From IMG/VR virus record IMGVR_UViG_3300005512_000004: a stretch of 64,000 bases of DNA. The stretch is one strand, 5' to 3'. The notes under the pieces were generated by a model that saw only the letters and a program-made list of their open reading frames with translations, had not been told where the DNA came from and ran no database searches. Made by a program: the position numbers and the translations under genes. Source of the stretch: an uncultured virus (IMG/VR IMGVR_UViG_3300005512_000004). Its lineage: Duplodnaviria; Heunggongvirae; Uroviricota; Caudoviricetes. Numbering within the stretch: position 1 is the stretch's first letter; every line of letters starts with the position of its first letter. This document shows, one piece after another, positions 1 to 64,000 of this stretch.

Positions 1-1527
1 AGCGAAGAACCTGCTCCACAAGTAGACGCCTATATACCTGTAAGTATGCTGGCGCCAAACTCTTGGACGTTTGTGGGAGACGCGACAAGCCCCGACGAGG
101 TCACGCAGACGCTCACAGAACTAATACAAAGTCTCCGTCTATCGAGTGATGCGGGTGAAATTGTACGAGATCCAGCAGCACGCTCCGTCGGCGTACTTAA
201 TTTCACGATCGGCGACGATACATATGAACTGCTCGGTGCAGAGATACACACAACAACGCTGCCGAGTGAGGACAGCGCAGAGATATCTGTGGAGCCCGTT
301 GGGAACGCCTCTTCCGGCCAGTATGGCGACAATCCCTTCCTGTGGGGTCTCGGTATAAGCATCAGGCCGTTTGCGAGGGACACGATACGTGTAGTAGACA
401 CGGCCGCGTGGTTCGACGTAGCAAGGGCCCACACGACAGCGATGTACGATTTCCTACGTAATATAGGTGGGCCATTTGTGGAGGGCCCGCTTGCATATAG
501 ACACCTCATAGGCTCTCCGCTTTGGGGGATCATAAACCCTTTCCCGACACAGCACTACAGCACAGCAGACTCTTTCCGCCTAGATAACGTGCCCACGATT
601 GCGGGCATCTATAGCGGGGTTAGCACCTACTATAACTCGTTCGATCCTGCAATCGGCTACGGGAGTCGAGGAGATGACGAGTACACGGTCAACTACAGCG
701 GGACCCCGATACAGCCCAATGTTCTTGGCAAATATGTAGCGCCTCCACCCGCACACGCCACAGACACTGCGCAGGATTGGTCGCTTACGCGAGACGGTCT
801 GTCATACGCTCCTACAAGTGGTATGATGAGTATAGCAGTGACGCCACTATCCCTGGAAAGTTTTTACGTGTTCAGCACCGACGAGCTTAATGTGAAGTTC
901 GCGTACACGGTACCTAACCGCTACGCAGGGCTACAGCGAGGTATGCCGCCCGCGCTGATTACGTACTCTGCTGGGTTATTTTCGAACGCCGCGGAAATCC
1001 CCCTTGTCCCAGGATACGGGGCTGTCTACCACAGTATGATACGCGGTGCGCCTTTCACAGACGAGATTGGCGTATCCTACCTCTCGCGGGCTACGTACCA
1101 GAGGTTCTTAGAGGACGCGTCAAGCACAGCAGGGCGAGTGCTCGCAGCGAATACAAGTACCGCATGTAGGGCACCGCTTATACAAGGCCTCCACAGAACA
1201 GGGGTCTACCGTCTCGGAGCGGACATGTTCGGTGCGAAGTCTGCAGTATTCAGCACAAGTAAAAACGGCATCCCGCCGCGCTACCTAAACAAAAGCTCGG
1301 ATACTATCATCGACGTCGCCGAGCTTCGAGGACGCATCTCCCCCGAAGCTGTAACAGCGTGGCTGTCTGCCGTAAGACAGACAAGCCTTGACGCCGAGAA
1401 CCCGTATCGGTGCTATATCACACGCTATACCCCAGCAGACGACCCCACGTGGGGTACGGGCTTCTACGGCAACCGCAGCATCGCGATCCCGTTCACCGTC
1501 AAACTTCGGATTGGCGTCAAGCCTTAG
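1..1527 (+). CDS. Hypothetical protein, probably virion/tail-associated; 5'-truncated
   Basis: Frame is open from base 1 (SEEPAPQVDAYIPVSM...) to TAG at 1525-1527; Thr/Ser/Gly/Tyr-rich; no motif recognised. Confidence 0.55.
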   Translation, partial: SEEPAPQVDAYIPVSMLAPNSWTFVGDATSPDEVTQTLTELIQSLRLSSDAGEIVRDPAARSVGVLNFTIGDDTYELLGAEIHTTTLPSEDSAEISVEPVGNASSGQYGDNPFLWGLGISIRPFARDTIRVVDTAAWFDVARAHTTAMYDFLRNIGGPFVEGPLAYRHLIGSPLWGIINPFPTQHYSTADSFRLDNVPTIAGIYSGVSTYYNSFDPAIGYGSRGDDEYTVNYSGTPIQPNVLGKYVAPPPAHATDTAQDWSLTRDGLSYAPTSGMMSIAVTPLSLESFYVFSTDELNVKFAYTVPNRYAGLQRGMPPALITYSAGLFSNAAEIPLVPGYGAVYHSMIRGAPFTDEIGVSYLSRATYQRFLEDASSTAGRVLAANTSTACRAPLIQGLHRTGVYRLGADMFGAKSAVFSTSKNGIPPRYLNKSSDTIIDVAELRGRISPEAVTAWLSAVRQTSLDAENPYRCYITRYTPADDPTWGTGFYGNRSIAIPFTVKLRIGVKP

Positions 1528-2348
1528 CTCTCGAAGCAGTCGCTCACTGCGGGCTCGAGGACCATACCGGTGGTCATGAGCTGCTGCTCGAGAGCGATGA
1601 GCGCGCTGCTGAGACGAGCCACGCGGTCTACGAGCTCCTCGTGACGGGTGGCCGCCTCACGCGCCTCTGCCTTAGCCAGCTTGAGCGCGCTCTCGAGAGC
1701 AGCCGTGTGAGCGCTCTGTGACTCCGCGATAGCAGACAGGATGTCGTTGAAGGCGCGATCAAAGTCCACGTTAAGCGCAGGAGCGTGCACAGGAGCAGGA
1801 GCATCCTCTGCGGTCTTAGCCTCATCTGCCGCATCCGCCTCATCCGCCTCAATCTCTGCCTTAGTGCGGCGCTTACGACGCTTCTTAGGTGCCTCCTCGG
1901 GCTCGTCCTGCACGACAACCTCTGCGGGCTCAGCGACATCTGCCCCGTTGGTAGCGGTCTCGTTGCTGATTGTGACAAGCAGGTTGATGAGCGCTGCGCG
2001 CTTGTCTTTCTCGGCACGGAGCATCGCACCGATCTGCGTGCTGTCACCCGTCAAGTGAGACGCCGCCATCACGAGATAGGGGAGCTGGATGCTCTGGTCG
2101 TCCTGTAACGCACGAAGACCGTCAATGTTGTTGGTGCTGACAAGCTCTTTGATGAGCGTAGTATTTGGGTGCTCTGGTGTTGCCATAGCTTTTTGTTTCC
2201 TTAAGGCGATAATCGCGGCGGACTCGCCGACGATGTTTGTGAGTGCGTCTCGCGAAGAAAGTAGAGACGTGTACGCGAAAGAGTCGCAGGTGTGCGCAAC
2301 GCGCGCGTCTTTACACCCGTGTACTCGCTCGCAGTAGAGACAGGTCAT
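1524..2348 (-). CDS. Hypothetical protein with basic KKRRKRRTKAE patch and C-terminal coiled coil
   Basis: ATG 2 nt after the upstream stop; alternative start at 2186 (MATPEH) with AAGGA upstream. Confidence 0.6.
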   Translation of the reverse strand: MTCLYCERVHGCKDARVAHTCDSFAYTSLLSSRDALTNIVGESAAIIALRKQKAMATPEHPNTTLIKELVSTNNIDGLRALQDDQSIQLPYLVMAASHLTGDSTQIGAMLRAEKDKRAALINLLVTISNETATNGADVAEPAEVVVQDEPEEAPKKRRKRRTKAEIEADEADAADEAKTAEDAPAPVHAPALNVDFDRAFNDILSAIAESQSAHTAALESALKLAKAEAREAATRHEELVDRVARLSSALIALEQQLMTTGMVLEPAVSDCFES

Positions 2349-2350
2349 GC

Positions 2351-2626
2351 TTAGTCGACAGCGTCTTTGTTCAGTAGATAGCATGCTGCCGCCTGAGCGT
2401 CAGGACACGTGTTAGATGAGTCCGCACAGTTACCTGCGCAGTTCAGCGTCTCTTTAAGAACAACGAAGTTGTCCTGTACGAAGCGCTGCACCTTACCACG
2501 AATGACCTGTTGATGTGAGGGTGTTACGGTCGTGTCCAACACAGACAACTGTTCCTCGGTCAGTGTACGTTTTGGGATAGGCAAACCCGCCAATCGGTAC
2601 ATCTGCCGCATCTCCGTACGGTTCAT
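2351..2626 (-). CDS. Small Cys-containing hypothetical protein
   Basis: 91 aa, overlaps the RusA stop, GGAGG SD; C-terminal CxxxC...C...C. Confidence 0.6.
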   Translation of the reverse strand: MNRTEMRQMYRLAGLPIPKRTLTEEQLSVLDTTVTPSHQQVIRGKVQRFVQDNFVVLKETLNCAGNCADSSNTCPDAQAAACYLLNKDAVD

Positions 2627-3021
2627 ATTTCCTCCAGTTTTACATGGCAGTACTCCTGCGTATCAGTCGCGTGCTTGCGCATGACCAACTCAAAGATAAG
2701 CGAGTCATCTATGCCGAGACCTGAGAACAACGCGTCCTCTAGCAGCTTAGCGCGGTTTGATACGTCGACTCTTTTATACCGAGTTTTAGCTTTACCTTTC
2801 GACCACCCAGCGTTCTCTACAGCGTTGAAGTAGAGATCGACTTCCATACGTAGTGGTCGCTCCTCGCGAAACAGATCAGGCATGGAGGCGATATGCTTAA
2901 CCACAGCCTGCGTAATCTCGTGTTTGATACGCTTCCCCTCTGAAGACAAGATACGCCTACCGCGTACGGTGACATAGAGCTTGTTTACGCTAGGGGGCAT
3001 AGCCAGGTCGAGCTCAATCAT
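2623..3021 (-). CDS. rusA: RusA-like Holliday junction resolvase
   Basis: PPSVNKLY N-terminal motif and DVSNRAKLLEDAL...GIDDSLI catalytic motif. Confidence 0.85.
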   Translation of the reverse strand: MIELDLAMPPSVNKLYVTVRGRRILSSEGKRIKHEITQAVVKHIASMPDLFREERPLRMEVDLYFNAVENAGWSKGKAKTRYKRVDVSNRAKLLEDALFSGLGIDDSLIFELVMRKHATDTQEYCHVKLEEI

Positions 3022-3575
3022 GGGCCACGCTTCCGGGAGCGATCTCCTGTAGCCCACCCGCGCTCTAGATTGTCCGTGCGCTGTAGACGCTCTTGGTCTT
3101 GGCCACGTATCGTCACGGAGCGCGATAGAAGCTTGTAGGCGTCTTTCGCGCCTTGGATCGCCATATCGAGCGCATCGCAGAGCGCTTCTAGCTCACAGAT
3201 CTGGACGTTTAGCGTGATGTAACGTGTGTCACACTCGAGCGCGTCCTTACCGCGTTGCTTAATAATCGCGCTCCGTACAGCAGCCTGCTGCTGCTTCGTC
3301 ACATTCAGCTCGCTATTCACAGCGGTGCGGTGACCATTTAAGTACCGGTTCCACTCCACATTCGCGCGCATGAGCTCCGAGAGCTGATCGTAGGATAACT
3401 CATCCATATTCTCAGGTAGCTCGCCGTGATAAGCTTGGCGATGCAGCGTAGGCTGGTCAATAATAGTACGGACACCTAGCCCCGCGAGTGTCTGCGCTAC
3501 ACGATCAGTGACCCCTACGTACGCCTGCTTTGCGTCTTCGGGTGACGCAGTAAGCGCGTTCTCAAAGCTTGGCAT
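3018..3575 (-). CDS. Helical/coiled-coil hypothetical protein (possible recombination mediator)
   Basis: 185 aa, helical; lies between the nuclease and the resolvase; function inferred from context only. Confidence 0.5.
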   Translation of the reverse strand: MPSFENALTASPEDAKQAYVGVTDRVAQTLAGLGVRTIIDQPTLHRQAYHGELPENMDELSYDQLSELMRANVEWNRYLNGHRTAVNSELNVTKQQQAAVRSAIIKQRGKDALECDTRYITLNVQICELEALCDALDMAIQGAKDAYKLLSRSVTIRGQDQERLQRTDNLERGWATGDRSRKRGP

Positions 3576-3577
3576 GG

Positions 3578-4357
3578 TTATCCCTTTCGGAAGGGAGACG
3601 TCTCGTTAGAACCTCTGAGCTCGGGCCGACAGTCATAGTAATACCCGCAAGAGCGACACTCCCACATGCTGTACTCGGGCTCGACCTCTTGCCCGGCGTC
3701 GAGCGCGCCGCGCACGGTATCGATCTGACTGGTCACGTTTTCCCACGCGACCTCATCAGGCTCGATAAAGAAGAACTTAGAGACGTCAGAGTTTTTGTTG
3801 TAGTACTGAAACAGGATGACGTCGGCGTCGAAGCACTTAGCGTAGATCGTCGCCTGCGCGACGTGTTTCGCTTGGGGCTTCGTGAGCTTCTGCCACGACG
3901 CGTCCGCCATTGTCTTAAGCTCGTAGATGATACGGAGCTCGTCTTCACCATGCGGACGAATCTGCAGTAGGCCGTCCGCACGCCCCTCGAGGTTGAGCTG
4001 GTCGGCTGTCTCGTTCGCCACGAGCGGGTTACGCAGAGAGACCTCGAAGGCACACTCGTAGTCTACATCTTCACGCCCCTCTGTGAGCGTGGCCACGAGC
4101 TTGCCGAGCTCTTCCTGCTGCCAATCGTGTACCGCGTGTCCGTGATCAAACGTGCAGCGCAGCTTTGCATCAATGCGATGCTTGGGCTCCATCATACATG
4201 CCGCGTACCAGAGCTTCCGTGTACATCCCCCTAGCTGTGAGGGGTGAAACATGCCATCTGTATCGCGTGCCTGCTTCCGCTCGTTCTTCGCGAGGAGGTG
4301 CTCTTCGTATAGCTCCTCGATAGGAAATAAGCGGACAGCATCTTTGATTCTAGCCAT
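3578..4357 (-). CDS. Cas4-like PD-(D/E)XK exonuclease (solo, not CRISPR-associated)
   Basis: HPSQLGGC, GRADG, YELKT, QATIY motifs and C-terminal CRSC...C (4Fe-4S-type Cys set); SD GAAAGAGG before ATG 4357. Confidence 0.85.
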   Translation of the reverse strand: MARIKDAVRLFPIEELYEEHLLAKNERKQARDTDGMFHPSQLGGCTRKLWYAACMMEPKHRIDAKLRCTFDHGHAVHDWQQEELGKLVATLTEGREDVDYECAFEVSLRNPLVANETADQLNLEGRADGLLQIRPHGEDELRIIYELKTMADASWQKLTKPQAKHVAQATIYAKCFDADVILFQYYNKNSDVSKFFFIEPDEVAWENVTSQIDTVRGALDAGQEVEPEYSMWECRSCGYYYDCRPELRGSNETSPFRKG

Positions 4358-4532
4358 TCGACCTCTTTCGTATATAAGACGCCGCCTCAAACGGCGCGGT
4401 GCCGTGTTTCGGGCACCTGGGCAAAGACCCCTGTGTGTCAACGCGACTCCCGCACATGGGGCAACTCGCCCCGAGCGCGGCGGTCTTAGTCTGTGTAGGG
4501 CTCCCGAGTACTGAGTTCTTCTCCATCGCCAT
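4350..4532 (-). CDS. Small zinc-ribbon protein (60 aa)
   Basis: GAGGAG SD; MAMEKNSV...TKTAA...CPMCG...CPKHGTAPFE. Confidence 0.65.
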   Translation of the reverse strand: MAMEKNSVLGSPTQTKTAALGASCPMCGSRVDTQGSLPRCPKHGTAPFEAASYIRKRSNG

Positions 4533-4682
4533 AGCCGTTCTCCTCTGCAAGATACGCGATAATCTCATCGCTAGGGTCAAAGTGCACGGACACCTTACCC
4601 CGTACAGGGTTACGGTACAACAAAGAGATCGTACCCACACCTGGCACGCTGAGCGAACCAAAGCGCTTCAAGAACTCGACGT

Positions 4683-6707
4683 TTACTTCGCTTCTTCCCA
4701 GTTCGAGGCTACGCCTCCCGTGGCCTTGAGCGGTACTCTCAGCTGCGCCGCGTCCACCATCAATCTTTGCATCTTCTCGTTTGCCCATTGTTTAATCTCC
4801 TCGTTATCTGCGGGCACGGACAGCATAATCTCGTCGTGCACCTGTAGTAGTAAACCCGTACCCCAAGAGCCGCCCGCTAGGCAGTCTCCTCCCAACTCAG
4901 GATCTCGGTCTATCAGTATCATAGCGCGCTTTGTGATGCAGGAGGCGCTACCCTGTATCGGAGCGTTGATCGCGTCGCGCTCCGCTTTCGCACGAACACC
5001 GTGATTGCTTGACGTAATGGTCGTTAGGCGCCTTGGTCGCCCGAAGCACGTGAACACCGCGTGGTCTTCTCGAGTCCGCGCCTCGTTCTGTACCCAATCG
5101 ATGTAGGAGCGCACAGATGGAAAGGTGTCGAACCACTGCTCGATAAGGTCTTTGGCCTCGTTACGTGTTACTCCGAGCTCTTCTGCGAGCGCACCAGGGC
5201 CTCGCCCGTACATGAGTCCGAAGCCGATCGCCTTAGCAGCGGTACGCGCGCCCACAAGATCCTTGCTACGCCGTGAGATGTCCATAAGCGTCTCTACGTC
5301 GTACTGAGGCCACGCATCGAGCCCCTGCTCGATCTCGCAATACACCTCGGGCAGATCTTTCATCCACTTAGCGACCAAGACGTGTTCGTACTCAACACCC
5401 AACATCTTAGATGCCGTAAAGGAGTGCAGGTCGAGCCCGTTCGTGATCGCGTCGATCATGGCTTTATCGCCAGACACGTGCGCCATAACACACATCTCCA
5501 TCTGACTATAGTCTGCGACGACCATGTCGTACCCGTTGCCCGCAGTAAACGCCTTGCGTAGCATCTTACCGACGTCCCCTCGCGCAGGAATGTTCTGCAG
5601 GTTCGGCTCTGACGACGAGAGTCGACCGGTGACTGTGCCGGCCTGGTTAAAACGAGTGTGTATCCTGTTCGTCTTTGGGACAGCCGCCTTCTGTAGTCCA
5701 GCCACGTAGGTCGACAGGATCTTGGTCAGCTTGCGGTACTCGAGGATAGCCGCACACAGAGGCACGCTTGCAGAGAACGCCTTGAGCGTGTCCTCGTCTG
5801 TGCTCGGAGCTCCCGAGTTTGTGTACTTCTTAGGCCGTAGACCTAAGCCGCCTTGGTCGCGCGCAGAGAACAGCACCTCCTTAAGCTGAGCAGGCGAGTT
5901 CGGATTCAAGGGGCGTTGCGCGAGCAGCATGATCTCCTTCAGTAGGTCTTCTTTGCGCGCCTCCATAGGAGTCTTTAGCCCATCAAGGTAAGGCACGTCG
6001 ATACAGACGCCGCGACGCTCCATGCGCCAAAGCGTCTTTGTGAACGGCACCTCGAGATCCCAGAAGTACTGCGCCAGGTTCGTATACTGCATGAGGTTGT
6101 CCGGCACTTTGGTTACGCGCAGCACCCTCTCGTGCTCCTCAGAGAGCAACCATGTAGCGTACGCATCAAGGGAAGCGTACCCCGCGACTAAATCGATGTC
6201 TGCGTCGAGAAGCGCCCGACCCTCGTCAGACGCTTTAACGCGCACGTCGAACGTGTCCTTGAAGGAGCGCATCTGTATCCCGAGATAATCGCGCGCCTGC
6301 TCTTTCAAGCCGAGGCCCGCACCGCCCTTGCGATTCTCGTCACGCAACGCGCACTGGATAATGACGTCAACGACCTGCCCCGCAAACTCAGGTAACCCCA
6401 CGTTGTGCACCATGTGCATATCGAACTTAGCGTTGGCCATGACCCAACAACGCTCCGCGTCTTCGATGAGCGCCACAAAGCGAGGATCCATAAGCTGCTG
6501 TAGCGTTAAGAGCCACCGACTTTCTCCGTCCGAGACGGACGCGAACAACGGCACATCGCGCGCCACGTCGATACCTGTGGTCTCTGTGTCAAAAGCGATA
6601 CGCCCGTCCCACCCGCAAGGCAGGTTGAGCAGGTGTTCATAGAACTCGCTGTCATCTGTGTCCCTACCTACGACCAACGCGGGAGGCAGTACATTAAAAT
6701 TCGCCAT
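4683..6707 (-). CDS. polA: DNA polymerase family A (3'-5' exonuclease + polymerase, Klenow-like)
   Basis: Exo I DTETTG, NAKFD, YASLDA; TVTGRLSSSEPNLQNIP; motif A ADYSQME; motif B RTAAKAIGFGLMYG; motif C QVHDE. Confidence 0.97.
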   Translation of the reverse strand: MANFNVLPPALVVGRDTDDSEFYEHLLNLPCGWDGRIAFDTETTGIDVARDVPLFASVSDGESRWLLTLQQLMDPRFVALIEDAERCWVMANAKFDMHMVHNVGLPEFAGQVVDVIIQCALRDENRKGGAGLGLKEQARDYLGIQMRSFKDTFDVRVKASDEGRALLDADIDLVAGYASLDAYATWLLSEEHERVLRVTKVPDNLMQYTNLAQYFWDLEVPFTKTLWRMERRGVCIDVPYLDGLKTPMEARKEDLLKEIMLLAQRPLNPNSPAQLKEVLFSARDQGGLGLRPKKYTNSGAPSTDEDTLKAFSASVPLCAAILEYRKLTKILSTYVAGLQKAAVPKTNRIHTRFNQAGTVTGRLSSSEPNLQNIPARGDVGKMLRKAFTAGNGYDMVVADYSQMEMCVMAHVSGDKAMIDAITNGLDLHSFTASKMLGVEYEHVLVAKWMKDLPEVYCEIEQGLDAWPQYDVETLMDISRRSKDLVGARTAAKAIGFGLMYGRGPGALAEELGVTRNEAKDLIEQWFDTFPSVRSYIDWVQNEARTREDHAVFTCFGRPRRLTTITSSNHGVRAKAERDAINAPIQGSASCITKRAMILIDRDPELGGDCLAGGSWGTGLLLQVHDEIMLSVPADNEEIKQWANEKMQRLMVDAAQLRVPLKATGGVASNWEEAK

Positions 6708-6815
6708 GATAGTTCCTTATTCTACGCCTAGGGAGGCGGCATCGTGTATAGGCTAAAGATCGTGGAGGCAACCCGCCTCGTGTAACACATACAACGCTCA
6801 CAAATGTCGGCTGCG

Positions 6816-6896
6816 TTACTTACATGACCTCACAAGGGCGACGATCAACACGATCTCGAGCACGCCCAGAATAGTCGCGAGGAAGATATCCACCAT
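6816..6896 (-). CDS. Putative 26-aa single-TM micro-protein MVDIFLATILGVLEIVLIVALVRSCK
   Basis: ATG overlaps the upstream stop (TGATG); uninterrupted hydrophobic run; below the ORF-track cutoff. Confidence 0.5.
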   Translation of the reverse strand: MVDIFLATILGVLEIVLIVALVRSCK

Positions 6897-7927
6897 CAGA
6901 AGACACGTACGTCTTGGTAGTCCTCGCGTAGCTCGACCTCGAAGATCTGGTCGAAGTCTAGCGCCTCGTACATGGGAGCGATAGCTGGGTTGAAGTTCTC
7001 TCCGTCAAAGAGCGTGCCGATTTGCGGATCGAGCTCCGTGTGGTCGATGAAGGTCACATCCTCCCCTGGAGGCACCAACACGGTAGACGAGGTGTTCTCA
7101 CCGCGCTTAGCGAGTGGAAGAACAACGTCGAACAGCTCTGCGGGCTTCGGGTCGTCGCAGCCGTTGCACTCGTAGTTGACGATAGGCAAGTCCTGTGTAC
7201 CGCAGGCAGGACACGCGTGCTTGCGGAAAGGGAAGGACTTAAGCTCGTCACCGCTGAGCTCGGTAGACTCGAGGTCACAGATCACCGTCTCGCAGGCACC
7301 ACATGCGTACGTGGCAGGGAAGAGCTTGTTGGGCTTCTTGCCGGGTTGCATGCAGGAGACGCACTGCGAGCTCACAGTATCGACAATATCCATCAGCTGG
7401 TTGAAGTGACCGTTACCGAGCGCGATATAGCCGTGACGACCGAACACCGCCTCCGCACCCTCGGCCTCAAGGCGACGCTTCTCTGCAGGAGATTTAGGGC
7501 GTACGAAATTCTCGTCACCGTACTTGTTGGTGGTTTTATACCACCACTCGAGTGAGATCACGGGGAAGTACTTCATACGACGAGTGGTCACGCGCTGATC
7601 ATTCTCGTCGTACTGCATGGTGCAAGACCGACAAGAGACGCCGCGATCTTTGCCCTTAGGGCAGAGGTACGACCTGAAGTAGCGCTTCCCGCCACGCGTG
7701 TCTGCAAAGGAGTGACGTGCCTTTTCCCAAAACGGGACTTTCACAGACGCGTCCTCGTACGAAGGGTAAGCGCCCTTATCGATAAACAACAAACGCTGTG
7801 GCTCGCTGTCGAGGAAGATTTCATGACGGAAGGCGTTATTGTACGGGAATCCGCCGCCCCCGCCGCCGCCCATGCGCTCCGCCTTGGGTCGTTGGAAGTA
7901 TCTTGCTTGCTGAGACCAGTTTGCCAT
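6896..7927 (-). CDS. Putative single-stranded DNA-binding protein, T4 gp32-like, with extra Zn ribbons
   Basis: H...YLC...CRSC Zn site resembling gp32; additional CxxC pairs; acidic C-terminus; between primase and polymerase. Confidence 0.6.
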   Translation of the reverse strand: MANWSQQARYFQRPKAERMGGGGGGGFPYNNAFRHEIFLDSEPQRLLFIDKGAYPSYEDASVKVPFWEKARHSFADTRGGKRYFRSYLCPKGKDRGVSCRSCTMQYDENDQRVTTRRMKYFPVISLEWWYKTTNKYGDENFVRPKSPAEKRRLEAEGAEAVFGRHGYIALGNGHFNQLMDIVDTVSSQCVSCMQPGKKPNKLFPATYACGACETVICDLESTELSGDELKSFPFRKHACPACGTQDLPIVNYECNGCDDPKPAELFDVVLPLAKRGENTSSTVLVPPGEDVTFIDHTELDPQIGTLFDGENFNPAIAPMYEALDFDQIFEVELREDYQDVRVF

Positions 7928-8822
7928 GTGGTCTGCTCCTTCTTATGTGAGGCACTGCCTCTTCGAGCGCGGTCGTTATCTGACCGCTGGTTAAGTCATC
8001 GGGCGAAAGCCCATCGTCCATGTCTGCGTAACTCACGCTAACACCGGATCGATATAAGTTTATACCTAGCACCTCCGCTCCTTTGCGACCCGCCTCATCC
8101 GCGTCAAACATGATGATAACAGGAACGCGCATAGAGCGAAGTAGTCCCTCTTGTGTCTCTGTGACGTTCTTGCCCATCGTGGCCACCACGTTCTGATGAC
8201 CCTGCTGTACAAGCCACATAGCGGCCTTGAAGCCCTCGACCACAATGAGACGCTCGACCTTTTCAGGCAAGAGGTGGTGTCGCCAAAGTACAGCGCCCTT
8301 AGACGCTCTGTAGCCCGCAGGTTGGTAGTCGAGCAGCTCTCGCTTGTAGATTTTATATCTAGGCTCCTGCTGTGCATGTACTGCCCTCCCGCTAACAGCT
8401 ATGAGGTTACCGTGTCGGTCACGGATTGGCACGGTGATACGTTGGTTGAGCGCGTCAAAGCCGATTTCGTGATCAGACAACACGTCTATGTCAAAACCTG
8501 CCTCTACCCACTCGGTCGGCTCATACGCCCACGCATATAACACGCGATCGTCAATAAAGTGTACGACCGGTGCCACTTTTTGCGGCGCGTCCGACCTCGG
8601 AGCATCGAGCTCTACGGAAATCCCTAGCCACCTCAGTATCTTAGACGCGTGCCCTTTTGCGCCGCAACTGAAGCAGATGAACACGTGCTTGCTCGTATTC
8701 ACGAAGCAGGACGGGCTCCTGTCGTCGTGCCCAGGGTCAGGGCAGCATATCTTGTACTCGTCTGACGACTCTCTGTGCCATGGCCCCATGTCCCCGCGTT
8801 CTATTAAACTCGCTAGATCCAC
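7836..8822 (-). CDS. dnaG: DnaG-type primase
   Basis: CHC2 zinc finger (CP..GHDDRSPSC...CFSCG), RITVPIRD..GNLIAVSGR, TOPRIM VVEG...FDADEAG. Confidence 0.93.
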   Translation of the reverse strand: MDLASLIERGDMGPWHRESSDEYKICCPDPGHDDRSPSCFVNTSKHVFICFSCGAKGHASKILRWLGISVELDAPRSDAPQKVAPVVHFIDDRVLYAWAYEPTEWVEAGFDIDVLSDHEIGFDALNQRITVPIRDRHGNLIAVSGRAVHAQQEPRYKIYKRELLDYQPAGYRASKGAVLWRHHLLPEKVERLIVVEGFKAAMWLVQQGHQNVVATMGKNVTETQEGLLRSMRVPVIIMFDADEAGRKGAEVLGINLYRSGVSVSYADMDDGLSPDDLTSGQITTALEEAVPHIRRSRPHGKLVSASKILPTTQGGAHGRRRGRRIPVQ

Positions 8823-8832
8823 GGGTCACCTC

Positions 8833-10266
8833 TCAGCTGAATGGGTTTACGTTCGTGAAAGCGAACTCTCTCTCCTGGCTGTCTTCGGTGCGACGACGTC
8901 CTCGCCGCCTAGGAGAATCCTGCTCCCCATCGTCGTCCTCGCTGAGCATCATGTGCTCGACCTGCTCCTGTGTCACGTTTACCATCTCGACACCGAAGTC
9001 CATCATAGGCACAAAGCGTAGGACAAACGCGTCGATCTCGGTCTCACGTACAGCGGGCATTGTCACTAGGATACGATCCTCGTTGTGAGCGTTCTTGATC
9101 TTGTGGAGACGTATGACGCTGTCCGCATCCATAATCGCGCCCATGCCGAAGCCAATATCGTTATAGTCATCCATGTCAGCGCCCGCTTTACGCTTAGAGC
9201 CTGAGCGGTTTGCCTGCGTCGTGCCCACAATCGGGAGGTTACACTCCGTCGCGAGCACCTTAAGGTCTTGCGTGACCGACGTGTTGGACTTCCAGTCCAC
9301 ATCACGCTTACCGCCCTTGCGGTCATCTCCCATGAGATAGACGCCGTCGATCAACACGATGTCAGGCTCGAACTTCTCTATCTCCGCGCGTATGTGGTTT
9401 ACGCCCTGCCCTGCGCCGTGAACCACACGTATGTCTCTGTACCCGTTGCTGAGCTCCTTCTGCATGTTCGCGATCTGAAGCTCTTGTAGCTCAGAGAGCT
9501 GATCAAAGCACTCATCGCGCGCATCATGCGACAGCTTCCCTTTGGTGACAGCACCGTAGTCGAGACGACAAAGACGCGCGAGGATACGTCGCCAAATCTG
9601 ACGCACGGGCATCTCGTAGGTGACGACAAGGACGCGCGCGTTCCCTGCCTCGAAGGGGTGTACTGCCCCGAGCTCTAAGCCCATGAACGTCTTAGCAGAT
9701 TTAGGGGGCGCGTACAGAATCGTCAGCGTGCCGGGCTGCAGCCCGCCCATAGCTTCATTCAGCGGTGCCCACGCACACGGCAGTCCGACGATACCACCAC
9801 CGTCAGCGAGCTTATCGTACGCCTCCATGAACTCAGGAATAGCGTCCGCTAAATCCGAGCACATATGTGACGTAGACGCCGTGTGCCGCGTAAGCTCCCT
9901 CGACAACTCGTTGAGGTACTCGGCGGCCGCGTCTACACCCTCCGAGCGTAATAGCTCGTCGAGCTGAACAATGCCTCCCTGGATAGTGGCACGTGCTCTC
10001 GTGTCGAGCATGTCTGATATAATCTCGCCCAGAGGCTCCTCGGGACAGTCAATAACACGCAGCCCGCGCACCTTCTTCTCAATGCGAGTAATAGACGGTG
10101 TCTCGTTACGTGTTGTAGGACGGGATGTGTGCTTCACGATCTCCGCCCACGCTTGTCTTATGAGCGGGTCAGAGAACCAACCCTCATGTACGCCTCGAGA
10201 AAGCGCTTTCTGTGCGCTCCCTTCATGTAATACGCGCGCTAGAAGCGCCTCCTCGAGTAATCTCAT
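8833..10266 (-). CDS. dnaB: DnaB-like replicative helicase
   Basis: GGLQPGTL..YAPPKSAKT Walker A, TYEM, LIDGVYL Walker B, TQANR, DADSVI. Confidence 0.9.
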   Translation of the reverse strand: MRLLEEALLARVLHEGSAQKALSRGVHEGWFSDPLIRQAWAEIVKHTSRPTTRNETPSITRIEKKVRGLRVIDCPEEPLGEIISDMLDTRARATIQGGIVQLDELLRSEGVDAAAEYLNELSRELTRHTASTSHMCSDLADAIPEFMEAYDKLADGGGIVGLPCAWAPLNEAMGGLQPGTLTILYAPPKSAKTFMGLELGAVHPFEAGNARVLVVTYEMPVRQIWRRILARLCRLDYGAVTKGKLSHDARDECFDQLSELQELQIANMQKELSNGYRDIRVVHGAGQGVNHIRAEIEKFEPDIVLIDGVYLMGDDRKGGKRDVDWKSNTSVTQDLKVLATECNLPIVGTTQANRSGSKRKAGADMDDYNDIGFGMGAIMDADSVIRLHKIKNAHNEDRILVTMPAVRETEIDAFVLRFVPMMDFGVEMVNVTQEQVEHMMLSEDDDGEQDSPRRRGRRRTEDSQEREFAFTNVNPFS

Positions 10267-10469
10267 ATTTGTCCTTTCTCCTCTTGTAGTAGTAGGTCGA
10301 GCAGTTCGCTCTGAGATGGTGTTAGTCTCTTGGTGACTACGATCGGCTCTTTTGTCGGAATTGGTACATCATCCACAAAGAGCAAACCGACGCACTCAAG
10401 AATGGCGTCTCGAGGCGCCGATTGTTTTCGGATAATACGCCACTCGACAATATGTAGATCAGTTTTCAC
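10263..10469 (-). CDS. Small hypothetical protein
   Basis: GTG start overlapping the upstream gene; fills the gap in a tightly packed operon. Confidence 0.45.
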   Translation of the reverse strand: MKTDLHIVEWRIIRKQSAPRDAILECVGLLFVDDVPIPTKEPIVVTKRLTPSQSELLDLLLQEEKGQI

Positions 10470-10869
10470 GAGACACGCGATCGAAGGTCGCCTGTGCCAT
10501 ACGGAGAGCCTCCGCGCCCTCCTCCTCACAGATGGCACGTGCGATGTTAAACGCCATGCCGATAGACTCTTCGTCTTGTGCGCTGTTAAGCGTCACCGAG
10601 CACATCACCGCTGCGCCATTCCCGTAGCTCTTAGCGCTTAAGTCAAACGAGCAGGTAACTTTCGCTGATTGCTCTGGCGAGCGGGGTGTAATGTCCGATA
10701 AACCGGCCATGTGGTACTCCTTCGTATAGACGGACTCTTGCCCATCTTGGGTGTTAGAGATGAGCACGTTACAGGTAGCGGATGCGTCTACGTGCTCTGT
10801 ATTTATCTCACTCTTCCTCGGCAGTTTGGGACCGCTTGACGATGTACGTGTACCCCTCGAACGACTCAT
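10459..10869 (-). CDS. Hypothetical protein
   Basis: AAGGAG SD before ATG 10869. Confidence 0.6.
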   Translation of the reverse strand: MSRSRGTRTSSSGPKLPRKSEINTEHVDASATCNVLISNTQDGQESVYTKEYHMAGLSDITPRSPEQSAKVTCSFDLSAKSYGNGAAVMCSVTLNSAQDEESIGMAFNIARAICEEEGAEALRMAQATFDRVSREN

Positions 10870-11263
10870 AGCGCGCCAGCTCCTTTTGTAGATGTTTTGG
10901 TAGTTTAGTCTTAATGACAGCAAACGCCTCTTCGGGGATAGCGTCTCTGTGGTCTTCTAAGAAGCCCGCCATGTCGAGAGACTTTTTAGCGCGCGTAGAG
11001 ATTTTCCAACCGATCTCTCTATAGCGCGCTATGTTATCCGGCGTAGGGTCGCGGTTAATGTCCTCGGAGATACGTTGACGCTCCGCCTCATCATCGGACT
11101 CTTCTTGTGAGAGCGCGTTTTGGTAGGCCGTAAACAGCTGCTGAAAGTGCAACGCGCACTTCATCTTGAGCAGCTCCACTGTGCGCTCATCTACGTGAGG
11201 TCGTAAGAGCCCCTCGATCCACTTACCTGATGAGAGCTCTTCGTATAGTTCCTTCGAGATCAC
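10808..11263 (-). CDS. Hypothetical protein
   Basis: 151 aa, GTG overlapping the UDG stop, GAGGAGG upstream. Confidence 0.6.
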   Translation of the reverse strand: MISKELYEELSSGKWIEGLLRPHVDERTVELLKMKCALHFQQLFTAYQNALSQEESDDEAERQRISEDINRDPTPDNIARYREIGWKISTRAKKSLDMAGFLEDHRDAIPEEAFAVIKTKLPKHLQKELARYESFEGYTYIVKRSQTAEEE

Positions 11264-11940
11264 TGATCTTCCTCCTCGAGATATTTGTTAAGCTCCCAAG
11301 CGCCCTTAAGAGCTGTTGTGAATGCGGAGACTGTTCCGTTCTCGTCGTCGTAGTCCCCGCGACGCTCCGCAACACGCGGATCTGCAGAAGGCAGCGCGCT
11401 GTAGTACACGCTCCCTGCTTCGCCAGGCACCTCCACTGTAAACAGCTCGGATACCTTTCCGTTACGCCTCGGGAGCTTAGACGCACGTCCGACGAGCGCC
11501 TGCGTCGCGTACTTACCTGCGGAGATGATGATGTTCGGATCTACTTGGTAAATCACCTCGAGCAGACGATCTCTGCACTTCTTCACCTCGGTCCAGCCTG
11601 GCTCTGTAGGCTCACCCGCGTGTTCCCCGCTAGGGAACGTAGGGCAGCACATCACCGCGTTGGTCATAAACACGTTGTCGAAGAACAGCTCGGCGGCTGC
11701 GCCGATGGGCATATTCTGCTGACCTATGGCGTGTTGGAACGCCTTAATCGTCCAACGTATGTCTGTCGTGTTGTGGTGCCCTAGTGATTCCTCCTTGAGT
11801 GTGGGCGTGTCGGTGATGAGCAGAATGTTTGCTTCGCGGTTTCCCGAACCAAACACGATATTTCGACGTGTTTTAGATATCTTACATCGCTCACAGTCCT
11901 TGTACTCCTCGTACAAGATCTTCAGGGGATCGTCGCTCAT
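11260..11940 (-). CDS. Uracil-DNA glycosylase family 4-like protein (divergent catalytic motifs)
   Basis: CERC...RRNIVFGSGNREANILLI..P...E, TNAVMCCP, EVKKC, VDPNIIISAG. Confidence 0.8.
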   Translation of the reverse strand: MSDDPLKILYEEYKDCERCKISKTRRNIVFGSGNREANILLITDTPTLKEESLGHHNTTDIRWTIKAFQHAIGQQNMPIGAAAELFFDNVFMTNAVMCCPTFPSGEHAGEPTEPGWTEVKKCRDRLLEVIYQVDPNIIISAGKYATQALVGRASKLPRRNGKVSELFTVEVPGEAGSVYYSALPSADPRVAERRGDYDDENGTVSAFTTALKGAWELNKYLEEEDQ

Positions 11941-13267
11941 AAGCATACTCCATGCTGCGCAATACGCGCTTGATCTGTTTGGTGAGCCCGATACAGAACC
12001 CGATACTCTCGTCTTCTAAGAACACCGCAACCGGGCTAGGTTTGTTGTCGTACTTTCGTTGAATACGTCCGAGCGTCTGCTGAAGCACATTCCCATGCTG
12101 CTTTGCGCCGAAGGGCGTTAAGATCACAAGCGCGCTCAGAGAGGGCACGTTCAGCGCCTCTGAGGCTACGTCCAGCGTACCTACTGAGACACGGTGGTCT
12201 TGGATGTTACTCGCTCTTGTATCTCCTTTCACATCTCCCTTCGCAACCCCCACAGGCATATCGAGCGCGCGCTCGAGAGCTTGGGCAAAGGTGTCTACGT
12301 GCTCTGCCGACGCGGTCAGGCAGAGAACGTGATGATCACTCGCGAGCAGAGTACGCACGTACTCGACCGCGATTTGATTCCTCGACTCCTCGCGCCCCAG
12401 GCACGCACACAGCTTGCGGTAGTGGATCTCTCCATTGCGGCTAAGCGCCTCCCGCTGCTCCGCTATCTCTGCTGACGCGCCCGTCTGTTGAAAAATAATA
12501 CGCGGTACAAGCTCTTGGTCGATCTTCGAGTAGAATACATCTCCGATGTGGTTCTTGAAGATATCTTCGAGGCCGTCTTCGCGTCTAGGCGTCGCGCTCA
12601 ACCCGAGTCGTATGCCTGAGAAGCGAGGACAGATCGCCTTAAACGTGGGGGCGGCCATGTGGTGGCACTCGTCGAACACGACTACGCCGAAACTCTCGTA
12701 GAACCCCTCAGGTACGTCATCGCCTCTGCGTGCGAGCGTCTGTATCGAGCAGAGGACGACGTCGTAGTCGTCCCACTCCCACTTTTGCCCTTGTACGACA
12801 CCGATACGCTCTACGGGCACGTTCAGGTGCGTTACAATCTCATGCGCCCACTGGCTGATGAGGTTGACCTTGTCGACTAGAACGGCCGCCTTGAAGCCCT
12901 CATGTGCCATGTAGTAACACGCCATTACGGTCTTACCGTACCCGCACCCAAGATTTAGGATGCCTCCACGTGCGCTCTTTGTCGCCTCTAGCGGCTCGAT
13001 CTGATACGCTCGCGGCGTTGTCTTCAGTGCCGTGCTTGATCTCCAACGCGGATAGATCTTAGGCGCCCTATCGATGATCTCGTCCTCAACCCCCACATGA
13101 TAGTGGCGGGGGATGCGGATATGGTCTCCGATGACAAGTCCTTCGCTAGGCTGATCGCCATAAGCTAAGCCGAAGCGCAACGCGCGCACATTGACCTTCT
13201 CTTTCGGGCAGAATAGATAGTGCCCGTCTGTTACGAACTTCCCTTTATCGGATTGAGTGGTAGGCAT
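11891..13267 (-). CDS. Superfamily 2 DExH helicase (UvsW/Rad25-like)
   Basis: GCGYGKT, FDECHH, LSATP, QQTLGRIQR. Confidence 0.93.
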   Translation of the reverse strand: MPTTQSDKGKFVTDGHYLFCPKEKVNVRALRFGLAYGDQPSEGLVIGDHIRIPRHYHVGVEDEIIDRAPKIYPRWRSSTALKTTPRAYQIEPLEATKSARGGILNLGCGYGKTVMACYYMAHEGFKAAVLVDKVNLISQWAHEIVTHLNVPVERIGVVQGQKWEWDDYDVVLCSIQTLARRGDDVPEGFYESFGVVVFDECHHMAAPTFKAICPRFSGIRLGLSATPRREDGLEDIFKNHIGDVFYSKIDQELVPRIIFQQTGASAEIAEQREALSRNGEIHYRKLCACLGREESRNQIAVEYVRTLLASDHHVLCLTASAEHVDTFAQALERALDMPVGVAKGDVKGDTRASNIQDHRVSVGTLDVASEALNVPSLSALVILTPFGAKQHGNVLQQTLGRIQRKYDNKPSPVAVFLEDESIGFCIGLTKQIKRVLRSMEYAYERRSPEDLVRGVQGL

Positions 13268-13677
13268 AGTGCTCCTTTAATAGCCGTGCGCAGCAATTCA
13301 TCTTCTGCAGAGGTTAGGTAACTCTTCCGCGAGATTATATCACCTACCAGCCGGAGTACCATGTCCGCGCTCGCCTCGACGTTAGCCGCGAACACTCTCT
13401 CGTCAATCACAGTCATGTGCGGGTTTGTGTTTGAGCCCTTGCGGATTTGGCAGCGCGCGGACAACACGTCGAGCACGTCAGCATCTTCTTCCGAGAGCTT
13501 CAGCACCTCTACGTACATAGCGCGAGTTGCGGGTGTAAGGTACTGAGGGATACGCTCCGCCTTATTCAGCGCTTGCGTACTTGTGTTATGTCCAAGCGCG
13601 AGCGCCTTCTCTGCCATGATGGCGTACGTCGGGTATCCCGCCTTGAGTCGTTTGCTTCGCAGGAAATTAGTTATCAT
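13231..13677 (-). CDS. Putative XRE-like HTH protein
   Basis: N-terminus FLRSKRLKAGY.T...MAE...STQALNKAER resembles an XRE HTH. Confidence 0.45.
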   Translation of the reverse strand: MITNFLRSKRLKAGYPTYAIMAEKALALGHNTSTQALNKAERIPQYLTPATRAMYVEVLKLSEEDADVLDVLSARCQIRKGSNTNPHMTVIDERVFAANVEASADMVLRLVGDIISRKSYLTSAEDELLRTAIKGALCLPLNPIKGSS

Positions 13678-14095
13678 CTTCTACCTCAGAAGCGTGTAGC
13701 TCCCTCTCGTACTCATTTCTGCATGAGCGTACGAGGTCGACTGCCCGAGAAGCCATAGCTTCCGCGACGTCATACCCCACATAGGTAGCGTATTGCGCTG
13801 CGAGAGGCTTGTCGTGATTGAACTTCACGGGGCGCATAAGAGCATTCCCCTGTGTAGCCTGTGCTGTCTTAGTGGTGGTTGTCTGGGAGGTTGAAGATGC
13901 GGAAGATGAAGACGTGTAGTATTTTCTGGGACTGACCACGCTGCTACTCCTCATGGCTACTCGGTTAATGGATTGGGTGATGGCCTCGCTGCAATCCGCA
14001 ACGTAAGGACAAGAACGACAGTGCGGGCTCGTCTCCGAGTACTCCGCGCTGTCGGCATAGCATTCGGGCTTTGTTATGGTGTATGATCTCACCAT
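13667..14095 (-). CDS. Hypothetical Cys-containing protein; first gene of the replication operon
   Basis: AAGAAAGGAGG SD; C...CRSC...C motif, Ser/Thr linker. Confidence 0.7.
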   Translation of the reverse strand: MVRSYTITKPECYADSAEYSETSPHCRSCPYVADCSEAITQSINRVAMRSSSVVSPRKYYTSSSSASSTSQTTTTKTAQATQGNALMRPVKFNHDKPLAAQYATYVGYDVAEAMASRAVDLVRSCRNEYERELHASEVEDDN

Positions 14096-14132
14096 GGCCC
14101 TCCTTTCTTAATGCTATCGTGAGGGTGGTATG

Positions 14133-14143
14133 TTATTATCACA
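14133..14143 (-). promoter_or_regulatory. Promoter-like motif TGTGATAATAA for the replication operon
   Basis: 38 nt upstream of ATG 14095; same motif recurs before other non-structural genes. Confidence 0.65.
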
Positions 14144-14182
14144 GGCAGATTTACGAACTTGTTAGCCCTGTTAGGAGCCCAC

Positions 14183-14938
14183 ATGAGCGATCAGAAGCTT
14201 TTAGGTATCTACCCAGTCAATACACGCGCGAACATTCGCGCCGCCTCCGATTACTTTGATAAGTTCGCGCATAAGTTATCCACAAAAGACCGAGTGCAGT
14301 ACGCTCGAGGACTCGCTGAGGCGCAGTACGCCTGCGGGGAACGACCTACCGAGAAAGTCGCGCATTATGCGCACGCTATCCCGCGCAAAGATTTCACGGC
14401 AGCTATTCATGCGAGAAACTACCTCACGGGCGGGCATGCTGCCGACGAGCTTAACCTCATCGTCAAAGAAGCCTCTGCGCTCGGTCCCTTGGGTGTAGTC
14501 GCGCTCTTAGACGACTTCGATCGCGGAAATAACCTGTACGGGAAATACGACCGTATCCCTGATCCCTTTGACAGCGTGTACGTGTCTGAAAAGGTCGCAG
14601 AAGAGCACGATGACAGCAAGGTGTGGATCGGTCCTACGTCGGATCGTCTTACAAAAGACGCGCTTCAGCAGTGGATGGAGAACACTCCTGCTCGTGATCT
14701 GATTAAAGACACGTTTAGTGAGGATATGGCCGACGCGCTTAAAGGTCCGACAGGGTGGCAGGTTTTTTCAAGCCTGCCCGACCCACATAAAAATGTCATT
14801 GCGCGCCTCGTAAACGACAACGTCATCAACGGCACGATCAGCCCTGGGCGTGATAGTCGAAGCACGGCAGGCGAGTATGCGAACGCGACTATGTACCAAG
14901 ACTCTGTCGGTGATCGTCTTAAAGGACTGCTGTCATGA
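14183..14938 (+). CDS. Putative virion head protein with KxA motifs
   Basis: AGGAG SD; DKFAH, EKVAH, VKEAS, EKVAE motifs; first gene of the rightward morphogenesis block. Confidence 0.6.
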   Translation: MSDQKLLGIYPVNTRANIRAASDYFDKFAHKLSTKDRVQYARGLAEAQYACGERPTEKVAHYAHAIPRKDFTAAIHARNYLTGGHAADELNLIVKEASALGPLGVVALLDDFDRGNNLYGKYDRIPDPFDSVYVSEKVAEEHDDSKVWIGPTSDRLTKDALQQWMENTPARDLIKDTFSEDMADALKGPTGWQVFSSLPDPHKNVIARLVNDNVINGTISPGRDSRSTAGEYANATMYQDSVGDRLKGLLS

Positions 14939-15717
14939 AAGAGGACTTCTTCGGGCGTAGAGACGCGCACGCACTCGCGCTCGGGACTGCCTGCGATACC
15001 ATCTTCGGGCCAGAGTGGCTTACATGGGAGCTGCGCACGATACGCGATGAGCTACGTATGCGCGGACATGATATGGACGAGCTTAACTCGCAAAAGCTCG
15101 CCGCTTATAAAGTCGCAAAGACAACCATCGGCCCGTGGGTAGACATGGCGATTTTCGAGAATGTCGGGATGGTCTTCAATAACCGCATGCCTAACGTGGA
15201 GATACATCAGCCGCTCAGCGTGGCAGAGTGTGCTGTGACTGTGGACTGTCTGCGATCCTCGCGCATCGTAACCTTTACGGAGAATGTAAAGAAGTACATA
15301 GCGGCGTGCGCGGCAGATGCGGAGATCATGTACTTGCCTGATCCCCTGAGTTTCGCTATGCCGTACCTATGCCCGCCTATGTACTACTGCCAAGAGCATG
15401 GTGGTCTTGAAAAGGACGATCTCGTAGACGGACAATGCGATCTTTGCGTGGGACGCTACGAGGACGGCGAACTCATTGACGCGCCTATTCCAGGTCTAGA
15501 GGCTCGTGGTACGAACATCGTACGATTCTCTCAATATGATTACGCACCCATCGCACAAAAATACGAGGCTCTCGCTGTAACTGACATCTCGGGAGTGCAG
15601 CTCGATCTGACTACGGTAGACATACAGGTAGCGCGTCTTCTAGACGTGAACACGTATCGAAAACGAAAAATGTCGCAACTAGAGTTACAGCTCGGGGAGA
15701 TTAGAACCTATGCATAA
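14935..15717 (+). CDS. Hypothetical protein (morphogenesis region)
   Basis: 260 aa, ATGA overlap; CxxH/CxxC. Confidence 0.65.
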   Translation: MKEDFFGRRDAHALALGTACDTIFGPEWLTWELRTIRDELRMRGHDMDELNSQKLAAYKVAKTTIGPWVDMAIFENVGMVFNNRMPNVEIHQPLSVAECAVTVDCLRSSRIVTFTENVKKYIAACAADAEIMYLPDPLSFAMPYLCPPMYYCQEHGGLEKDDLVDGQCDLCVGRYEDGELIDAPIPGLEARGTNIVRFSQYDYAPIAQKYEALAVTDISGVQLDLTTVDIQVARLLDVNTYRKRKMSQLELQLGEIRTYA

Positions 15718-16438
15718 GCGCGCAGATGCCGTCCTACGAGGCAGGATTACAGCAGCCCTGAACAATCCAAACTACGATGCCGCGAAAATTACGGAGTACG
15801 CACAACAGCGTGGCCTTAATTTAGGGGAGGCGATTAAGTCACGAAATCTCACAGGCGAGCAGATTGCGCGACTGACACCGCAGGGTTTGGGCGCGAACGC
15901 GCTTAGCACTCGAGATAACTTTCGCGCACTAGGGTACCAAGCACGTCAGACCTTCAGCGGAAGTCCTCGGCAGATCGGGTCCAACGTCTATTCCGCGCTA
16001 AAGCGTGGCATGACTGAGAGCGGTGGTGGGTTTAGGGCCGGTGTAGGTATGAAGATGCGTTACTTACCTATAGGCGCGAAGGCAGGGGCGATGACCAGCG
16101 CGCTCCCAGAGCTACGAAACGCTTTTAAAAAAGAAGACCCGACGGGTAAAGGTCGTTCTCAAACCGAGCGTGTTGGTCGCGCTGTTGGTAGCGTCGCCGG
16201 CGGGCTGCTAGGGAACCTGCCCTCCAGCGTGACAAATCGCTTAGGCGTTGCGGGTAGCCTTCTTGGGGGTATGGGCGCTACCGCGCTCGGCAGTGCTGTT
16301 GGTGCGGGCGTGCTCGGCGGCGCGGGTAAGCTGCTCGACAAGGGCGTCTCTAAGATGCGCGGCGTTCAAGCAGGTGATATAACGCATCAACAAAATGTTC
16401 CGACAGTAAACAGGACATCAGGCTCGACGGCGGTATAA
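15710..16438 (+). CDS. Gly-zipper / membrane-active putative internal virion protein
   Basis: Basic, GxxxG-rich hydrophobic C-terminal half; begins MHKRAD. Confidence 0.55.
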   Translation: MHKRADAVLRGRITAALNNPNYDAAKITEYAQQRGLNLGEAIKSRNLTGEQIARLTPQGLGANALSTRDNFRALGYQARQTFSGSPRQIGSNVYSALKRGMTESGGGFRAGVGMKMRYLPIGAKAGAMTSALPELRNAFKKEDPTGKGRSQTERVGRAVGSVAGGLLGNLPSSVTNRLGVAGSLLGGMGATALGSAVGAGVLGGAGKLLDKGVSKMRGVQAGDITHQQNVPTVNRTSGSTAV

Positions 16439-16439
16439 C

Positions 16440-18500
16440 ATGAGTAGACCTGCAGGCTATGGCGGAAAAGGCACGGTTTATCGTGCAGCATCAGGCAGTG
16501 ACGGTAGAGCGTTTAATGCGCCTAAGTACCCGCACCCTTTCTTCGACCAAGGACAAGCGTACTTACCTACCTCTGTCAAAAACTTGTTTCATTGGTGCAG
16601 GTTCTACTTTCTTACAAACCCCGCAGTAAACGCTGCCGTTACTAAAATGGCGGAGTACCCGATCACTCCGATTGTCTTTAAGACAGACAACCAAGATCTG
16701 CGCAACAAGTACACAAAGATCGTACGCATGCTTGATCTAAAGTCCTTCCGCGTTGAGGTCGGACTTGATTACTTTACGTACGGTAACGCATTCATAAGCG
16801 TTATGTTCCCTGTGCGCAAATTCCTTATATGCGCAGAGTGTAAAAAGACAAACGACATCAAGGCAAAGCGCACGAAATATAAGTGGGTCAACCAGCGGTA
16901 CAACCTCACATGTCCTCACTGCGGTCATGTCGGTTTCGCTAAAGTTCACGACCAATATCTCAAAAGCGTACGTGACATTAAGCTCATACGTTGGGATCCC
17001 GAGAGCATCGACATCAACTACGACGAGCTGACGGGAAACACAACCTACTACTACACCATCCCGACAAATGTGCAGAACGAGATACGTATGGGTAAGAAGT
17101 CTCGTGTAGAAGACTTACCCGACGTATTTATCCAGGCTGTGAAGAAGTCGAAGAAGCTCATGCTGAGCCCCGAGAACCTCTTCCACTTCCGCAGGCCGAC
17201 CTTAGCGCAGAAGAGTATGGGCTGGGGTACGCCGCTAATCATGCCTGTGCTGAAAGATCTACACTACCTCGGTGTGTTGCGTAGATCGCAGGAGGCCGTG
17301 GCGCAGGAGCACATTGTCCCACTCCGTATTGTCTTCCCACAGGCAGGCACAGCTACGTCTGACCCGTACTCCATGCTTAATCTACAAGAGTGGAAAGGTG
17401 AGGTTACGAAGCAGCTCTCGCAGTGGAAGCTCGACCCTAACCGCATACCTGTCATGCCTATGCCTATCGGGTATCAAACGATTGGCGGGAACGGCCGCGC
17501 GCTTATACTTCACCAAGAGTATCGCGTATGGATGGAGCACATCATTGCGGGTATGGGTGTGCCTCCCGAGTTTGTCTTCGGGGGAATTCAGTTCTCTGGG
17601 ACGAACCTGACAATGTTCCAGCTCCAGAATAAGTTCCTCGGCTATATCGAGGATCAACGCGACCTTGTGTTCTCGTTCATTCTCGGCAAGATCGCCGCCT
17701 TTATGGACTACCCCGATATTGACGGGGATTTCCGTCCCTTTAAGATGGCTGATGATCTACAGCGGACAATGATGTACCTCCAACTCGTACAGGGGCAGAA
17801 GCTCTCCGAGCGTACACTGCTCGAAGATCTCGGCTTCGATCCTGCAGTTGAGCGCGCTAAGATGGATGAGGAGCGCGGACATAATCTCGAGATGCAGCGC
17901 AAGACGCAGATACAGCAAGCTCACATGCAGGGTGATATCATGCAGGTGAATACGCGGTATCAAGGTTCCGCGCAGGTCGAGCAGGTACGCTCTCAGATGA
18001 AAGCTCAAGAGCTGCAACAGAAGCTTCAACAAGAGATGCAACAGAAGATGCAGCTAGAGCAGATGCAAGCGCAGCAGGCGCAGGTTAACCAGAGTGTCGC
18101 GTCGAATGGCGCGCTGCCTAATGGTGCGCAGACGGGTAGTGCTGTCGCACCCGGCTTCCCTGAGGGCGCAACAGCGTATAGTCGATCAGGGAAACAGCCT
18201 ATGCAGACCGGCGTCGCTCCGTGGACGCCCAGCACGGGTACAGGCAGTGCACCGGGCTCTAACCTAGATATGAGCTATGTAGCTAAAAGAGCGGCGGCCT
18301 ACGTGCGCGGCCTTCCGCAAGATCGCCAAACACAAGTACTTCAGACAATGGCGCAGAGCAACAAGCCTCTGCATGAGATGGTCGTTAATCTACTATCATC
18401 GAGGCAAGGAGATCAAAGCGATCCCACAAACCCTCTGACGAACCCAATGGCGCAACAAAAACCGGGACGCGCGACTCCCGGGCGCAAGATTGGCTACTAG
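16440..18500 (+). CDS. Portal protein with Zn-ribbon insertion and Gln-rich tail
   Basis: NPAVNAAVTKMAEYP, LFHFRRP....GWGTPLI, IIAGMGVPPEFV portal-type motifs; CAEC...CPHC insert. Confidence 0.8.
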   Translation: MSRPAGYGGKGTVYRAASGSDGRAFNAPKYPHPFFDQGQAYLPTSVKNLFHWCRFYFLTNPAVNAAVTKMAEYPITPIVFKTDNQDLRNKYTKIVRMLDLKSFRVEVGLDYFTYGNAFISVMFPVRKFLICAECKKTNDIKAKRTKYKWVNQRYNLTCPHCGHVGFAKVHDQYLKSVRDIKLIRWDPESIDINYDELTGNTTYYYTIPTNVQNEIRMGKKSRVEDLPDVFIQAVKKSKKLMLSPENLFHFRRPTLAQKSMGWGTPLIMPVLKDLHYLGVLRRSQEAVAQEHIVPLRIVFPQAGTATSDPYSMLNLQEWKGEVTKQLSQWKLDPNRIPVMPMPIGYQTIGGNGRALILHQEYRVWMEHIIAGMGVPPEFVFGGIQFSGTNLTMFQLQNKFLGYIEDQRDLVFSFILGKIAAFMDYPDIDGDFRPFKMADDLQRTMMYLQLVQGQKLSERTLLEDLGFDPAVERAKMDEERGHNLEMQRKTQIQQAHMQGDIMQVNTRYQGSAQVEQVRSQMKAQELQQKLQQEMQQKMQLEQMQAQQAQVNQSVASNGALPNGAQTGSAVAPGFPEGATAYSRSGKQPMQTGVAPWTPSTGTGSAPGSNLDMSYVAKRAAAYVRGLPQDRQTQVLQTMAQSNKPLHEMVVNLLSSRQGDQSDPTNPLTNPMAQQKPGRATPGRKIGY

Positions 18501-19015
18501 GCCAAGGCGTCTAAGTGCATCTCGTAAACATCCTCTTCTTCCACAGCTGCTTCAATCACCCCCGCGAGTACTTCTTCTCCCGAAGAGCTTGTCGTGAGAA
18601 GTTCAGGAATAACGCAACTCATACAGACCGTATAGCCGTGTGGCCCTGCGGTGGGTATGAGATCAGAGGAAATAAACGTGTAGATATCTCCCTTATACGG
18701 GTGCTGCTCTATTTCGGACGCTTCGAGCTCGGTAACTCGAAAAGCGGAGATATCTGTCTTATGTGTATCAACCCCGCAGCAATGGCATTTGCGCCAATTG
18801 TAAGAAGGTGTTGGGTTAGCGAGCAGCATGTGCGCGCATGACTCGCACAGACTTGGGGAGAAGTCTTTTTGAAACCCGTAGTCTAGAACTGCTGGCATAT
18901 TTTCTCGAGTACTTACCAGCAAGATTGAGAAGATGGGGGATTCGTGGGTACCGTCTAGCTCCTCAATGATGTCTGTTCCGCAGAACTCGCAGTGAGAGTT
19001 ACATAAGTGATTCAT
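18497..19015 (-). CDS. Cys-rich hypothetical protein (multiple CxxC)
   Basis: CEFC, CESC, CHCC, CMSC. Confidence 0.6.
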   Translation of the reverse strand: MNHLCNSHCEFCGTDIIEELDGTHESPIFSILLVSTRENMPAVLDYGFQKDFSPSLCESCAHMLLANPTPSYNWRKCHCCGVDTHKTDISAFRVTELEASEIEQHPYKGDIYTFISSDLIPTAGPHGYTVCMSCVIPELLTTSSSGEEVLAGVIEAAVEEEDVYEMHLDALA

Positions 19016-19238
19016 GGTCTACCCTTAATGTTAAGAACGTGTGGGACGCGCAAAACGCGCAAGTATCATCTGCGTAGTATGGTAGGATCTTCACTGCTAG
19101 GCCACATACCTGCAGTACGCCTATACACGAGATACAGACCCAATACCCTTGAGGTATTCGCGTACACGTCTCGCAATGCGCGGAACATGTAGTGTTGATT
19201 AGTGGGCAATACGCTCCTTTATACGTCTCCCCCTCCAT
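18999..19238 (-). CDS. Small Cys-rich hypothetical protein
   Basis: CETC, CISC, CAFC; start uncertain. Confidence 0.5.
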   Translation of the reverse strand: MEGETYKGAYCPLINTTCSAHCETCTRIPQGYWVCISCIGVLQVCGLAVKILPYYADDTCAFCASHTFLTLRVDHESLM

Positions 19239-19401
19239 TGTGGGTTTTTTGTTCATGCTCGAAGCGTGTTCGAGCGTCTTCCATAGCGCGCTTCTGTTCT
19301 CTTTGTGCTTGATCAATGGTCCTCCCTAGTAGGTAGGCGAGAGAGCCTAGGAACCCTGTTACTGCAGATAGTAGAAAGACTTCCTTCTCGTGCTTATCCA
19401 C
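19219..19401 (-). CDS. Small membrane protein
   Basis: GAAAGGAG SD, GTG start, one hydrophobic helix. Confidence 0.55.
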   Translation of the reverse strand: MDKHEKEVFLLSAVTGFLGSLAYLLGRTIDQAQREQKRAMEDARTRFEHEQKTHNGGGDV

Positions 19402-19438
19402 GTTGCTCCTTTCCATGAACATGGTTGTGCGTTACAAC

Positions 19439-19449
19439 GTTTTATCACA
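19439..19449 (-). promoter_or_regulatory. Promoter-like motif TGTGATAAAAC
   Basis: 38 nt upstream of GTG 19401, the same spacing as at 14133. Confidence 0.55.
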
Positions 19450-19547
19450 CAGAGGACGCGTGTTATGACACCGCGTAAGCCCGATCTTTATACTTACCTT
19501 GCGAGGTGGTATGCTGAGATCCGCACGCGTTACTAGGAGAAATATAT

Positions 19548-22500
19548 ATGCCGACGTCTAGCTTTAACCCCGAAGAAGGATTTAGGGATCTAACCACGCA
19601 GCTCGCACAGAGCGCTAAAACGCTACTAACCGTAGAGACTGGGCATAGGAAGCTCGTAGTACGTGATGTATCTTTCGGGCAAGCGCAAGGTACGGCGTCG
19701 TCCTTCAAGCTTCAACGTGCGGTAAAAGAAGCGGGCGGTACCTATTCCATCCCGATGTACGCTACGTTAGAGCTACAAGATAAAAACGGTAAGAAGATCG
19801 ATAGCAAGAAGGTCACTGTCGCGCAGGTGCCTACGATTACGCAGCGACTTACGTACATACTTGGGGGACGTGAGTATCAGGTAACCTCGCAGTTTAGGCG
19901 TATGCCTGGCGTGTATACGCGTGTCTCCGATCGCGGGGAGGTGCAGGGCGTCATCGTGGGTGCTATGGGGGAGCGTTCTGGGCAGATCAAGATGGCTCTT
20001 GACCCTACGACGTACAACATCACAATCAAACCCGTAAAGGGCTCCGACCGCACACTCTCCGTTTACGACCTACTTCGCGCTGCAGACAAAACAGATCAAG
20101 AAATCGCGGCGAAGTGGGGTAAGGACATGGTAAACGCGAACAAGACGCTTAATAAGAGCGACGCGGCGCGTGACAATCAGGTGATCAACATCGCAAAGGC
20201 TATGATCGAGAACCCGTACGACCGCACGATCGAGGCGCCGTCAATCACGGATGGTAAGTCTGCCGCACAGTACATCTTCAGGCAGCTCAAGGTATGGACG
20301 ATGGATCCTCGTGTAACCAGCGATACGCTTGGCGCCGTACACTCTACGCTAACACCTGACGCTCTGCTCGCTACAGGACAGAAGATTCTTAATGTCAGTA
20401 GGGGCGTAGAGAAGCCGTCTACGTACAACAATATCGGCCACAAGCGCCTCTTATCTCCCGGTGACCTGCTTCGTGACTATCTTAACCGCAACAATAACGA
20501 GATTCAGCAGCAGCTTAAGAATCGTCTAACAAAGGACGCGAATGATGTTACGAAGATCGCACGTAACGTGCTCACGAAGCGCATCGTTATGTTCTTTCGG
20601 CAGGGGGGCGAGACGCAACTCGTAAGCGAAGCCGATATGACAAACCCGCTCGCTACGCTCATCGGGCACCGAATGACGACTGTCACTGGCGCGGGCGGTA
20701 TCAGTATGGGCCCCGGGATGCAGTTAGGAGACGCGCAACAGGCGCACAGCAGTCATATCGGTTTCCTAGACCCCGTGGATACAGGCGAGAAGGCGACTAC
20801 CGGTCTTCAGCTCTATATGAGTCTCGCTGCTGATAAGGCGGGAGACCGTCTGCACACGCGTCTCTACAGCTTAAAAGAGAAGAAGGTCGTACTTGTCGAT
20901 CCTCTTACTGCAGATAAGTCGGTCGTGGCCTTCCCAGATGATATTAAGTTTATCGGAGGACACCCCGTCGCGAAGTCGGCTCTCGTGAAAGCATCTTTCC
21001 CTGGCGGGGAGACGAAGAAGACGAAGCTGAGCTCGTGTGATTTTGTGATGACCGACGCACAGGGGAACTTCGCTTTGAACGCGAACATGATCCCCTTTTT
21101 GGACTGCAACAACGGTAACCGTGTGATGATCGGTTCTAAGATGGCGAACCAGGCAGTCTCGCTTGTCAACCGCGAAGAGCCTCTCGTGCAGGTCGAGGAC
21201 CCCGCTACGGGAAATACATTCGAAAAGAATGTGGGCGGCGTGTCCGCTCTCAGAGCGCGGACCGCGGGTACTGTGCTCCAAGTAACACGTGACGAGATCA
21301 TCATTAAGAGTCTTGAAGGAAACAAAGTCGTCCACGAGCTCTATAACGAGTTTCCTACAAATGACCCGAAGTCCATGCTCAATCACGAGCCTCTCGTGAA
21401 GGTGGGCCAGCTCGTCAAGAAAGGCGACGTACTCGCAGATAGTAATTACACAAGGAACGGTACTCTCGCGTTAGGTACGAATCTACGTGTAGGCTATCTG
21501 CCCATGCGCGGTTACAACTACGAAGACGGTGTGGTCATTAGCCGCAGCGCTTCAGAGAAGTTGAAGTCGCAGCACCTATATACGTTTAAGCGTGACTCTG
21601 CTGTACGCATCGGTACACGCTTAAACGCGAAGCTCGTTGATGGGCTCGAAGACAAGTCTGTCGTGATTGATAAAGAGTTCTACAAGGTGTGGGCGCCCCG
21701 TTCGGCCGCGACGTATAAGAACTTCAACGATCTAGACGCAGACGGGGTTATCAAGGAGGGTACGGAGATACATAAGGGGTACATCCTTATCGCGGCGTGC
21801 ATGCGTACCGATCACGACCCCGCCAAAGCCAGCTTAATGAAATCTACACGTATTAAGAGCTCGTGGCGCGGCGCAGAGATTGAGTGGGAGAAGGACAGCC
21901 CCGCTGTCGTGACACGCGTAGTAAAGCGCGCTAAAGAGGTCGCCGTCTACGTACGCTCGGAAGAGCCTATGAAGGTGGGCGATAAGCTCGTAGGGCGTTA
22001 CGGGAATAAAGGTATCGTTACGAAGGTGCTCGAGGATCACGAGATGCCTTACGCCGGTGAAGACGCTGAGGGTAACCGTAAGCATATTGAGGTCGCGATG
22101 CACCCTGCGGGTGTCCCTGGACGTATCAACGTAGGCCAGCTTATGGAGATGGGCGCGTCGAAGATCGCCGAGAAGACCGGTCAGCCCTATAAGGTAAAGA
22201 ACTTCGACTCAGACTCGAAGGACAAGATGCGTGAGCTTCTCGCAGAGCTTAAGCGCCACAAGCTCTCAGATCAGGAGCTTGTACTCGATCCCAAGACGGA
22301 CAAGCCTATCGGCTCCGTGATTATGGGCAAGCAGTATATTCAGAAGCTGACGCACCAGGTGGATAAAAAGATGGCGTCGCGGCCAGGCGGTATGCTTCCG
22401 GGCCACTCGGGGTTCTCGTACGACATCAATAACCAACCACGCTCGGGCGCACCTGCGGGCGGACAAGCGATGGGCGCGCTCGGTATCTATGCTCTCCTAG

Positions 22501-25500
22501 GACACAACGCACGTAGTATGTTGCGCGATTTGCAGACGCACCACAGTACGTACGAGCAGCCTGAGAAATACGGAGACTACGACTCAGACGACTATTGGAA
22601 TGCGCTCATGGAGGGCTTACCTCCTCCTAACGCGAAAGAAACGTTCGCGAGTCGTAAGTTTTTCGCACACTTAAAGGCGATGGGTGTCGACCCGGTAAAG
22701 AATGGGGACGACATTCAGCTCGTGCCTATGACAGATAAAGACGTGCTTAAGCAGTGTCCTCACCCTGTTAAGCGCCCCAACCGCATGATCATGGGCAAGG
22801 ACGCGAAGGTTGAGAAGGGCGGGCTCTTTGACTTCCCTGAGGGCGAGATTGCGAGTACACGTTGGGGGCATATCAAACTCGAGAAGCGTATCGTAAACCC
22901 TGTATTCGAGAAGCCCGCAGCGATCCTGCTAGGTATACCCGTAAGTAAGATCGCCGCAACATTTAAGTCGATGGGCATGGCGGAGATATGTAAGCGTCTC
23001 AAGGCGATGAACGTTGATCAAGAGCTCGCAGCAACGAAGAAGGCGATCGAGGGCGCGAAAAAGACCGAGCGTGATCTTTGCTACAGAAAGATTAAGCTGT
23101 TGAAGGTGCTCAAGAGGCTGAACCTTACGCCCTACGACGCGTATACTATGCAGTACATGCCGGTCTTACCGCCGCGCATGCGACCTATCTCGCTCTCTGG
23201 CGAGGTTGGCGCTATGGGCGACATCGATACGGCAGATATCAATCAGCTATATAAGCAAGTAGGTATCGCCAATGAGCTCGTGAACAGTCTCTCCAAAGAG
23301 GCGACTACATCAGATAAGAACGAGACGGACTACGCGCTCTACAGCGCTGTAAGAGATACGTATATCACGGGCGCGTTAGACAATAAGGGAGCACCCATGA
23401 ACTCCCTCTTGCAAGCCGCTGTTCAGCCCAAAGAGGGTGGCGGCGCAGGCAAGCACAAGCAGGCGAAGGAGGGCTTCTTCCAGAAGAAGCTGATTAAGCG
23501 CCGCTCTGAGCTGAGCGGTCGCTCCGTTATTACGCCCGAGCCCGACTTGAAGCTCGACCAGGTCGGTATTCCGCGCAAAATGGCGATGAACATTTACCGC
23601 CCCTTCATCGTGCGTCAGCTTAAGACGCAGGGCTATAACACGCTGCGCGCAGCAAAGATTCTTAAAGAAGATCCTACATCGCCTGCAGTGCGTGACGCGC
23701 TAGAGCGAGCTGTCGCTGATCGACCGCTGCTACTTAAACGTGACCCGTCGCTACATAAGCATAACGTTATGGCCTTTTACCCGAAGATCATAGAAGGCAA
23801 GTCCGTACAAATCCACCCGCTGGTCTGTGGCGGCTTTAACGCAGACTTTGACGGTGACACGATGGGCGCGTGGGTGCCTAGCTCAGACGAGGCGCTTCAA
23901 GAGGTAAAGAATATGGTGCCGAGCAAGAACCTGTTCGGGCCTAAGGGTTTCCAGCTCATGAACACACCTGAGTGGGGCGCGGCGTATGGCATCTGGCAGC
24001 TTACGGAGTGGGGTACGCCTACGAAGGTAAAGGTCGATTCTCCCGCAGAGGCTTACGCGCTCCACAAGAAGGGCGGGATCGACATAGCCGATATCATCAC
24101 GTACAAGGGACGTAAGACCACTGTCGGACGTATGATGCTCTTCGACAAGCTTCCTACCGAGTACAAGAACAATGATCTCGGGACGCAGGTGATGTATGGC
24201 GAAGAGCTCACAAAGAAGAAGATGACGACGTTGCTCACACGCATCGCGAAAGAGCGCCCCGATCTGTACCCAGGCATGGTGGACGATTGGAAAGACCTCG
24301 GGAATAAGTACGCGCACGAGAAGGCGTGGTCTTTCGGGCTGCAGGATTTTGTCTCACACGGCGATATCCGCGATAAGTACCTCGCAGAGGCCGACGCGAA
24401 GCTCGAGAAGATGAAAAACCCAAGCGCGGCAGATAAGGTACGTCTCTATGGTATCGCCGCGGGCAAGATCCGCAAAGAGGTCGAGGGTCGCTTGGCGAAA
24501 GACGGCAATAACCGCGCATATCGCATGACACGGCAGTCTGGCGCTATGGGCTCTAAATACAATCAGGTTGAGCAGATTATCATTAGTCCGTTACAGGTGA
24601 CGACGTCTGACGGGGACGTTGTACCGAATCCTGTGCGTAAAGCCTATAGCGAGGGGCTAGGGCTATCCGATTATTGGGACTCCATTCCCGGCGTGCGTAC
24701 AGGTACGCTCTCGCGTGTTAAAGGTACGAGCGACCCCGGCGCTAAGGCGAAAGATCTCGTTAATCTAAACATCAGCTCTGTTATATCGTCGGGTGACTGC
24801 GGCACAAATGCGGGCATCACGATCAAGACATCTGATGTTGATATGGAGGCACGCTTCCTACTTAAGCCTGTTACAGCGGGCACGAAGACGTATAGCCGTA
24901 ACACGCTAGTCGATGGTGAGGTTATGGCGCAGATACGGAAGCACCACGATACCATAGAAGTACGCTCGCCTATGGGATGTAAGGCAAGCAAGGGCGTCTG
25001 CGCTAAGTGTACGGGCTTTAACGAGCGAGGGAAGGAATACGAGATTGGCGAGAACGCGGGTGTTATTAGCGCTCAGTCTCTCTCAGAGCCCTTAACGCAG
25101 ATGGCGATGAACGCTTTCCACACTGGCGGCTCCGCGAGCGGCGCAGGCGCGTCTGTTGGCGACCACTTCTCGCACCTCGCGCGCCTCATGACCGTTCCCA
25201 AGGTGGTGCGCGGTTCTGCGAAGATTTCTCCCGCAGACACGACCGTAGTTTCCGTAATAGCAGATAAGCTCGTGGGCGGTTTTAATATCATGCTCCAAGG
25301 TGTCGATAAGCCTATCTATGTTGAGCAGGATAAGGAGGTTCTTGTCGCTAAAGGAGATACCGTTAAGAAGGGGCAGCGCTTAACTAACGGGCCGATCAAC
25401 CCACAAGAGCTTTTGCGCGTATCCGGCATGCCCGCGGTGCGACAACATATCGTAGACGAGATGCAGAAGGTGTACGGAGGTTACGGCGTACGACGTAGAC

Positions 25501-25859
25501 ACGTCGAGATGCTCGTAAAGAACCTCACATCTTCTGTGGAGGTGATCGAGGATCCCGAAGGAGATTACGCGCCAGGAGACCGCATCACCGAGCGCACGCT
25601 TCATGCAACAAATGCAGAACGTGTGGAGCAGAAGCTCCCTAAGATCGAAGCGGAGCCTGTGTTACTTAGTATTAATCAAGCAGTCCGCGTTGCTACCGAG
25701 GGAGATTTCCTCGCGCAGATGAACTACCAGCACGTGCGTACGAGTCTCCTAGACGGTATGGCTCACGGCGCTAAGTCGTCTCTGCATGGCCATAACCCCA
25801 TCCCCGGCATGGCCGTGGGCTATAGCCTCGGGAAGACCGGTAAGGAAGGTCAGTACTGA
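19548..25859 (+). CDS. rpoBC: Single-chain multisubunit-type RNA polymerase (beta-beta' fusion)
   Basis: beta motifs NRVMIGSKMANQA, GYNYEDG, GDKLVGRYGNKG, PGRINVGQ, KLTHQVDKK, GGQAMG; beta' motifs SGRSVI, LLKRDPSLH, FNADFDGD (23838-23858), AQSLSEPLTQMAMNAFHTGG. Confidence 0.97.
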   Translation: MPTSSFNPEEGFRDLTTQLAQSAKTLLTVETGHRKLVVRDVSFGQAQGTASSFKLQRAVKEAGGTYSIPMYATLELQDKNGKKIDSKKVTVAQVPTITQRLTYILGGREYQVTSQFRRMPGVYTRVSDRGEVQGVIVGAMGERSGQIKMALDPTTYNITIKPVKGSDRTLSVYDLLRAADKTDQEIAAKWGKDMVNANKTLNKSDAARDNQVINIAKAMIENPYDRTIEAPSITDGKSAAQYIFRQLKVWTMDPRVTSDTLGAVHSTLTPDALLATGQKILNVSRGVEKPSTYNNIGHKRLLSPGDLLRDYLNRNNNEIQQQLKNRLTKDANDVTKIARNVLTKRIVMFFRQGGETQLVSEADMTNPLATLIGHRMTTVTGAGGISMGPGMQLGDAQQAHSSHIGFLDPVDTGEKATTGLQLYMSLAADKAGDRLHTRLYSLKEKKVVLVDPLTADKSVVAFPDDIKFIGGHPVAKSALVKASFPGGETKKTKLSSCDFVMTDAQGNFALNANMIPFLDCNNGNRVMIGSKMANQAVSLVNREEPLVQVEDPATGNTFEKNVGGVSALRARTAGTVLQVTRDEIIIKSLEGNKVVHELYNEFPTNDPKSMLNHEPLVKVGQLVKKGDVLADSNYTRNGTLALGTNLRVGYLPMRGYNYEDGVVISRSASEKLKSQHLYTFKRDSAVRIGTRLNAKLVDGLEDKSVVIDKEFYKVWAPRSAATYKNFNDLDADGVIKEGTEIHKGYILIAACMRTDHDPAKASLMKSTRIKSSWRGAEIEWEKDSPAVVTRVVKRAKEVAVYVRSEEPMKVGDKLVGRYGNKGIVTKVLEDHEMPYAGEDAEGNRKHIEVAMHPAGVPGRINVGQLMEMGASKIAEKTGQPYKVKNFDSDSKDKMRELLAELKRHKLSDQELVLDPKTDKPIGSVIMGKQYIQKLTHQVDKKMASRPGGMLPGHSGFSYDINNQPRSGAPAGGQAMGALGIYALLGHNARSMLRDLQTHHSTYEQPEKYGDYDSDDYWNALMEGLPPPNAKETFASRKFFAHLKAMGVDPVKNGDDIQLVPMTDKDVLKQCPHPVKRPNRMIMGKDAKVEKGGLFDFPEGEIASTRWGHIKLEKRIVNPVFEKPAAILLGIPVSKIAATFKSMGMAEICKRLKAMNVDQELAATKKAIEGAKKTERDLCYRKIKLLKVLKRLNLTPYDAYTMQYMPVLPPRMRPISLSGEVGAMGDIDTADINQLYKQVGIANELVNSLSKEATTSDKNETDYALYSAVRDTYITGALDNKGAPMNSLLQAAVQPKEGGGAGKHKQAKEGFFQKKLIKRRSELSGRSVITPEPDLKLDQVGIPRKMAMNIYRPFIVRQLKTQGYNTLRAAKILKEDPTSPAVRDALERAVADRPLLLKRDPSLHKHNVMAFYPKIIEGKSVQIHPLVCGGFNADFDGDTMGAWVPSSDEALQEVKNMVPSKNLFGPKGFQLMNTPEWGAAYGIWQLTEWGTPTKVKVDSPAEAYALHKKGGIDIADIITYKGRKTTVGRMMLFDKLPTEYKNNDLGTQVMYGEELTKKKMTTLLTRIAKERPDLYPGMVDDWKDLGNKYAHEKAWSFGLQDFVSHGDIRDKYLAEADAKLEKMKNPSAADKVRLYGIAAGKIRKEVEGRLAKDGNNRAYRMTRQSGAMGSKYNQVEQIIISPLQVTTSDGDVVPNPVRKAYSEGLGLSDYWDSIPGVRTGTLSRVKGTSDPGAKAKDLVNLNISSVISSGDCGTNAGITIKTSDVDMEARFLLKPVTAGTKTYSRNTLVDGEVMAQIRKHHDTIEVRSPMGCKASKGVCAKCTGFNERGKEYEIGENAGVISAQSLSEPLTQMAMNAFHTGGSASGAGASVGDHFSHLARLMTVPKVVRGSAKISPADTTVVSVIADKLVGGFNIMLQGVDKPIYVEQDKEVLVAKGDTVKKGQRLTNGPINPQELLRVSGMPAVRQHIVDEMQKVYGGYGVRRRHVEMLVKNLTSSVEVIEDPEGDYAPGDRITERTLHATNAERVEQKLPKIEAEPVLLSINQAVRVATEGDFLAQMNYQHVRTSLLDGMAHGAKSSLHGHNPIPGMAVGYSLGKTGKEGQY

Positions 25860-27133
25860 TGGTCGCTTTTACAGGAGATGTTACGGCGAAGCCGCCGCGT
25901 ATCTTTACGGGTAACGTCTTCGAGATATACCCCGAGTTGGGCGCGGTTGATATCAAGGTAGGGTTTCCTGATAGCCGCTTCTACGAGAAGGTACCGTACG
26001 CCTCTGCCTTTAAGGATAAAGGGCTCGCGGGGTTTGACTTCGTGCCTACGCGCGGGTGTACGGTGCTGTTGCTCGAACACGGCTCCGAAGACTCAGGGGG
26101 CGAAACTTCAGCGCCCATCGTTATCGGCTTTATGGCGCCTCCTGGTAAGTCCATTGGTGCGCGACGCGAGCTCCTGCCGAGCGACGTACAGGTGAGCGGC
26201 AAGTACGGTAACAACTTACTCCTACGGAGCAACGGAGACGCGTACCTCGTAGGGGATGCGCGTAACCTCATTGCGTTTATTACGACGGAGGAGTTAACAA
26301 AGCTCCGTACTACAAACTTCGAGCACGAACATCCCGGTGGGCGAGTCAGGTGGATGATTGACGGGGAAGCGCAAGGAGGCGCGGTCGCGTACCTACACAC
26401 CGTTAAGCGGAATATGGCAGACGACGCGCCGTACCTTTCCGTCTCTGCAGGTACAGATGCTGCGGGTGGGCTAGAGATACGCATGGCGGGTGAGGGCGGT
26501 GAGGTGCCTAACTCCGCGAACCCCATCTTCGTGAATGACGTGCCTGTTGGGTGTGCGTTCAAGCTAGGTGTTGATATGCTCGGCAATGTGGGAGTGAGCG
26601 CCACGGGCGCTGTCGTTGCTGAAAGTATCGGCCCAATGACGCTTAAGAGCGCGTCAGGTATTAGTCTCGCTGCGCCACAGATCGCGTTCACGTCTGTTGT
26701 AGGCGGTATCAGTATAACCAGCGTACCTGGTCAGCCTACGCGCCTCGTACTACCCGACGGGCTAGAGATCGTCGCACCACATATTAAGATTACGCAGGGC
26801 ACGACTCACCTGCTCTCTAGCAGCGAAGAAGAAGGGCACTCGAAGAAACTCCTGACGGAGGAGCTGTTCGATTGGGTCGTTAATCATCGACATATGCACT
26901 ACGTGATTCCTAACCCTACCCAGACAGGCTCGACGCATGGACTAACGACCAAGCCGTTGAACGCTAGTGCGCTTGCTACGGATACATTGTATACTAGCAT
27001 AGCTCAGCTACAGGCGACTGACGTGGTAGCGTCTATACCAGGGGCGCAGTTTATTGAGACGATCCTAGCAGCGGAGAGCCAATACACCGCCGACGAGACA
27101 ACCGCGATAACACAAGAAACGAAAGCGAGGTAA
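25859..27133 (+). CDS. Baseplate central spike (gpV/gp5/VgrG-like)
   Basis: N-terminal OB-fold pattern (GNVFEI...VP..G..VLL...PIVIGF), beta-repeat body, NHRH metal-binding motif near the C-terminus. Confidence 0.65.
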   Translation: MVAFTGDVTAKPPRIFTGNVFEIYPELGAVDIKVGFPDSRFYEKVPYASAFKDKGLAGFDFVPTRGCTVLLLEHGSEDSGGETSAPIVIGFMAPPGKSIGARRELLPSDVQVSGKYGNNLLLRSNGDAYLVGDARNLIAFITTEELTKLRTTNFEHEHPGGRVRWMIDGEAQGGAVAYLHTVKRNMADDAPYLSVSAGTDAAGGLEIRMAGEGGEVPNSANPIFVNDVPVGCAFKLGVDMLGNVGVSATGAVVAESIGPMTLKSASGISLAAPQIAFTSVVGGISITSVPGQPTRLVLPDGLEIVAPHIKITQGTTHLLSSSEEEGHSKKLLTEELFDWVVNHRHMHYVIPNPTQTGSTHGLTTKPLNASALATDTLYTSIAQLQATDVVASIPGAQFIETILAAESQYTADETTAITQETKAR

Positions 27134-27135
27134 GC

Positions 27136-29562
27136 ATGTACAGCGAGCCACTATTTATAGAGAGAGCAAGTTCCTTCGAGAAGATCGCGGTTACTGTAAA
27201 GTTGCCGAATGACGAGACAAAGTGGGCGCCTATGGTGCTCTCTGAGCTCCATCGCCAAGCACCTATGATGCGCGATTTCCACTCAGAGATTACACTCGAC
27301 CGCACGGACCCGAATAAGGGGATAGGGTTCGGGTACATCTCTTGTCGACCTAAGACAGCAAACCCGCTCGCAGCGGGAGGTCTTCCAAGCATTAAGATTC
27401 CGGTCTTCGTGAAGAATTGGCATCTCTCACCGATCGATGTGTTCTTCGACGCGGCTGGGCGCGGGTACCACCTCTCTGAGCGACGCATACGTGAGGTGCT
27501 CGCGCGTCCACAGGTAGGCGCGGGTGCGGCCGACCCATCTGATCCCGTATCTGGAGACATCCGTACGATGCTTACGCCTCCTTGGGAGAACGTGGGGCAG
27601 TTCTATCGTGGCGTAAACACAGCTGTATCACAGAACGCGCAGGTAAAGACCTCGTCACTCCTACGTGTGATTGACGGTACGGTGGCGGCAGAGGACATCG
27701 CCAAGCTCGCAAGTTGGGTAAGCTCCGACGAAGGCCGCATGATGATGTGGGGCCAGCACGACATTATCCCTACGTTCAGCAAGGCGTTAAAGCTTACTGC
27801 GGGTGAGCCTTTAGGCGGGGAGAAGATCGCGGAGTACGTCGGTTCACCCGTCGTACAGTATCGTTGGGATGGTGGCCCTACCATGCTTGTTAAAGTAGCG
27901 CAGCCCGGTGGCTTCGCTCCGCAGCAGGGGCAAGTACCCGCAGATCAAGCAGCCCAGCAGATGGACCCAAATGCGCAGGCTCAGGTCGCGCAACAAGGTC
28001 AAGCGACGCAGGCAGATCAGATGCAGGTCATGTCTCCCGAGGAGATGGACGGTGACGACTTCCAGCCCGTAAGTCAGTTCGGCATTTACCGTGTTATTAC
28101 TGTAAATAACGAGCAGCTCATGGGTTGGGTCTTCCCGTTCATCTTGTCCTTTAAGATGGAGAAGGTGCCGCAGCAGATTTTTACGGACGGCTCGAACTTT
28201 GCGACACAACAAGCGATAGCGGGTGTACACGTCGCTACCAACTCCAATCTGCCGAACGAGCAACCACAGGGTCGTGGGTTCTTCTACATTATCCGCAACG
28301 GCCGTGCCTTTGCGTTTGCACCAATCGACCTACAGGGCGAGCAGCAACAGCCCGATGGCAACACGATGTACATGGCGCAGACGATTCTCGGAGGCAATCA
28401 AGTACAGATCATGAAGATACAGGGTATGAACGCTGCTGCCGAGATGGGAGAGAACCAGTTCGCGCTTCCGGGCGACGTCAAATGGTGCTCATTCAAACAG
28501 CAAACTAACCCGCTTATCGAAGATCCCATGCAGGCAGGCCAGCGTGCTGGGGCGTACACACTGCAGAAGATTCAGCAGAAGGCGCTTATGCAACAACAAG
28601 CGCAGGAAGCGGAGGCTCAGAAGGGGCAGAAGGGGCAGAAGGGGCAGAAGAAGACCGCAGCTTTTAAGCGAGAGATGCTCGCCGCGACAGGTGCAGCGAG
28701 TTTGATGCCGCTAGGCGCTACCTACATGGCGCGAAAAAGGCTCAAAAAAGAGGGGTACAGCGCAGAAGATGCGAGGAGCATCACGGGCGGTTACGCGCGA
28801 AATGCTGTGCAGGGCTTAACGCAGGGCGCTATCGGGATGGGGCTCGCGGGGCACGTCGGTGGAGGAGATAAGACCAAAGCTATCTCTGCGCTCACGGGCG
28901 GTGGTGCGAGAGCCGCGCAGATCATGCAAGACACCAACAAGTTCGTATTAGAGGACCGTGCACGTAAACGGTACATGGATCTTATGAGCAAGCAGTCAAG
29001 CGCACCCATCACCGCGGTGATTCGGGCTACCCAAGATAACACGTACACGCTATCAGGTACCGCCTTTGAGAAGCTGGCAAGCGAGCACACGCACTTCTTA
29101 GACTATGCGGACACCGAGTGGATGCTCGCGCTCGCAGGTATCGCGCCAGAGTATACACGTGAGAAGGTCGCGACAATCCACACGCTACATCGTGGGCGCG
29201 TAGAGATACCCGTGCTGCGTCCTGTGACACCCCCGCAGACCACCATTGTGAAGACCGCGGCTCTCGAGAAGGTGTGCTCTAAGCTCTCCCGCATGATGGC
29301 CAAGCACGCTAATGAGCTCCGTGACCCTAACATCGCGGACACCTTACTTGCTCTTAACTTCCTTAACCCACGCAACGTCAGTATGTTCATCAACTACATT
29401 CCGTTGATCGAGGAGACAACGTCGAGTATCGCTAACCTGCTCGTCGCTTCACGTCTCGGCGAGCGCTCGCTCGACGAGGGTGCGTGTAAGGAGGCGTTGC
29501 GCAATCTCGAAGACGTTCTTGCCGGGCTTAAGATGCTCGCCATGACACGCGAGAGTGTGTAA
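27136..29562 (+). CDS. Large putative internal head protein with many KxA/KxS motifs
   Basis: EKIAV, VKTSS, AKLAS, EKIAE, KKTAA, SKQSS, EKLAS, EKVAT, VKTAA; Gln-rich segments. Confidence 0.6.
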   Translation: MYSEPLFIERASSFEKIAVTVKLPNDETKWAPMVLSELHRQAPMMRDFHSEITLDRTDPNKGIGFGYISCRPKTANPLAAGGLPSIKIPVFVKNWHLSPIDVFFDAAGRGYHLSERRIREVLARPQVGAGAADPSDPVSGDIRTMLTPPWENVGQFYRGVNTAVSQNAQVKTSSLLRVIDGTVAAEDIAKLASWVSSDEGRMMMWGQHDIIPTFSKALKLTAGEPLGGEKIAEYVGSPVVQYRWDGGPTMLVKVAQPGGFAPQQGQVPADQAAQQMDPNAQAQVAQQGQATQADQMQVMSPEEMDGDDFQPVSQFGIYRVITVNNEQLMGWVFPFILSFKMEKVPQQIFTDGSNFATQQAIAGVHVATNSNLPNEQPQGRGFFYIIRNGRAFAFAPIDLQGEQQQPDGNTMYMAQTILGGNQVQIMKIQGMNAAAEMGENQFALPGDVKWCSFKQQTNPLIEDPMQAGQRAGAYTLQKIQQKALMQQQAQEAEAQKGQKGQKGQKKTAAFKREMLAATGAASLMPLGATYMARKRLKKEGYSAEDARSITGGYARNAVQGLTQGAIGMGLAGHVGGGDKTKAISALTGGGARAAQIMQDTNKFVLEDRARKRYMDLMSKQSSAPITAVIRATQDNTYTLSGTAFEKLASEHTHFLDYADTEWMLALAGIAPEYTREKVATIHTLHRGRVEIPVLRPVTPPQTTIVKTAALEKVCSKLSRMMAKHANELRDPNIADTLLALNFLNPRNVSMFINYIPLIEETTSSIANLLVASRLGERSLDEGACKEALRNLEDVLAGLKMLAMTRESV
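28618..28650 (+). repeat. 9-bp tandem repeat CAGAAGGGG x3.7 (QKG) immediately before KKTAA
   Basis: Seen directly. Confidence 0.85.
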
Positions 29563-30368
29563 TGCGGCACCCTAGCGAGAAGTTCATCAAATCCCTGCTT
29601 GTAGCGGGGAAGAACGACGACGAGATTAAGCAGGCGGTCGTAGACTACGGGCTCCCTCCGCTCACGGACGCGCACACAGATTATCTCGTACGGCTGCGTG
29701 TTGATCTCATTCCGAGTATCCCACAGGGCTATACAGGCTTTCAGGACGCAGACCGTGTCTTCTTAAAAGCAGAGGGGATAGACGGGCTCGTGCACCCAGA
29801 CAATGTCTCCGCGGGTGTGCTGTCTATTCTCCAGATGCCCTTCACACGCAGAGACGCGCTGTTAGGCCTACTAGGACGTATAGACGCGGACGATCTCGCG
29901 GAGCACTTAGGGAACAAACTTGGTGTCTCGCTCAGCGCAGCGCACGTACACGCCTTAAAGCACTATTACTACGACGTAGACATGCTCTCGCCTGATCAGT
30001 GGTTCGATGTCTTTAGCGCTATCCCTAACGAGATCGAGTCACAGCTCTACCACTCTTGTCTGGTCGGCGGTCCCATCGTCGCTGCGTACAAACTCGGACT
30101 CGAGCGTCACGTGACCGTAAAGGAAGCCGTACAAGAGGTCGTGTCGGCGCTCTATACGACATTACACGAGATCAAAGATTGGCCAGCGAGCCCTGCGAAG
30201 ATCAAGCTGCTCGCGGACACGATGGGCTCACTTGCCAAGGCACACAGCGTGCTTAATACGTCAGATCAAGAGCTCGCAGCTGTGGCTTCAGAGCTACGTA
30301 CGTTTAAGCTCGCCCGAAATAACACGAAGCCCAAACCCTTCGCACTACTCGCAGGTGTTAAAAAATGA
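29562..30368 (+). CDS. Hypothetical protein
   Basis: 268 aa, TAATG coupling. Confidence 0.65.
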   Translation: MRHPSEKFIKSLLVAGKNDDEIKQAVVDYGLPPLTDAHTDYLVRLRVDLIPSIPQGYTGFQDADRVFLKAEGIDGLVHPDNVSAGVLSILQMPFTRRDALLGLLGRIDADDLAEHLGNKLGVSLSAAHVHALKHYYYDVDMLSPDQWFDVFSAIPNEIESQLYHSCLVGGPIVAAYKLGLERHVTVKEAVQEVVSALYTTLHEIKDWPASPAKIKLLADTMGSLAKAHSVLNTSDQELAAVASELRTFKLARNNTKPKPFALLAGVKK

Positions 30369-30730
30369 AAGCGTTTGAAGGAGAGTCGTTTAACCGACAG
30401 TACTCCGCTGACCCTATTCGGTTCGAGACCGCAGAGTCGCCCCACTTCACGTGTACGTACTCCTATCGCGACAAGGACACTGTATTTCAGTTCGCGCCCA
30501 AGATCATACCGCTGCGTAAAGACTTTATGTCTAAGATACGTGAGTTGTTGCCGAACGTGGTTGGTGACGAGAGAGCTAAAAAATGCGACGTGACACATAT
30601 CGTAGATGAAGGCATCGATCGCGGAGAGAGCGTGTGTCTCATTGTGCCGGGTTTTACCCGTGACACGCTGGCGTCATCAAAACAGCTCTCGACAAAGCTA
30701 TTGACGGATTTTCATAACGCGTTGAGCTAA
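30365..30730 (+). CDS. Hypothetical protein
   Basis: 121 aa, overlaps the upstream stop. Confidence 0.55.
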   Translation: MKAFEGESFNRQYSADPIRFETAESPHFTCTYSYRDKDTVFQFAPKIIPLRKDFMSKIRELLPNVVGDERAKKCDVTHIVDEGIDRGESVCLIVPGFTRDTLASSKQLSTKLLTDFHNALS

Positions 30731-30770
30731 CTATCATCGTAGTTTTTACCGTCGTTGCGGACGTCGCGGA

Positions 30771-31082
30771 TTACTTGCTGTAGTTCTCCGCGAAGGAGGT
30801 GATGCAGAGCGCGCAGATCAGCGCCTCGATGCCGCCGATGCTATCGAGGTTGCCCGAGGGCATATTTCCGGCGAGCTCGCGAGCTCGCGTTACCACGCGG
30901 ATCAAGCGCGCCACGTAGGTCTCCGCCATAGGGTCGATGTCCTCGTGTGCCTGAATGACGATCTGCCCACTCTTTACGGTCACAGGGACCGCGATGCCGT
31001 ACTCCTCGGAGTAGGTGATGGTTGCCGTTGAGCCCTCAGTGAGGGCGTTGATCTCGTAGGCGTCTTTAACATGTGATAACAT
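30771..31082 (-). CDS. Hypothetical protein
   Basis: GAAAGG SD; variant motif CGTCATAAGTA upstream at 31156-31166. Confidence 0.55.
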   Translation of the reverse strand: MLSHVKDAYEINALTEGSTATITYSEEYGIAVPVTVKSGQIVIQAHEDIDPMAETYVARLIRVVTRARELAGNMPSGNLDSIGGIEALICALCITSFAENYSK

Positions 31083-31158
31083 GGTAAAGCCTTTCCGCGC
31101 GAATCGCGCTGGTCGTTTCGTCCTATCCACGGAAGTGTGGTGTTCTTGGACTACTTAC

Positions 31159-31494
31159 TTATGACGTAATCTCGCTCTTTTTTGCGCTTTCGTCTTCATG
31201 TATATACGCGGGCTTTCTGAGCGTCTTTTGGTACACGGTGATAGAGATCTCGTGCTCGAGCGACACACGCCCTATGAGCATGTCACGCGCTCGCGCCTCC
31301 TGCTTGAGTCCTTTACGTATCTGCGGGTGGAGAGCCTTGTGTATCGCTTCTCTCATCGGGCACTTTATGATAAAGCTGAGGGGGTCCGCTGGTTGAGAAA
31401 TAACGATCTCTTCGGTATCGCACACATCGAAGGCGACGAGGTTGATCATTCTAATAAGGTGTGTTGCGACGGAGATGCGGTCTATGCCTGTCAT
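31159..31494 (-). CDS. Hypothetical protein
   Basis: 111 aa ORF filling the gap before the terminase. Confidence 0.5.
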   Translation of the reverse strand: MTGIDRISVATHLIRMINLVAFDVCDTEEIVISQPADPLSFIIKCPMREAIHKALHPQIRKGLKQEARARDMLIGRVSLEHEISITVYQKTLRKPAYIHEDESAKKSEITS

Positions 31495-31573
31495 AAAGAA
31501 TACCCCAAGAAATCAGAAGGTGGTCACGCAGATACAATCCACGAGACCTTACCACGATGCGGAGTCCGTAGAT

Positions 31574-33229
31574 ATGGAGTTGCTAGGTCTTGATGGCTAC
31601 GCTACGGGGGAAGTAGAGGTCGCCTCGACAGATCAGGTGGAGATACGTCCTACGGATTTCGTAGAGTTCGCGATCTGTATCCCTGACCAACACACGAAAC
31701 AGCTACTTCCTTTCAGCTTCGACGAGCGTCGTTACCTCAAGCCTGTCTACAACACGACATCGCCGCGTGTACTTCTTAAGTGTGGCCGTCAGGTAGAGAA
31801 GTCCACGTATCTAGGGAACCGTCTACTCGCGCTCACCTGTATCCAACCTAGCCTGACGTCGCTGTATGTGAGCCCTACGAACCAGCAGACTAAGACATTC
31901 TCCAATGACCGTATTTCAGAGCCACTAGGTATCAGTCCGCGATTGCGTGCATGGACTGACCCGCACCTGCAGCAGAACGTCTTCCACAAGAAGTTTATCA
32001 ACCGCTCCCAGATCGTACTGCGTTACGCGTACTTAAACGCCGACCGTGTGCGCGGTATTCCTGCCGACCTCGTCTGTATAGACGAGATACAAGATATACA
32101 CACAGACAACATCCCTGTTATCGAAGAGTGCATCGCGCACAGCTCGTTTAAGTTCAAGCTCTACTCCGGTACGCCTAAGTCACTCGATAATACGATCGAG
32201 GGCTTATGGATAGATGAGAGTACGCAGAACGAGTGGGTTGTTCCGTGCGACCACTGCGGTGGGGGAGACGTGAGGCACTGGAACATACTCGACGAGTCGA
32301 ACATCGGCCCCAAGTACCTCGTGTGCGACAAGTGCCACAAGCAGATACACGCGATGCACGACGACGCGCAGTGGGCAAGCATGAATCCCAATCCGCGAGT
32401 ACCGAACCCTATGGATGGTTATCGCGTACCGCAGCTCATGGTGCCGTGGATCGCGTGGAACGATATTCTCAACAAGCAGCTCACCTACAGCCGTGGTAAG
32501 TTCCATAACGAGGTACTCGGGCTGTCATACGACAGCGGTACGCGCCCGCTGACTCGACAAGACATCATGGATAACTGCACGTCTCCTTATCGTATAGGCG
32601 ACCCTGCAGGTATGCGGGTGGCGCACGGATCTGGGACGCGTATCTTTATGGGCATTGACTGGGGCACGGGCGAGCAGACGTACACGACGGTCACGATCTG
32701 CGGCTACCTTAACCAGAAGTTTACGCTCCTATACATACGTCGCTTTGAGGGTCAAGAGAGTGAGCCCGTCGTACAGTTGGCGAAGATCAAGGAGCTTGTC
32801 GCGCAGTGGCACGTGTCCTTTATCGGAGCTGACTATGGTGGTGGTTTCGATAGAAACGATGACCTGCTGAGGACATTCGGGCCACGTAAGGTGTTTAAAT
32901 ACCAATACTCCACGGTCACGTCCGCCAAGATCAAGTGGGATGGCGGGCTCGCGCGCTTTATGCTCAACCGCACCGAGGTGATGTCGGATGTGTTTAACGC
33001 GATTAAGCGTCGAGACGTCTTCGCGTTCCCTTCGTGGGAGCAATTCGAGGTACCTTACGGGCAAGACTTCCTTAACATCTTCTCGGAGTACTCAGAGAAT
33101 CGTAGGATGAACGAGTACAAAAAGAGCCGCGGTGTTACGGACGACTCTTACCACGCGCTGCTATACGCTTTTGTCGTAAGCCAGATTACGAACCCTCGCC
33201 CCGACGTCTTCAGCCCAATACAGTCGTAA
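31574..33229 (+). CDS. terL: Terminase large subunit (lambda gpA-like, with Zn ribbon)
   Basis: KCGRQVEKST Walker A, CIDEIQD Walker B, SGTP, CDHC...CDKC, nuclease GIDWG / ADYG / DDSYHA; start uncertain (ORF open from 31442). Confidence 0.9.
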   Translation: MELLGLDGYATGEVEVASTDQVEIRPTDFVEFAICIPDQHTKQLLPFSFDERRYLKPVYNTTSPRVLLKCGRQVEKSTYLGNRLLALTCIQPSLTSLYVSPTNQQTKTFSNDRISEPLGISPRLRAWTDPHLQQNVFHKKFINRSQIVLRYAYLNADRVRGIPADLVCIDEIQDIHTDNIPVIEECIAHSSFKFKLYSGTPKSLDNTIEGLWIDESTQNEWVVPCDHCGGGDVRHWNILDESNIGPKYLVCDKCHKQIHAMHDDAQWASMNPNPRVPNPMDGYRVPQLMVPWIAWNDILNKQLTYSRGKFHNEVLGLSYDSGTRPLTRQDIMDNCTSPYRIGDPAGMRVAHGSGTRIFMGIDWGTGEQTYTTVTICGYLNQKFTLLYIRRFEGQESEPVVQLAKIKELVAQWHVSFIGADYGGGFDRNDDLLRTFGPRKVFKYQYSTVTSAKIKWDGGLARFMLNRTEVMSDVFNAIKRRDVFAFPSWEQFEVPYGQDFLNIFSEYSENRRMNEYKKSRGVTDDSYHALLYAFVVSQITNPRPDVFSPIQS

Positions 33230-33776
33230 CTCTGTCTAGCTGCGCCTTAGTGAACGCTGCCGCGATAGGGGCACGCACGTCGTCACTCGAGGACGAACAT
33301 AGATACCCTAGCTCGAGCGCGACCTTACACTGCTCACCGAGTTTTCGGATAAGGCGGTCGCTCATACGTGCCACATCACGAGCGAGATCTTCAGCTCGCG
33401 ATACAGTCCAGCGCTCTAGAGGCTCACGGCAGAGGAAGTACAGCGTGTTGTGTAGGCTCTCTACGTCTACGTCGCCTATATTGAGCAGCTCTTTCGTACT
33501 CGACATGCTGAGCATAGACTCTAACAGCGCTAGACGCGCTTCGAGCTCCACGATACGTGCGCTGTTAAACATGTGCTGTTTCGTGAGTTGGTCGAGCTTA
33601 GACTCCGCGTCCGCGTTAAAGCGCGCAAGCTCGTCTGTGCTGTACATGTCTTTGTTATTTACGCGGATAGGTGTTATCTTGTTAGTTGCTTTGTACCGCG
33701 CGAGCGTACGTCTACTGACGCCAAGGACTTGCGCAGCTTCCGTTGACGTTAGATAATGTATGGACTGCCCAGACAT
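33210..33776 (-). CDS. MerR/excisionase-type HTH protein with coiled coil
   Basis: YLTSTEAAQVLGVSRRTLARY...YSTDEL. Confidence 0.8.
   Translation of the reverse strand: MSGQSIHYLTSTEAAQVLGVSRRTLARYKATNKITPIRVNNKDMYSTDELARFNADAESKLDQLTKQHMFNSARIVELEARLALLESMLSMSSTKELLNIGDVDVESLHNTLYFLCREPLERWTVSRAEDLARDVARMSDRLIRKLGEQCKVALELGYLCSSSSDDVRAPIAAAFTKAQLDRVTTVLG
33729..33757 (+). promoter_or_regulatory. Possible sigma70-like promoter TTGCGC-N17-GATAAT for the head operon
   Basis: 33 nt upstream of ATG 33790, inside the divergent HTH gene. Confidence 0.35.
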
Positions 33777-33789
33777 AGAGGACCTCACT

Positions 33790-34554
33790 ATGTATACGAA
33801 ACAAGATCTGAGCGCGCTCGGGAAAGAGGCGAGCACTATGCTTCTTGAGCACGGTGTACCACTAAATGACGCGATTATAAAGATCGCGAGTAAGCGTCCC
33901 GATATGACGAAGGAGCATGTGCAACGCGTCATAGAGAACGCTAACTTAATCACCTTTGAGGATATGTTTAAGGGCGCGTCGAACAAGCACATCACGTTCG
34001 ATCTCGCCGATCCGAATGTTATACACGCGGAGTTAGATAAGACCGAGGATATCCCCGATCCTATCTACGCGACTGAGCCCGAGTATCGACACTCTGGCGG
34101 CTTTGACGCTTTTGACAAAGAGGCGTCTCTCACAATAGTACCTAAGCACGTGCAGTGGCGACGAGACTACTACGCGACTAAATCTGCGATGGATCGCTTG
34201 GAGAAGACCGCGACAGCCATAGACGCGGAGGCAGAGGCACAAACCCATAAGTTTATAGACATGTGTAAGCGCGCTTCTCTTGTAAGCGGAGGACTTAAGC
34301 CCGTCTTGCAGCTCGCAGGATATGCATCCAAAGACCCCGAGGTGTTCACCAAGGTGGCGTCGGTCGTGACGCAGGCGCTAAAGAACGTCGTGAGCGAGGG
34401 GGACTTTGTTGACACGCTCCCTAATAAAAACCACCCTATTTATGAGTCGTACGCCCAACTCGAAAGTACGATCAAACTAGCTAGCAGGCATAAGGCGGGC
34501 GTCATCAACGCGGCTCGCATGCACGAAGAAGTAAAGAGCCAGGAGTACCTATGA
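33790..34554 (+). CDS. Putative prohead core protein with repeated KxAS motifs
   Basis: GKEAS, IKIAS, DKEAS, EKTAT, CKRAS, TKVAS, IKLAS. Confidence 0.6.
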   Translation: MYTKQDLSALGKEASTMLLEHGVPLNDAIIKIASKRPDMTKEHVQRVIENANLITFEDMFKGASNKHITFDLADPNVIHAELDKTEDIPDPIYATEPEYRHSGGFDAFDKEASLTIVPKHVQWRRDYYATKSAMDRLEKTATAIDAEAEAQTHKFIDMCKRASLVSGGLKPVLQLAGYASKDPEVFTKVASVVTQALKNVVSEGDFVDTLPNKNHPIYESYAQLESTIKLASRHKAGVINAARMHEEVKSQEYL

Positions 34555-35462
34555 GTGAGCAAGAGAAGATAGCCCTTTCGGAGACACAGCGCGCCCTCGT
34601 CACACCGATCGTAGGAGGTCTCGCTGCGGGTGGTATTGCGTACGGCCTGCCAGCAGCGCTAGACAAAATACGTGAAGTTCGTGTGCGCCGTAATAGAGAC
34701 GATTACATTACGGCTATGAAAGACGTACATCCTGATCTCAAGGGTATACCGAAGAAGGACCTGCACATCGCGTATAACTCTTTGGCGATGCACTCACCGC
34801 ACGTCTTAAGGGATCCCCTGCTTGGAGGACAAGAGCTCTTACGTATGTCGAAGTACCGCCAAGCGGACATCAACTCGCTGAACGAGTTGAACAAGCTGCG
34901 AGGCAACAGCATGATGGACCAAGCGTTTATGAATGCTACGACTATGGTCGCGGGCGGAGTATCTGAGGGCTTTAAGGGCTATCAAGCTCAGCGACAAGCT
35001 GATGCCGACCAATCTTATCGAGAAAAGATGGATAAAGCTCGCTCCGACATGGACAATGCACGAATGGAACTCGAGAATAATAAGCTCAAGGAGACCCGTC
35101 GGCAGTTTGGGGTGAGAGATGCTTATCAGAAGGATCGTGACGCGCAGCTAGACGCTAGAGAGCGTATAAGGATGAGAGACTCGAAGGCCGAAGCCGATCG
35201 ACAGTTCAAACAACGCGCTCGCCAGTTCACGCTGACACGCGAAGATAATCTACGTAATTCGCGGGTGCGCAACAAGCAGTTTAAGCAGACACACCAAGCA
35301 ACGTTAAATCGTGACGCGATAGCCTCATCGAAAAACCAAATGGAGGTCGAGAAGCATTTCGCTTGGGAGGCTGAAGGGAGGCCAGGGCCTATGGCGATCA
35401 AGCGGGCATCTGCCGAGCACATCTACGATATCGTAGCGCGTCTGCGAGATCGGAATCTGTAA
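34551..35462 (+). CDS. Putative internal head protein (N-terminal hydrophobic segment, charged coiled coil)
   Basis: EKIAL at the N-terminus, IKRAS near the C-terminus. Confidence 0.55.
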   Translation: MSEQEKIALSETQRALVTPIVGGLAAGGIAYGLPAALDKIREVRVRRNRDDYITAMKDVHPDLKGIPKKDLHIAYNSLAMHSPHVLRDPLLGGQELLRMSKYRQADINSLNELNKLRGNSMMDQAFMNATTMVAGGVSEGFKGYQAQRQADADQSYREKMDKARSDMDNARMELENNKLKETRRQFGVRDAYQKDRDAQLDARERIRMRDSKAEADRQFKQRARQFTLTREDNLRNSRVRNKQFKQTHQATLNRDAIASSKNQMEVEKHFAWEAEGRPGPMAIKRASAEHIYDIVARLRDRNL

Positions 35463-37654
35463 TGGCGATCATTAAGGAGAGCACATTCCCCTCTATGGGG
35501 CCGGACGGCGAACCCCTCGTTCGTCTTCTCGACTCGTTGCCCTCCGGCGCCGACATGGAGAAGACCGCGGGGATTCATCCCGAGATCCTTGCGTACAAGC
35601 AGCAACTCGAGCCCGAGCCTGGTAAAACCTACGTGCATATTCTAGCGTTAGGTGCAGGTGACTACTACGGCGCAAACCTTAACAACGACCACTTCCCATG
35701 GGCGGGACTACAGCACGACCACACAAAGACGGCGCACCCCTACATGCACGGGTACAAGACGTTTTTAAACGCACATGCGTTCGCGCACCATATGAACAAA
35801 GACCCGGAGAAGGCCTACGGCGATGTGCTCGTCTCAGTCTTGAACACGAAGATGAAACGTGTCGAGCTTATCGTAGCCATCGACGAGGAGAAGTGTGTCC
35901 GCAACGGTGGGCAGCGTACGCTCGACAAGATAAAAGCGGGCGAGTATCCGTCGACAAGCATGGGCTGTCGTGTTCCATTCGACGTCTGCTCCATCTGTGG
36001 TCATAAGGCGAAGTACCGAAGCGAGTACTGTGAGCACACACGCGAGAACATGGGTAAGATCATGGCAGACGGACGTAAAGTGTTCGTCTATAACCCGTAC
36101 CCACGCTTCTTCGATATCAGCTTTGTCTTTATCGGCGCTGACCGTACGAGCTTCGTACTCGAGAAGGTCGCGCATCTGGAGCAGCTGGAGAAGGGTGCGG
36201 TCTTCGGGGCGGCAGCAAAAGCTTTAGGCGCCACCTTCGGTACGCGCACGGGGCGTGCTGCGCTCACGGGCGCCGCTATGGGAGGTCTGACGGGCGCTAT
36301 AAGCTCGCCTGACGGCGCGCGGGACACGGGACTCCTTAAAGGTATACTCGCAGGCGGCCTCACGGGAGGTTTAGCGAGTAAGGCGCTTAACTCCAAAGCC
36401 CTCACACGCTTTGCAGGGGCGAAGGTAAACGCCGTAGGCGAGTTAGGCGGCGTCGCAGCACTCGGCATGGGTGCAAGTAGCGCAATAAACAGTATGACGA
36501 ACCCCATGCCTCCCATGCCTGCGCAGACGAGCTCATTAGATGGTATGCCTAAGGTCGCATACAACACGATGATGGCAAAGGCGCTCCGTAAGTCGTCAGG
36601 TACTGTGCAACCATATATGGGTATGCGTGTTAAGCGGAAGGTTGCGCGCCAGCAATCATTGAAGGTAAAGGGCGTAACTTTCTCAAAGCTTAAACGTGGC
36701 GCGAAAGACTCGGCTGCTAGCGCGCTCGAGCTGTCTGCATTTTCCCCTCTGCCGATTCTCACGAAGGGTATGTACGACGGTACCGCGGGCGACACCGCTG
36801 TTGGATATTCGGAGGAAGCTGTGAAGGACAAGATGGTTGAAAAAGTCTCCGCGCTTAAATCTGCGACGGTGACTAAACTCTCGGACATCTTCAAAGACGT
36901 CACCTCTACACCCATGGGGCGTGCCGTGCCTATGAGTGTTGGTGCCGAGCCCGACATGTCATGTACGCAAATGGACTCGCTCGCAAGTAGCCGAGATCTA
37001 GGACAGTCTCTCTCGGGGCTCGCCTCCGCGGGCATCGTGCTAAAGCCCAAAGAGTTCCAACGTGTCGTGCTTGTACGCAGCGGTATGCGTGATATGGCGG
37101 ATGAGCTGGAGCGGCACAACGCTGTGTTCCCCGAACACGCGCCCACGGTCCGATCTGTCCGTATTGTTATCCAGAGTGATCCGCAGCAGACGGTGCCCAG
37201 AGGTGTGCTGGATCTAGTGCGTAATATGCTGCCGCATCGTTCGGCCCTCACGCCGTTTGCACTGCGTAGGCCTGTGTCTAACCCTGCGCCGACACCGCAC
37301 GTAGTGCGTCTGCGTTTAGGAGAGAGTCCTGTTCTGGATAAGGTAGCGTCGCTGTATAACGGATATAGAGAAGATGTTCTCCTGAATATGGAGAACATGA
37401 TTAAGTCCGCTATGCTCACACCTGACATCACATCAGCTGTCGCGAACATACGCGGGTTTAGTGATGGACAAGGGCCTGCCTTCAACGCTATGATGCAGGT
37501 ACCCCTCGCTTACTTTAGTCATGCCTACTGGAACAGATGTTGTTGCGACCGTACGCTATCTGATCGACAGTTTGCAGAGAAGTTCACTGAAGACAACCCA
37601 GAAATTGCAAGATATATTGCACAACATATTGCTACAGCCCGTAGTATAACGTAA
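35462..37654 (+). CDS. Prohead maturation protease (HK97/herpes assemblin-like fold) with Zn insert and long C-terminal extension
   Basis: NNDHF, HAFAHH..KDP..AYG, STSMGC (candidate catalytic Ser), CSICG...CEH, DISFVFIGAD; upstream of scaffold and capsid genes. Confidence 0.7.
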   Translation: MAIIKESTFPSMGPDGEPLVRLLDSLPSGADMEKTAGIHPEILAYKQQLEPEPGKTYVHILALGAGDYYGANLNNDHFPWAGLQHDHTKTAHPYMHGYKTFLNAHAFAHHMNKDPEKAYGDVLVSVLNTKMKRVELIVAIDEEKCVRNGGQRTLDKIKAGEYPSTSMGCRVPFDVCSICGHKAKYRSEYCEHTRENMGKIMADGRKVFVYNPYPRFFDISFVFIGADRTSFVLEKVAHLEQLEKGAVFGAAAKALGATFGTRTGRAALTGAAMGGLTGAISSPDGARDTGLLKGILAGGLTGGLASKALNSKALTRFAGAKVNAVGELGGVAALGMGASSAINSMTNPMPPMPAQTSSLDGMPKVAYNTMMAKALRKSSGTVQPYMGMRVKRKVARQQSLKVKGVTFSKLKRGAKDSAASALELSAFSPLPILTKGMYDGTAGDTAVGYSEEAVKDKMVEKVSALKSATVTKLSDIFKDVTSTPMGRAVPMSVGAEPDMSCTQMDSLASSRDLGQSLSGLASAGIVLKPKEFQRVVLVRSGMRDMADELERHNAVFPEHAPTVRSVRIVIQSDPQQTVPRGVLDLVRNMLPHRSALTPFALRRPVSNPAPTPHVVRLRLGESPVLDKVASLYNGYREDVLLNMENMIKSAMLTPDITSAVANIRGFSDGQGPAFNAMMQVPLAYFSHAYWNRCCCDRTLSDRQFAEKFTEDNPEIARYIAQHIATARSIT

Positions 37655-37662
37655 TATCACTG

Positions 37663-37682
37663 AGCGGACGTAGCTCCGCTTT
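37663..37682 (+). terminator. Small hairpin AGCGGA-loop-TCCGCT followed by a short T run
   Basis: 6-bp stem between protease and scaffold genes; weak U-tract, may be a stabilising hairpin instead. Confidence 0.35.
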
Positions 37683-37696
37683 ACTAAGGAGACCAC

Positions 37697-39340
37697 ATGA
37701 GCATGGATGAAATGCTAATGAACGAATTGTACGGGTCAGAAGAGGCCCAACAAGAAGAGCAAATTAAGCAGGCTCAAGTCGAGCTAGTTGAAGCGGTAGC
37801 CACTGAGGCAGGCGTCAACCTAAACGAGCTCGACGATGACGAGTTAGCAAAATTCGCACACTATGTTTTGTCCGATGAGGATGAAAAAACGGCCTCTTTA
37901 GCGGAGGCAGACGCTATGGGCCGCCAAATGGCTCACGCATACATGGACGAGATCAACAACCACTCACACAATGGAGATCATATGTACGGAGACACTCACG
38001 TTAAGATTGCGAGCGCACTTAATGATGTCGCTGAGGCCTGGGAGCTGGAGAAGACCGCACTGAGCGCTGCAGATCAGCAGTACATGCTGCTCAACCCCGG
38101 TGCTGCCTACGCCCCTGGTGACTTTCAACGCATGAGCCCTCTCGCACAACAATACGCCGAGATGGAGGCGCGTGCAGGTACTCAGGGTTCGGCTGCGCCC
38201 GCTCGTACGGGCGTGGGCGGCTACGACGTAGAGCGCGCANNNNNNNNNNNNNNNNNNNNNNNNNNNNNNNNNNNNNNNNNNNNNNNNNNNNNNNNNNNNN
38301 NNNNNNNNNNNNNNNNNNNNNNNNNNNNNNNNNNNNNNNAGGCTCAAGTCGAGCTAGTTGAAGCGGTAGCCGCTGAGGCAGGCGTCAACCTAAACGAGCT
38401 CGACGATGACGAGTTAGCAAAATTCGCACACTATGTTTTGTCCGATGAGGATGAAAAAACGGCCTCTCTAGAGGAGGCAGACGCTATGGGCCGCCAAATG
38501 GCTCGCGCATACATGGACGAGATCAACAACCACTCACACAACGGAGATCATATGTACGGAAACACTCACGTTAAAATTGCGAGCGCACTTAGCGATGTCG
38601 CTGAGGCCTGGGAGCTGGAGAAGACCGCACTGAGCGCTGCAGATCAGCAGTACATGTTGCTCAACCCCGGTGCTGCCTACGCCCCCGGTGACTTTCAACG
38701 CATGAGCCCTCTCGCACAACAATACGCCGAGATGGAGGCGCGTGCAGGTACTCAGGGTTCGGCTGCGCCCGCTCGTACGGGCGTGGGCGGCTACGACGTA
38801 GAGCGCGCAGGGGCGAAGTCTAACAAGAAGGGCACTGACGCCGGCCGCGAGATGGTCGCCGACTACTATGAGAGGCAACACAAGGCCAATCCCAATATCA
38901 AGCGCCCCGGTGACGTGAAGTCGAATGCGTCATTCCTCAGCCGAGCAGGTGATCACCTGAGCGCCCACAAGGGTAAGTACATCGGTGGTGCTGCTGCACT
39001 TGGTGCTCTGGGCGCAGGTGCCTACTACATGAAGAAGAAGCGCGACGCGCAGAAGAAGACCGCGGCTTTCCTCGACAATGGGTACGAGGCGCTCGCGCTG
39101 ATTAACATGTACGAGCCCGAGGAGTTCGCCAAAGAGGCAGAGTTCCGTGCAGCCGAGATTCTTCTCGCGAACGGCGTAGATCCGGAGACCTTTGAGAACG
39201 TCTACCCCGAGCACGTCAAGATTGCCTCGTTCCCCGATGTTGATGATGCTGTCGACGGCTACGAGGCCCAGCTTGTCGCAGAGTACAACGACATGCTCGA
39301 TACTGCAGCCATGCACATCATCGAGAACATTTTAGACTAA
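37697..39340 (+). CDS. Acidic scaffold/core-like head protein (spans an assembly gap; length unreliable)
   Basis: AAGGAG SD; highly acidic; IKQAQ, EKTAS, VKIAS, EKTAL, KKTAA, AKEAE; 100-N gap inside. Confidence 0.6.
   Translation: MSMDEMLMNELYGSEEAQQEEQIKQAQVELVEAVATEAGVNLNELDDDELAKFAHYVLSDEDEKTASLAEADAMGRQMAHAYMDEINNHSHNGDHMYGDTHVKIASALNDVAEAWELEKTALSAADQQYMLLNPGAAYAPGDFQRMSPLAQQYAEMEARAGTQGSAAPARTGVGGYDVERAXXXXXXXXXXXXXXXXXXXXXXXXXXXXXXXXXXAQVELVEAVAAEAGVNLNELDDDELAKFAHYVLSDEDEKTASLEEADAMGRQMARAYMDEINNHSHNGDHMYGNTHVKIASALSDVAEAWELEKTALSAADQQYMLLNPGAAYAPGDFQRMSPLAQQYAEMEARAGTQGSAAPARTGVGGYDVERAGAKSNKKGTDAGREMVADYYERQHKANPNIKRPGDVKSNASFLSRAGDHLSAHKGKYIGGAAALGALGAGAYYMKKKRDAQKKTAAFLDNGYEALALINMYEPEEFAKEAEFRAAEILLANGVDPETFENVYPEHVKIASFPDVDDAVDGYEAQLVAEYNDMLDTAAMHIIENILD
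37770..38809. repeat. 470-bp near-identical direct repeat (37770-38239 and 38340-38809) flanking a 100-N gap
   Basis: Copies differ at roughly ten positions; N run at 38240-38339. Confidence 0.9.
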
Positions 39341-39416
39341 ATTCACAGCGTCCTCTCTCCCGCACCCGCCGCGGATGTGTCACGGATGCGGGCAATAGGG
39401 GCGTGAGGAGGATACT

Positions 39417-40220
39417 ATGAACGTACAAGATGTTATTGAGAAAGCCTTAGCGGGCAACGACGGCATCCCCGTTACACCCGCTGAGCACTCGGTTGCCGAG
39501 GATGCACAGGTAACCAAGCTCGCCGCCGCGTTGAACTTTATCGGGACCAATCTAGAGTCATCTGTTAGTGACTTTGAGCAAGAGAAGAGTGCCTACCTCG
39601 ATATTGTCGGCGGAACCGCCGCCGGAGGAATAGGCGCAGCGTCATCTCGCGAAAAGATGAGGCGCGCAGGCATGAGCGAGGAAGAGATTGATGACGTCCA
39701 AACCACAGGCGGCGGCGTACTCCGAGGTGCAGCGAAAACTATGCTCGGTAGTCTAGGCGGTTACCTTGTGGGCGGGAACGCAGGAGCTCTTGCGGGAACA
39801 GCGCTTGGTGGATACGCTAGTTATGCCGGAGAGATGGCAAGGGGTAGGAAAGCCCTCAAGAGAAGAGAGAACGCTCAAAATCAGCGCGAGTTAGAAGTGC
39901 GCAGGGCACAACAAAAGACCGCGTCTGTAGATGACATGCTGTACCGCGCCGCACAAGCGGGTAAGCAAGCTCTTCTTGAGAAGGTCGCGGAGGATCGTAT
40001 CAACCCTGCTAAGATCTCTGCGGGCCCGGCCGCCTCATACTCAGGTGAGATTATGCCTTCGGGCCCAGCGGTGTTCGGCGGAGGTACTATGCCTGCGCAG
40101 TTAATCGCGATGAAGGCACAGAAGGTACGCGCACGCATCAACAGCGATATGAAGCAGTTCGTGAACAATGTCGGTGACGGGTATAACCTCCAGGGTCACC
40201 TAAACAAGATGAACAAGTGA
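39417..40220 (+). CDS. Putative internal head protein with Gly-zipper cassette
   Basis: GAGGAGG SD; TKLAA, EKSAY, QKTAS, EKVAE. Confidence 0.6.
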   Translation: MNVQDVIEKALAGNDGIPVTPAEHSVAEDAQVTKLAAALNFIGTNLESSVSDFEQEKSAYLDIVGGTAAGGIGAASSREKMRRAGMSEEEIDDVQTTGGGVLRGAAKTMLGSLGGYLVGGNAGALAGTALGGYASYAGEMARGRKALKRRENAQNQRELEVRRAQQKTASVDDMLYRAAQAGKQALLEKVAEDRINPAKISAGPAASYSGEIMPSGPAVFGGGTMPAQLIAMKAQKVRARINSDMKQFVNNVGDGYNLQGHLNKMNK

Positions 40221-40227
40221 GGAACGC

Positions 40228-40578
40228 ATGAATAAGATCGCATCTATGCGCGCCGCGGGCGAGTTAATTAAGACAGCCTCCGCTGTTATGATGAGCCAAC
40301 AACGCGAGATCGAGGCGCTCCGCGCAGAGCTTGACGCGCGCGACCGCGCTAGTGAGGCCGCCGAGCTCGCCGTACGTATGGCCGACGCAGGTCACATCGA
40401 CCGTGCCGATCTCGAGGAGAAGGCTGCGGAGTTCGTACAGGACCCGAACCGTATGCCGATTATCAGCGAGGCGATTAACCTGCTAGACAATGGCGGCTTC
40501 GATATGGCATCATTATCTGACGAGCAGAGTACGGGATCCAACGCCCGCTCACAACTAGAAGCATTCTTACTCGGCTAA
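40228..40578 (+). CDS. Small scaffold-like protein
   Basis: NKIAS, IKTAS, coiled coil, amphipathic C-terminus QLEAFLLG. Confidence 0.55.
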   Translation: MNKIASMRAAGELIKTASAVMMSQQREIEALRAELDARDRASEAAELAVRMADAGHIDRADLEEKAAEFVQDPNRMPIISEAINLLDNGGFDMASLSDEQSTGSNARSQLEAFLLG

Positions 40579-40605
40579 CATAGCCACAACACATAGGAGA
40601 AACAC

Positions 40606-41199
40606 ATGGCGACTCAGACTTTCGAGTTAGTATCACCATTTCTTACTATCTACGCTCCTTCGAAGAAGTGGGCGGGCGATAGCGCTCTGCTCCTCGGTCA
40701 GACTTCAAACCGTCTTGTGACCGGCGAGCTCCTTTCATACGTAGGCGCGAACGGCGCCACACGTCCTACCATCGCGATCGGTAATGGCGTAGATAAGGAC
40801 GACAACGCCTTCGGTATCAACAAGTTCGTCGCACCCTACTTCAGCGAGACGGGCCGTGGCGATATCGTGACCGGTGGTAACGTGCCTGTACTCCAGTTCG
40901 GTCCTTTTGAGGCGGACACCATGCTCTTTATGCGTGCTGGTGACGATCAGACCGATGCTAACGGTAACGGTCTTGGCTCACTCGCAACAGGTATCGCGGG
41001 CGGTCTTGATGTAGGCGACGCTGTTGTCGCGTGTGCCGTACGTAATCCGCTCACAGGTAACTTCAACAGCAGCGACTACGTCGTAGGTGTCGGTCCATCT
41101 TCTCTTGTAAGCAACCCCGGCCCTGTCATCGGTCGTATCTCTCGTGTCATCGGGTCTGGCGCAAGCCAAAAGATCCGCGTGATGTTCGGCGTTAACTAA
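40606..41199 (+). CDS. Putative capsid decoration/stabilising protein
   Basis: Gly-rich beta protein directly upstream of the capsid gene; strong SD. Confidence 0.5.
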   Translation: MATQTFELVSPFLTIYAPSKKWAGDSALLLGQTSNRLVTGELLSYVGANGATRPTIAIGNGVDKDDNAFGINKFVAPYFSETGRGDIVTGGNVPVLQFGPFEADTMLFMRAGDDQTDANGNGLGSLATGIAGGLDVGDAVVACAVRNPLTGNFNSSDYVVGVGPSSLVSNPGPVIGRISRVIGSGASQKIRVMFGVN

Positions 41200-41213
41200 G
41201 AAAGGGACGATCC

Positions 41214-42362
41214 ATGTCATATTCAGCAGAGATGGTAAACAGTTTATTTGTCGAGAAGCTCGGTACCGAGGAGGGTCGTCAGAAGATCGCCGCTTACGGT
41301 GGCGGTGTCATTCGTGACCACCTCCGCGAGGTTAGCTTTGCGCGCAAGGTGCTTCCTCCTATGCCCGTCACTCCCGCAGAGTGCCAGGTGAGCACTGAGC
41401 ACGACGGCCTCGTGAAGATCGAGGAGCTCGAGCCCGAATCACGCGCGATGGTCGTCGACTTCCGCGGCTCAAGCCGCGCTCGCTACATCCGCGCGCCCCG
41501 CGTCGCGGTTAGCTTCTTCACCATCGAGTCCGAGCACTTCGAGAAGACCGAGCAGGAGCTGCTCGCGTACAAGATGCCGATCACCAAGATGATCGAGGAG
41601 CAGTCCGCGAACAACCTCCAGGAGATCGAGGATCGTCAGTTCCTCATCTACGCTGAGGCGGGCATCCAGCAAGTGCAGAAGGACGCGAACACCACGCACG
41701 CGTCTCACGGCAAGTTCAACGCTTCTGAGATCAACGCGAGTAACGTCGCATACGGTCCCGACCAAAATGCTTCTGTGATGAAGGGCCAACTCGCTCTTAC
41801 CGCGGGCGCTGACGACTTTGTGGTGCGTCCTGTTAACCGCCCCGACTTCGTTAACTTCTTCAAGATGATGGCAGGCCCTGATCGTCGTCTCCGTCTCGAC
41901 CTCGTCCTCCTCACCGAGCCTGACTACGACGACATCCTTCAGTGGACCGTCGAGGACATGGGTGATCGTATCCAGAGCGAGACCGTTGTTGACGGCTACA
42001 AGTACAACACTCTCTTGGGTCGTCGCTTTATCCGCACCATCAAGACGGACATTCTCCGTCGCGGTAACATCTACGGCTTCGCGGCACCTCAGTTCCTCGG
42101 CTGCTTCTACGTGCTCAACAACACCAAGTTCTACGTCGACAAGGTCGGCAACAAGATCACCTTCTGGTGTTGGGAGGACATCGGTATGGCGTTCTTGAAC
42201 CTCAACTCGTTGATCAAGATGGAGCTCTACTCGGGCTCAGTCACTCCGGGCTTCGAGGATGCTGGTCATACGATTCGTCTCCCCGCGGACGAGGAGGACT
42301 TGGGCCGTGCACGTAACCGTGCGGATGACGGCTTCCAGAGCCCCATCGTGACTCAGTTCTAA
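41214..42362 (+). CDS. Major capsid protein (HK97-type)
   Basis: 382 aa; strongest C/G-ending codon bias in the window; position after protease, scaffold and decoration genes; IRDHLREVSFARKVLP, LQEIEDRQF. Confidence 0.75.
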   Translation: MSYSAEMVNSLFVEKLGTEEGRQKIAAYGGGVIRDHLREVSFARKVLPPMPVTPAECQVSTEHDGLVKIEELEPESRAMVVDFRGSSRARYIRAPRVAVSFFTIESEHFEKTEQELLAYKMPITKMIEEQSANNLQEIEDRQFLIYAEAGIQQVQKDANTTHASHGKFNASEINASNVAYGPDQNASVMKGQLALTAGADDFVVRPVNRPDFVNFFKMMAGPDRRLRLDLVLLTEPDYDDILQWTVEDMGDRIQSETVVDGYKYNTLLGRRFIRTIKTDILRRGNIYGFAAPQFLGCFYVLNNTKFYVDKVGNKITFWCWEDIGMAFLNLNSLIKMELYSGSVTPGFEDAGHTIRLPADEEDLGRARNRADDGFQSPIVTQF

Positions 42363-42389
42363 GAGGTTTGCACATAGCGACCTAGTGTT

Positions 42390-42468
42390 GTACCCTTGTA
42401 GGTAATCAGAAACCTATAAGGGTGCGAAAGCGTTAAAGCCTTCGGACCCTCGTTCGGAGGCTTTAATG
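42390..42468 (+). promoter_or_regulatory. Tandem RNA hairpins after the capsid gene; the second sequesters the SD and ATG of the next gene
   Basis: Stem 1: 42390-42403 with 42412-42425; stem 2: 42431-42446 with 42453-42468, including GGAGG and ATG. Confidence 0.7.
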
Positions 42469-42921
42469 TTTCGTATTACCGGGAAGAGCGGGTCTATCCG
42501 CGCTGTCAATAATCGCACAGGTAGCCGCACACGTCGCTTACCCAGTTTAGTCTTGGGTAGTGGTGCTGTGATTAAGGTACACCCAAATAGGCAGGTGCTT
42601 GTTGCCGAGCAAGACCTGCTCGCGAATCTGGAGCGTCTCTCGGACGTACAAGATTTAATCTCGATACGTGAGGCGACACCCCCATTCTCTGAGGTGAACG
42701 TAGCGGATTTCGTCACACCAGTTATCGCTGCGAGCACTGAGCCCGTGATTGAGCCCGTGATTGAGCCCGTGATTGAGCCCGTGATTGAGCCCGTGATTGA
42801 GCCCGTGATTGAGCCCGAGCCTGAGCCTGAGCCCGAGCCCGAGCTTGAGCCTGAGCTCGACGAGAGCGAGTCTAAGCCGAAGAAGCGTGGACGCAAGCCT
42901 AAGAAGCGCAGCGGGGACTAA
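42466..42921 (+). CDS. Hypothetical protein with EPVI/EP repeats and basic tail
   Basis: GGAGG SD; C-terminal KPKKRGRKPKK. Confidence 0.65.
   Translation: MFRITGKSGSIRAVNNRTGSRTRRLPSLVLGSGAVIKVHPNRQVLVAEQDLLANLERLSDVQDLISIREATPPFSEVNVADFVTPVIAASTEPVIEPVIEPVIEPVIEPVIEPVIEPEPEPEPEPELEPELDESESKPKKRGRKPKKRSGD
42739..42858 (+). repeat. 12-bp tandem repeat GAGCCCGTGATT x6 followed by GAGCYY x8
   Basis: Seen directly; encodes (EPVI)6 then EP/EL dipeptides. Confidence 0.95.
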
Positions 42922-42923
42922 CC

Positions 42924-43403
42924 ATGCGGCAAGATCTAGCGGCATTCGTAGCTGAGGTGCGAATGTACCTGCGAGACTACCCGGAGCTCAATCGCCTCAT
43001 TGATGGCGAAGAGACGAGTGATCGCATGATCGCGTGGGCGGTTATCGATACGCTAGACGACATCAATAACCGCCCTCCCTTTGTTGGGTCATTCACGGTA
43101 TCCACTTTTCCGTACAGAAGCCTGTTGTTACGTGGCACGGTTATCACCGTACTTGAGTCCGTAGGCATACTACAGACACGAAATCAGCTGCAGTACAGCG
43201 ACGGTGGCATCAGCGTAGGCGCTTCCGATAAAGCGCCGATGCTCATGCAGTGGGTACAGATGCTCTCGACTTCCTATGAACAGAAACTAGATAAATGGAA
43301 GATTAGTCGAAACATCACCGAAGCGTTCAATGGTGAATCTGTTATGTCAGATTACTATTTCTTGGGTGGCTACTACGACGTCTTCGATAGGGTGTACAGA
43401 TAA
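42924..43403 (+). CDS. Putative head-tail adaptor (neck) protein
   Basis: Helical 159 aa after the capsid gene; EVRMYLRD, YSDGGISV pattern. Confidence 0.55.
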   Translation: MRQDLAAFVAEVRMYLRDYPELNRLIDGEETSDRMIAWAVIDTLDDINNRPPFVGSFTVSTFPYRSLLLRGTVITVLESVGILQTRNQLQYSDGGISVGASDKAPMLMQWVQMLSTSYEQKLDKWKISRNITEAFNGESVMSDYYFLGGYYDVFDRVYR

Positions 43404-43798
43404 TGGCGTTCCTTAAAAGAAACAACTCCGATGACCTCCTCTTCCCTATGGATGAGTCCGGCCAGCTTCGCTATAACCGTATGCGTGTCCTTATGCTCAG
43501 CGGCGCTAACGCGGCAAGCCGCATGGCGCAGTTTATCCGCGAGTATACAAACAAGGACGGCACGCAGGGGCTCCCGCCTAACCACATCGGCGCGACCTCT
43601 CCTTATATCGATGGAGGTAATATGTTCTATATTTATTTCCAAGATAACGCCGAGGACCCACATAACGCTGCAAACTTCCCTACGGCAGAAGGGATTACGC
43701 ACGCTGATGCAGAGGCCATTCGTGCCGACGCAATCGCGGCAAACAATACGCTGATCGCCAAGCTTCAAGGGAGCGACACGGGATGGAGGACTAACTGA
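43403..43798 (+). CDS. Hypothetical virion protein
   Basis: TAATG coupling. Confidence 0.55.
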   Translation: MAFLKRNNSDDLLFPMDESGQLRYNRMRVLMLSGANAASRMAQFIREYTNKDGTQGLPPNHIGATSPYIDGGNMFYIYFQDNAEDPHNAANFPTAEGITHADAEAIRADAIAANNTLIAKLQGSDTGWRTN

Positions 43799-44277
43799 TG
43801 AGTAAGCAGTGGAACTTCTTATTCGATGAGGGCGAGAACATGAACGCCTTACGTCACCGCCGTATGGAGAAAACAGCGGGCGTGTTTATGCGCCCTTCTG
43901 ACATCGCAGACCACACAGAGCTCGCGACTTCTCTAGAGGGGTTACTTAACGGACAGCCTGGCGGTCGTACTTTTAAAGATCACCCCGGTGAGCAAAAAAC
44001 TGCCGGCGCGGTCGATGCAGCGATAGGCGCCGCGATCGGTGGCAGCGCGGGATACTTTGCGGCACGTAAGGTGAACCCTGTCCCGCCCCCGGAAGGCACA
44101 AAAGGGTTCGCGAACACTGTGCAAAAAGTACGGCATGACGTATATACCTTCTCAGAGGAGCACCCAACCGCATCTAAGGCAGTAGGGGCCATAGCAGGGG
44201 CGGCTGCGGGCGCTTACGCGGCAAAAGATGCGAATATCGTCGCGCGTCTGCGTAGATTTAAGCGCGGAGCTCCCTGA
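43798..44277 (+). CDS. Gly-zipper protein with MEKTAG/QKTAG motifs
   Basis: Two GxxxG hydrophobic segments after QKTAG. Confidence 0.55.
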   Translation: MSKQWNFLFDEGENMNALRHRRMEKTAGVFMRPSDIADHTELATSLEGLLNGQPGGRTFKDHPGEQKTAGAVDAAIGAAIGGSAGYFAARKVNPVPPPEGTKGFANTVQKVRHDVYTFSEEHPTASKAVGAIAGAAAGAYAAKDANIVARLRRFKRGAP

Positions 44278-45071
44278 TGAGCATCAAGGTCACACTCCGC
44301 AGTACGTCAGCACGGCACATTGACGTATACTGGGAGACGCCTTTTAGCGCCGACACGCAGTACCGTGTCTTGCGCGGAGAGGCATACAGTGGCCCCTTCG
44401 ATCCCGTGACAAGTGAGCTCGTGGATGTATATCATATACGTGACGCGCTCGCGCCTAGAAAGATGGCGTGGCGCACACTGTACTATGTCATAGAGGCGAC
44501 CCACGCCGACGGTACACGCGTACTCTCAGACCCTACATCTCTCGCTGCGAGACCTCCGTTAGACGCTTTGGAGATGATACGCCTTAATAGTTTACTGTTT
44601 AAGGAGTACACTGGGAGGCCGTGCATTATCTACGGACGACGCACGTTTGGTAAGAAGTGTGCGGTCTGTGTAGACAGCGTGACGGGTGTACAGCTTACCA
44701 ATAACTGCACCAGCTGTTACGGTGTAGGGTTTGCGCGTGGCTACCATAATCCGATGTACGCTTACGTCAACATCGGCGCTGACGTAAAGAGCATCACGCC
44801 CGGCGAGCAGCTCATCACAGCGCAGAACACCGTACAGGGTCGTATGAGCGTGTACCCTCTTGTGAAGCCGGGTGACCTACTCGTAGAAGAAGAGGGCACA
44901 CGCTGGCGTGTACAGAACGTATCTCATACAGAGAGGTTACGCGCACCCGTACAGCAAATACTTTCGCTCTTTAGAGTTCCCGAAGGTGACATCGAGTATC
45001 AACTCCCTGTACAATGGAACTACGATCTCGGGACATCTCCGAGGTCGTTCAGCACGAGGAGTGACGTATGA
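44277..45071 (+). CDS. Putative neck/head-closure protein with Ig/FN3-like N-terminus and Zn finger
   Basis: VYW..P...YRVLR...YYVIEA; CAVC...CTSCYG; VKPGDLLVE...RWRV. Confidence 0.5.
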   Translation: MSIKVTLRSTSARHIDVYWETPFSADTQYRVLRGEAYSGPFDPVTSELVDVYHIRDALAPRKMAWRTLYYVIEATHADGTRVLSDPTSLAARPPLDALEMIRLNSLLFKEYTGRPCIIYGRRTFGKKCAVCVDSVTGVQLTNNCTSCYGVGFARGYHNPMYAYVNIGADVKSITPGEQLITAQNTVQGRMSVYPLVKPGDLLVEEEGTRWRVQNVSHTERLRAPVQQILSLFRVPEGDIEYQLPVQWNYDLGTSPRSFSTRSDV

Positions 45072-45382
45072 GATACTCGGACTACATAGAGGGTTTAAAG
45101 GACGCGCCCCGCGAGGACCACTTCCTTAAGCTCGCAGAGAAAAAGTCTAAGCGTAGCTTAGCTAAAGACATTGCGTTAGTAGGTGGCGGTACCGCGCTCG
45201 GAGCAGGGCTCGGTTATGGCACGGCCGCCTTGTTAGAGAAGCGCTACGGTAAGACCTTTAAAGGCATGTCTCCGCAGAAACGCCTTAATATCGCTGTACC
45301 TGCCGCGGCGGGTGTAGGCGGCCTGCTCGCGCTCTCTCACGTGTTACGTCAACGAGCTGATAAGCGCTCTGAGGACAAGTAA
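45068..45382 (+). CDS. Small two-hydrophobic-segment Gly-zipper protein
   Basis: LKLAE then GGGTALGAGLGYG. Confidence 0.55.
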   Translation: MRYSDYIEGLKDAPREDHFLKLAEKKSKRSLAKDIALVGGGTALGAGLGYGTAALLEKRYGKTFKGMSPQKRLNIAVPAAAGVGGLLALSHVLRQRADKRSEDK

Positions 45383-46017
45383 TGTCCGTCGGCGACATCG
45401 ACGCGCGCGGAGTGGAGTACGACCCTCTGCACGATCCGACGTATCAAGCGGTGCGTACGATGATCGGGTTCTGTCAGGGCATCTTTAAAGCTCTGCCTAA
45501 CGCGCGATACCGATGGTCTCCTGATGACGAGAATACGCAGATTCTCATTACAGGCGCTTACCCTCTCAAAGCAGAGACGATCAATAGACGTCCCGCTATT
45601 GTTGTTGGGCATTCACAGACTCAGATTATGAATACGTCTATGGGGAGCTTCGAGACTCAGAGGTTCGAGACAGGCAACAACGTATACAGAGACCTCATCG
45701 CTACGACCATCGTATTTAACTGCGTCGCTACGACCGGACACGAGGCGTCGTCGCTTGCATGGTTTGTCGCATCCAACCTACGCGCCTTACGTCCGTTGAT
45801 ACAACGCATGGGCCCGTTTACACAAATGGGGCAAGAGGTGAGCATTGGGGTAGAGTCGCCTCCAGGCGCGCTTCTACAGGACAGCACTGATACGGCAGCG
45901 ATCGCGGTGCCCGTTATGGCGCAGACGTACATCCCGCATCGATGGGAAGTACTCAACCCTGCTTATCAGGTTGACGCAATAAGGCTGTCAGCAGATACTA
46001 TACAGAATAAATCTTAA
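45382..46017 (+). CDS. Putative tail completion/terminator protein
   Basis: Position just before the sheath; RPAIVV motif. Confidence 0.5.
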   Translation: MSVGDIDARGVEYDPLHDPTYQAVRTMIGFCQGIFKALPNARYRWSPDDENTQILITGAYPLKAETINRRPAIVVGHSQTQIMNTSMGSFETQRFETGNNVYRDLIATTIVFNCVATTGHEASSLAWFVASNLRALRPLIQRMGPFTQMGQEVSIGVESPPGALLQDSTDTAAIAVPVMAQTYIPHRWEVLNPAYQVDAIRLSADTIQNKS

Positions 46018-46037
46018 CACGGCACCAGGAGACCGAG

Positions 46038-49000
46038 ATGGTAGATCAGATCCGCAAGCCCGGAGTAAATATTACACAGGTAATCGGCGGTACCCCGCCT
46101 ACGCCCGTGACCGCAACACTTGTACCTTGCATTGTCGGGCCTGCCTTCGAGGTCGTTGAGCTTACGGGCGACGACGGCACCGCAAGCGTAGAGTCGCAGG
46201 TTCAGACTGCACAGGGGCCTCTCCTTTATCGACAGCTCCCCATTCACCTCGATGTTTCAGACTACCCCGCACCTCGCGCTGACGCCAATCAAATGAGCGT
46301 ACTCGTGCCCGAGGTACAGGTCGCTCTACAACGTACAGGCGAGTTCAACATCCTCGACCGTTCCCCCGGTACCGCCTTCTTGAAGGGCGCGAATGAGGCT
46401 ACGCGTCCTGGTATCTGGATCTCCACCGCACAACTCGAGCAGAGTCGCGCAGCTACGTTCATCGTGCTCGTAGACACCGACATCAACAATAACGCTGCGA
46501 GCTTTGTCGTTAATAACAACGCGGCCAGCGTGGAGGACTTGCTCGAGAACATCACGTCTACCGTGACGGGTACAGGTTACTTCGCGCATACGCTCGACGG
46601 CGTGCCAGGCTTTGTACTTCACAGCACACGCTATGGAGCCACAGCGTCTATCAGCCTCGTGTCGGTGAGCGGGGGTGCGACGTCAAACGCGTTCTTCGAT
46701 GCGGCTGGCCTCGCTGCTCTGCAGTACGGCGGGAATAATATTACAAAGATCCGCTGCGAGGGCGGCGGGTTCTACGCAGAAGATAACGTAAACCCAACAA
46801 TCCTCACCTCGCCGATCGTACGCTTTACTCCCGGTAAGGGTGTTGTCGTCGTGGACGGCAATGTCTCAGACACGTTGGACGTTGGAGAGAACTCACTGAT
46901 CGGCGGTAAGGCCTTTGTGACCGTACAGGTTGATATGCACGGTAACGTGGATGCTTCGTTCCCTAGTGGTACATTCGACTTCATTAACGATCTTCCACTC
47001 CGCGCAGCGACACCTCGAAGCATGGGTGACACGTTTACCGCAGGCGGTCCCATCGGGCAGTCAATCTCACGCGTCATGGTCACTGAGGTACAGAACGACT
47101 ACATCAAGCTCGGCGTCGTAAACAGCTCACGAAGCATCTTCGACGCTGAAGGCAACCCCACACGTCTGGTGTTCTCTGACTTCCAGCTCGGCACCCTCAA
47201 GAACCCTGTCCCGTTCGCGCCCAAGAACGCTTACTTTATCGCGCACAGCTTGACAGAGTTTAGCCCCGAGACACCACAAGGTACCGCGCTCCCCGCGACC
47301 CTCGAAGGGGATCCCGTCAGCGCGTCACTCGCGACCGCTCCGCAAGTCATCTTGACTGGGTGGGATGAGACGGATGCTAACCAAGTAGCGAGCACAAACA
47401 CGCTCGCGTTCCAGCTCGCGCTTACAATCAATGGCGTAACCGAGACTATGCGCGTGCCCTTTATCAATGACGACGCCGCGGCTAATATCGCGTTGTGGGC
47501 GGGTAACGTGTTCGACGGTAAGATCGTGGCTTCGTATGCAGGGACCACGTTCACCTTCGAGTCTGTCGTCAAGGGCGCGGATGTACACCTCGCCCTCGAA
47601 GACATAGACACGGGGCTCACGGTCGCCGTGGAGGATGACTTCGGCACAGACGACGAGATTGTGGGTCTCGCAGGGGATACGCTGACGTTCTTCCTTAACG
47701 ACGGGCCTACCGAGTACTCCTTTACCGCAGCGAGCACCTCTATCCCACTCTTCGTCAATATGGTGAACGACAAGATGGGCTATGAGGCGCTTACCTATAG
47801 TACGGATAGTGCCGTAAACGAGGCTACGTTTACTCTCACGTCGTACCTGCTTGGCGTAGCGAGTAAGGTGTCTCCGCTAACTACGTCCACTGGGGCAGTT
47901 ACCTTGGGGCTCAATGGGATTCCTGTCGTCGGCTCAGGGCGTCCTAACCCCGACGTGTGGGTGCGTCGAGACGGTAGCGTTGTGATCAGCGGCGATATCA
48001 TGCGTAACACGATCACAGGCACGCCTGTGGCCGCGTCTACCTCTGCGCGCGTCCACCTCGCTTACCGAGCTCTGCGTCTCGACCTTACGCCCTCAGCAAG
48101 CGCCCCCGGGATCATTCGAGTCTCTTCGGTAGATACTCTCGCGGAAGTCTTCGGGCCGATCTCACCGCGCAACCCCTTCGCGCTCGCGATCTACTACGCT
48201 CTCTTGAACACGGGCGACGGTATCGAGATCAATGCAATTGGCGTTGATGATGTGTCCGAGGCCGAGCCTGATGGTACGGTACTCGCCTACGCATCTGCTG
48301 CAGAGTTCTTACGCTCTTATGAGGTCTACTCGATCGTGCCTCTTACACATAACGAGAACGTCATCGCGCTGTTTGACAATCACGTCAAGGATATGAGCGC
48401 GCCAGATCTTCGCGCAGAGCGTACCGTGATCACGGCGCCCGCTAACCCGACACGTCATAACGACACTGTCGTGCTCTCCACAGGGGAGAGCGGCGCTGAG
48501 TCTACAGGGATCGACAACCAAGTAGATCTAAACGACAGCCCAGAGGCCGTACTGAATAGCCTCGGTGTTGATACAAGTGCGGAGATCCCCTTCCAACTCG
48601 CGGATCTCACGCAGCTCTACGTACATATCACTATTGGTGACGCGTCCTACAAGTACAGCGTGAGCCATGTTTCTGGCGGTCGTGTGACGATTCGCACAAT
48701 GTACACGTCTGCTCAGAACAGCGATGGCTTCTATAGTACCAACGCGCTCCCTAGCGAGTTCGTAAACGCAGAGTTTAGCCTCGCGCTGCGCGGTGCCCCT
48801 CTCACGATCGCGAGCACGGGTCTCCTCGACAAGACCGCCTACGCTGAGACAGTCCGAGAGGCAGCACAGCAGTATCTTAACCGTCGCCAAATCCGCCTGT
48901 ACCCCGACACCGTACAGTCCGACGCCATCGGCGGCATCAATCAACGCATCCCGAGTTACTACTTCGCTGCGGCCCTCGCAGGTATGGTCGGTAACATCGA

Positions 49001-49463
49001 TGCACAAGAACCATTGACACGTGTGCCAATGGTCGGCTTCAACGACTCAATCGGGCCAGCGCTTACGCGTACTCAGCTCAATACGATCTCCGCGGGTAAC
49101 GCTGTTATCGAGCCAGAGTCTGAAGGCGCGAATCCCTCTCTCCGTATGCAGGGTAGCACCGACCCCTCTACGATCGAGAGCCGTGAGTGGAGCGTAACAC
49201 GCGCGGTAGACGCGTTCTCTAAGACGCTCCGTACGCAGCTCAAGTCTAGGATCGGACGCTTTAACATTACGCAAGCGTATATCGATGAGCTCTCCATGCT
49301 CGTCGACAGCATGTGTAAGGCGTCCGTGGATCAAGGACAGTTCCGTGGGGCTGACGTTCTTAAGCTCGAGCAAGACGTGACACAGCCCGATACCATTCTT
49401 GTAGAGATCCAGCTCGAGGTTCTCTACCCAGCTAACTACATCAACGTCACCCTGGTTGTCTAA
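46038..49463 (+). CDS. Contractile tail sheath protein (large, with inserted domains)
   Basis: N-terminal KPGVNITQ; C-terminal sheath domain (SVTRAVD...IGRFNI...DTILVEIQLEVLYPANYINVTL). Confidence 0.88.
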   Translation: MVDQIRKPGVNITQVIGGTPPTPVTATLVPCIVGPAFEVVELTGDDGTASVESQVQTAQGPLLYRQLPIHLDVSDYPAPRADANQMSVLVPEVQVALQRTGEFNILDRSPGTAFLKGANEATRPGIWISTAQLEQSRAATFIVLVDTDINNNAASFVVNNNAASVEDLLENITSTVTGTGYFAHTLDGVPGFVLHSTRYGATASISLVSVSGGATSNAFFDAAGLAALQYGGNNITKIRCEGGGFYAEDNVNPTILTSPIVRFTPGKGVVVVDGNVSDTLDVGENSLIGGKAFVTVQVDMHGNVDASFPSGTFDFINDLPLRAATPRSMGDTFTAGGPIGQSISRVMVTEVQNDYIKLGVVNSSRSIFDAEGNPTRLVFSDFQLGTLKNPVPFAPKNAYFIAHSLTEFSPETPQGTALPATLEGDPVSASLATAPQVILTGWDETDANQVASTNTLAFQLALTINGVTETMRVPFINDDAAANIALWAGNVFDGKIVASYAGTTFTFESVVKGADVHLALEDIDTGLTVAVEDDFGTDDEIVGLAGDTLTFFLNDGPTEYSFTAASTSIPLFVNMVNDKMGYEALTYSTDSAVNEATFTLTSYLLGVASKVSPLTTSTGAVTLGLNGIPVVGSGRPNPDVWVRRDGSVVISGDIMRNTITGTPVAASTSARVHLAYRALRLDLTPSASAPGIIRVSSVDTLAEVFGPISPRNPFALAIYYALLNTGDGIEINAIGVDDVSEAEPDGTVLAYASAAEFLRSYEVYSIVPLTHNENVIALFDNHVKDMSAPDLRAERTVITAPANPTRHNDTVVLSTGESGAESTGIDNQVDLNDSPEAVLNSLGVDTSAEIPFQLADLTQLYVHITIGDASYKYSVSHVSGGRVTIRTMYTSAQNSDGFYSTNALPSEFVNAEFSLALRGAPLTIASTGLLDKTAYAETVREAAQQYLNRRQIRLYPDTVQSDAIGGINQRIPSYYFAAALAGMVGNIDAQEPLTRVPMVGFNDSIGPALTRTQLNTISAGNAVIEPESEGANPSLRMQGSTDPSTIESREWSVTRAVDAFSKTLRTQLKSRIGRFNITQAYIDELSMLVDSMCKASVDQGQFRGADVLKLEQDVTQPDTILVEIQLEVLYPANYINVTLVV

Positions 49464-49474
49464 GGAGATACCAC

Positions 49475-50212
49475 ATGGCACAGTTACGTAACACACAGCA
49501 GAAGAACCTCCGCTCCGTCAGCTTCGGTCAAGAGCAGGCAGAGCGTCCCCACTCCGTTAACCGTGAGCTGAACGATCTCCGCGAAGACGTAGAGCTCGCG
49601 TTTGAGCGCCTCGAGGGCCGCGACAGCCTACCCGAGATCCACGATGATACGATCTCCGCGAACCACACTCTAAACACTATTGGGTGCGCCTTTCTCGGGA
49701 TTAACTTCCTCGCGGGCCGCTCACTCGCGTCGCTCACCCTAAACGACGCGCTCGATATTCAGGCACCTGGCGTAGCCGGTAATGACATCTCTGTGACCGT
49801 CGTGGCGGGTGCCGCCGAGGCGATCGCCGTGACTGATAAAGCGATTGTCGTGACGACCGATGACGGCACCAGCGACGCAGACAGCATCAAGACACTGATC
49901 GACGCGGACGCGGACGCTAAGGCCCTGGTTGTCACGTCCGTGAAAACAGGGCAAGGCGGTACGTCCATCACCGCTGCTGAGAGTACGAAGCTCAGTGGCG
50001 GCTCGGGTGACGGGTTCTCCGCCACAGCGTACAACGCTACCGCGGGCACCTCTGTCTCGATCGCCCAAAACGACATGAGCAAGGTGACTGTCTTGAACGA
50101 TAACGCGCTCACTATCGTCGGTCTAGCTCTCGCAGGCGATAACAACAATAAGTGCGCCATCGCCTTCGAGTCCCACACAGCCCGAGCTGTCGCCTTAGGC
50201 ACGTTCGCCTAA
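49475..50212 (+). CDS. Putative tail-associated structural protein
   Basis: AAGGAG SD; PGVAGNDISV and LSGGSG sheath-like beta domain. Confidence 0.5.
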   Translation: MAQLRNTQQKNLRSVSFGQEQAERPHSVNRELNDLREDVELAFERLEGRDSLPEIHDDTISANHTLNTIGCAFLGINFLAGRSLASLTLNDALDIQAPGVAGNDISVTVVAGAAEAIAVTDKAIVVTTDDGTSDADSIKTLIDADADAKALVVTSVKTGQGGTSITAAESTKLSGGSGDGFSATAYNATAGTSVSIAQNDMSKVTVLNDNALTIVGLALAGDNNNKCAIAFESHTARAVALGTFA

Positions 50213-50230
50213 TAACCGCAAGGAGTAACC

Positions 50231-50965
50231 ATGTCACTAGACTTTCAGCCATATGAGCGTAACGTCCAGCAGGGCATGGTAGATGGCCAGTATGCCTCTG
50301 GTGCGTTTACCATGGTCGCCGCTGGCCCTCCTCGACTCCAAAACCTCGGCCTCGGCGCCGCTAACGACGCGGTTAACGCGGCCATTACGACACCAATCGG
50401 GTTGGTACAAAACCTCTCGCTAAGTCACAGCCGCGCGTTTAATCGCATCTTCGAGCTCGGCTCTGAGAGGTCGTATCACATCAGCGGACGCACGAACGGG
50501 CAGCTCTCGCTAAGCCGCGTGTACTATCATGGGCCGTCTCTGCTGCGTATGCTCTATGCACACAAGGCAGACCTTAAGACGCCTGTGACTGTACCGCCCT
50601 TTACAGCGCTCGGCGCGGTAGACGCGATTCTCGGGCGTGAGGTAAACGACCACAATGTTAAGATCCGACCAGGCTTCAACAACCTGTATCTTAACCTCGC
50701 GTCAGACCTGTTCTCGCAGCCCATCGGGCTTCTCATCAAGACCGTTGACAGTAATGAGGATACAATCGGTGCCGTGTACGCAGAAGCGTGCTATGTACCT
50801 AATCACTCATTTAGCGTGGACTCCAACGGGCTTATGATACAAGAGCAAGCGAGTATTCAGTTCGAGCGTATTGTGCCCGTTCGCGTAAACTCGCTCTCGA
50901 TCATACAAGGCCCGAGTGGTAAGTTCGAGAAGGCGCAGACGCTGAAGACACCAGGAGAGATCTGA
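50231..50965 (+). CDS. Tail tube protein
   Basis: IGLVQNLS...IFELGS...GQLSLSRV...IQEQASIQFERI; downstream of the sheath. Confidence 0.75.
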   Translation: MSLDFQPYERNVQQGMVDGQYASGAFTMVAAGPPRLQNLGLGAANDAVNAAITTPIGLVQNLSLSHSRAFNRIFELGSERSYHISGRTNGQLSLSRVYYHGPSLLRMLYAHKADLKTPVTVPPFTALGAVDAILGREVNDHNVKIRPGFNNLYLNLASDLFSQPIGLLIKTVDSNEDTIGAVYAEACYVPNHSFSVDSNGLMIQEQASIQFERIVPVRVNSLSIIQGPSGKFEKAQTLKTPGEI

Positions 50966-51726
50966 TGAATCGCTTGTACGACACCGTAGATAATATGCAC
51001 AAAGAGGCAAATATATTTGCGAACGCGGGTAAGATGTTGGTAAACAACAAGGCGACCGCGGCCGGTGGCGCTCTAGGTGGTATCTACGGTGCGTACAAGG
51101 GGTCTCAGGGTGAAAACGGGGGGCTGAAGGGCGCTCTGCTCGGTGCGGCGCAAGGCGCAGCGGGCGGGGCGCTCCTTGGTAACGTGGGCTCGCGCGTAGC
51201 AAACTCTGGCGCCCTCAAAGGCTACAGAGAAGCGCGTACGCGTCTTATGGACGAGGCGGGAGTAGCGACAAGCAACCGAGGTTTCTTCTCGCGCAACTTC
51301 GGACAAGGCCGCAAGGATATCAAAGCCTTTAAAAAAGACCAAGGCGCTGGGCTCTTCGGCGACACTGGCGAGGTAGGAAAGGTAAAACAGCGGATCTCTA
51401 ACGTGGTCGACCGTGAAGGTTCGGGACTCCTCGACGCGACAACAGCTCGTCAGCAGGTAGACAATCTAGCCGCGAGTAATGCGGTCACGAATCTTAGGGC
51501 AGCTAGAGATAAGATCATCTTTGGCGGTATTGGTGCGGGTATGGCCGCGAGCACGGGAGCGGGTCTGTTGTCCGCGGGAGCGCAAGCAGGACAAGGTGTC
51601 ACCAATGAGCAGCGTATGCAGAACCTAAGAGCTAAATATCAACAAACGGGTCAACTCGACCCTCGTGAGCAGCGGATGCTCACAAACATGATGGCAGGCA
51701 GACCGCAAGGGTCTGCCGCCATCTAG
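50965..51726 (+). CDS. Gly-zipper putative internal virion protein
   Basis: HKEAN near the N-terminus, then GGALGG/GAAGG repeats. Confidence 0.55.
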   Translation: MNRLYDTVDNMHKEANIFANAGKMLVNNKATAAGGALGGIYGAYKGSQGENGGLKGALLGAAQGAAGGALLGNVGSRVANSGALKGYREARTRLMDEAGVATSNRGFFSRNFGQGRKDIKAFKKDQGAGLFGDTGEVGKVKQRISNVVDREGSGLLDATTARQQVDNLAASNAVTNLRAARDKIIFGGIGAGMAASTGAGLLSAGAQAGQGVTNEQRMQNLRAKYQQTGQLDPREQRMLTNMMAGRPQGSAAI

Positions 51727-51953
51727 CGTATACGTCGCCGATACTTCGGTAGCACAAACTCTGCGCAGTTAGCAACATCTGTCAGGAATCCGATCCGTTG
51801 ACGGATGCGCGCGGCCTGTAGTGCGGTATCGAGCCCTCGATCGCGTACGAGGGCGCCGACGTCTGCTGTCATGTCTCCTGTGCCTCCTGCGTGGTCATCT
51901 GCAAGGAGCGCGGCCTCGACGGCCTTGAGCAGCATATCTGTTGCAATTGTCAT
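51723..51953 (-). CDS. Hypothetical protein
   Basis: GGAG SD, ATGA overlap. Confidence 0.5.
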   Translation of the reverse strand: MTIATDMLLKAVEAALLADDHAGGTGDMTADVGALVRDRGLDTALQAARIRQRIGFLTDVANCAEFVLPKYRRRIR

Positions 51954-52237
51954 GATGTCTCCGTTGTGTGTGTGGCGTGCTCAACGAAGGTGTTATGGCA
52001 GCAATCGCACTCCCACTCGACGTTCATCTGTTCGGTTAACTCCGTAACTTCAAACGCGATGCGGCAGTGCGGGCAAATCACCAGCAGCCTATATAGACAG
52101 TACGTATAGAGCTTGTCGTCTTGCTCCTTTCGCTCTGATTGTGCATACCTGTCTAGACCAGCCACGATGTTGAGCAGGATGGTAAAGGCGGTCCATGCTA
52201 TTATCACAGACTTTACTCCCAATCTGACGGAGTCCAA
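51950..52237 (-). CDS. Small Zn-ribbon protein (start uncertain)
   Basis: CPHC...CDCC; promoter-like motif at 52198-52208 suggests the real start is further downstream. Confidence 0.4.
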   Translation of the reverse strand: MDSVRLGVKSVIIAWTAFTILLNIVAGLDRYAQSERKEQDDKLYTYCLYRLLVICPHCRIAFEVTELTEQMNVEWECDCCHNTFVEHATHTTETS

Positions 52238-53352
52238 CCCGCATCTGTGTTACGTAGAGGCACGAGGACATGTGTGATGCTCAGGTCGCCGTCCTGCCAA
52301 TCTAGACGCACAGGGTTTGTACTCGACTCTTCATCGATGAAAAGCGCGATGTCCTCGGAAGAGCGCTTCTTTAGTAGATTCCCTAGCTCGTATGCGCATT
52401 TCGCGTTAAGCTTTAAGAAGGGTACAGTCTCGCTGAGAGCGACCTCGGAGCCCCCGACGTGACGTAAGTTTCCGTCTTGGTCAAGAACAGCGAATGTGTC
52501 TGAGTATTGGTCGCCGTGAAGCAGCATATATAGCGGGTTATTGTCGCGACGAGCAACCTTCTTGAGCTTCGCGAACTCCGGAATGGCATGAGGTACTTCG
52601 ATATAATTCCTCTCTGACTCTGGCTTCGACTCTGGCACGTCAGGGATAACCCCTTTCCACGGGACGTAGGGGTCTTTGTGGTTATCCCACAGGACGCTCA
52701 CCATGCCATACTCCTTAGACATCGCAGTGAGCGTCCCGCTGCCTTCTGGCGAGATGTGGCAGAGGAGACAGCTGTTAAGGTTAAGAGTGGCGAGCAGCGC
52801 AGTAGGTAGTGCGATGTTAAGCTCTTCCCCCTCTCTCAATCTCTCCGCGCCATCAGGGATGCCTACAATATGGAGGCGGTATCCATCCGTCGCAACAAGA
52901 TCAATCGTTGTACGCGTGACTGCCATATTTGTGTGACGTAAATTTTCGCGCGTGACGTCCCTCGAAGTAAAGGTGTGCATGGCGGCTGCGTATTCAAGAA
53001 TGACGTCTCCTAGAGAGGTATTGGAGATCAGCGCGCTTGCCTCATCTATTTCGTATAGAGCAGCTCCTGCCGAGATAGACTGGAAGAAGGGAGCAGTCTC
53101 GTATCTACTGTAGCACTTGTCTAGAGCGTAGGTGTTTGTGAGCGCGTCTGACATCTCACCGACGGAGATATGCGCCGAAGACAACATAACAGCCTCCGAT
53201 GTGTCTTTTGTGGTAGCTCCGACACCGAGTACCAGGCATACAGCTTGCCCTGTGACATACCCGCTGATACAGAACGAGCCTGTATCCCTCGAATACGTGA
53301 CAGTCACTGGCTTGTCGAAGGCCCGTATTGCCTTAGAAGGAAATAATTCCAT
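52213..53352 (-). CDS. DNA polymerase III beta-clamp-like protein (divergent)
   Basis: LVATDGYRL, YVPWKGVIP, LNAKC, C-terminal HVLVPLR; AGGAG SD. Confidence 0.6.
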   Translation of the reverse strand: MELFPSKAIRAFDKPVTVTYSRDTGSFCISGYVTGQAVCLVLGVGATTKDTSEAVMLSSAHISVGEMSDALTNTYALDKCYSRYETAPFFQSISAGAALYEIDEASALISNTSLGDVILEYAAAMHTFTSRDVTRENLRHTNMAVTRTTIDLVATDGYRLHIVGIPDGAERLREGEELNIALPTALLATLNLNSCLLCHISPEGSGTLTAMSKEYGMVSVLWDNHKDPYVPWKGVIPDVPESKPESERNYIEVPHAIPEFAKLKKVARRDNNPLYMLLHGDQYSDTFAVLDQDGNLRHVGGSEVALSETVPFLKLNAKCAYELGNLLKKRSSEDIALFIDEESSTNPVRLDWQDGDLSITHVLVPLRNTDAGWTPSDWE

Positions 53353-53404
53353 AACGAACTCCTACTGTGGTAGGTTTAAGACATGCGTAACTCACGCGAA
53401 CACT

Positions 53405-53415
53405 CTTTTATCACG
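53405..53415 (-). promoter_or_regulatory. Promoter-like motif CGTGATAAAAG
   Basis: 53 nt upstream of ATG 53352. Confidence 0.5.
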
Positions 53416-53438
53416 TCTAAAACGCAGGAATATACACC

Positions 53439-54404
53439 ATGTCTGACATGAGCTATAGGACACTGAGGAACATACGAAAACAGATCAGAACCGATGAGCC
53501 GGACGTTGGTAGTAGGGGCGTAGAGATCGGACAAGACGAGGTAGAGCGCAAGGACACCAAGGCGCGTCTTATGGAGGCGATAAGGCTTGGGCCCACATCC
53601 TCTAAGCCAGGACACGAGCGTACGCACATTGTGCGTGGTGTAGATAAGGACGAAGACTCTGAGCGTGCTCTCGCGTACGGTAAGAACTCATCCGAGTCCG
53701 CTAATCGATACAAGAAGGTGACACCCAACTCGTCTATGGAGTCGCAGTCCTTCTCATCCGTTAAAGTCGCGGCCGTACAGAAGCAGGAACGTCGAAAAGT
53801 CCAGGCTATCCGAGCAGATAAGTCGAGCGTAATGCGTTACATCGATGTCATCAACGCTCCCCCTGTGATGCTAGATGTCCCTGTCGACGAGATGCCGATG
53901 CTCCCCTACCCGAGCAACGACAGCGAGGAAGTCGCGAAAGAGATCGACATCATCGTAGACGCACAAGACAGCGCCCCTCTCCCCGACAGCGTTATGGATC
54001 TCGCAGACGAGGAGCCTATGGAGCTTTTTCGCAGAGCGTGTCACGCTGTGGGTGTCCCTGTAGACGAGCAGACGTCCGAGATGTTGGTACAAGACCTTCG
54101 TCGTATCGCGCTCACTCTCAAGTACACACACTTGCGTCCTAGACCTGCAGAGATCGCGCCTTATCATAACCGCTACGTGAGTGTTCAGGACTTCGATCCT
54201 TACGATGATACCCCGTCATATCCGAGTGTACATGCTACGATCGGGTACGGGCTCGCGAATATGTATGCGACGCTTTACCCCGACTTCGCAGCAGAGTTTT
54301 ATAACGTCGGAGACACGATTGCCATGCAACGTATCCAGAGCGGTCGCCACTACCCGAGTGACAACGAGTACGCACGTGTGATCGCAAACTTAGTGCTGAG
54401 GTAG
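53439..54404 (+). CDS. PAP2/acid phosphatase-superfamily protein with N-terminal extension
   Basis: KYTHLRPRP, PSYPSVHA, RIQSGRHYPSD. Confidence 0.85.
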   Translation: MSDMSYRTLRNIRKQIRTDEPDVGSRGVEIGQDEVERKDTKARLMEAIRLGPTSSKPGHERTHIVRGVDKDEDSERALAYGKNSSESANRYKKVTPNSSMESQSFSSVKVAAVQKQERRKVQAIRADKSSVMRYIDVINAPPVMLDVPVDEMPMLPYPSNDSEEVAKEIDIIVDAQDSAPLPDSVMDLADEEPMELFRRACHAVGVPVDEQTSEMLVQDLRRIALTLKYTHLRPRPAEIAPYHNRYVSVQDFDPYDDTPSYPSVHATIGYGLANMYATLYPDFAAEFYNVGDTIAMQRIQSGRHYPSDNEYARVIANLVLR

Positions 54405-54817
54405 TGATGAGTACAGACAACTACATGGAATCGCGAGGTAGAAACCTTCGCAGGAAAGGTCTCCGTATAGGCACACCTCTACTTGGAGCCGCGCTCGGAG
54501 CGGCTGTACCCAAACACAGAGCGCTGGGCGCGTTGCTTGGTGCAGGAGTCGGTGAGCTTAGCGCGCGACGCATGCAGAAGATGCTCGACAAGCGTGATTT
54601 ACGTAAGGCGGGCTTTGTACCACATGCCTCCTCGATGATCCGCGGCTCGCGCTACGCCCCTGAAGGGGCTTACGTAAAGTTTAATACGGGTAACGTATAC
54701 CGTTATGGTGGCGTCTCCCGTGATGAGCTCGCTCGTCTAGCCGAAGCCGAATCCGTCGGCGCTCACTTTAATCAGAACCTAAGACACCGTAAATACGAGA
54801 AAATCGGTAAACTATGA
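54404..54817 (+). CDS. Gly-zipper + KTSC domain protein
   Basis: SSMIR..RY....YVKFNTGNVYRY.GV.......AESVGAHFNQNLR. Confidence 0.8.
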   Translation: MMSTDNYMESRGRNLRRKGLRIGTPLLGAALGAAVPKHRALGALLGAGVGELSARRMQKMLDKRDLRKAGFVPHASSMIRGSRYAPEGAYVKFNTGNVYRYGGVSRDELARLAEAESVGAHFNQNLRHRKYEKIGKL

Positions 54818-55545
54818 AATACACCGCAGTTACGGCGCCTATCAGCGTAACTCATGTACGTCACTCGGGTGACGATAAGACAATCGTAGACGCGGCGCGA
54901 GTAAGCCTCGCGTCTCTTGATGAGATGAATGAGCGCAACGACGCAGAGCTGCGAGAGTGTGACGCGCGCGATCGAAAGCTCATCAACTACCTCGCAGCAC
55001 ATAAGCACATGTCGCCCTTCGAGCACTGCCACATTACATTTTGGATCGAGGCCCCACTTTACATCGCACGGCAGCACATGCGTCACCGCACATGGAGCTA
55101 TAACGAGGTCAGCAGGCGCTATACGTCAGAGGACATACGTATTTATGAGCCCATGGGGTATCGAAAACAGGCAAAGAACAACAGGCAGGCGTCGACTGAC
55201 GAGACGACAGATCCCGCAGTCCACCTTGTTGCCGGCTCAACGCAAGACTACACGACCACTGCGAGCGCCCTGGTGAGCAACGTAAATCAGAAGCTCGTTG
55301 ACGTATATACAGCTCTTCTTGAGGCGGGAGTCTGTCGTGAGCAAGCGCGAGGCGTTCTCCCGCAGTCCATGCTCACACAGTACTACGCCACCGTAAACGT
55401 ACGTAACTTAGCTGCTTTTATCAAAGAGCGCATCTCGGTTGACGCGCAGTATGAAGCTCGCGAGCTAGCGCGTCAGATGCTCGCTATCGCAACCGAGCAT
55501 TACCCGCTCGCCATGGACGCCTTGATTGGAGAGACCGATGTCTGA
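54814..55545 (+). CDS. thyX: Flavin-dependent thymidylate synthase
   Basis: AARVS, HMSPFEH, RHRTWSYNEVSRRY, EQARGVLP. Confidence 0.96.
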   Translation: MKYTAVTAPISVTHVRHSGDDKTIVDAARVSLASLDEMNERNDAELRECDARDRKLINYLAAHKHMSPFEHCHITFWIEAPLYIARQHMRHRTWSYNEVSRRYTSEDIRIYEPMGYRKQAKNNRQASTDETTDPAVHLVAGSTQDYTTTASALVSNVNQKLVDVYTALLEAGVCREQARGVLPQSMLTQYYATVNVRNLAAFIKERISVDAQYEARELARQMLAIATEHYPLAMDALIGETDV

Positions 55546-56440
55546 AGAGATCCCCACATTCACACTCAAAGCCGCACGTAAGTACAACGGTAAGTACGCA
55601 GAGAAGACCTTGTGGCCGGGCTTACCCGAAGAGGCCGCGCTCGCTTTCCCCGGACTAAACGCGGACAAGGGCTCAGCGGAGTTCGCTAACGCTGTCTTTG
55701 CGATCCAGCGTACCTTCGCGTGTGGAGAAGACGGCTGCCTAGGCCCAGCTACGTACGCAGAGATCTTAAGACAGTACGAGCCCGTCGCAGAAGATGAGGC
55801 GTATATCGTTTACGGACGCAGGCGCATCGCGCTAGGCGACGTTGGCTATAAGGTCGTAAACTATGACCAAGTGGGCGGCTACGACCTACACCCAGCAGGG
55901 CACTTCTCTGTGCGTACGGAAGACATCAGCAGGATTGTCATGCATTGGGGCGGGTTTAACCCAGAGTCGCTCTACAATGTTATGAGTGGGCCACGAAAGG
56001 TCAGTACGCACTTCGGAATTGGGCTCGATGATGAGGGGCAGGCGGTCGTCTATCAGTACTTAGATCTGTCGCACAAAGCGTGGCACGCGGGCGTCGCAAA
56101 CGAGGGAAGCGTCGGAATCGACATCTGTCAGCAGCCTGTCTACAAGCATATCGGTTATTACCAGAAGCGAGGGTACATCGTCTCCCGCGGACACAACCCC
56201 ACAAATCGCGGTAACAAGAACATCATGTCACTCGACCCACGCATCGCAGATGTGACGAACAAGTTCGTGCACGACCTCTCTGTCGCGCTCGACATCGTTC
56301 TTACTGCGCCTAGCAGCCACGACGTCGTACCAGAGTTCACGGACTATACTCTACTCGGACACCACCACATCTCGCCCAACAAGTGGGACATCGCGTGTTG
56401 GTGGCAAGATATATTTGCGAAGACGGGCGTCAGTATTTAG
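55538..56440 (+). CDS. Endolysin, N-acetylmuramoyl-L-alanine amidase (Amidase_2) with N-terminal PG-binding-like segment
   Basis: DGCLGPAT; IVMHW, STHFGI, AWHAG..N..SVGIDI, GHHH...KWD. Confidence 0.85.
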   Translation: MSEEIPTFTLKAARKYNGKYAEKTLWPGLPEEAALAFPGLNADKGSAEFANAVFAIQRTFACGEDGCLGPATYAEILRQYEPVAEDEAYIVYGRRRIALGDVGYKVVNYDQVGGYDLHPAGHFSVRTEDISRIVMHWGGFNPESLYNVMSGPRKVSTHFGIGLDDEGQAVVYQYLDLSHKAWHAGVANEGSVGIDICQQPVYKHIGYYQKRGYIVSRGHNPTNRGNKNIMSLDPRIADVTNKFVHDLSVALDIVLTAPSSHDVVPEFTDYTLLGHHHISPNKWDIACWWQDIFAKTGVSI

Positions 56441-56583
56441 TATAGGAGCGTCTCTCCTTCCGTGCTAACGCCTGAACTCCCGTGAAGAACAAGGACGTCA
56501 GCGGGCACAGTGCGGTAATACCGTTTGAAGTTTACGATTTTCGTCCTTTCTTGTAAGCTAAGGGAACGAGGAGGGACACTTCC

Positions 56584-59500
56584 ATGTCTAAACGTAAAAA
56601 ACTTTACCACGGCTCACCACATAGATTAGACGAGATAAGGCCCACTATCGCAACAGGTAAGGGCGAAGCGTCTGCGCGAGAGCACGCTATTTACTTAGCT
56701 GATAGCCCAGAAGAGGCGAGGCTATACGCGTTAACACGTCCACGTAATAATAAACGCAAGGGGTGGGCGATCTTAGATAACAAAGTACATTACGTTAAAG
56801 GTGACCCTATCAATAAGCAGGGGTACGTATACGAGCATGAGTTCGATGACTACGCACCTCCTCCCGAGTCAGACCCCGGCATAGGTTATCGTGTTTATGG
56901 TGCGTATAAACCCACAAAGCGCAAGAGAGTAAGACTGAAGGGGATCGAGGATCAATTCGTAGAGCACCCAGACAAAGCGTCTTATAAGGCTAGGGTTAAA
57001 GAGTGGCTTGCTTCTCGAGAAAAAACCTCTAGCTATCGAGAAGGTGGGTCATTTACGCATGAGGGAACTGAGTACGACTTAGACCACGCGCTATCGCTCG
57101 CAGACAAACAACCTGTAACATCCACAAGAGTTAAAGATCTCGCGTGGGTATTGCGGCACGGCAAAGCTGATCCCGAAAGAGTACGTCGCGCTGACCTATC
57201 TGCACCTCTACTCGTTAGTCGTACTAAGAACGGAAAGCCCACTGTTGTAGATGGGTTCCATCGATTAACTAAAGCCAACAATGAAGGAGTAGTTAGCATG
57301 CCGACCAGATTCGTAGATCGCAGAGAGCTCCGCAAAACATCGGCAGTAAAGCACACGCTTGTTACAGGACACAGCGGTGCAGGTAAGACTACCTTATCTA
57401 AAAGGCTATCGGAGCAAAGCGGGTTACCTATATACGAGTTAGATAAAGACCCCGATATCGTAGAACAGTTAGAGCGACAAAAAGCGTATATCAAGGCGAG
57501 TGGGGGCTTAGATCGAGGCGCTAACGCTAAGCTACCTACGGGTCCCGAGTGGGATATCCCCTTCCAGAGAGCGTCTAAAGCAGGAATTGACCGGGCACTT
57601 GCGCTAAAGACACCTCACGTCATTGAGGGCACGTACTTACTCGACAGAGACCCTAACCTCTTGAGAGATCACGAGCTGTACTTAGTTGATACGCCTGAAG
57701 ACCTCGTACTGAATAGACGTGTAGAGCGTCAGAGAATAAAAGATATAGCTAGGGGAAGGTATTGGGGCGACGATAGAGCTGCGGGGGTTAGATTACGCGG
57801 ACAACAGCTAATCGACGAGAATAAACAAGGCGCTGCTAGGTGGCGTAAAGCTGATTTCGTTAAAAAGTCCGCACTAAACAAGGTAATGCAGCAGGCAAGC
57901 ACTACGAAATTAGCAAGTAAGAGATTTAGACACAGAGCGGGATTGATTATAAGGGACGAGCAGGGCCGCCTTCTTGTCAGTGAGGCATCTCCTGCGCAGG
58001 TCGCGGGAGGTGTCAGCCGTATAAGCCTGCCGGGGGGAGGCATACACGATGACGAGAATGAGACACGCACGCCCACTAAGCGAGAGATCATTCGAGCAGC
58101 CCGCAGAGAGGCCCTAGAGGAGCTTGGTATGCGTATCCGTAATCCTCGAGTACTCGGCTCCCACAGCGGCGAGCTCGAGGACTGGTGGAAGGATCAGCAG
58201 GAGAAGAAGCGAGGTGTACGCTTTGACGGCGCAGCCGAGCACTTTGTTTTAGCGAGTCCGGGTAAGAAGGACATGAGCCTCTACAATGTAGAAGGCGACG
58301 CTTTCCCAGGCAAGTACAGAGATATGACGGAGTTAACTCCTTTAATGGAGCAAGACGCCAACCGAGATTCCGCTTTTGCGCAGTTCAACAAAAAGCAACT
58401 TGAGCTGCTACGCGGTCTGCAAAAAACATCTTCATATGTTCGAGGACAGCACATGACTAAATCAGCCACAAAAGAGGAGCGAGCAGGTGTCCGTGTCGGA
58501 CGAAAGCTCTATCGACCCAAAGTTCAAGCGTTTATGTACGACAACCAAGGACGTATCTTGGCCGCGAAATCACAAGCAGCGGGCTCGGGGTTACGTGCCT
58601 ATAGCAACTACAAGTTCCCTGGCGGTGGCGTAGAGCCGGGCGAGAACATTCCCGAGGCGGCGCGTAAAGAGCTCCTCGAGGAGGCAGGGTACGAGGCGGG
58701 CGGTGACTTGTTCGAGTTCGGCACACCCACGCCCGTAGATTGGGACAGAAAGTTTCGCGCACAGGCACGTAAGAAGGGTCGCGGTGGGTACGCAGGGCAG
58801 TATGAGTACTACGCCGCTGGGCCTATTGGTAAGCGCAACACGTCACTGCTCGGCTCGGAGGGTGACGCGCTAGGCGGGATGGAGTTCGTACCAATCCGAG
58901 CGCTTAAGCGAGATCTGCGTAAGACGTCTACCGACCCAAATAACGAGTACGGGTATTTTGACACGCAGAAACTCGTAGCGCTCAAAGCGCTCGAGAAAGA
59001 GCTCAAGCAGCGCGGCGTAAAGACAGCCTCAGCACGTCTCAAGCAAATTGCGCTCCCACCAGAGCTCACACAGTTCTCGAATAAGTACTACCAGACGTAC
59101 GGGCAGGGGCGCGCTATTAACTACGGACAAGAGCGGTTTGACGAGTACCGAAGGCCGCGCACCAGAAGAGAGAGGAGCTTAGAGGAAGCGTACGCGACGA
59201 AGACCTCCGCGCTGCTCGCCGCGGATGATCTCGTTAAGAAAGCGGAGAAGGGCGTAGCTCAGAAGTCCGATCCAGCAGAGTGGGCTAGAGCAAAGGCGCA
59301 AGCGCGTGCTAAAATGGGAGGAAAGCACTCTGCACGCGCGATGCAGCTCGCTACGCAGATCTATAAGAAGAACGGGGGTGGCTATCGTGGAGCGAAACCA
59401 TCGAGCGGCACCAACAAACTCAAAAAGTGGACCAAGCAAGATTGGCAGTGGTCAGGAAAAGACACGCCCGGTCCCGGAGGTACAGGTGTCTACCTCCCAA

Positions 59501-59649
59501 AGCGCTCCACAGATCAGCTCAAGTCAACCGACTCGGGTAGAGATAAGCTGCGTGCCGCCGCAGCCGCAAAGCGCGCCGCAACCGCGTCCGGTAAGCAATT
59601 CTCGAATCACGGTCTTCATGTTGGACGAAAGCGAAGTGACGTTCGATGA
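56584..59649 (+). CDS. Multidomain polyvalent protein: ART-like + ParB/Srx-like + P-loop kinase + Nudix + Nudix + basic C-terminal domain
   Basis: YHGS...IYLA...GYVYE; VVDGFHRL; GHSGAGKTT; LPGGG...REALEELG; FPGGGVEPGE...KELLEEAG; HSARAMQLA...YKK.GGGY (DUF5872-like, from recall). Confidence 0.85.
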   Translation: MSKRKKLYHGSPHRLDEIRPTIATGKGEASAREHAIYLADSPEEARLYALTRPRNNKRKGWAILDNKVHYVKGDPINKQGYVYEHEFDDYAPPPESDPGIGYRVYGAYKPTKRKRVRLKGIEDQFVEHPDKASYKARVKEWLASREKTSSYREGGSFTHEGTEYDLDHALSLADKQPVTSTRVKDLAWVLRHGKADPERVRRADLSAPLLVSRTKNGKPTVVDGFHRLTKANNEGVVSMPTRFVDRRELRKTSAVKHTLVTGHSGAGKTTLSKRLSEQSGLPIYELDKDPDIVEQLERQKAYIKASGGLDRGANAKLPTGPEWDIPFQRASKAGIDRALALKTPHVIEGTYLLDRDPNLLRDHELYLVDTPEDLVLNRRVERQRIKDIARGRYWGDDRAAGVRLRGQQLIDENKQGAARWRKADFVKKSALNKVMQQASTTKLASKRFRHRAGLIIRDEQGRLLVSEASPAQVAGGVSRISLPGGGIHDDENETRTPTKREIIRAARREALEELGMRIRNPRVLGSHSGELEDWWKDQQEKKRGVRFDGAAEHFVLASPGKKDMSLYNVEGDAFPGKYRDMTELTPLMEQDANRDSAFAQFNKKQLELLRGLQKTSSYVRGQHMTKSATKEERAGVRVGRKLYRPKVQAFMYDNQGRILAAKSQAAGSGLRAYSNYKFPGGGVEPGENIPEAARKELLEEAGYEAGGDLFEFGTPTPVDWDRKFRAQARKKGRGGYAGQYEYYAAGPIGKRNTSLLGSEGDALGGMEFVPIRALKRDLRKTSTDPNNEYGYFDTQKLVALKALEKELKQRGVKTASARLKQIALPPELTQFSNKYYQTYGQGRAINYGQERFDEYRRPRTRRERSLEEAYATKTSALLAADDLVKKAEKGVAQKSDPAEWARAKAQARAKMGGKHSARAMQLATQIYKKNGGGYRGAKPSSGTNKLKKWTKQDWQWSGKDTPGPGGTGVYLPKRSTDQLKSTDSGRDKLRAAAAAKRAATASGKQFSNHGLHVGRKRSDVR

Positions 59650-59703
59650 CATTACAGTCTGCGCGGGATGCGGAGAGCGTGTCTGCGATTGTAGAGTAAA
59701 CTA

Positions 59704-60549
59704 ATGGCGGGCCAATACCGTATGCGACGGAGAAGGCTCGCCATTGTTCTACTCGATCTCATAGGTAGCACCGCCTTTGTGCAACGTTACGGTGCCGTAA
59801 AAGCTGCGCAGTGGTTTCAGTATCACGACAGGCTCGCACGCAACCTTGTCTACAAGTTCGGTGGGCGCGAGATCGACCGCAGCGACGGCTTCCTTTTATC
59901 GTTCGAGAGCGTACTAGACGCTACTAACTTCGCCCTGCACTACCAAGCTACTGTTCCCGCCAAGACACGCCTTGGTACACGTATAGGTATTCATTGGGGG
60001 GACGTTATAGAGGTCGAGCAAGACGAGCTCTGGGTGGGTGCGGGTGCAAAGAGCGTAGAGCTCGAAGGCCTCGCCAAGAATATCGCAGCGCGTACAATGA
60101 GCCTGTGCCGAGCGGGGCAGGTGTTACTGACAAAGCAGGCCTACGATGTCCTACGTGGCAGGACAAACATGTTTACCCCAGAAGGCACGCGATCTGCCTG
60201 TGTGGGTGTTTATAAGTTCAAGGGTGTACGCGAGTCTATGGACATCTACGCCATCGGCACAGATGTACGCCAACTGCAACCGCCTCCAGGATCAGACAAG
60301 GTGAAGCGGTTAGGCGGCCCAAAGTACATCAAGGTGCGTGCCCGAGACCGCAAGCTAAAAGAGTGGGTACGTTGGGTTGGGTATCGTCTGTATGTTATAG
60401 GGCTGCTGTTGGGTCTGTACTTCTTCTTACGTGCCTGTATGTCGCCTCTTGCGCGCGACGTCTTCGGGCTCCAAAGCTTTTGGTGGGTAGAAGCTTTTGT
60501 CGCGTTTGTGTACGCGCTTATAGAGGAGTTATTAAATGGGAAATCCTAA
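59704..60549 (+). CDS. Class III nucleotidyl cyclase with C-terminal TM helices
   Basis: LLDLIGST, DRSDGF, RIGIHWG, NIAAR, GQVLLT, FKGV; two hydrophobic helices at the end. Confidence 0.88.
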   Translation: MAGQYRMRRRRLAIVLLDLIGSTAFVQRYGAVKAAQWFQYHDRLARNLVYKFGGREIDRSDGFLLSFESVLDATNFALHYQATVPAKTRLGTRIGIHWGDVIEVEQDELWVGAGAKSVELEGLAKNIAARTMSLCRAGQVLLTKQAYDVLRGRTNMFTPEGTRSACVGVYKFKGVRESMDIYAIGTDVRQLQPPPGSDKVKRLGGPKYIKVRARDRKLKEWVRWVGYRLYVIGLLLGLYFFLRACMSPLARDVFGLQSFWWVEAFVAFVYALIEELLNGKS

Positions 60550-61012
60550 AAACGAGCAACCGACTCGGCAGTTCACGCAGTCCGAGAAGGCGAAGCGCGG
60601 CTGGTGGGCGAGCGTCGTCTTTATGCTGCTGATTGTCGCACTCATCATCTTCTTAAGCTACGTCAAGATCGTTGAAGAGAACCGCGACATCCTTATCGGT
60701 ATCATCGGCATGCTTACGGGCAGCATCAGCTCTATGCTAGCGATCGCGAGCGGACGAGACCCAAGCGAGATGGAAGAGCTAAAAGAAAAGCTCTCGGCAG
60801 CGAACGCTGATCGGGAGGCGCTCATCGCTAGGCTACGTGACGCGCAGATTCAGATGCAGCTGTTACGGGAGCAGATCTTCGAGCTACAGAACGCGGTCAT
60901 CGACAAACTATCATTGTTCTCGGGTAGCCCTCCCATTAAAAAGAGGCGAGAACAAGATGTCTCCTTACCGGACGTAGTCGAGCAATGGCTGCCCGGTAAG
61001 GATGAGAACTAG
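60536..61012 (+). CDS. Two-TM + coiled-coil membrane protein (holin-like or cyclase partner)
   Basis: GAGGAG SD; two TM segments then heptad repeats. Confidence 0.6.
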   Translation: MGNPKNEQPTRQFTQSEKAKRGWWASVVFMLLIVALIIFLSYVKIVEENRDILIGIIGMLTGSISSMLAIASGRDPSEMEELKEKLSAANADREALIARLRDAQIQMQLLREQIFELQNAVIDKLSLFSGSPPIKKRREQDVSLPDVVEQWLPGKDEN

Positions 61013-61050
61013 CGGTCTGGGTAGTAGCCGCCGTCGAAGTAGTCGTCCAT
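61009..61050 (-). CDS. Putative 13-aa micropeptide MDDYFDGGYYPDR
   Basis: Very strong SD AAGAAAGGAGG 5 nt before ATG; stop shares CTAG with the convergent gene. Confidence 0.4.
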   Translation of the reverse strand: MDDYFDGGYYPDR

Positions 61051-61092
61051 GCTGTCCTCCTTTCTTGTTAGCGTTAGCGCAAAACGCGCTTG

Positions 61093-62271
61093 TTATCCGT
61101 TCACTGCGTGGGCCGCACAGTACTTCCCTGCCTGCGCGCAGCAGAAGACCGCGACCGCCGCCCAGAGGCTAGGCTCCGCTGCCACTACGAGCAGGGAGTA
61201 GCCGATTACGGAGCCCGCTGTGTAGGCGAGCTTCGCGGCACCCTGCGTGTCGAACCCGCGCTTAGACGCCCACCTATCGCACAGGAACTCCCTGCGCTTT
61301 GACGCTGCCCACGCTAGGAGCAGCAGTGGCGCGCAAGGCTCTACCCACACGCTCACAACAGCTCCGAGCGCGACCACGCTCAAACCCACGCGATCACCAT
61401 AGCGCCAGACCGCGCAGCGCTTGATCGCATTGGTTAAGTTGTACGTGAAGTGCTTCCCCGACACTCCCCACGCGATCATCGCGAGGCCACCCACGACGTC
61501 CACGCATGTCTGCGCGAACGTCCATCGGCGGGCTAGCTCTTCGCCTAGCCACCCGTTGAGCGCGATCGCGGCCACTGTGCCGCCGACCGCTGGGAGCTCC
61601 GCGAGCGTATTCACCCGTGCGTTGCGCCAGACCTCACGAAGAACACTCAACTGTGGGCGCTCGAGCAAGCCATCTCTGTGGGCCCACCACAAGATGGTCG
61701 CGGTGGGGACGAGCTCGGCTAGAAGCGTGCCGAGAGACGCCCCCCTCGCTCCCATCCTCTCCCCGATCACCAGCCAGTACGTCAGCGCGACGTTACTGAC
61801 TGCGACCACCCATGCGAGTCGGATACGTGCCTTGACGCGTACCTGGGCGGTCCCGAGGGCCATGTAGCCCACGACACCGACTCTGATGAGCAGGCTCGCA
61901 GGCGCGGCGTAGGCGAGGTAGTCCGCCATGCCGGGCAGACCTACTACATCCTCAAGTCCGCTCGACGCGGCCCATAGAACGCCGTAGAGCGCCGTGCTCA
62001 AGAGCGCCCAATAGTAGTTGCTCGAGAGCAACGCGGCCGAGCGTGAGGCCTCCTCCGAGGCCTCGGCGAGCTTCTTCGCCACGCCGCTCGGGGCGCGTAC
62101 CAGGCGCCCGATCGCGCCGAGCGCGAGCGCGGCGACGCTGGCACCCGCTACCTTATCCACCTCGCCCGCCCCTGCGAGGATGAAGATGTCGGTGATGAGT
62201 AGGAGCAGCTCGGGAAGCCACTCCAGATACTGCGTACGCAGCTCCTCTTTGTGTGTTTGTTTTCTTTCCAT
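61093..62271 (-). CDS. MATE/MOP-family-like multi-pass transporter (degenerate)
   Basis: Many TM helices; NVALTYWLV...MGARGASLGTLLAE typical of MATE; GC-rich. Confidence 0.65.
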   Translation of the reverse strand: MERKQTHKEELRTQYLEWLPELLLLITDIFILAGAGEVDKVAGASVAALALGAIGRLVRAPSGVAKKLAEASEEASRSAALLSSNYYWALLSTALYGVLWAASSGLEDVVGLPGMADYLAYAAPASLLIRVGVVGYMALGTAQVRVKARIRLAWVVAVSNVALTYWLVIGERMGARGASLGTLLAELVPTATILWWAHRDGLLERPQLSVLREVWRNARVNTLAELPAVGGTVAAIALNGWLGEELARRWTFAQTCVDVVGGLAMIAWGVSGKHFTYNLTNAIKRCAVWRYGDRVGLSVVALGAVVSVWVEPCAPLLLLAWAASKRREFLCDRWASKRGFDTQGAAKLAYTAGSVIGYSLLVVAAEPSLWAAVAVFCCAQAGKYCAAHAVNG

Positions 62272-62311
62272 GTATATCCTCATCTCCACAAATCGTGGTT
62301 ATGTGTGTATT

Positions 62312-62322
62312 TACTTATCACG
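62312..62322 (-). promoter_or_regulatory. Promoter-like motif CGTGATAAGTA
   Basis: 41 nt upstream of ATG 62271. Confidence 0.55.
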
Positions 62323-62393
62323 AATACACGCATTATCTTGTTAGGTTACGGGCACTTAGTGATAGTAATAGTTCTCAATCTCGAGTTACTTCT

Positions 62394-62404
62394 TGTGATA
62401 ATAA
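62394..62404 (+). promoter_or_regulatory. Promoter-like motif TGTGATAATAA
   Basis: Identical to the 14133 copy; 47 nt upstream of ATG 62451. Confidence 0.65.
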
Positions 62405-62450
62405 AGCACCAACACCGCGCGAGTTGCGCCACACCTACAAGGAGGACAGC

Positions 62451-62723
62451 ATGGCTGGACTAGACACGAGCCCGCTGCGCAACATGGTCATTGCGTACAT
62501 GAATAAAGACCCAATGGAGCTCAACCAATACGAGAACGAGATGCTCAACGAGCTCGTCACCATGATGGTGGACTTTGATGCGCGCTTTGTGCAGTACCCG
62601 CTCATATGTGCGAAGGTGCTCGCGGACTGCATAGAGGCACACTCGGTCGACCTCACCGCGCTCAAAGCGTGCGTGGACCTCCTCGCCTCAGTCGATCAAC
62701 AGTTAAGGAGGTACAAATGTTGA
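62451..62723 (+). CDS. Hypothetical protein
   Basis: AAGGAGG SD before ATG 62451. Confidence 0.65.
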   Translation: MAGLDTSPLRNMVIAYMNKDPMELNQYENEMLNELVTMMVDFDARFVQYPLICAKVLADCIEAHSVDLTALKACVDLLASVDQQLRRYKC

Positions 62724-63544
62724 CGCTCGCACACACCTACCGGCAGACAGACAACGTCGACGGATATTGGGTGCAGCCCAAGCTCGACGGCGTCCGCTGT
62801 GTCTTCGACGGTAAAACGTTCTTGTCGCGCGCAGGGAAGCCCTTCGAGCCGCCCGCTGAGTGGTACGAGGGTAGCGCGCTCGCAGCACTGCAGAAGGAGG
62901 TCGGAGCGCCGATAGACGGAGAGCTGGTGTGCTTCCTTCAAATCGCGCCTCTTCGTGGTGGCCCTTTCGGGAAGCAGCTCGTGAACTTTAACAGCGTCGT
63001 GTCTGTCGTGCGAAGGAAGGAGAATGCGGACATGTCTGGGTGGGCCGAGATCGCGTTCGTCGCGTTCGACGTCGTGACGGACGAGCCCTGCTCCTATCGA
63101 GAGCGGTACAGCCTGTTGGAGAAGGCCAGGACAGACCACTCCTTGTTCATCATGCCTATCGTCGACGTAGTTGACTCGGGAGACGATCAATATGGTTGGT
63201 TGGCAAGCGCGGCGCTGAACGGGTGGGAAGGCGTGATGCTCCGTAATCCAGACGCGCCTTACGAGCGGAAACGCACACGCAACCTGCTCAAGGTAAAGCC
63301 CGTGGCGGATGAGGAGTTCGTTGTCACGGGCATGCAGGCGGGCACAGGCAAGCACGCGGGGCGCATGGGCGCGTTGCTGTGTCAGCGTGATGGGAAAGAG
63401 TTTAAGGTCGGTACGGGGTTCACAGACGCTGACCGCGAGTTGCGGGATTGGGTCGGAAAAACCATCACCGTGGAATACTTCGAGCTTACGCCTCGAGGTG
63501 TACCACGTCACCCACGCTTCAAGGGGGTACGAGACTATGAGTAA
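62717..63544 (+). CDS. lig: ATP-dependent DNA ligase (minimal type)
   Basis: QPKLDGVR, DGEL, FDVV, EGVMLR, LLKVK, VGTGF, PRHPRF. Confidence 0.95.
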   Translation: MLTLAHTYRQTDNVDGYWVQPKLDGVRCVFDGKTFLSRAGKPFEPPAEWYEGSALAALQKEVGAPIDGELVCFLQIAPLRGGPFGKQLVNFNSVVSVVRRKENADMSGWAEIAFVAFDVVTDEPCSYRERYSLLEKARTDHSLFIMPIVDVVDSGDDQYGWLASAALNGWEGVMLRNPDAPYERKRTRNLLKVKPVADEEFVVTGMQAGTGKHAGRMGALLCQRDGKEFKVGTGFTDADRELRDWVGKTITVEYFELTPRGVPRHPRFKGVRDYE

Positions 63545-63743
63545 AGTCAGTCGGGGAGAGACGGACTACGGCACCGAGGTCATCTACATCGAAAAGGACG
63601 ATAAGCTCTGGGAGGTCAAGGCGACCGACGAGGGTATCCTCATCGATGTGTATACGGGCAACGGGAATGAGTGGTTGGACTCGCCCTTCTCGGCCACTTG
63701 GGATGAGATGCTTGCTCCCAAGGATGACGACAAAAACTCGTAG
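63537..63743 (+). CDS. Small acidic hypothetical protein
   Basis: 68 aa, overlaps the ligase stop. Confidence 0.55.
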   Translation: MSKVSRGETDYGTEVIYIEKDDKLWEVKATDEGILIDVYTGNGNEWLDSPFSATWDEMLAPKDDDKNS

Positions 63744-63748
63744 GTTTT

Positions 63749-63759
63749 TGCGATAATAG
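63749..63759 (+). promoter_or_regulatory. Promoter-like motif variant TGCGATAATAG
   Basis: 42 nt upstream of ATG 63801. Confidence 0.5.
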
Positions 63760-63800
63760 AGTACCAACGCGTGTTGCGTTTACCTACTACGGAGGAAATC

Positions 63801-64000
63801 ATGGATACAAACTACCTCAAGGCGTGCGTCACGCTCGGAAACGCGCTGAGCGCGGCGCGATATTATGGCATCGCGGGTGTCAAGCGCGCGTTGGACGGCG
63901 CGATGATCCGTGTCACCGACAAGCCCGCCACTGCGGACGAGCGCCACTTCGCGGGCTATGTCCGCACGCTCGTCCACGACCTTAGCCTTAGGCTCCCGGA
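63801..64000 (+). CDS. Hypothetical protein, 3'-truncated (MDTNYLKACVTL...)
   Basis: GGAGG SD; runs off the window. Confidence 0.55.
   Translation, partial: MDTNYLKACVTLGNALSAARYYGIAGVKRALDGAMIRVTDKPATADERHFAGYVRTLVHDLSLRLP

Follow-up and report, generated by a model that had tools for sequence, protein, structure and literature searches.

In the usual view, beta and beta' of cellular-type RNA polymerases (RNAPs) come together only on a platform formed by an alpha dimer, and in some bacteria, such as Wolbachia, the two large subunits are fused as RpoBC. The RNAPs of phages phiKZ and AR9 have, to our knowledge, diverged strongly and work without a sigma70-type factor. Two enzymes are encoded by each of these phages, and one of the two is packaged in the virion (PMC7598289). 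Other phage RNAPs hold two barrels in a single chain, and some of these are delivered with the virion (PMC10770324). In uncultured mReC phages, beta and beta' can be aligned with cellular homologs without difficulty, and they branch outside the cellular clades; all 90 'Metagenomic phage' rows examined from parts 10-11 of Supplementary Dataset file 5 list them as two separate proteins of 887-1521 aa (PMC7481178). The mReC contigs carry, where present, a PF07068 capsid and a PF03237 terminase, and the word 'Sigma' is absent from the main text of that paper (PMC7481178). For Salmonella phage Arash, the published description labels the polymerase proteins 'beta' and 'beta'' subunits, and its main text uses neither 'fused' nor 'fusion' (PMC10585845).

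Here we describe a polymerase gene from a myovirus-like phage represented by a 64-kb stretch of DNA, referred to as the window. Its nearest cultured relatives, at ~30% identity, are Arash and Vibrio phages D69, D148, and D181. No description of the fused phage family was found in the literature searched.

Anatomy of the polymerase gene

Sequence comparisons support the assignment of this gene as a single-chain bacterial-type beta-beta' RNAP core (Table 1). Three Pfam RNAP domains score above their family cut-offs: Rpb2_6 (PF00562, residues 574-948, E 3.9e-50), Rpb1_2 (PF00623, residues 1319-1457, E 2.7e-31), and Rpb1_5 (residues 1703-2000, E 3.5e-23). A sequence search of solved structures returned bacterial beta' as the best match (E 1.6e-94), and the best 60 rows were all beta'. 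By phmmer, the chain is collinear with the Salmonella subunits, beta 89-1293 coming first and beta' 179-1347 after, and identity to the bacterial subunits is 25% in a MAFFT alignment. All catalytic motifs were found, with beta preceding beta'. A preliminary description of the window had claimed a compact, cellular-like polymerase with the beta and beta' catalytic motif sets in one ORF. The intact frame, Pfam, phmmer, and motifs agree on this point, the enzyme of this tailed phage is of the bacterial type, and it has 2103 aa where 53 bacterial beta+beta' pairs have 2262-2992 aa (median, 2699).

TABLE 1 Features of the polymerase locus, in window coordinates (residues are those of the polymerase chain)
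Feature	Position	Strand	Basis or remark
Portal protein gene, 686 aa	16440..18500	+	31% identical to the Arash portal, gp204, and to D69 0259
Divergent intergenic region, 231 bp, upstream of polymerase gene	19317..19547	.	TTATCAC at 19442-19448
Fused beta-beta' RNA polymerase core gene (supported by sequence)	19548..25859	+	One ORF of 2103 aa, beginning with ATG and free of internal stops
Beta-like module, residues 1-1048	19548..22691	+	Alignment to Salmonella/E. coli beta
Beta/beta' junction, residues ~1048-1054	22659..22733	+	Alignment, model, motif positions
Short loop GGLFDFPEGEIASTRWGH replacing N-terminal beta' zinc ribbon	22818..22871	+	31-aa alignment gap
Clamp helices (coiled coil), residues ~1228-1279	23229..23384	+	Aligned to beta' ~262-309, and model
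Catalytic Mg-binding motif NADFDGD, residues 1431-1437	23838..23858	+	Motif and family alignment
Bridge-helix region (1708-1727) and trigger loop (1846-1861)	24669..25130	+	Alignment, motifs
Second zinc site, C1751, C1811, C1818, C1821	24795..25010	+	Invariant in 33 family members
424-aa ORF, start overlaps polymerase stop codon	25859..27133	+	Fast-evolving
808-aa ORF, conserved downstream of polymerase	27136..29562	+	Same-strand homolog within ~9 kb in 13/13 relatives
Candidate capsid protein	41214-42362		

The chain keeps both double-psi barrels, NADFDGD, the bridge helix, the trigger loop, the second zinc site, and the clamp helices, but the chain ends that would meet at the junction are gone, as are the N-terminal zinc ribbon of beta' and the insertions specific to particular lineages. 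Motifs of the beta-like module include MANQAV (532-537), GRYGNKG (816-822), and GGQAMGALGIYALLGH (971-986); GRYGNKG aligns to Salmonella GRHGNKG, the GNKG lysine motif of the beta catalytic-site domain. Counterparts of Salmonella/E. coli beta 228-309, 324-358, 947-1048, and 1130-1183 are missing from this module. On the beta' side, D1433, D1435, G1436, and D1437 do not vary across 33 members of the family, and the cysteines of the second zinc site align to the DCGT...C-x6-C-x2-C stretch of Salmonella beta' (DCGT at 1750-1753, C-x6-C-x2-C at 1811-1821). SI1, SI2, and SI3 are all missing (SI3, beta' 945-1132, by alignment to Salmonella), as is the beta' C-terminal tail (1363-1407) in the MAFFT alignment. 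Also absent is the N-terminal zinc ribbon, which in Salmonella occupies beta' 67-97 and has four Cys, and the family alignment holds no conserved Cys there; with this loss, initiation could differ from the bacterial scheme. The clamp helices, which in bacteria are the main docking site for sigma region 2, are modeled as two helices with block-mean pLDDT of about 89-97. The predicted structure of residues 860-1500 is confident (mean pLDDT, 85.4; pTM, 0.79), and its top Foldseek matches are bacterial beta' N-terminal halves (probability, 1.0; E 1e-27).

At the junction, the C-terminal beta helix (FFAHLKAMGVD, 22659-22691) is followed by a beta-hairpin and the first beta' helix, with DDIQLVPMT at 22707-22733, and the model shows an ordered helix-hairpin-helix. 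The position and the near absence of a linker had both been proposed from the sequence, and both hold: only Salmonella beta 1339-1342 and beta' 1-15 are left unmatched by MAFFT, which leaves no room for a linker. P1060, in the junction region, is invariant among 33 family sequences.

Conservation and phylogeny

A junction-centered query against a library of 1.84 billion proteins matched all 150 of the best 50%-identity cluster representatives, 142 of which are at least 1900 aa long. Among 73 IMG/VR loci, 58 have one stop-free frame of 1900-2250 aa, and every full-length relative examined has an unbroken frame through the junction. The family occurs across many environments and presumably has many hosts.

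In two trees, the phage family forms its own clade outside the 18-29 sampled bacteria. A branch with an SH-aLRT of 100 in the tree with 29 bacteria, and of 85 in the tree with 18 bacteria under a site-heterogeneous model, has all the bacteria on the same side; the chain does not nest within a bacterial RpoBC clade, an outcome that the preliminary description had named as refuting its reading. That description had also cited fused RpoBC in Helicobacter, and the 2883-aa protein of Helicobacter rodentium (L016) is such a form. It groups with Aliarcobacter within Campylobacterota, and the phage and Helicobacter fusions are therefore independent. A speculative consequence of this placement outside every bacterial phylum sampled is an origin of the phage lineage earlier than, or close to, the bacterial radiation.

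Gene neighborhood and sigma factor

An AGGAG ribosome-binding site directly precedes the polymerase ATG. The 13 complete relatives are 183-210 kb long (CheckV, 99-100%), and 6 of them have terminal repeats. All 13 have the portal gene on the same strand as the polymerase gene and 0.7-5.5 kb upstream of it, and portal-upstream order is also found in Arash and D69. Structural-type genes lie downstream. The 424-aa ORF has a homolog just downstream of the polymerase in 6 of the 13 relatives; its language-model look-alikes point to Phage_base_V (score, 0.96; on 21% and 58% of the members of two clusters), and it is possibly a baseplate-hub-like protein, which we offer as a lead only. The 808-aa ORF had no match in Pfam, PHROGs, or Atlas.

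The preliminary description had recognized no alpha, omega, or sigma gene. This holds within the window, where none of the 58 other ORFs carries such a domain (all 58 searched against PHROGs and 52 against Pfam, the remaining 6 having confident PHROGs names) and a sigma profile run against all frames gave no match, but for sigma the absence does not extend to the whole genomes of relatives. A sigma70-family gene of the Arash gp10 family is present in 13/13 complete relatives (E 1e-40 to 1e-122), in every case far from the polymerase gene. Its profile matches regions 2-4 of SigB, SigA, RpoS, and RpoD in the PDB (E 1.2e-14), and Pfam Sigma70_r3 matches 10 of the 13 sigma-like members. As the window has no sigma gene, the sigma claim draws on relatives that are 32-37% identical. 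Searches with a single Pfam model apiece for alpha (PF01000) and omega (PF01192) were positive in 0/13 complete relatives (controls, 14/14); a PF00940 search was run without a positive control. The beta' catalytic domain (PF00623) occurs in exactly one frame per genome in all 13, a count that a very divergent second polymerase would escape. Since the complete relatives carry their own sigma, such phages may transcribe with just two proteins.

Proposed function and alternative explanations

Our overall reading, which we consider probable, is that the gene encodes the catalytic core of a phage-encoded bacterial-type RNAP that depends on sigma, is independent of alpha and omega, and is possibly packaged. 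The fused chain would be catalytically active, and a sigma70-family factor of the Arash gp10 family, encoded outside the window elsewhere in the genome, likely directs it to phage promoters. Because the relatives encode neither alpha nor omega, the covalent beta-beta' link may well replace the alpha dimer and omega as an assembly aid. The polymerase may also be made with the structural genes and packaged with sigma into the virion, a proposal that we rate at slightly better than even; early phage transcription would then need no host enzyme.

That the frame is an assembly or frameshift artifact, or that the gene is dead, is extremely improbable: the same continuous frame recurs in hundreds of independent assemblies, and the catalytic residues are invariant. 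Judged from these sequences, the fusion is not an assembly artifact. Recent capture of a host rpoBC fusion like those of Helicobacter or Wolbachia, or of an rpoB-rpoC operon fused later, would account for the beta-to-beta' order, which is the bacterial operon order, and bacterial fused forms exist, such as L016. Such a capture is nevertheless very unlikely, given that a branch separates off the bacteria in both trees, with Helicobacter beside Aliarcobacter among them, and given that the best 80 of at least 600 peptide-pattern matches in 185,579 species genomes are only 26-32% identical; Helicobacter RpoBC also has a linker of ~25 residues and a zinc ribbon, and the phage chain has neither. The fused Helicobacter enzyme still uses an alpha dimer, and the phage chain could likewise need the host's alpha dimer, and perhaps its omega, to assemble. 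Borrowing would equally leave phage genomes with no alpha or omega gene, and the core is clearly bacterial in type. We still find this dependence unlikely, as identity to the bacterial subunits is only 25%, the beta' C-terminal tail is missing, and a family that spans many environments, and presumably many hosts, is less likely to have kept its docking to the diverse alphas of those hosts.

Packaging has its own rival, in which host RNAP transcribes the early genes, including the polymerase gene, the fused enzyme and its sigma then take over the middle or late genes, and the signal in Arash particles is carry-over of an abundant infection protein. The Arash particle preparation held 116 of 252 proteins, with metabolic enzymes such as ribonucleotide reductases as well as RNA ligases among them, and its authors allow for carry-over (PMC10585845); the single polymerase frame in each of 13 genomes is also unlike the virion and non-virion pairs of phiKZ-like phages (PMC7598289). 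However, gp206 (beta plus N-terminal beta') was the most-detected protein in that published proteome, its 3516 spectra exceeding those of the major capsid protein, and gp216 and the sigma-like gp10 were detected as well (PMC10585845). Packaging is also favored by gene order, the polymerase lying in 13/13 relatives between the portal gene and structural-type genes that share its strand, and we regard the non-virion scheme as rather unlikely.

If this natural and abundant enzyme with a covalent core does recruit a conventional sigma, no smaller sigma-dependent polymerase of the multisubunit type would be known. Uses could include a simple system for structural and single-molecule study of initiation, a candidate orthogonal transcription module of two genes, and a well-alignable marker for placing a major large-phage group relative to Bacteria. 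The predictions can be tested directly in the cultured relatives, Arash and the Vibrio phages. More tentatively, and with somewhat less than even confidence, we suggest a widespread, large, undescribed lineage of 180-210 kb myoviruses with a two-gene machine, a single-chain core lacking alpha, omega, and the beta' zinc ribbon plus its own sigma70-family factor, both packaged in the virion and independent of host polymerase from the first minute, that possibly predates or lies near the radiation of Bacteria.

Comparison with known systems

The bacterial core enzymes of E. coli, Salmonella, Bacillus, and Streptomyces are collinear with the window chain and have its fold, catalytic motifs, second zinc site, clamp helices, bridge helix, and trigger loop in common. 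The phage enzyme differs from them in being one chain with shortened ends rather than two large subunits, in having no N-terminal zinc ribbon and no SI1, SI2, or SI3, and in that its relatives' genomes lack PF01000 and PF01192. Helicobacter RpoBC has the same beta-beta' order in one polypeptide but is 780 aa longer and is an ordinary Campylobacterota enzyme with a linker and an intact zinc ribbon, unlike the window chain.

Among phage systems, the phiKZ and AR9 RNAPs are likewise related to beta and beta' and lack both alpha and omega, but they are split into four or five polypeptides (PMC7598289), whereas the window has one chain and each relative's genome has one gene (13/13). The crAss-like virion RNAP, YonO, and P23-45 gp64 and gp96 also unite both barrels in one polypeptide; as described, they have almost no sequence similarity to beta and beta', whereas the window chain matches beta' at E 1.6e-94 and retains the bacterial domain set in full. 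Cobetia phage Carin-5 and Yersinia phage vB_Yru_GN1 pair polymerases with a sigma gene, annotated (Carin-5) or positionally equivalent, in the order sigma, beta' (~1085 aa), and beta (~925 aa); these are separate genes, and the polymerases form a separate long branch in both trees. The preliminary description had judged the class probably known, citing the multisubunit RNAPs of uncultured tailed phages reported by Weinheimer and Aylward (2020). The mReC phages are likewise uncultured tailed phages with beta and beta' (PMC7481178), but the window probably belongs to another family, in view of the two-protein arrangement in the 90 rows and of the marker families: PF07068 has no match in the candidate capsid up to E 1, and TerL scores 16 bits against the PF03237 cut-off of 22, its best family being PF05876. 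The sample numbers of related loci are absent from the mReC Supplementary Dataset file (PMC7481178).

Within the phage collection, the top matches came from Vibrio phages D69 (OZ195729), D148 (OZ196545), and D181 (OZ196140), at 28.5-29% identity over 84-89% of the query, and these phages have the portal-then-polymerase order of the window. Their polymerase proteins are all annotated as hypothetical; the D69 polymerase is split into 1527 and 609 aa, and those of D148 and D181 are further interrupted by a homing endonuclease gene. Arash ('Arashvirus') has portal and large terminase proteins homologous to those of the window, a portal gene just upstream of the polymerase, as in the window, and a sigma-like gp10 that falls into one family with the sigma of the 13 complete relatives. 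Arash gp206 and gp216 are homologous to the window chain (31% identity over residues 29-1532 and 29% over 1525-2010), and the beta/beta' junction is covalent in Arash too; its chain is cut within beta' into proteins of 1525 and 606 aa encoded nine genes apart, whereas the window has a single chain.

A single compact beta-beta' chain

The polymerase gene of the window phage is one uninterrupted frame carrying both beta and beta' domains (see the table). Comparison of the chain with PDB chain sequences gave 203 distinct matches at E ≤ 0.001 (best, 1.6e-94), and every one of the best 60 is a bacterial beta'. The chain is collinear with Salmonella beta followed by beta' (reference sequences from a contig of bacterial origin in the phage collection): phmmer pairs beta residues 89-165, 419-824, 1048-1143, and 1172-1293 with chain residues 63-133, 267-670, 796-896, and 873-998 and beta' residues 179-974 and 1194-1347 with chain residues 1141-1894 and 1929-2082. 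Identity to Salmonella is 25% over 1945 aligned columns of a 53-sequence alignment (MAFFT, FFT-NS-2). By the gaps in this alignment, the chain lacks beta residues 228-309, 324-358, 947-1048, and 1130-1183, as well as beta' residues 67-97 (the four-cysteine zinc ribbon), 153-180, 945-1132, and 1363-1407. SI1, SI2, and SI3, the lineage-specific insertions of E. coli, are taken to be the segments missing at the first two gaps in beta and at the large one in beta'. The preliminary description had called the chain compact, and its 2103 aa indeed fall below the range of 53 complete bacterial beta-plus-beta' pairs (2262-2992 aa; median, 2699).

Among 33 full-length relatives (alignment A1), the catalytic residues D1433, D1435, G1436, and D1437 are invariant, as are C1751, C1811, C1818, and C1821, which align with the DCGT...C-x6-C-x2-C stretch of Salmonella. 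Where it aligns to Salmonella beta 507-534, the chain has diverged strongly, with Q513 replaced by S, H526 by G, and S531 by T. These are classic rifampicin-resistance sites, and because of the substitutions there the polymerase is predicted to be rifampicin insensitive.

The sequence strings by which the junction had been located in the preliminary description lie at 22659-22691 and 22707-22733, and its claim that there is essentially no linker holds: only beta residues 1339-1342 and beta' residues 1-15 are unmatched, and the first elements of beta' follow directly on the last helix of beta. P1060, at the junction, is invariant in the 33 full-length relatives. An AlphaFold2 model of residues 860-1500, made with 55 aligned relatives (mean pLDDT, 85.4; pTM, 0.79), folds the junction as a helix, a beta-hairpin, and a helix with block-mean pLDDT values of 87-97, followed by two long clamp helices; sigma region 2 is predicted to dock on these helices, at residues about 1228-1279. 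The top Foldseek matches of this model are bacterial beta' N-terminal halves (E 1e-27, probability 1.0, TM about 0.57).

Features of the window, with residue numbers for domains of the polymerase
Feature	Position	Strand	Remarks
Replication genes (DNA polymerase, primase, DnaB-like helicase, Cas4-like nuclease, RusA)	2.6-13.3 kb	-	
Intergenic TTATCAC	14136, 19442, 52201, 53408, 62315	+	
Intergenic TTATCAC	62395	-	
Portal, 686-aa ORF	16440-18500	+	31% identical to Arash gp204 and likewise to its D69 counterpart
Fused beta-beta' RNA polymerase ORF	19548-25859	+	ATG start, 2103 codons, 0 internal stops
Beta catalytic domain	residues 574-948		PF00562, E 3.9e-50
Beta' domain	residues 1319-1457		PF00623, E 2.7e-31
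Beta' domain	residues 1703-2000		PF04998, E 3.5e-23
424-aa ORF	25859-27133	+	start overlaps polymerase stop codon
808-aa ORF	27136-29562	+	no known family; follows polymerase gene
Large terminase	31442-33229	+	matches Arash gp1
Protease-like domain protein	structural block	+	
Major head protein	41214-42362	+	weak match
1141-aa ORF, tail-sheath C terminus	46038-49463	+	tail-sheath PHROGs match last ~170 residues only

Recurrence of the fused frame and its place among RNA polymerases

An assembly or frameshift artefact, or a pseudogene, is very unlikely as the source of the long frame, given the recurrence of the same continuous frame in many independent loci and proteins. Four IMG/VR loci at 50-65% identity carry it, with lengths of 2140 and 2096 aa in two and the other two running off contig ends. 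A collection of 5.8 billion clusters holds at least 3378 related proteins at E ≤ 1e-10 among 8000 candidates scored; among the best 120, 98 are 1900-2200 aa long, 18 are longer, and 4 are shorter. When 1200 aa centred on the junction were searched against 1.84 billion 50%-identity representatives, 13,159 proteins matched at E ≤ 0.001 and 2503 at ≤ 1e-30. Within the best 150 of these, 142 reach at least 1900 aa (60 at 1900-2200 aa; 82 longer, up to 4739 aa), and the other 8 measure 1114-1892 aa. A scan of IMG/VR with the family alignment confirmed at least 610 of 693 candidate stretches, and a single stop-free frame of 1900-2250 aa is present at 58 of the 73 loci retained. Of the 16 shorter proteins found around the junction, 7 have both beta and beta' Pfam domains, and two that were aligned (P0129 and P0131) also cross it. 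The fused frame is real, and the preliminary interpretation of it was correct.

The competing origin, a recent capture of a bacterial RpoBC, is very unlikely on the phylogeny, which places the family clade apart from the bacteria sampled. Among the matches listed from 185,579 species genomes, each of the best 80 loci is an ordinary bacterial rpoB-rpoC, 26-32% identical, with no family member among them. The preliminary description had cited fused RpoBC from Helicobacter and Wolbachia; the Helicobacter part stands, as the fused gene of Helicobacter rodentium is one of these 80 loci. In a first tree (53 rows, 1766 columns, LG+G4, short search), a single branch with SH-aLRT support of 100 separates the 29 bacteria from the other sequences, and 20 family members form a clade with Salmonella phage Arash and Vibrio phage D69 (100). 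Cobetia phage Carin-5 and Yersinia phage vB_Yru_GN1 form a separate long branch, and Helicobacter groups with Aliarcobacter, inside Campylobacterota. A second tree, of 34 rows and 570 fully occupied columns under LG+C20+F+G4 by PMSF, retains the bacterial split (85) and the family clade (100) and places Campylobacterota deep within Gracilicutes-type phyla (99). Both trees are unrooted because they contain bacterial and phage sequences but no archaeal, eukaryotic, or mReC ones (the last from the multisubunit-RNAP phages of Weinheimer and Aylward), and we claim no age from them; in this unrooted comparison, the family is not nested in bacterial RpoBC.

Arash and D69, whose polymerase genes are split, fall inside the fused family in the second tree with weak support (82), which hints that their split may be secondary. 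In both, the chain is broken within beta', around query residue 1530, rather than where beta meets beta'.

Many family members of 2400-4739 aa contain intein or homing-endonuclease domains (PF14528, PF14890, PF05204, PF03161, and PF07591), examples being P0043, P0055, P0059, P0081, P0098-P0102, and P0212. Judged from these domains, the polymerase gene is a hot spot for selfish insertions.

Sigma factor and other subunits in complete relatives

We examined 13 complete relatives, IMG/VR records with the gene at 99-100% CheckV completeness and 183-210 kb, 6 of them with terminal repeats. Pfam sigma models are nearly blind to the sigma of these phages, with region 2 above the cut-off in 1 of the 13 genomes and region 4 in 2. 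The weak matches are ORFs that resemble one another and Arash gp10 (BLASTP, 1e-20 to 1e-70), and the family was revealed only by a profile built from five of them, which finds one gene in each of the 13 genomes (E 4.5e-40 to 8.3e-122). A profile of all 13 members matches SigB, SigA, RpoS, and RpoD over regions 2-4 (E 1.2e-14), and Pfam Sigma70_r3 matches 10 of the 13. In the relatives, this gene lies tens of kilobases away from the polymerase gene. The 13-member profile detects no sigma in any frame of the window (best E, 0.23, filters off), in keeping with the preliminary description. The system is nevertheless more complete than could be seen there, because a sigma of their own is encoded by the relatives. 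The complete genome of the window phage is predicted to hold a gp10-type sigma of about 230-260 aa and a single polymerase gene, with neither alpha nor omega.

Neither alpha (PF01000) nor omega (PF01192) was found in any of the 13 complete relatives, with 14 of 14 control genomes positive, and PF00623 matches exactly one frame per genome (2056-3259 aa). T7-type RNA polymerase (PF00940) was likewise not found in the 13 genomes, a result that says little because no control genome matched either. These findings are consistent with a core of bacterial type that depends on sigma and whose halves would be tethered rather than assembled on alpha.

Genome context and possible packaging

The window phage is myovirus-like. 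In 13 of 13 complete relatives, the strand that carries the polymerase gene also has a portal homolog 0.7-5.5 kb upstream of it and a homolog of the 808-aa ORF downstream; an Atlas search with the 808-aa ORF gave no usable match. Homologs of the 424-aa ORF were found in 6 of the 13. As a lead only, this ORF may be baseplate-hub-like, given its resemblance to Phage_base_V clusters in a language-model search. In three complete relatives (G007, G011, and G013), the portal homologs occupy frames of 1104-1136 aa and match in two separate parts, which suggests an insertion, possibly an intein. The ORF with the tail-sheath C terminus would be unusually long for a sheath protein.

Two other gene groups were noted. 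The stretch 56584-61012 holds, in order, ORFs of 1021, 281, and 158 aa. The first has a NUDIX domain (E 1.3e-21) and weak P-loop domains, the second has an adenylate/guanylate cyclase domain (E 2.4e-5), and the third weakly resembles membrane-protein families (SLATT_fungal, Yip1); together they could form a module for nucleotide signalling or counter-defence. Next to one another at 53439-55545 are a PAP2-family phosphatase domain, a protein that combines a KTSC domain with a glycine zipper, and a gene resembling thymidylate synthase, which could be linked to nucleotide or DNA modification.

TTATCAC is a candidate phage promoter element. Its 9 copies in the window, against 5.3 expected, show no overall enrichment; however, six copies fall within just 4% of the window, the 16 intergenic gaps of at least 35 bp (2579 bp in all). 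Five of these six are oriented toward the following gene, one of them 100 nt before the polymerase start, and in all four close relatives (L003-L006) the polymerase gene is likewise preceded by the motif. T/A-rich bases often precede the intergenic copies. Because the motif was picked by eye, we treat it as a lead rather than a result.

Packaging of the polymerase in the virion is suggested by the position of the gene in the structural block and by the particle proteome of Arash, in which, in the portion of the report available, gp206 has the highest count (3516 spectra) and gp216 and gp10 are detected too (PMC10585845). Carry-over is a possible alternative source of the Arash signal, because the same preparation contains 116 proteins, metabolic enzymes among them (PMC10585845, same portion).

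Comparison with known phages and bacteria

A blastn search of the polymerase gene against 50,697 phage records gave no match. The record nearest to the window, G001, is a fragment of 18.8 kb that does not include the gene. At the protein level, three Vibrio phages, D69, D181, and D148 (28.5-29% identity), and Salmonella phage Arash (30.8%) match best in the phage collection; the three Vibrio records alone align to 80% or more of the query at a single site. Part of the collection is bacterial DNA filed as phage: several records (among H5-H11 and H14-H17) have an ordinary rpoB-rpoC of bacteria next to genes for ribosomal proteins, for instance a Salmonella houtenae contig, "Acinetobacter phage MD-2021a," and one unverified record from Staphylococcus.

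The preliminary description had considered the class probably known. Phages with beta and beta' have been described, but as two proteins: in the portion of Weinheimer and Aylward's data available, the subunits are separate in 90 of 90 phage rows examined (PMC7481178). No description of a fused, sigma-associated family was found in the non-subscription literature searched. Within the portions available, the P23-45 and LUCA papers state in general that large-subunit fusions recur (PMC7281927 and PMC10770324), and a jumbo-phage review (PMC7598289) likewise treats fusions in general terms only. The fused family is more widespread than the literature searched implies.

Gene arrangement also differs among the known systems. 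Carin-5 (locus L092) encodes sigma, beta' (~1085 aa), and beta (~925 aa), reversing the bacterial order, and vB_Yru_GN1 (L093) has an ORF of ~200 aa in the place of sigma, again followed by beta' (~1085 aa) and beta (~925 aa). The fused RpoBC of Helicobacter rodentium has ~25 extra residues at the junction and keeps the zinc ribbon, whereas the chain of the window phage has neither.

Follow-up and report, generated by a model that had tools for sequence, protein, structure and literature searches.

The polyprotein gene and its modules

The window, i.e., the whole 64,000-nt stretch of DNA that was analysed, carries an open reading frame (ORF) that the initial annotation had read as a polyprotein of fused enzymes. 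The ORF and the cited domains were confirmed, with kinase, ART and ParB matches that are in part weak or below cut-off. A Shine-Dalgarno-like GAGGAGG lies 5′ of the ORF, a scan for promoters and terminators gave results at chance level, and the gene is found among ThyX and amidase genes.

56584..59649, plus strand: ORF found in the sequence, encoding the 1021-aa polyprotein
56584..57030, plus strand: M1 (aa 1-149), ART-fold domain, Arr/ART-PolyVal-like, with H9-G-S and Y37
57031..57342, plus strand: M2 (aa 150-253), ParB/Srx-like domain (DGxHR), from phrog matches
57343..57870, plus strand: M3 (aa 254-429), P-loop kinase-like domain (GHSGAGKT), from weak profile matches
57916..58431, plus strand: M4 (aa 445-616), Nudix hydrolase 1; its Nudix box contains an insert and an intact REALEELG
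58468..59028, plus strand: M5 (aa 629-815), Nudix hydrolase 2, GGGVEPGE...KELLEEAG
59029..59208, plus strand: M6 (aa 816-875), 60-aa module recurring in homologues
59245..59646, plus strand: M7 (aa 888-1021), basic DUF5872-like domain
53439..54404, plus strand: free-standing PAP2 gene whose domain relatives carry as a polyprotein module

M1 has 153 features in common with the atlas Arr-ms clusters (score 0.94). Its ART-PolyVal match (E 0.011) is below cut-off and is seen in 9 of 10 aligned members; InPase, another polyvalent signature domain, scored above cut-off only in related protease chains. For M1, an Arr-ms HMM match was not found, the ART profile had no real solved-structure match in the PDB, and no conserved catalytic Glu was seen in the alignment. 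M2 matched phrog_17560 (E 4e-14), a ParB phrog (E 0.009) and, weakly, SbnI; in jumbo phages this ParB/Srx-like domain is stand-alone or fused, and a domain of this type is part of the PA5oct virion protein gp140. The AAA_18 and NMP-kinase matches of M3 were weak and below cut-off. Both Nudix stretches contain a Nudix box (Pfam E 1.3e-21, 77.5 bits against a gathering score of 21.1); the best named matches of M5 were RppH/NudI-like, all below the curated cut-offs (49 with the RppH model, cut-off 116), and the pattern of the Nudix pair was not matched in a search of viral contigs. M6 had no match in the PHROG search, and M7 was DUF5872-like at an atlas score of 0.96, with that family on 39% of the cluster members. 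Domain searches of the 1021-aa chain for an embedded peptidase (MPTase) or a MuF/ArdC-N anchor found neither. The domain limits rest on homology, because the AlphaFold model of the whole chain (single sequence) reached a pLDDT of only 40.6 and was discarded.

Junction motifs and exchange of modules

A K-x-[S/A] motif had been proposed to mark every domain boundary. Every cited motif was present at its nucleotides; the site after the kinase exists, but in the register of K427 rather than K428 (homologues have V-K-K-A-A/S), and K885 had been overlooked. Arrows indicate the predicted cuts.

57022..57033, plus strand: site K147-T-S↓S, M1/M2 joint
57334..57345, plus strand: site K251-T-S↓A, M2/M3 joint
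57862..57918, plus strand: paired sites K427-K-S↓A and K442-L-A↓S, 15-aa spacer between them
58423..58470, plus strand: paired sites K614-T-S↓S and K626-S-A↓T, 12-aa spacer
59020..59031, plus strand: site K813-T-A↓S, top score
59200..59247, plus strand: paired sites K873-T-S↓A and K885-K-A↓E, 12-aa spacer

As originally written, K-x-[S/A] is not above chance in the polyprotein (18 occurrences, 14.7 expected); KT[SA] occurs 6 times with 0.75 expected. With a site matrix trained on the head proteins of relatives (loci L012-L090), five polyprotein sites scored at least 4 (0.70 in shuffles, P 0.0003) and ten scored at least 2.5 (1.7 in shuffles), a number reached by none of 3000 shuffles. When the 93 lysines were ranked by this matrix, nine of the top ten were junction lysines, and the remaining one, K780 (score 3.0), sits inside Nudix 2; the K780 match is retained in 1 of 19 close Nudix-2 copies.

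The polyprotein has 49 other homologues (561-1787 aa), and the family combines at least two biochemically unrelated effector domains with a variable architecture, as polyvalent proteins do. Modules are gained, lost and reordered at the motif; e.g., M2 is deleted exactly at the K147 site in three homologues (P0003, P0004 and P0007). The motif was found on 108 of the 119 internal flanks of six modules, compared with 17% of random 21-aa windows. Among these 50 proteins (the polyprotein and the 49 homologues), 142 of 300 homology breakpoints lay 10 aa or less from a motif (33±5 at random, maximum 54 in 2000 draws), with a regular expression picked after the polyprotein motifs had been seen and with counts that overstate independence because the sequences are kin. 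Control patterns stayed at the random level (R-for-K, 8 vs 9.6; E-for-K, 10 vs 11.2; Leu at P1, 8 vs 7.9). Cutting 63 proteins in silico at the motif yielded 329 segments of at least 45 aa, 285 of which fell into 46 recurring clusters, and the Nudix module had 19 different left and 21 different right neighbours. The other 158 of the 300 breakpoints are away from the motif, and both ends of the P0008 deletion are within domains. These 158 breakpoints and K780 were counted against the reading that we prefer, in which the chain is head cargo cut by the prohead protease, as were the stand-alone ART modules without motif and the stand-alone DUF5872-like hits without leader (both below), the lack of an N-terminal leader or targeting propeptide (the ART module is the very start of the chain) and the ~14 kb that separate the gene from the capsid gene upstream.

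The motif could instead be only a fusion scar or a favourable linker in an uncut, cytoplasmic protein, whose modules are exchanged via recombination at short DNA homology. The M2 deletion, which lies between two K-T-S sites, could use such homology, and stand-alone modules without any motif exist (the ART modules L096, L097, P0052 and P0174); however, the codons at the polyprotein sites are freely variable, and the site densities and the lineage shift described below also argue against this explanation, which we regard as highly improbable. A DNA repeat is ruled out, because synonymous codons differ from site to site.

Another possibility is that the motif is the end of a short amphipathic helix that docks proteins on the prohead core, the protein being packaged and ejected whole or only trimmed. 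N-terminal leaders are present in some homologues of the polyprotein. Among stand-alone DUF5872-like hits 83 of 120 have no leader; in the 24 hits with at least 64% identity, 16 of 18 leaders, which are 14-17 aa long, end in the motif, resembling T4 capsid-targeting sequences, and the 12-aa K873/K885 spacer resembles the leaders of these stand-alone genes. Leaders of the form M-x-F-x-D/E-E-L-x-K-I-A and the conserved spacers look helical, and in plus-strand ORFs the sites are concentrated within the N-terminal 40 residues (172 and 275, vs 69-115 per 20-aa bin), as a docking helix would have it. Furthermore, targeting is separable from cutting in T4 (PMC9026906), and the N4 virion RNAP is packaged without processing (PMC5512222). 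Against such a helix, conservation at most internal joints extends over only three to four residues, and two further observations, presented below, also speak for a cleavage site; hence we consider a docking role unlikely.

Even if the sites are cut, the modules might be relics of fused cargo genes, mostly non-essential passengers or filler, released as free domains with little anti-host role. Gain and loss are very rapid, there are deletion scars (the 15-aa spacer between K427 and K442, which looks like the end of a DUF4269 module that was lost, and the P0008 remnant), and many modules are small, basic or Gly-rich without known activity. Yet Walker A and Nudix-box residues are kept at 90% or more across the module copies, DGxHR is kept in intact ParB-like copies, and injected polyvalent proteins repeatedly contain ART, GNAT, SNF2, InPase, ParB and kinase domains (PMC5512222), so that a passenger role appears quite unlikely.

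The prohead protease and the head genes

The candidate protease and the motif-rich genes around it are as follows.

27136..29562, plus strand: motif-rich head-module protein, 10 sites scoring at least 4
33760..34554, plus strand: motif-rich scaffold-like protein, 7 sites
35462..37654, plus strand: prohead protease chain, 730 aa
37697..40578, plus strand: three motif-rich scaffold/core-like genes between the protease and capsid genes (the site count of the first is inflated by assembly duplication)
41214..42362, plus strand: HK97-fold major capsid protein, K24-I-A-A in the N-arm (cut uncertain)

The protease domain spans ~aa 37-237 of the 35462-37654 chain, between K34-T-A and K235-V-A. Sequence searches against the PDB gave no match, and Foldseek retrieved herpes proteases only at E values of 0.009 or above. 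The predicted model (pLDDT 92.5) aligned with T4 gp21 (Z 10.1, rmsd 2.7, 130 aligned) and with the VZV protease (Z 8.9, rmsd 2.9, 116 aligned), and in this model the protease has the T4 gp21/herpes (assemblin) fold. The invariant residues are H109, H110, S166, D218 and S220; from this invariance we infer that H110 and S166 are catalytic. A K-x-[AS] motif stands before the protease domain in 78 and after it in 75 of 80 related ORFs (a set that includes L011, the twin of the window itself), and its placement after the domain, like that of a release site, argues against a docking helix. Cargo can be part of the protease chain: in P0216 the ART module of the polyprotein lies inside it, between the K288 and K426 sites, and an InPase domain scored above cut-off in all 18 long protease ORFs scanned. 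Relatives of the protease in GTDB were found on seven MAG contigs of mixed phyla.

The same motif had been said to mark the head proteins. This holds for the scaffold/core proteins and the ends of the protease, but the capsid K24 may be structural; on visual inspection the N-arm of the phage G capsid protein looks similar to the K24 region but lacks the Lys, and in PDB 6WKK the listing of that protein starts at residue 1. None of six phage G peptides was found in the eight supplements searched. Ten head-type genes picked by hand carried 11.6 sites per 1000 aa and the window's minus-strand genes 0.95; in related loci the densities were 6.66 on the plus and 0.22 on the minus strand; both comparisons are partly circular, and both speak against a mere fusion scar.

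Predicted processing and comparison with known systems

The residues before the ParB-like module are K-T-S, K-I-S, K-T-A or K-H-A in this lineage, but I-S-E in PA5oct gp140 and Paride, A-L-E in RP12, A-V-E in FLC1-1B and S-x-E in Psa21, D6 and RVTF4. Hence, x-x-Glu takes the place of K-x-[AS] in 7 of 7 records examined from phages with a Glu-type protease and a fused or extended ParB-like module, the specificities of the PA5oct, RP12 and Psa21-type proteases being assumed from lineage. D6, RVTF4 and Psa21 have a candidate -1 frameshift that would give a longer form of an internal head protein. The T4 protease cuts after L/I-x-E (PMC9026906) and that of SPN3US after A-x-E (PMC10052503). Since x-x-Glu occupies the register of K-x-[AS], a cut after Ala/Ser is suggested in this phage. 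That exact register is not expected of a docking helix, and a motif that shifts with the protease lineage is not expected of a fusion scar. The PA5oct gp140 record carries a virion ESI-MS/MS note.

The most likely explanation, which we consider probable from these sequence comparisons, is that the polyprotein is head cargo cut into free enzymes by the phage's own prohead protease. This had been proposed in the initial annotation, and the exchange of modules at the motif, the bracketing of the protease by it, the cargo in protease chains and the x-x-Glu swap are in its favour; from them we infer the cutting itself. The protease encoded at 35462 would recognize (hydrophobic)-(E)-K-[T/L/V/I]-[A/S]↓[S/A] and cut after the Ala/Ser two residues past the Lys. 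The 1021-aa protein would be a cargo cassette, synthesized late and incorporated into the prohead core, and during head maturation a cut at each joint would set free roughly seven domains (ART-like, ParB-like, kinase, two Nudix hydrolases, the 60-aa module and the basic DUF5872-like domain), which would remain in the head and probably be ejected with the DNA. Because one same cut would free each module, modules could be added, lost and reordered. Cutting at the motif is highly likely, packaging into the head quite likely, and ejection of the freed domains fairly likely. The initial annotation had suggested that they perhaps modify host proteins or destroy nucleotide/NAD-derived signals; it is a tentative guess that, early in infection, the enzymes might counter host defence by acting on nucleotides, NAD derivatives or RNA ends.

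For the lineage of large myoviruses that includes this phage, Arash and D69, and to which phage G and the cluster C mycobacteriophages are distantly related, we slightly favour a plug-in system based on one K/R-x-A protease code, in which any gene acquiring the motif, whether in a leader or at a joint, would become polyprotein cargo freed in the head, and moving modules would adopt the motif of the local protease. Such a system would be the bacteriophage equivalent of polyprotein processing in RNA viruses, and injected effectors could be predicted from sequence. The cutting of polyvalent phage proteins into free effectors was proposed in 2017, without defined sites (PMC5512222); here the sites are named residue by residue, a protease candidate exists, and Arash and D69 are relatives in culture, which makes the idea amenable to direct tests. 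If the idea holds, the motif would flag those domains of unknown function that are delivered by these phages as infection begins, would add an Ala/Ser-P1 specificity to the phage head proteases and would be a portable tag for loading proteins into capsids.

With T4 gp21 and the internal proteins IPI-III and Alt (PMC9026906) this phage shares the protease fold, a three-residue site, leaders that end in the site and an ART among the cargo. The conserved His and Ser of the gp21/assemblin-fold protease and the presence of one short motif in scaffold/core proteins, in the cargo and at the ends of the protease are likewise features of the T4/SPN3US type, but a cut after Glu is contradicted by the Ala/Ser at the aligned position and by the null E-for-K control: T4 has Glu at P1 (L/I-x-E), whereas here K-x-A/S places a small residue at the predicted P1. 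Moreover, T4 cargo consists of single proteins trimmed at their ends, and here a chain of many enzymes carries internal sites. SPN3US gp245 and phiKZ gp175, like the protease predicted to act here, process many head proteins at a short motif that prefers Ser at P1′ (PMC10052503), but with A-x-E specificity and with measured cuts that remove propeptides, whereas enzyme modules would be separated here. The SPN3US data of that paper offer no measured precedent for freeing many enzymes from within a chain, since 13 of 14 measured cuts take off propeptides at the N-terminus and another 42 head proteins stay uncut; this weighs against the preferred reading.

The polyvalent proteins of Iyer et al. 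2017 (PMC5512222) also have several unrelated enzymes per chain, with ART, ParB, kinase, GNAT, SNF2 and InPase as shared classes, and packaging, injection and proteolytic release were proposed for them by the authors, who drew the polyprotein analogy; a prohead protease that acts in trans on an explicit motif to release them, as predicted here, is not described in the accessible text of that paper. The herpesvirus assemblin (UL26 release and maturation sites) has the same fold, the same order of protease and then release site, and a cut after Ala (YLQA-T and VQA-S are predicted PrV sites; PMC4498786), but with a hydrophobic residue at P3 in place of Lys and without the enzyme cargo seen here.

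No paper on a K-x-A head-protease motif was found in the literature searched, subscription journals and bioRxiv supplements lying outside that search, and the Arash paper makes no mention of a protease or cleavage. Erwinia phage Yoloswag has a distant protease, and its K-x-A enrichment was not clear by eye. Salmonella phage Arash and Vibrio phages D69, D181 and D148 have a related protease (42-46% identity) and capsid protein, and their K-x-A sites are clustered in the head module, as here; unlike in this phage, a polyprotein homologue was not among their matches. The motif is unnecessary for packaging, because Arash gp217 (SNF2-like helicase), which has no site, was found in virions; the motif-rich Arash gp220 and gp223, detected in particles with 96-100% coverage, likewise weigh against the preferred reading.

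The motif at the joints of the polyprotein

The window is a fragment of a large myovirus, with genes for portal, fused beta-beta' RNA polymerase, terminase, capsid and sheath, and two of its ORFs are central here:

56584-59649 (+), polyprotein, 1021 aa
35462-37654, protease chain, 730 aa

The motifs named in the initial annotation were found at the positions it gave. Among the polyprotein domains, the two Nudix domains scored above the Pfam cut-off; the kinase, ParB/Srx-like, ART-like and DUF5872-like assignments depended on sub-threshold HMM matches or atlas look-alikes. The ART-like module carries the His/Tyr core of ARTs and has no conserved Glu, the likeness of the Nudix domains to RppH and NudI was weak, and no close relative of the kinase was found.

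Loose K-x-[S/A], which had been read as the signal, proved not to be it (18 in the polyprotein vs 14.7 expected), and KT[SA] occurred 6 times vs 0.75 expected. A related protease is encoded in 202 viral loci, and the best 80 of these served to define the motif independently. Across 183 homologues of six proteins of the head module K-x-A was found 1742 times (689 expected), and a mixture model trained on 6611 lysines of these homologues, with the window's twin contig left out, yielded [L/M/F]-[E]-K-[T/L/V/I]-[A 0.76, S 0.11]-[S/A/E/G]. The top ten of the 93 polyprotein lysines were K813, K614, K147, K251, K442, K873, K885, K780, K427 and K626, the lowest scoring 2.6 vs 1.0 for the next lysine. 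Nine of them sit at module joints; the exception, K780, lies within Nudix 2 and is retained in 1 of 19 close copies. Shuffles yielded 1.7 sites scoring at least 2.5, and 0 of 3000 reached the ten observed. Synonymous codon positions differ among the sites, and the P1 Ser codon, TCN in 8 of 8 counted, is one base away from Ala. The polyprotein with the motif at its joints is real.

Two other regions of the window were noted:

19548-25859, fused beta-beta' RNA polymerase, 2103 aa
59704-61012, class III nucleotide-cyclase-like gene (transmembrane tail) and 2TM coiled-coil gene, 3' of the polyprotein

The polymerase has no motif scoring 4 or more; the split beta/beta' subunits of phage Arash are among its most abundant virion proteins. 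The cyclase-like and coiled-coil pair adjoins a polyprotein in locus L100 too.

Module exchange among homologues

From the 8000 best candidates scored, 50 proteins of 561-1787 aa were retained. The ParB-like module is missing precisely between two sites in P0003, P0004 and P0007, and SNF2 helicase, DUF4269, PAP2, GNAT, flavodoxin and HNH modules are inserted in others. Alignments of at least 60% identity and 80 aa, excluding ends within 30 aa of a terminus, gave 300 clustered homology breakpoints, of which 142 lay within 10 aa of a motif (33+/-5 expected), although this and the following counts come from related sequences and are not independent events. Three control motifs had no such association; 158 breakpoints lay away from any motif, and the deletion in P0008 falls inside domains. 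Six modules, scored in matches of at least 45% identity and 80% coverage, had 119 internal flanks; 108 of these carried the motif, vs 17% of random windows. When 63 proteins (the 50 above and 13 selected locus ORFs, the longest of 2344 aa) were cut at the motif, 285 of the 329 segments fell in 46 recurring module clusters.

The protease and the register swap

The predicted protease model (59 aligned sequences, pLDDT 92.5) matched T4 gp21 (Z 10.1) and herpes proteases (Z 8.9 and 6.4), with unrelated rows at 4.7 or below. H109, H110, S166, D218 and S220 are invariant, and S166 with one His would be catalytic. K-x-[AS] lies upstream of the protease domain in 78 of 80 ORFs and downstream in 75. 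All 18 long protease ORFs scanned (L059, L029, L027 and 15 further) contain an InPase domain; these chains are of 707-1469 aa with the domain between motifs, and L042 adds an RRM domain. In P0216 the ART module stands between two sites, immediately after the protease domain. Judged from sequence, the protease chain itself is a bearer of cargo.

Among cultured phages, proteases of this group occur in Vibrio phages D69, D181 and D148, Salmonella phage Arash, phage G (gp19), cluster C mycobacteriophages and Erwinia jumbo phages. Sites in Arash are concentrated in gp218-gp225; by eye, K/R-x-A is in use in Myrna head proteins and little in Yoloswag. Although annotated as tape measure, Myrna gp97 (L091:19887-23522) is a protease chain that has many K/R-x-A sites and a weak methyltransferase match, and phage G gp7 (L006:4151-6943) is a repeat protein with six K/R-x-A-type sites. 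A 100-N gap (38240-38339) lies within the window's 37697-39340 ORF, and about 190 aa of the ORF are repeated; the duplication is probably an assembly artefact, because the twin contig L011 has an ORF of 357 aa. The capsid N-arm (window 41214-41300) reads TEEGRQKIAA, similar to TEEGRVALA of phage G gp27. The gp27 arm has no Lys, and the listing of gp27 in PDB 6WKK begins at residue 1; the capsid-protein site of the window may be uncut.

The ParB-like module starts with x-Y-x-E and is preceded in the window's lineage by K-T-S, K-I-S, K-T-A or K-H-A. The register was compared in 10 of 41 phage records with this module, which is a stand-alone gene in three. Seven records, about three independent groups, have x-x-Glu at the site position: I-S-E in PA5oct gp140 and Paride, A-L-E in RP12, A-V-E in FLC1-1B, and S-x-E, in frame 5' of the annotated start, in Psa21, D6 and RVTF4. 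We take the last five to be kin of phiKZ, whose protease site is presumably S/A/G-x-E. T4 gp21 is reported to cleave after L/I-x-E (PMC9026906) and SPN3US gp245 after A-x-E (PMC10052503); the PA5oct gp140 record is annotated ESI-MS/MS, and a prohead protease, gp152, is listed for that phage (PMC7318152). With the Glu specificities assumed, the register swap makes the strongest single case for the motif as a protease site, cut after K-x-[A/S]; herpes sites are likewise cut after Ala (PMC4498786).

In RP12 ORF042 (L117:1-1015) and FLC1-1B gp43 (L131:1-603) the module is fused, after an A-x-E site, to the C-terminus of an RNA polymerase beta' subunit. Immediately before its stop, the gene 5' of the module reads G GGA AAG in D6 (L122:577-586), C CCA AAG in RVTF4 (L123:685-694), where it is annotated as an internal head protein, and A GCA AAG in Psa21 (L119:677-686). 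A -1 shift would lead via the S-x-E site into the module, which makes this a candidate for a programmed frameshift by which a head protein is lengthened; the annotated start of the downstream gene looks too late.

Probable packaging and possible purpose

The chain would most likely be built into the prohead core, where cleavage at about nine sites would free domains that are held in the head and then ejected. Packaging in the head is graded as likely, not more, because leaders are patchy, the polyprotein has no N-terminal leader, some ART modules exist without any motif, and Arash SNF2-like gp217, which is packaged (PMC10585845), has no site; the authors of the Arash list of 116 virion proteins allow for carry-over (PMC10585845). 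Stand-alone DUF5872-like genes similar to this domain often start with a short leader that ends in the motif (16 of the 18 leaders found at 64% identity or more), and a leader is absent in 83 of 120 stand-alone matches. In the ART profile search motif-flanked copies were mostly within long chains and distant stand-alone copies had no motif; among higher-scoring matches, a site was present in 18 of 23 with a downstream extension and 19 of 40 with an upstream one.

T4 internal proteins work in the mode proposed here, but their Glu at P1 and N-terminal leader are missing from the polyprotein. Polyvalent proteins do so too, and their release by peptidases, assemblin-like ones included, has been proposed (PMC5512222); unlike the polyprotein, typical ones have an embedded peptidase. 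A head-protease motif of the K-x-A type was not described in any paper that our literature search found, though subscription papers or supplements could contain peptide data; the passages considered of PMC12484599, PMC7824862 and PMC13282480 mention such proteases, or features of jumbo phages, and give no sites. New from the window are the quantified module-exchange test, the cargo within the protease chain and the swap of register across lineages. Fusions of head proteins with Nudix and ART domains are described by Iyer et al., who suggest that they counter NAD/ADP-ribose defences early on (PMC9503650); by analogy the same role for the polyprotein modules is at most a reasonable guess.

A short motif-flanked helix, A-Y-x-L-G-x-x-L-A, recurs as leader, spacer or tail (L001, L106-L108; P0019, P0020, P0027), and F-x-D-E-L-x-K-I-A takes its place in other branches; both are candidate capsid-targeting elements. 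The ART homologue P0194 is fused to a histone H3 sequence, probably a chimera, and several distant stand-alone ART homologues (P0197, P0204, P0207, P0209) have Tyr/Lys-rich leaders, which we take to be of the type of giant eukaryotic viruses.
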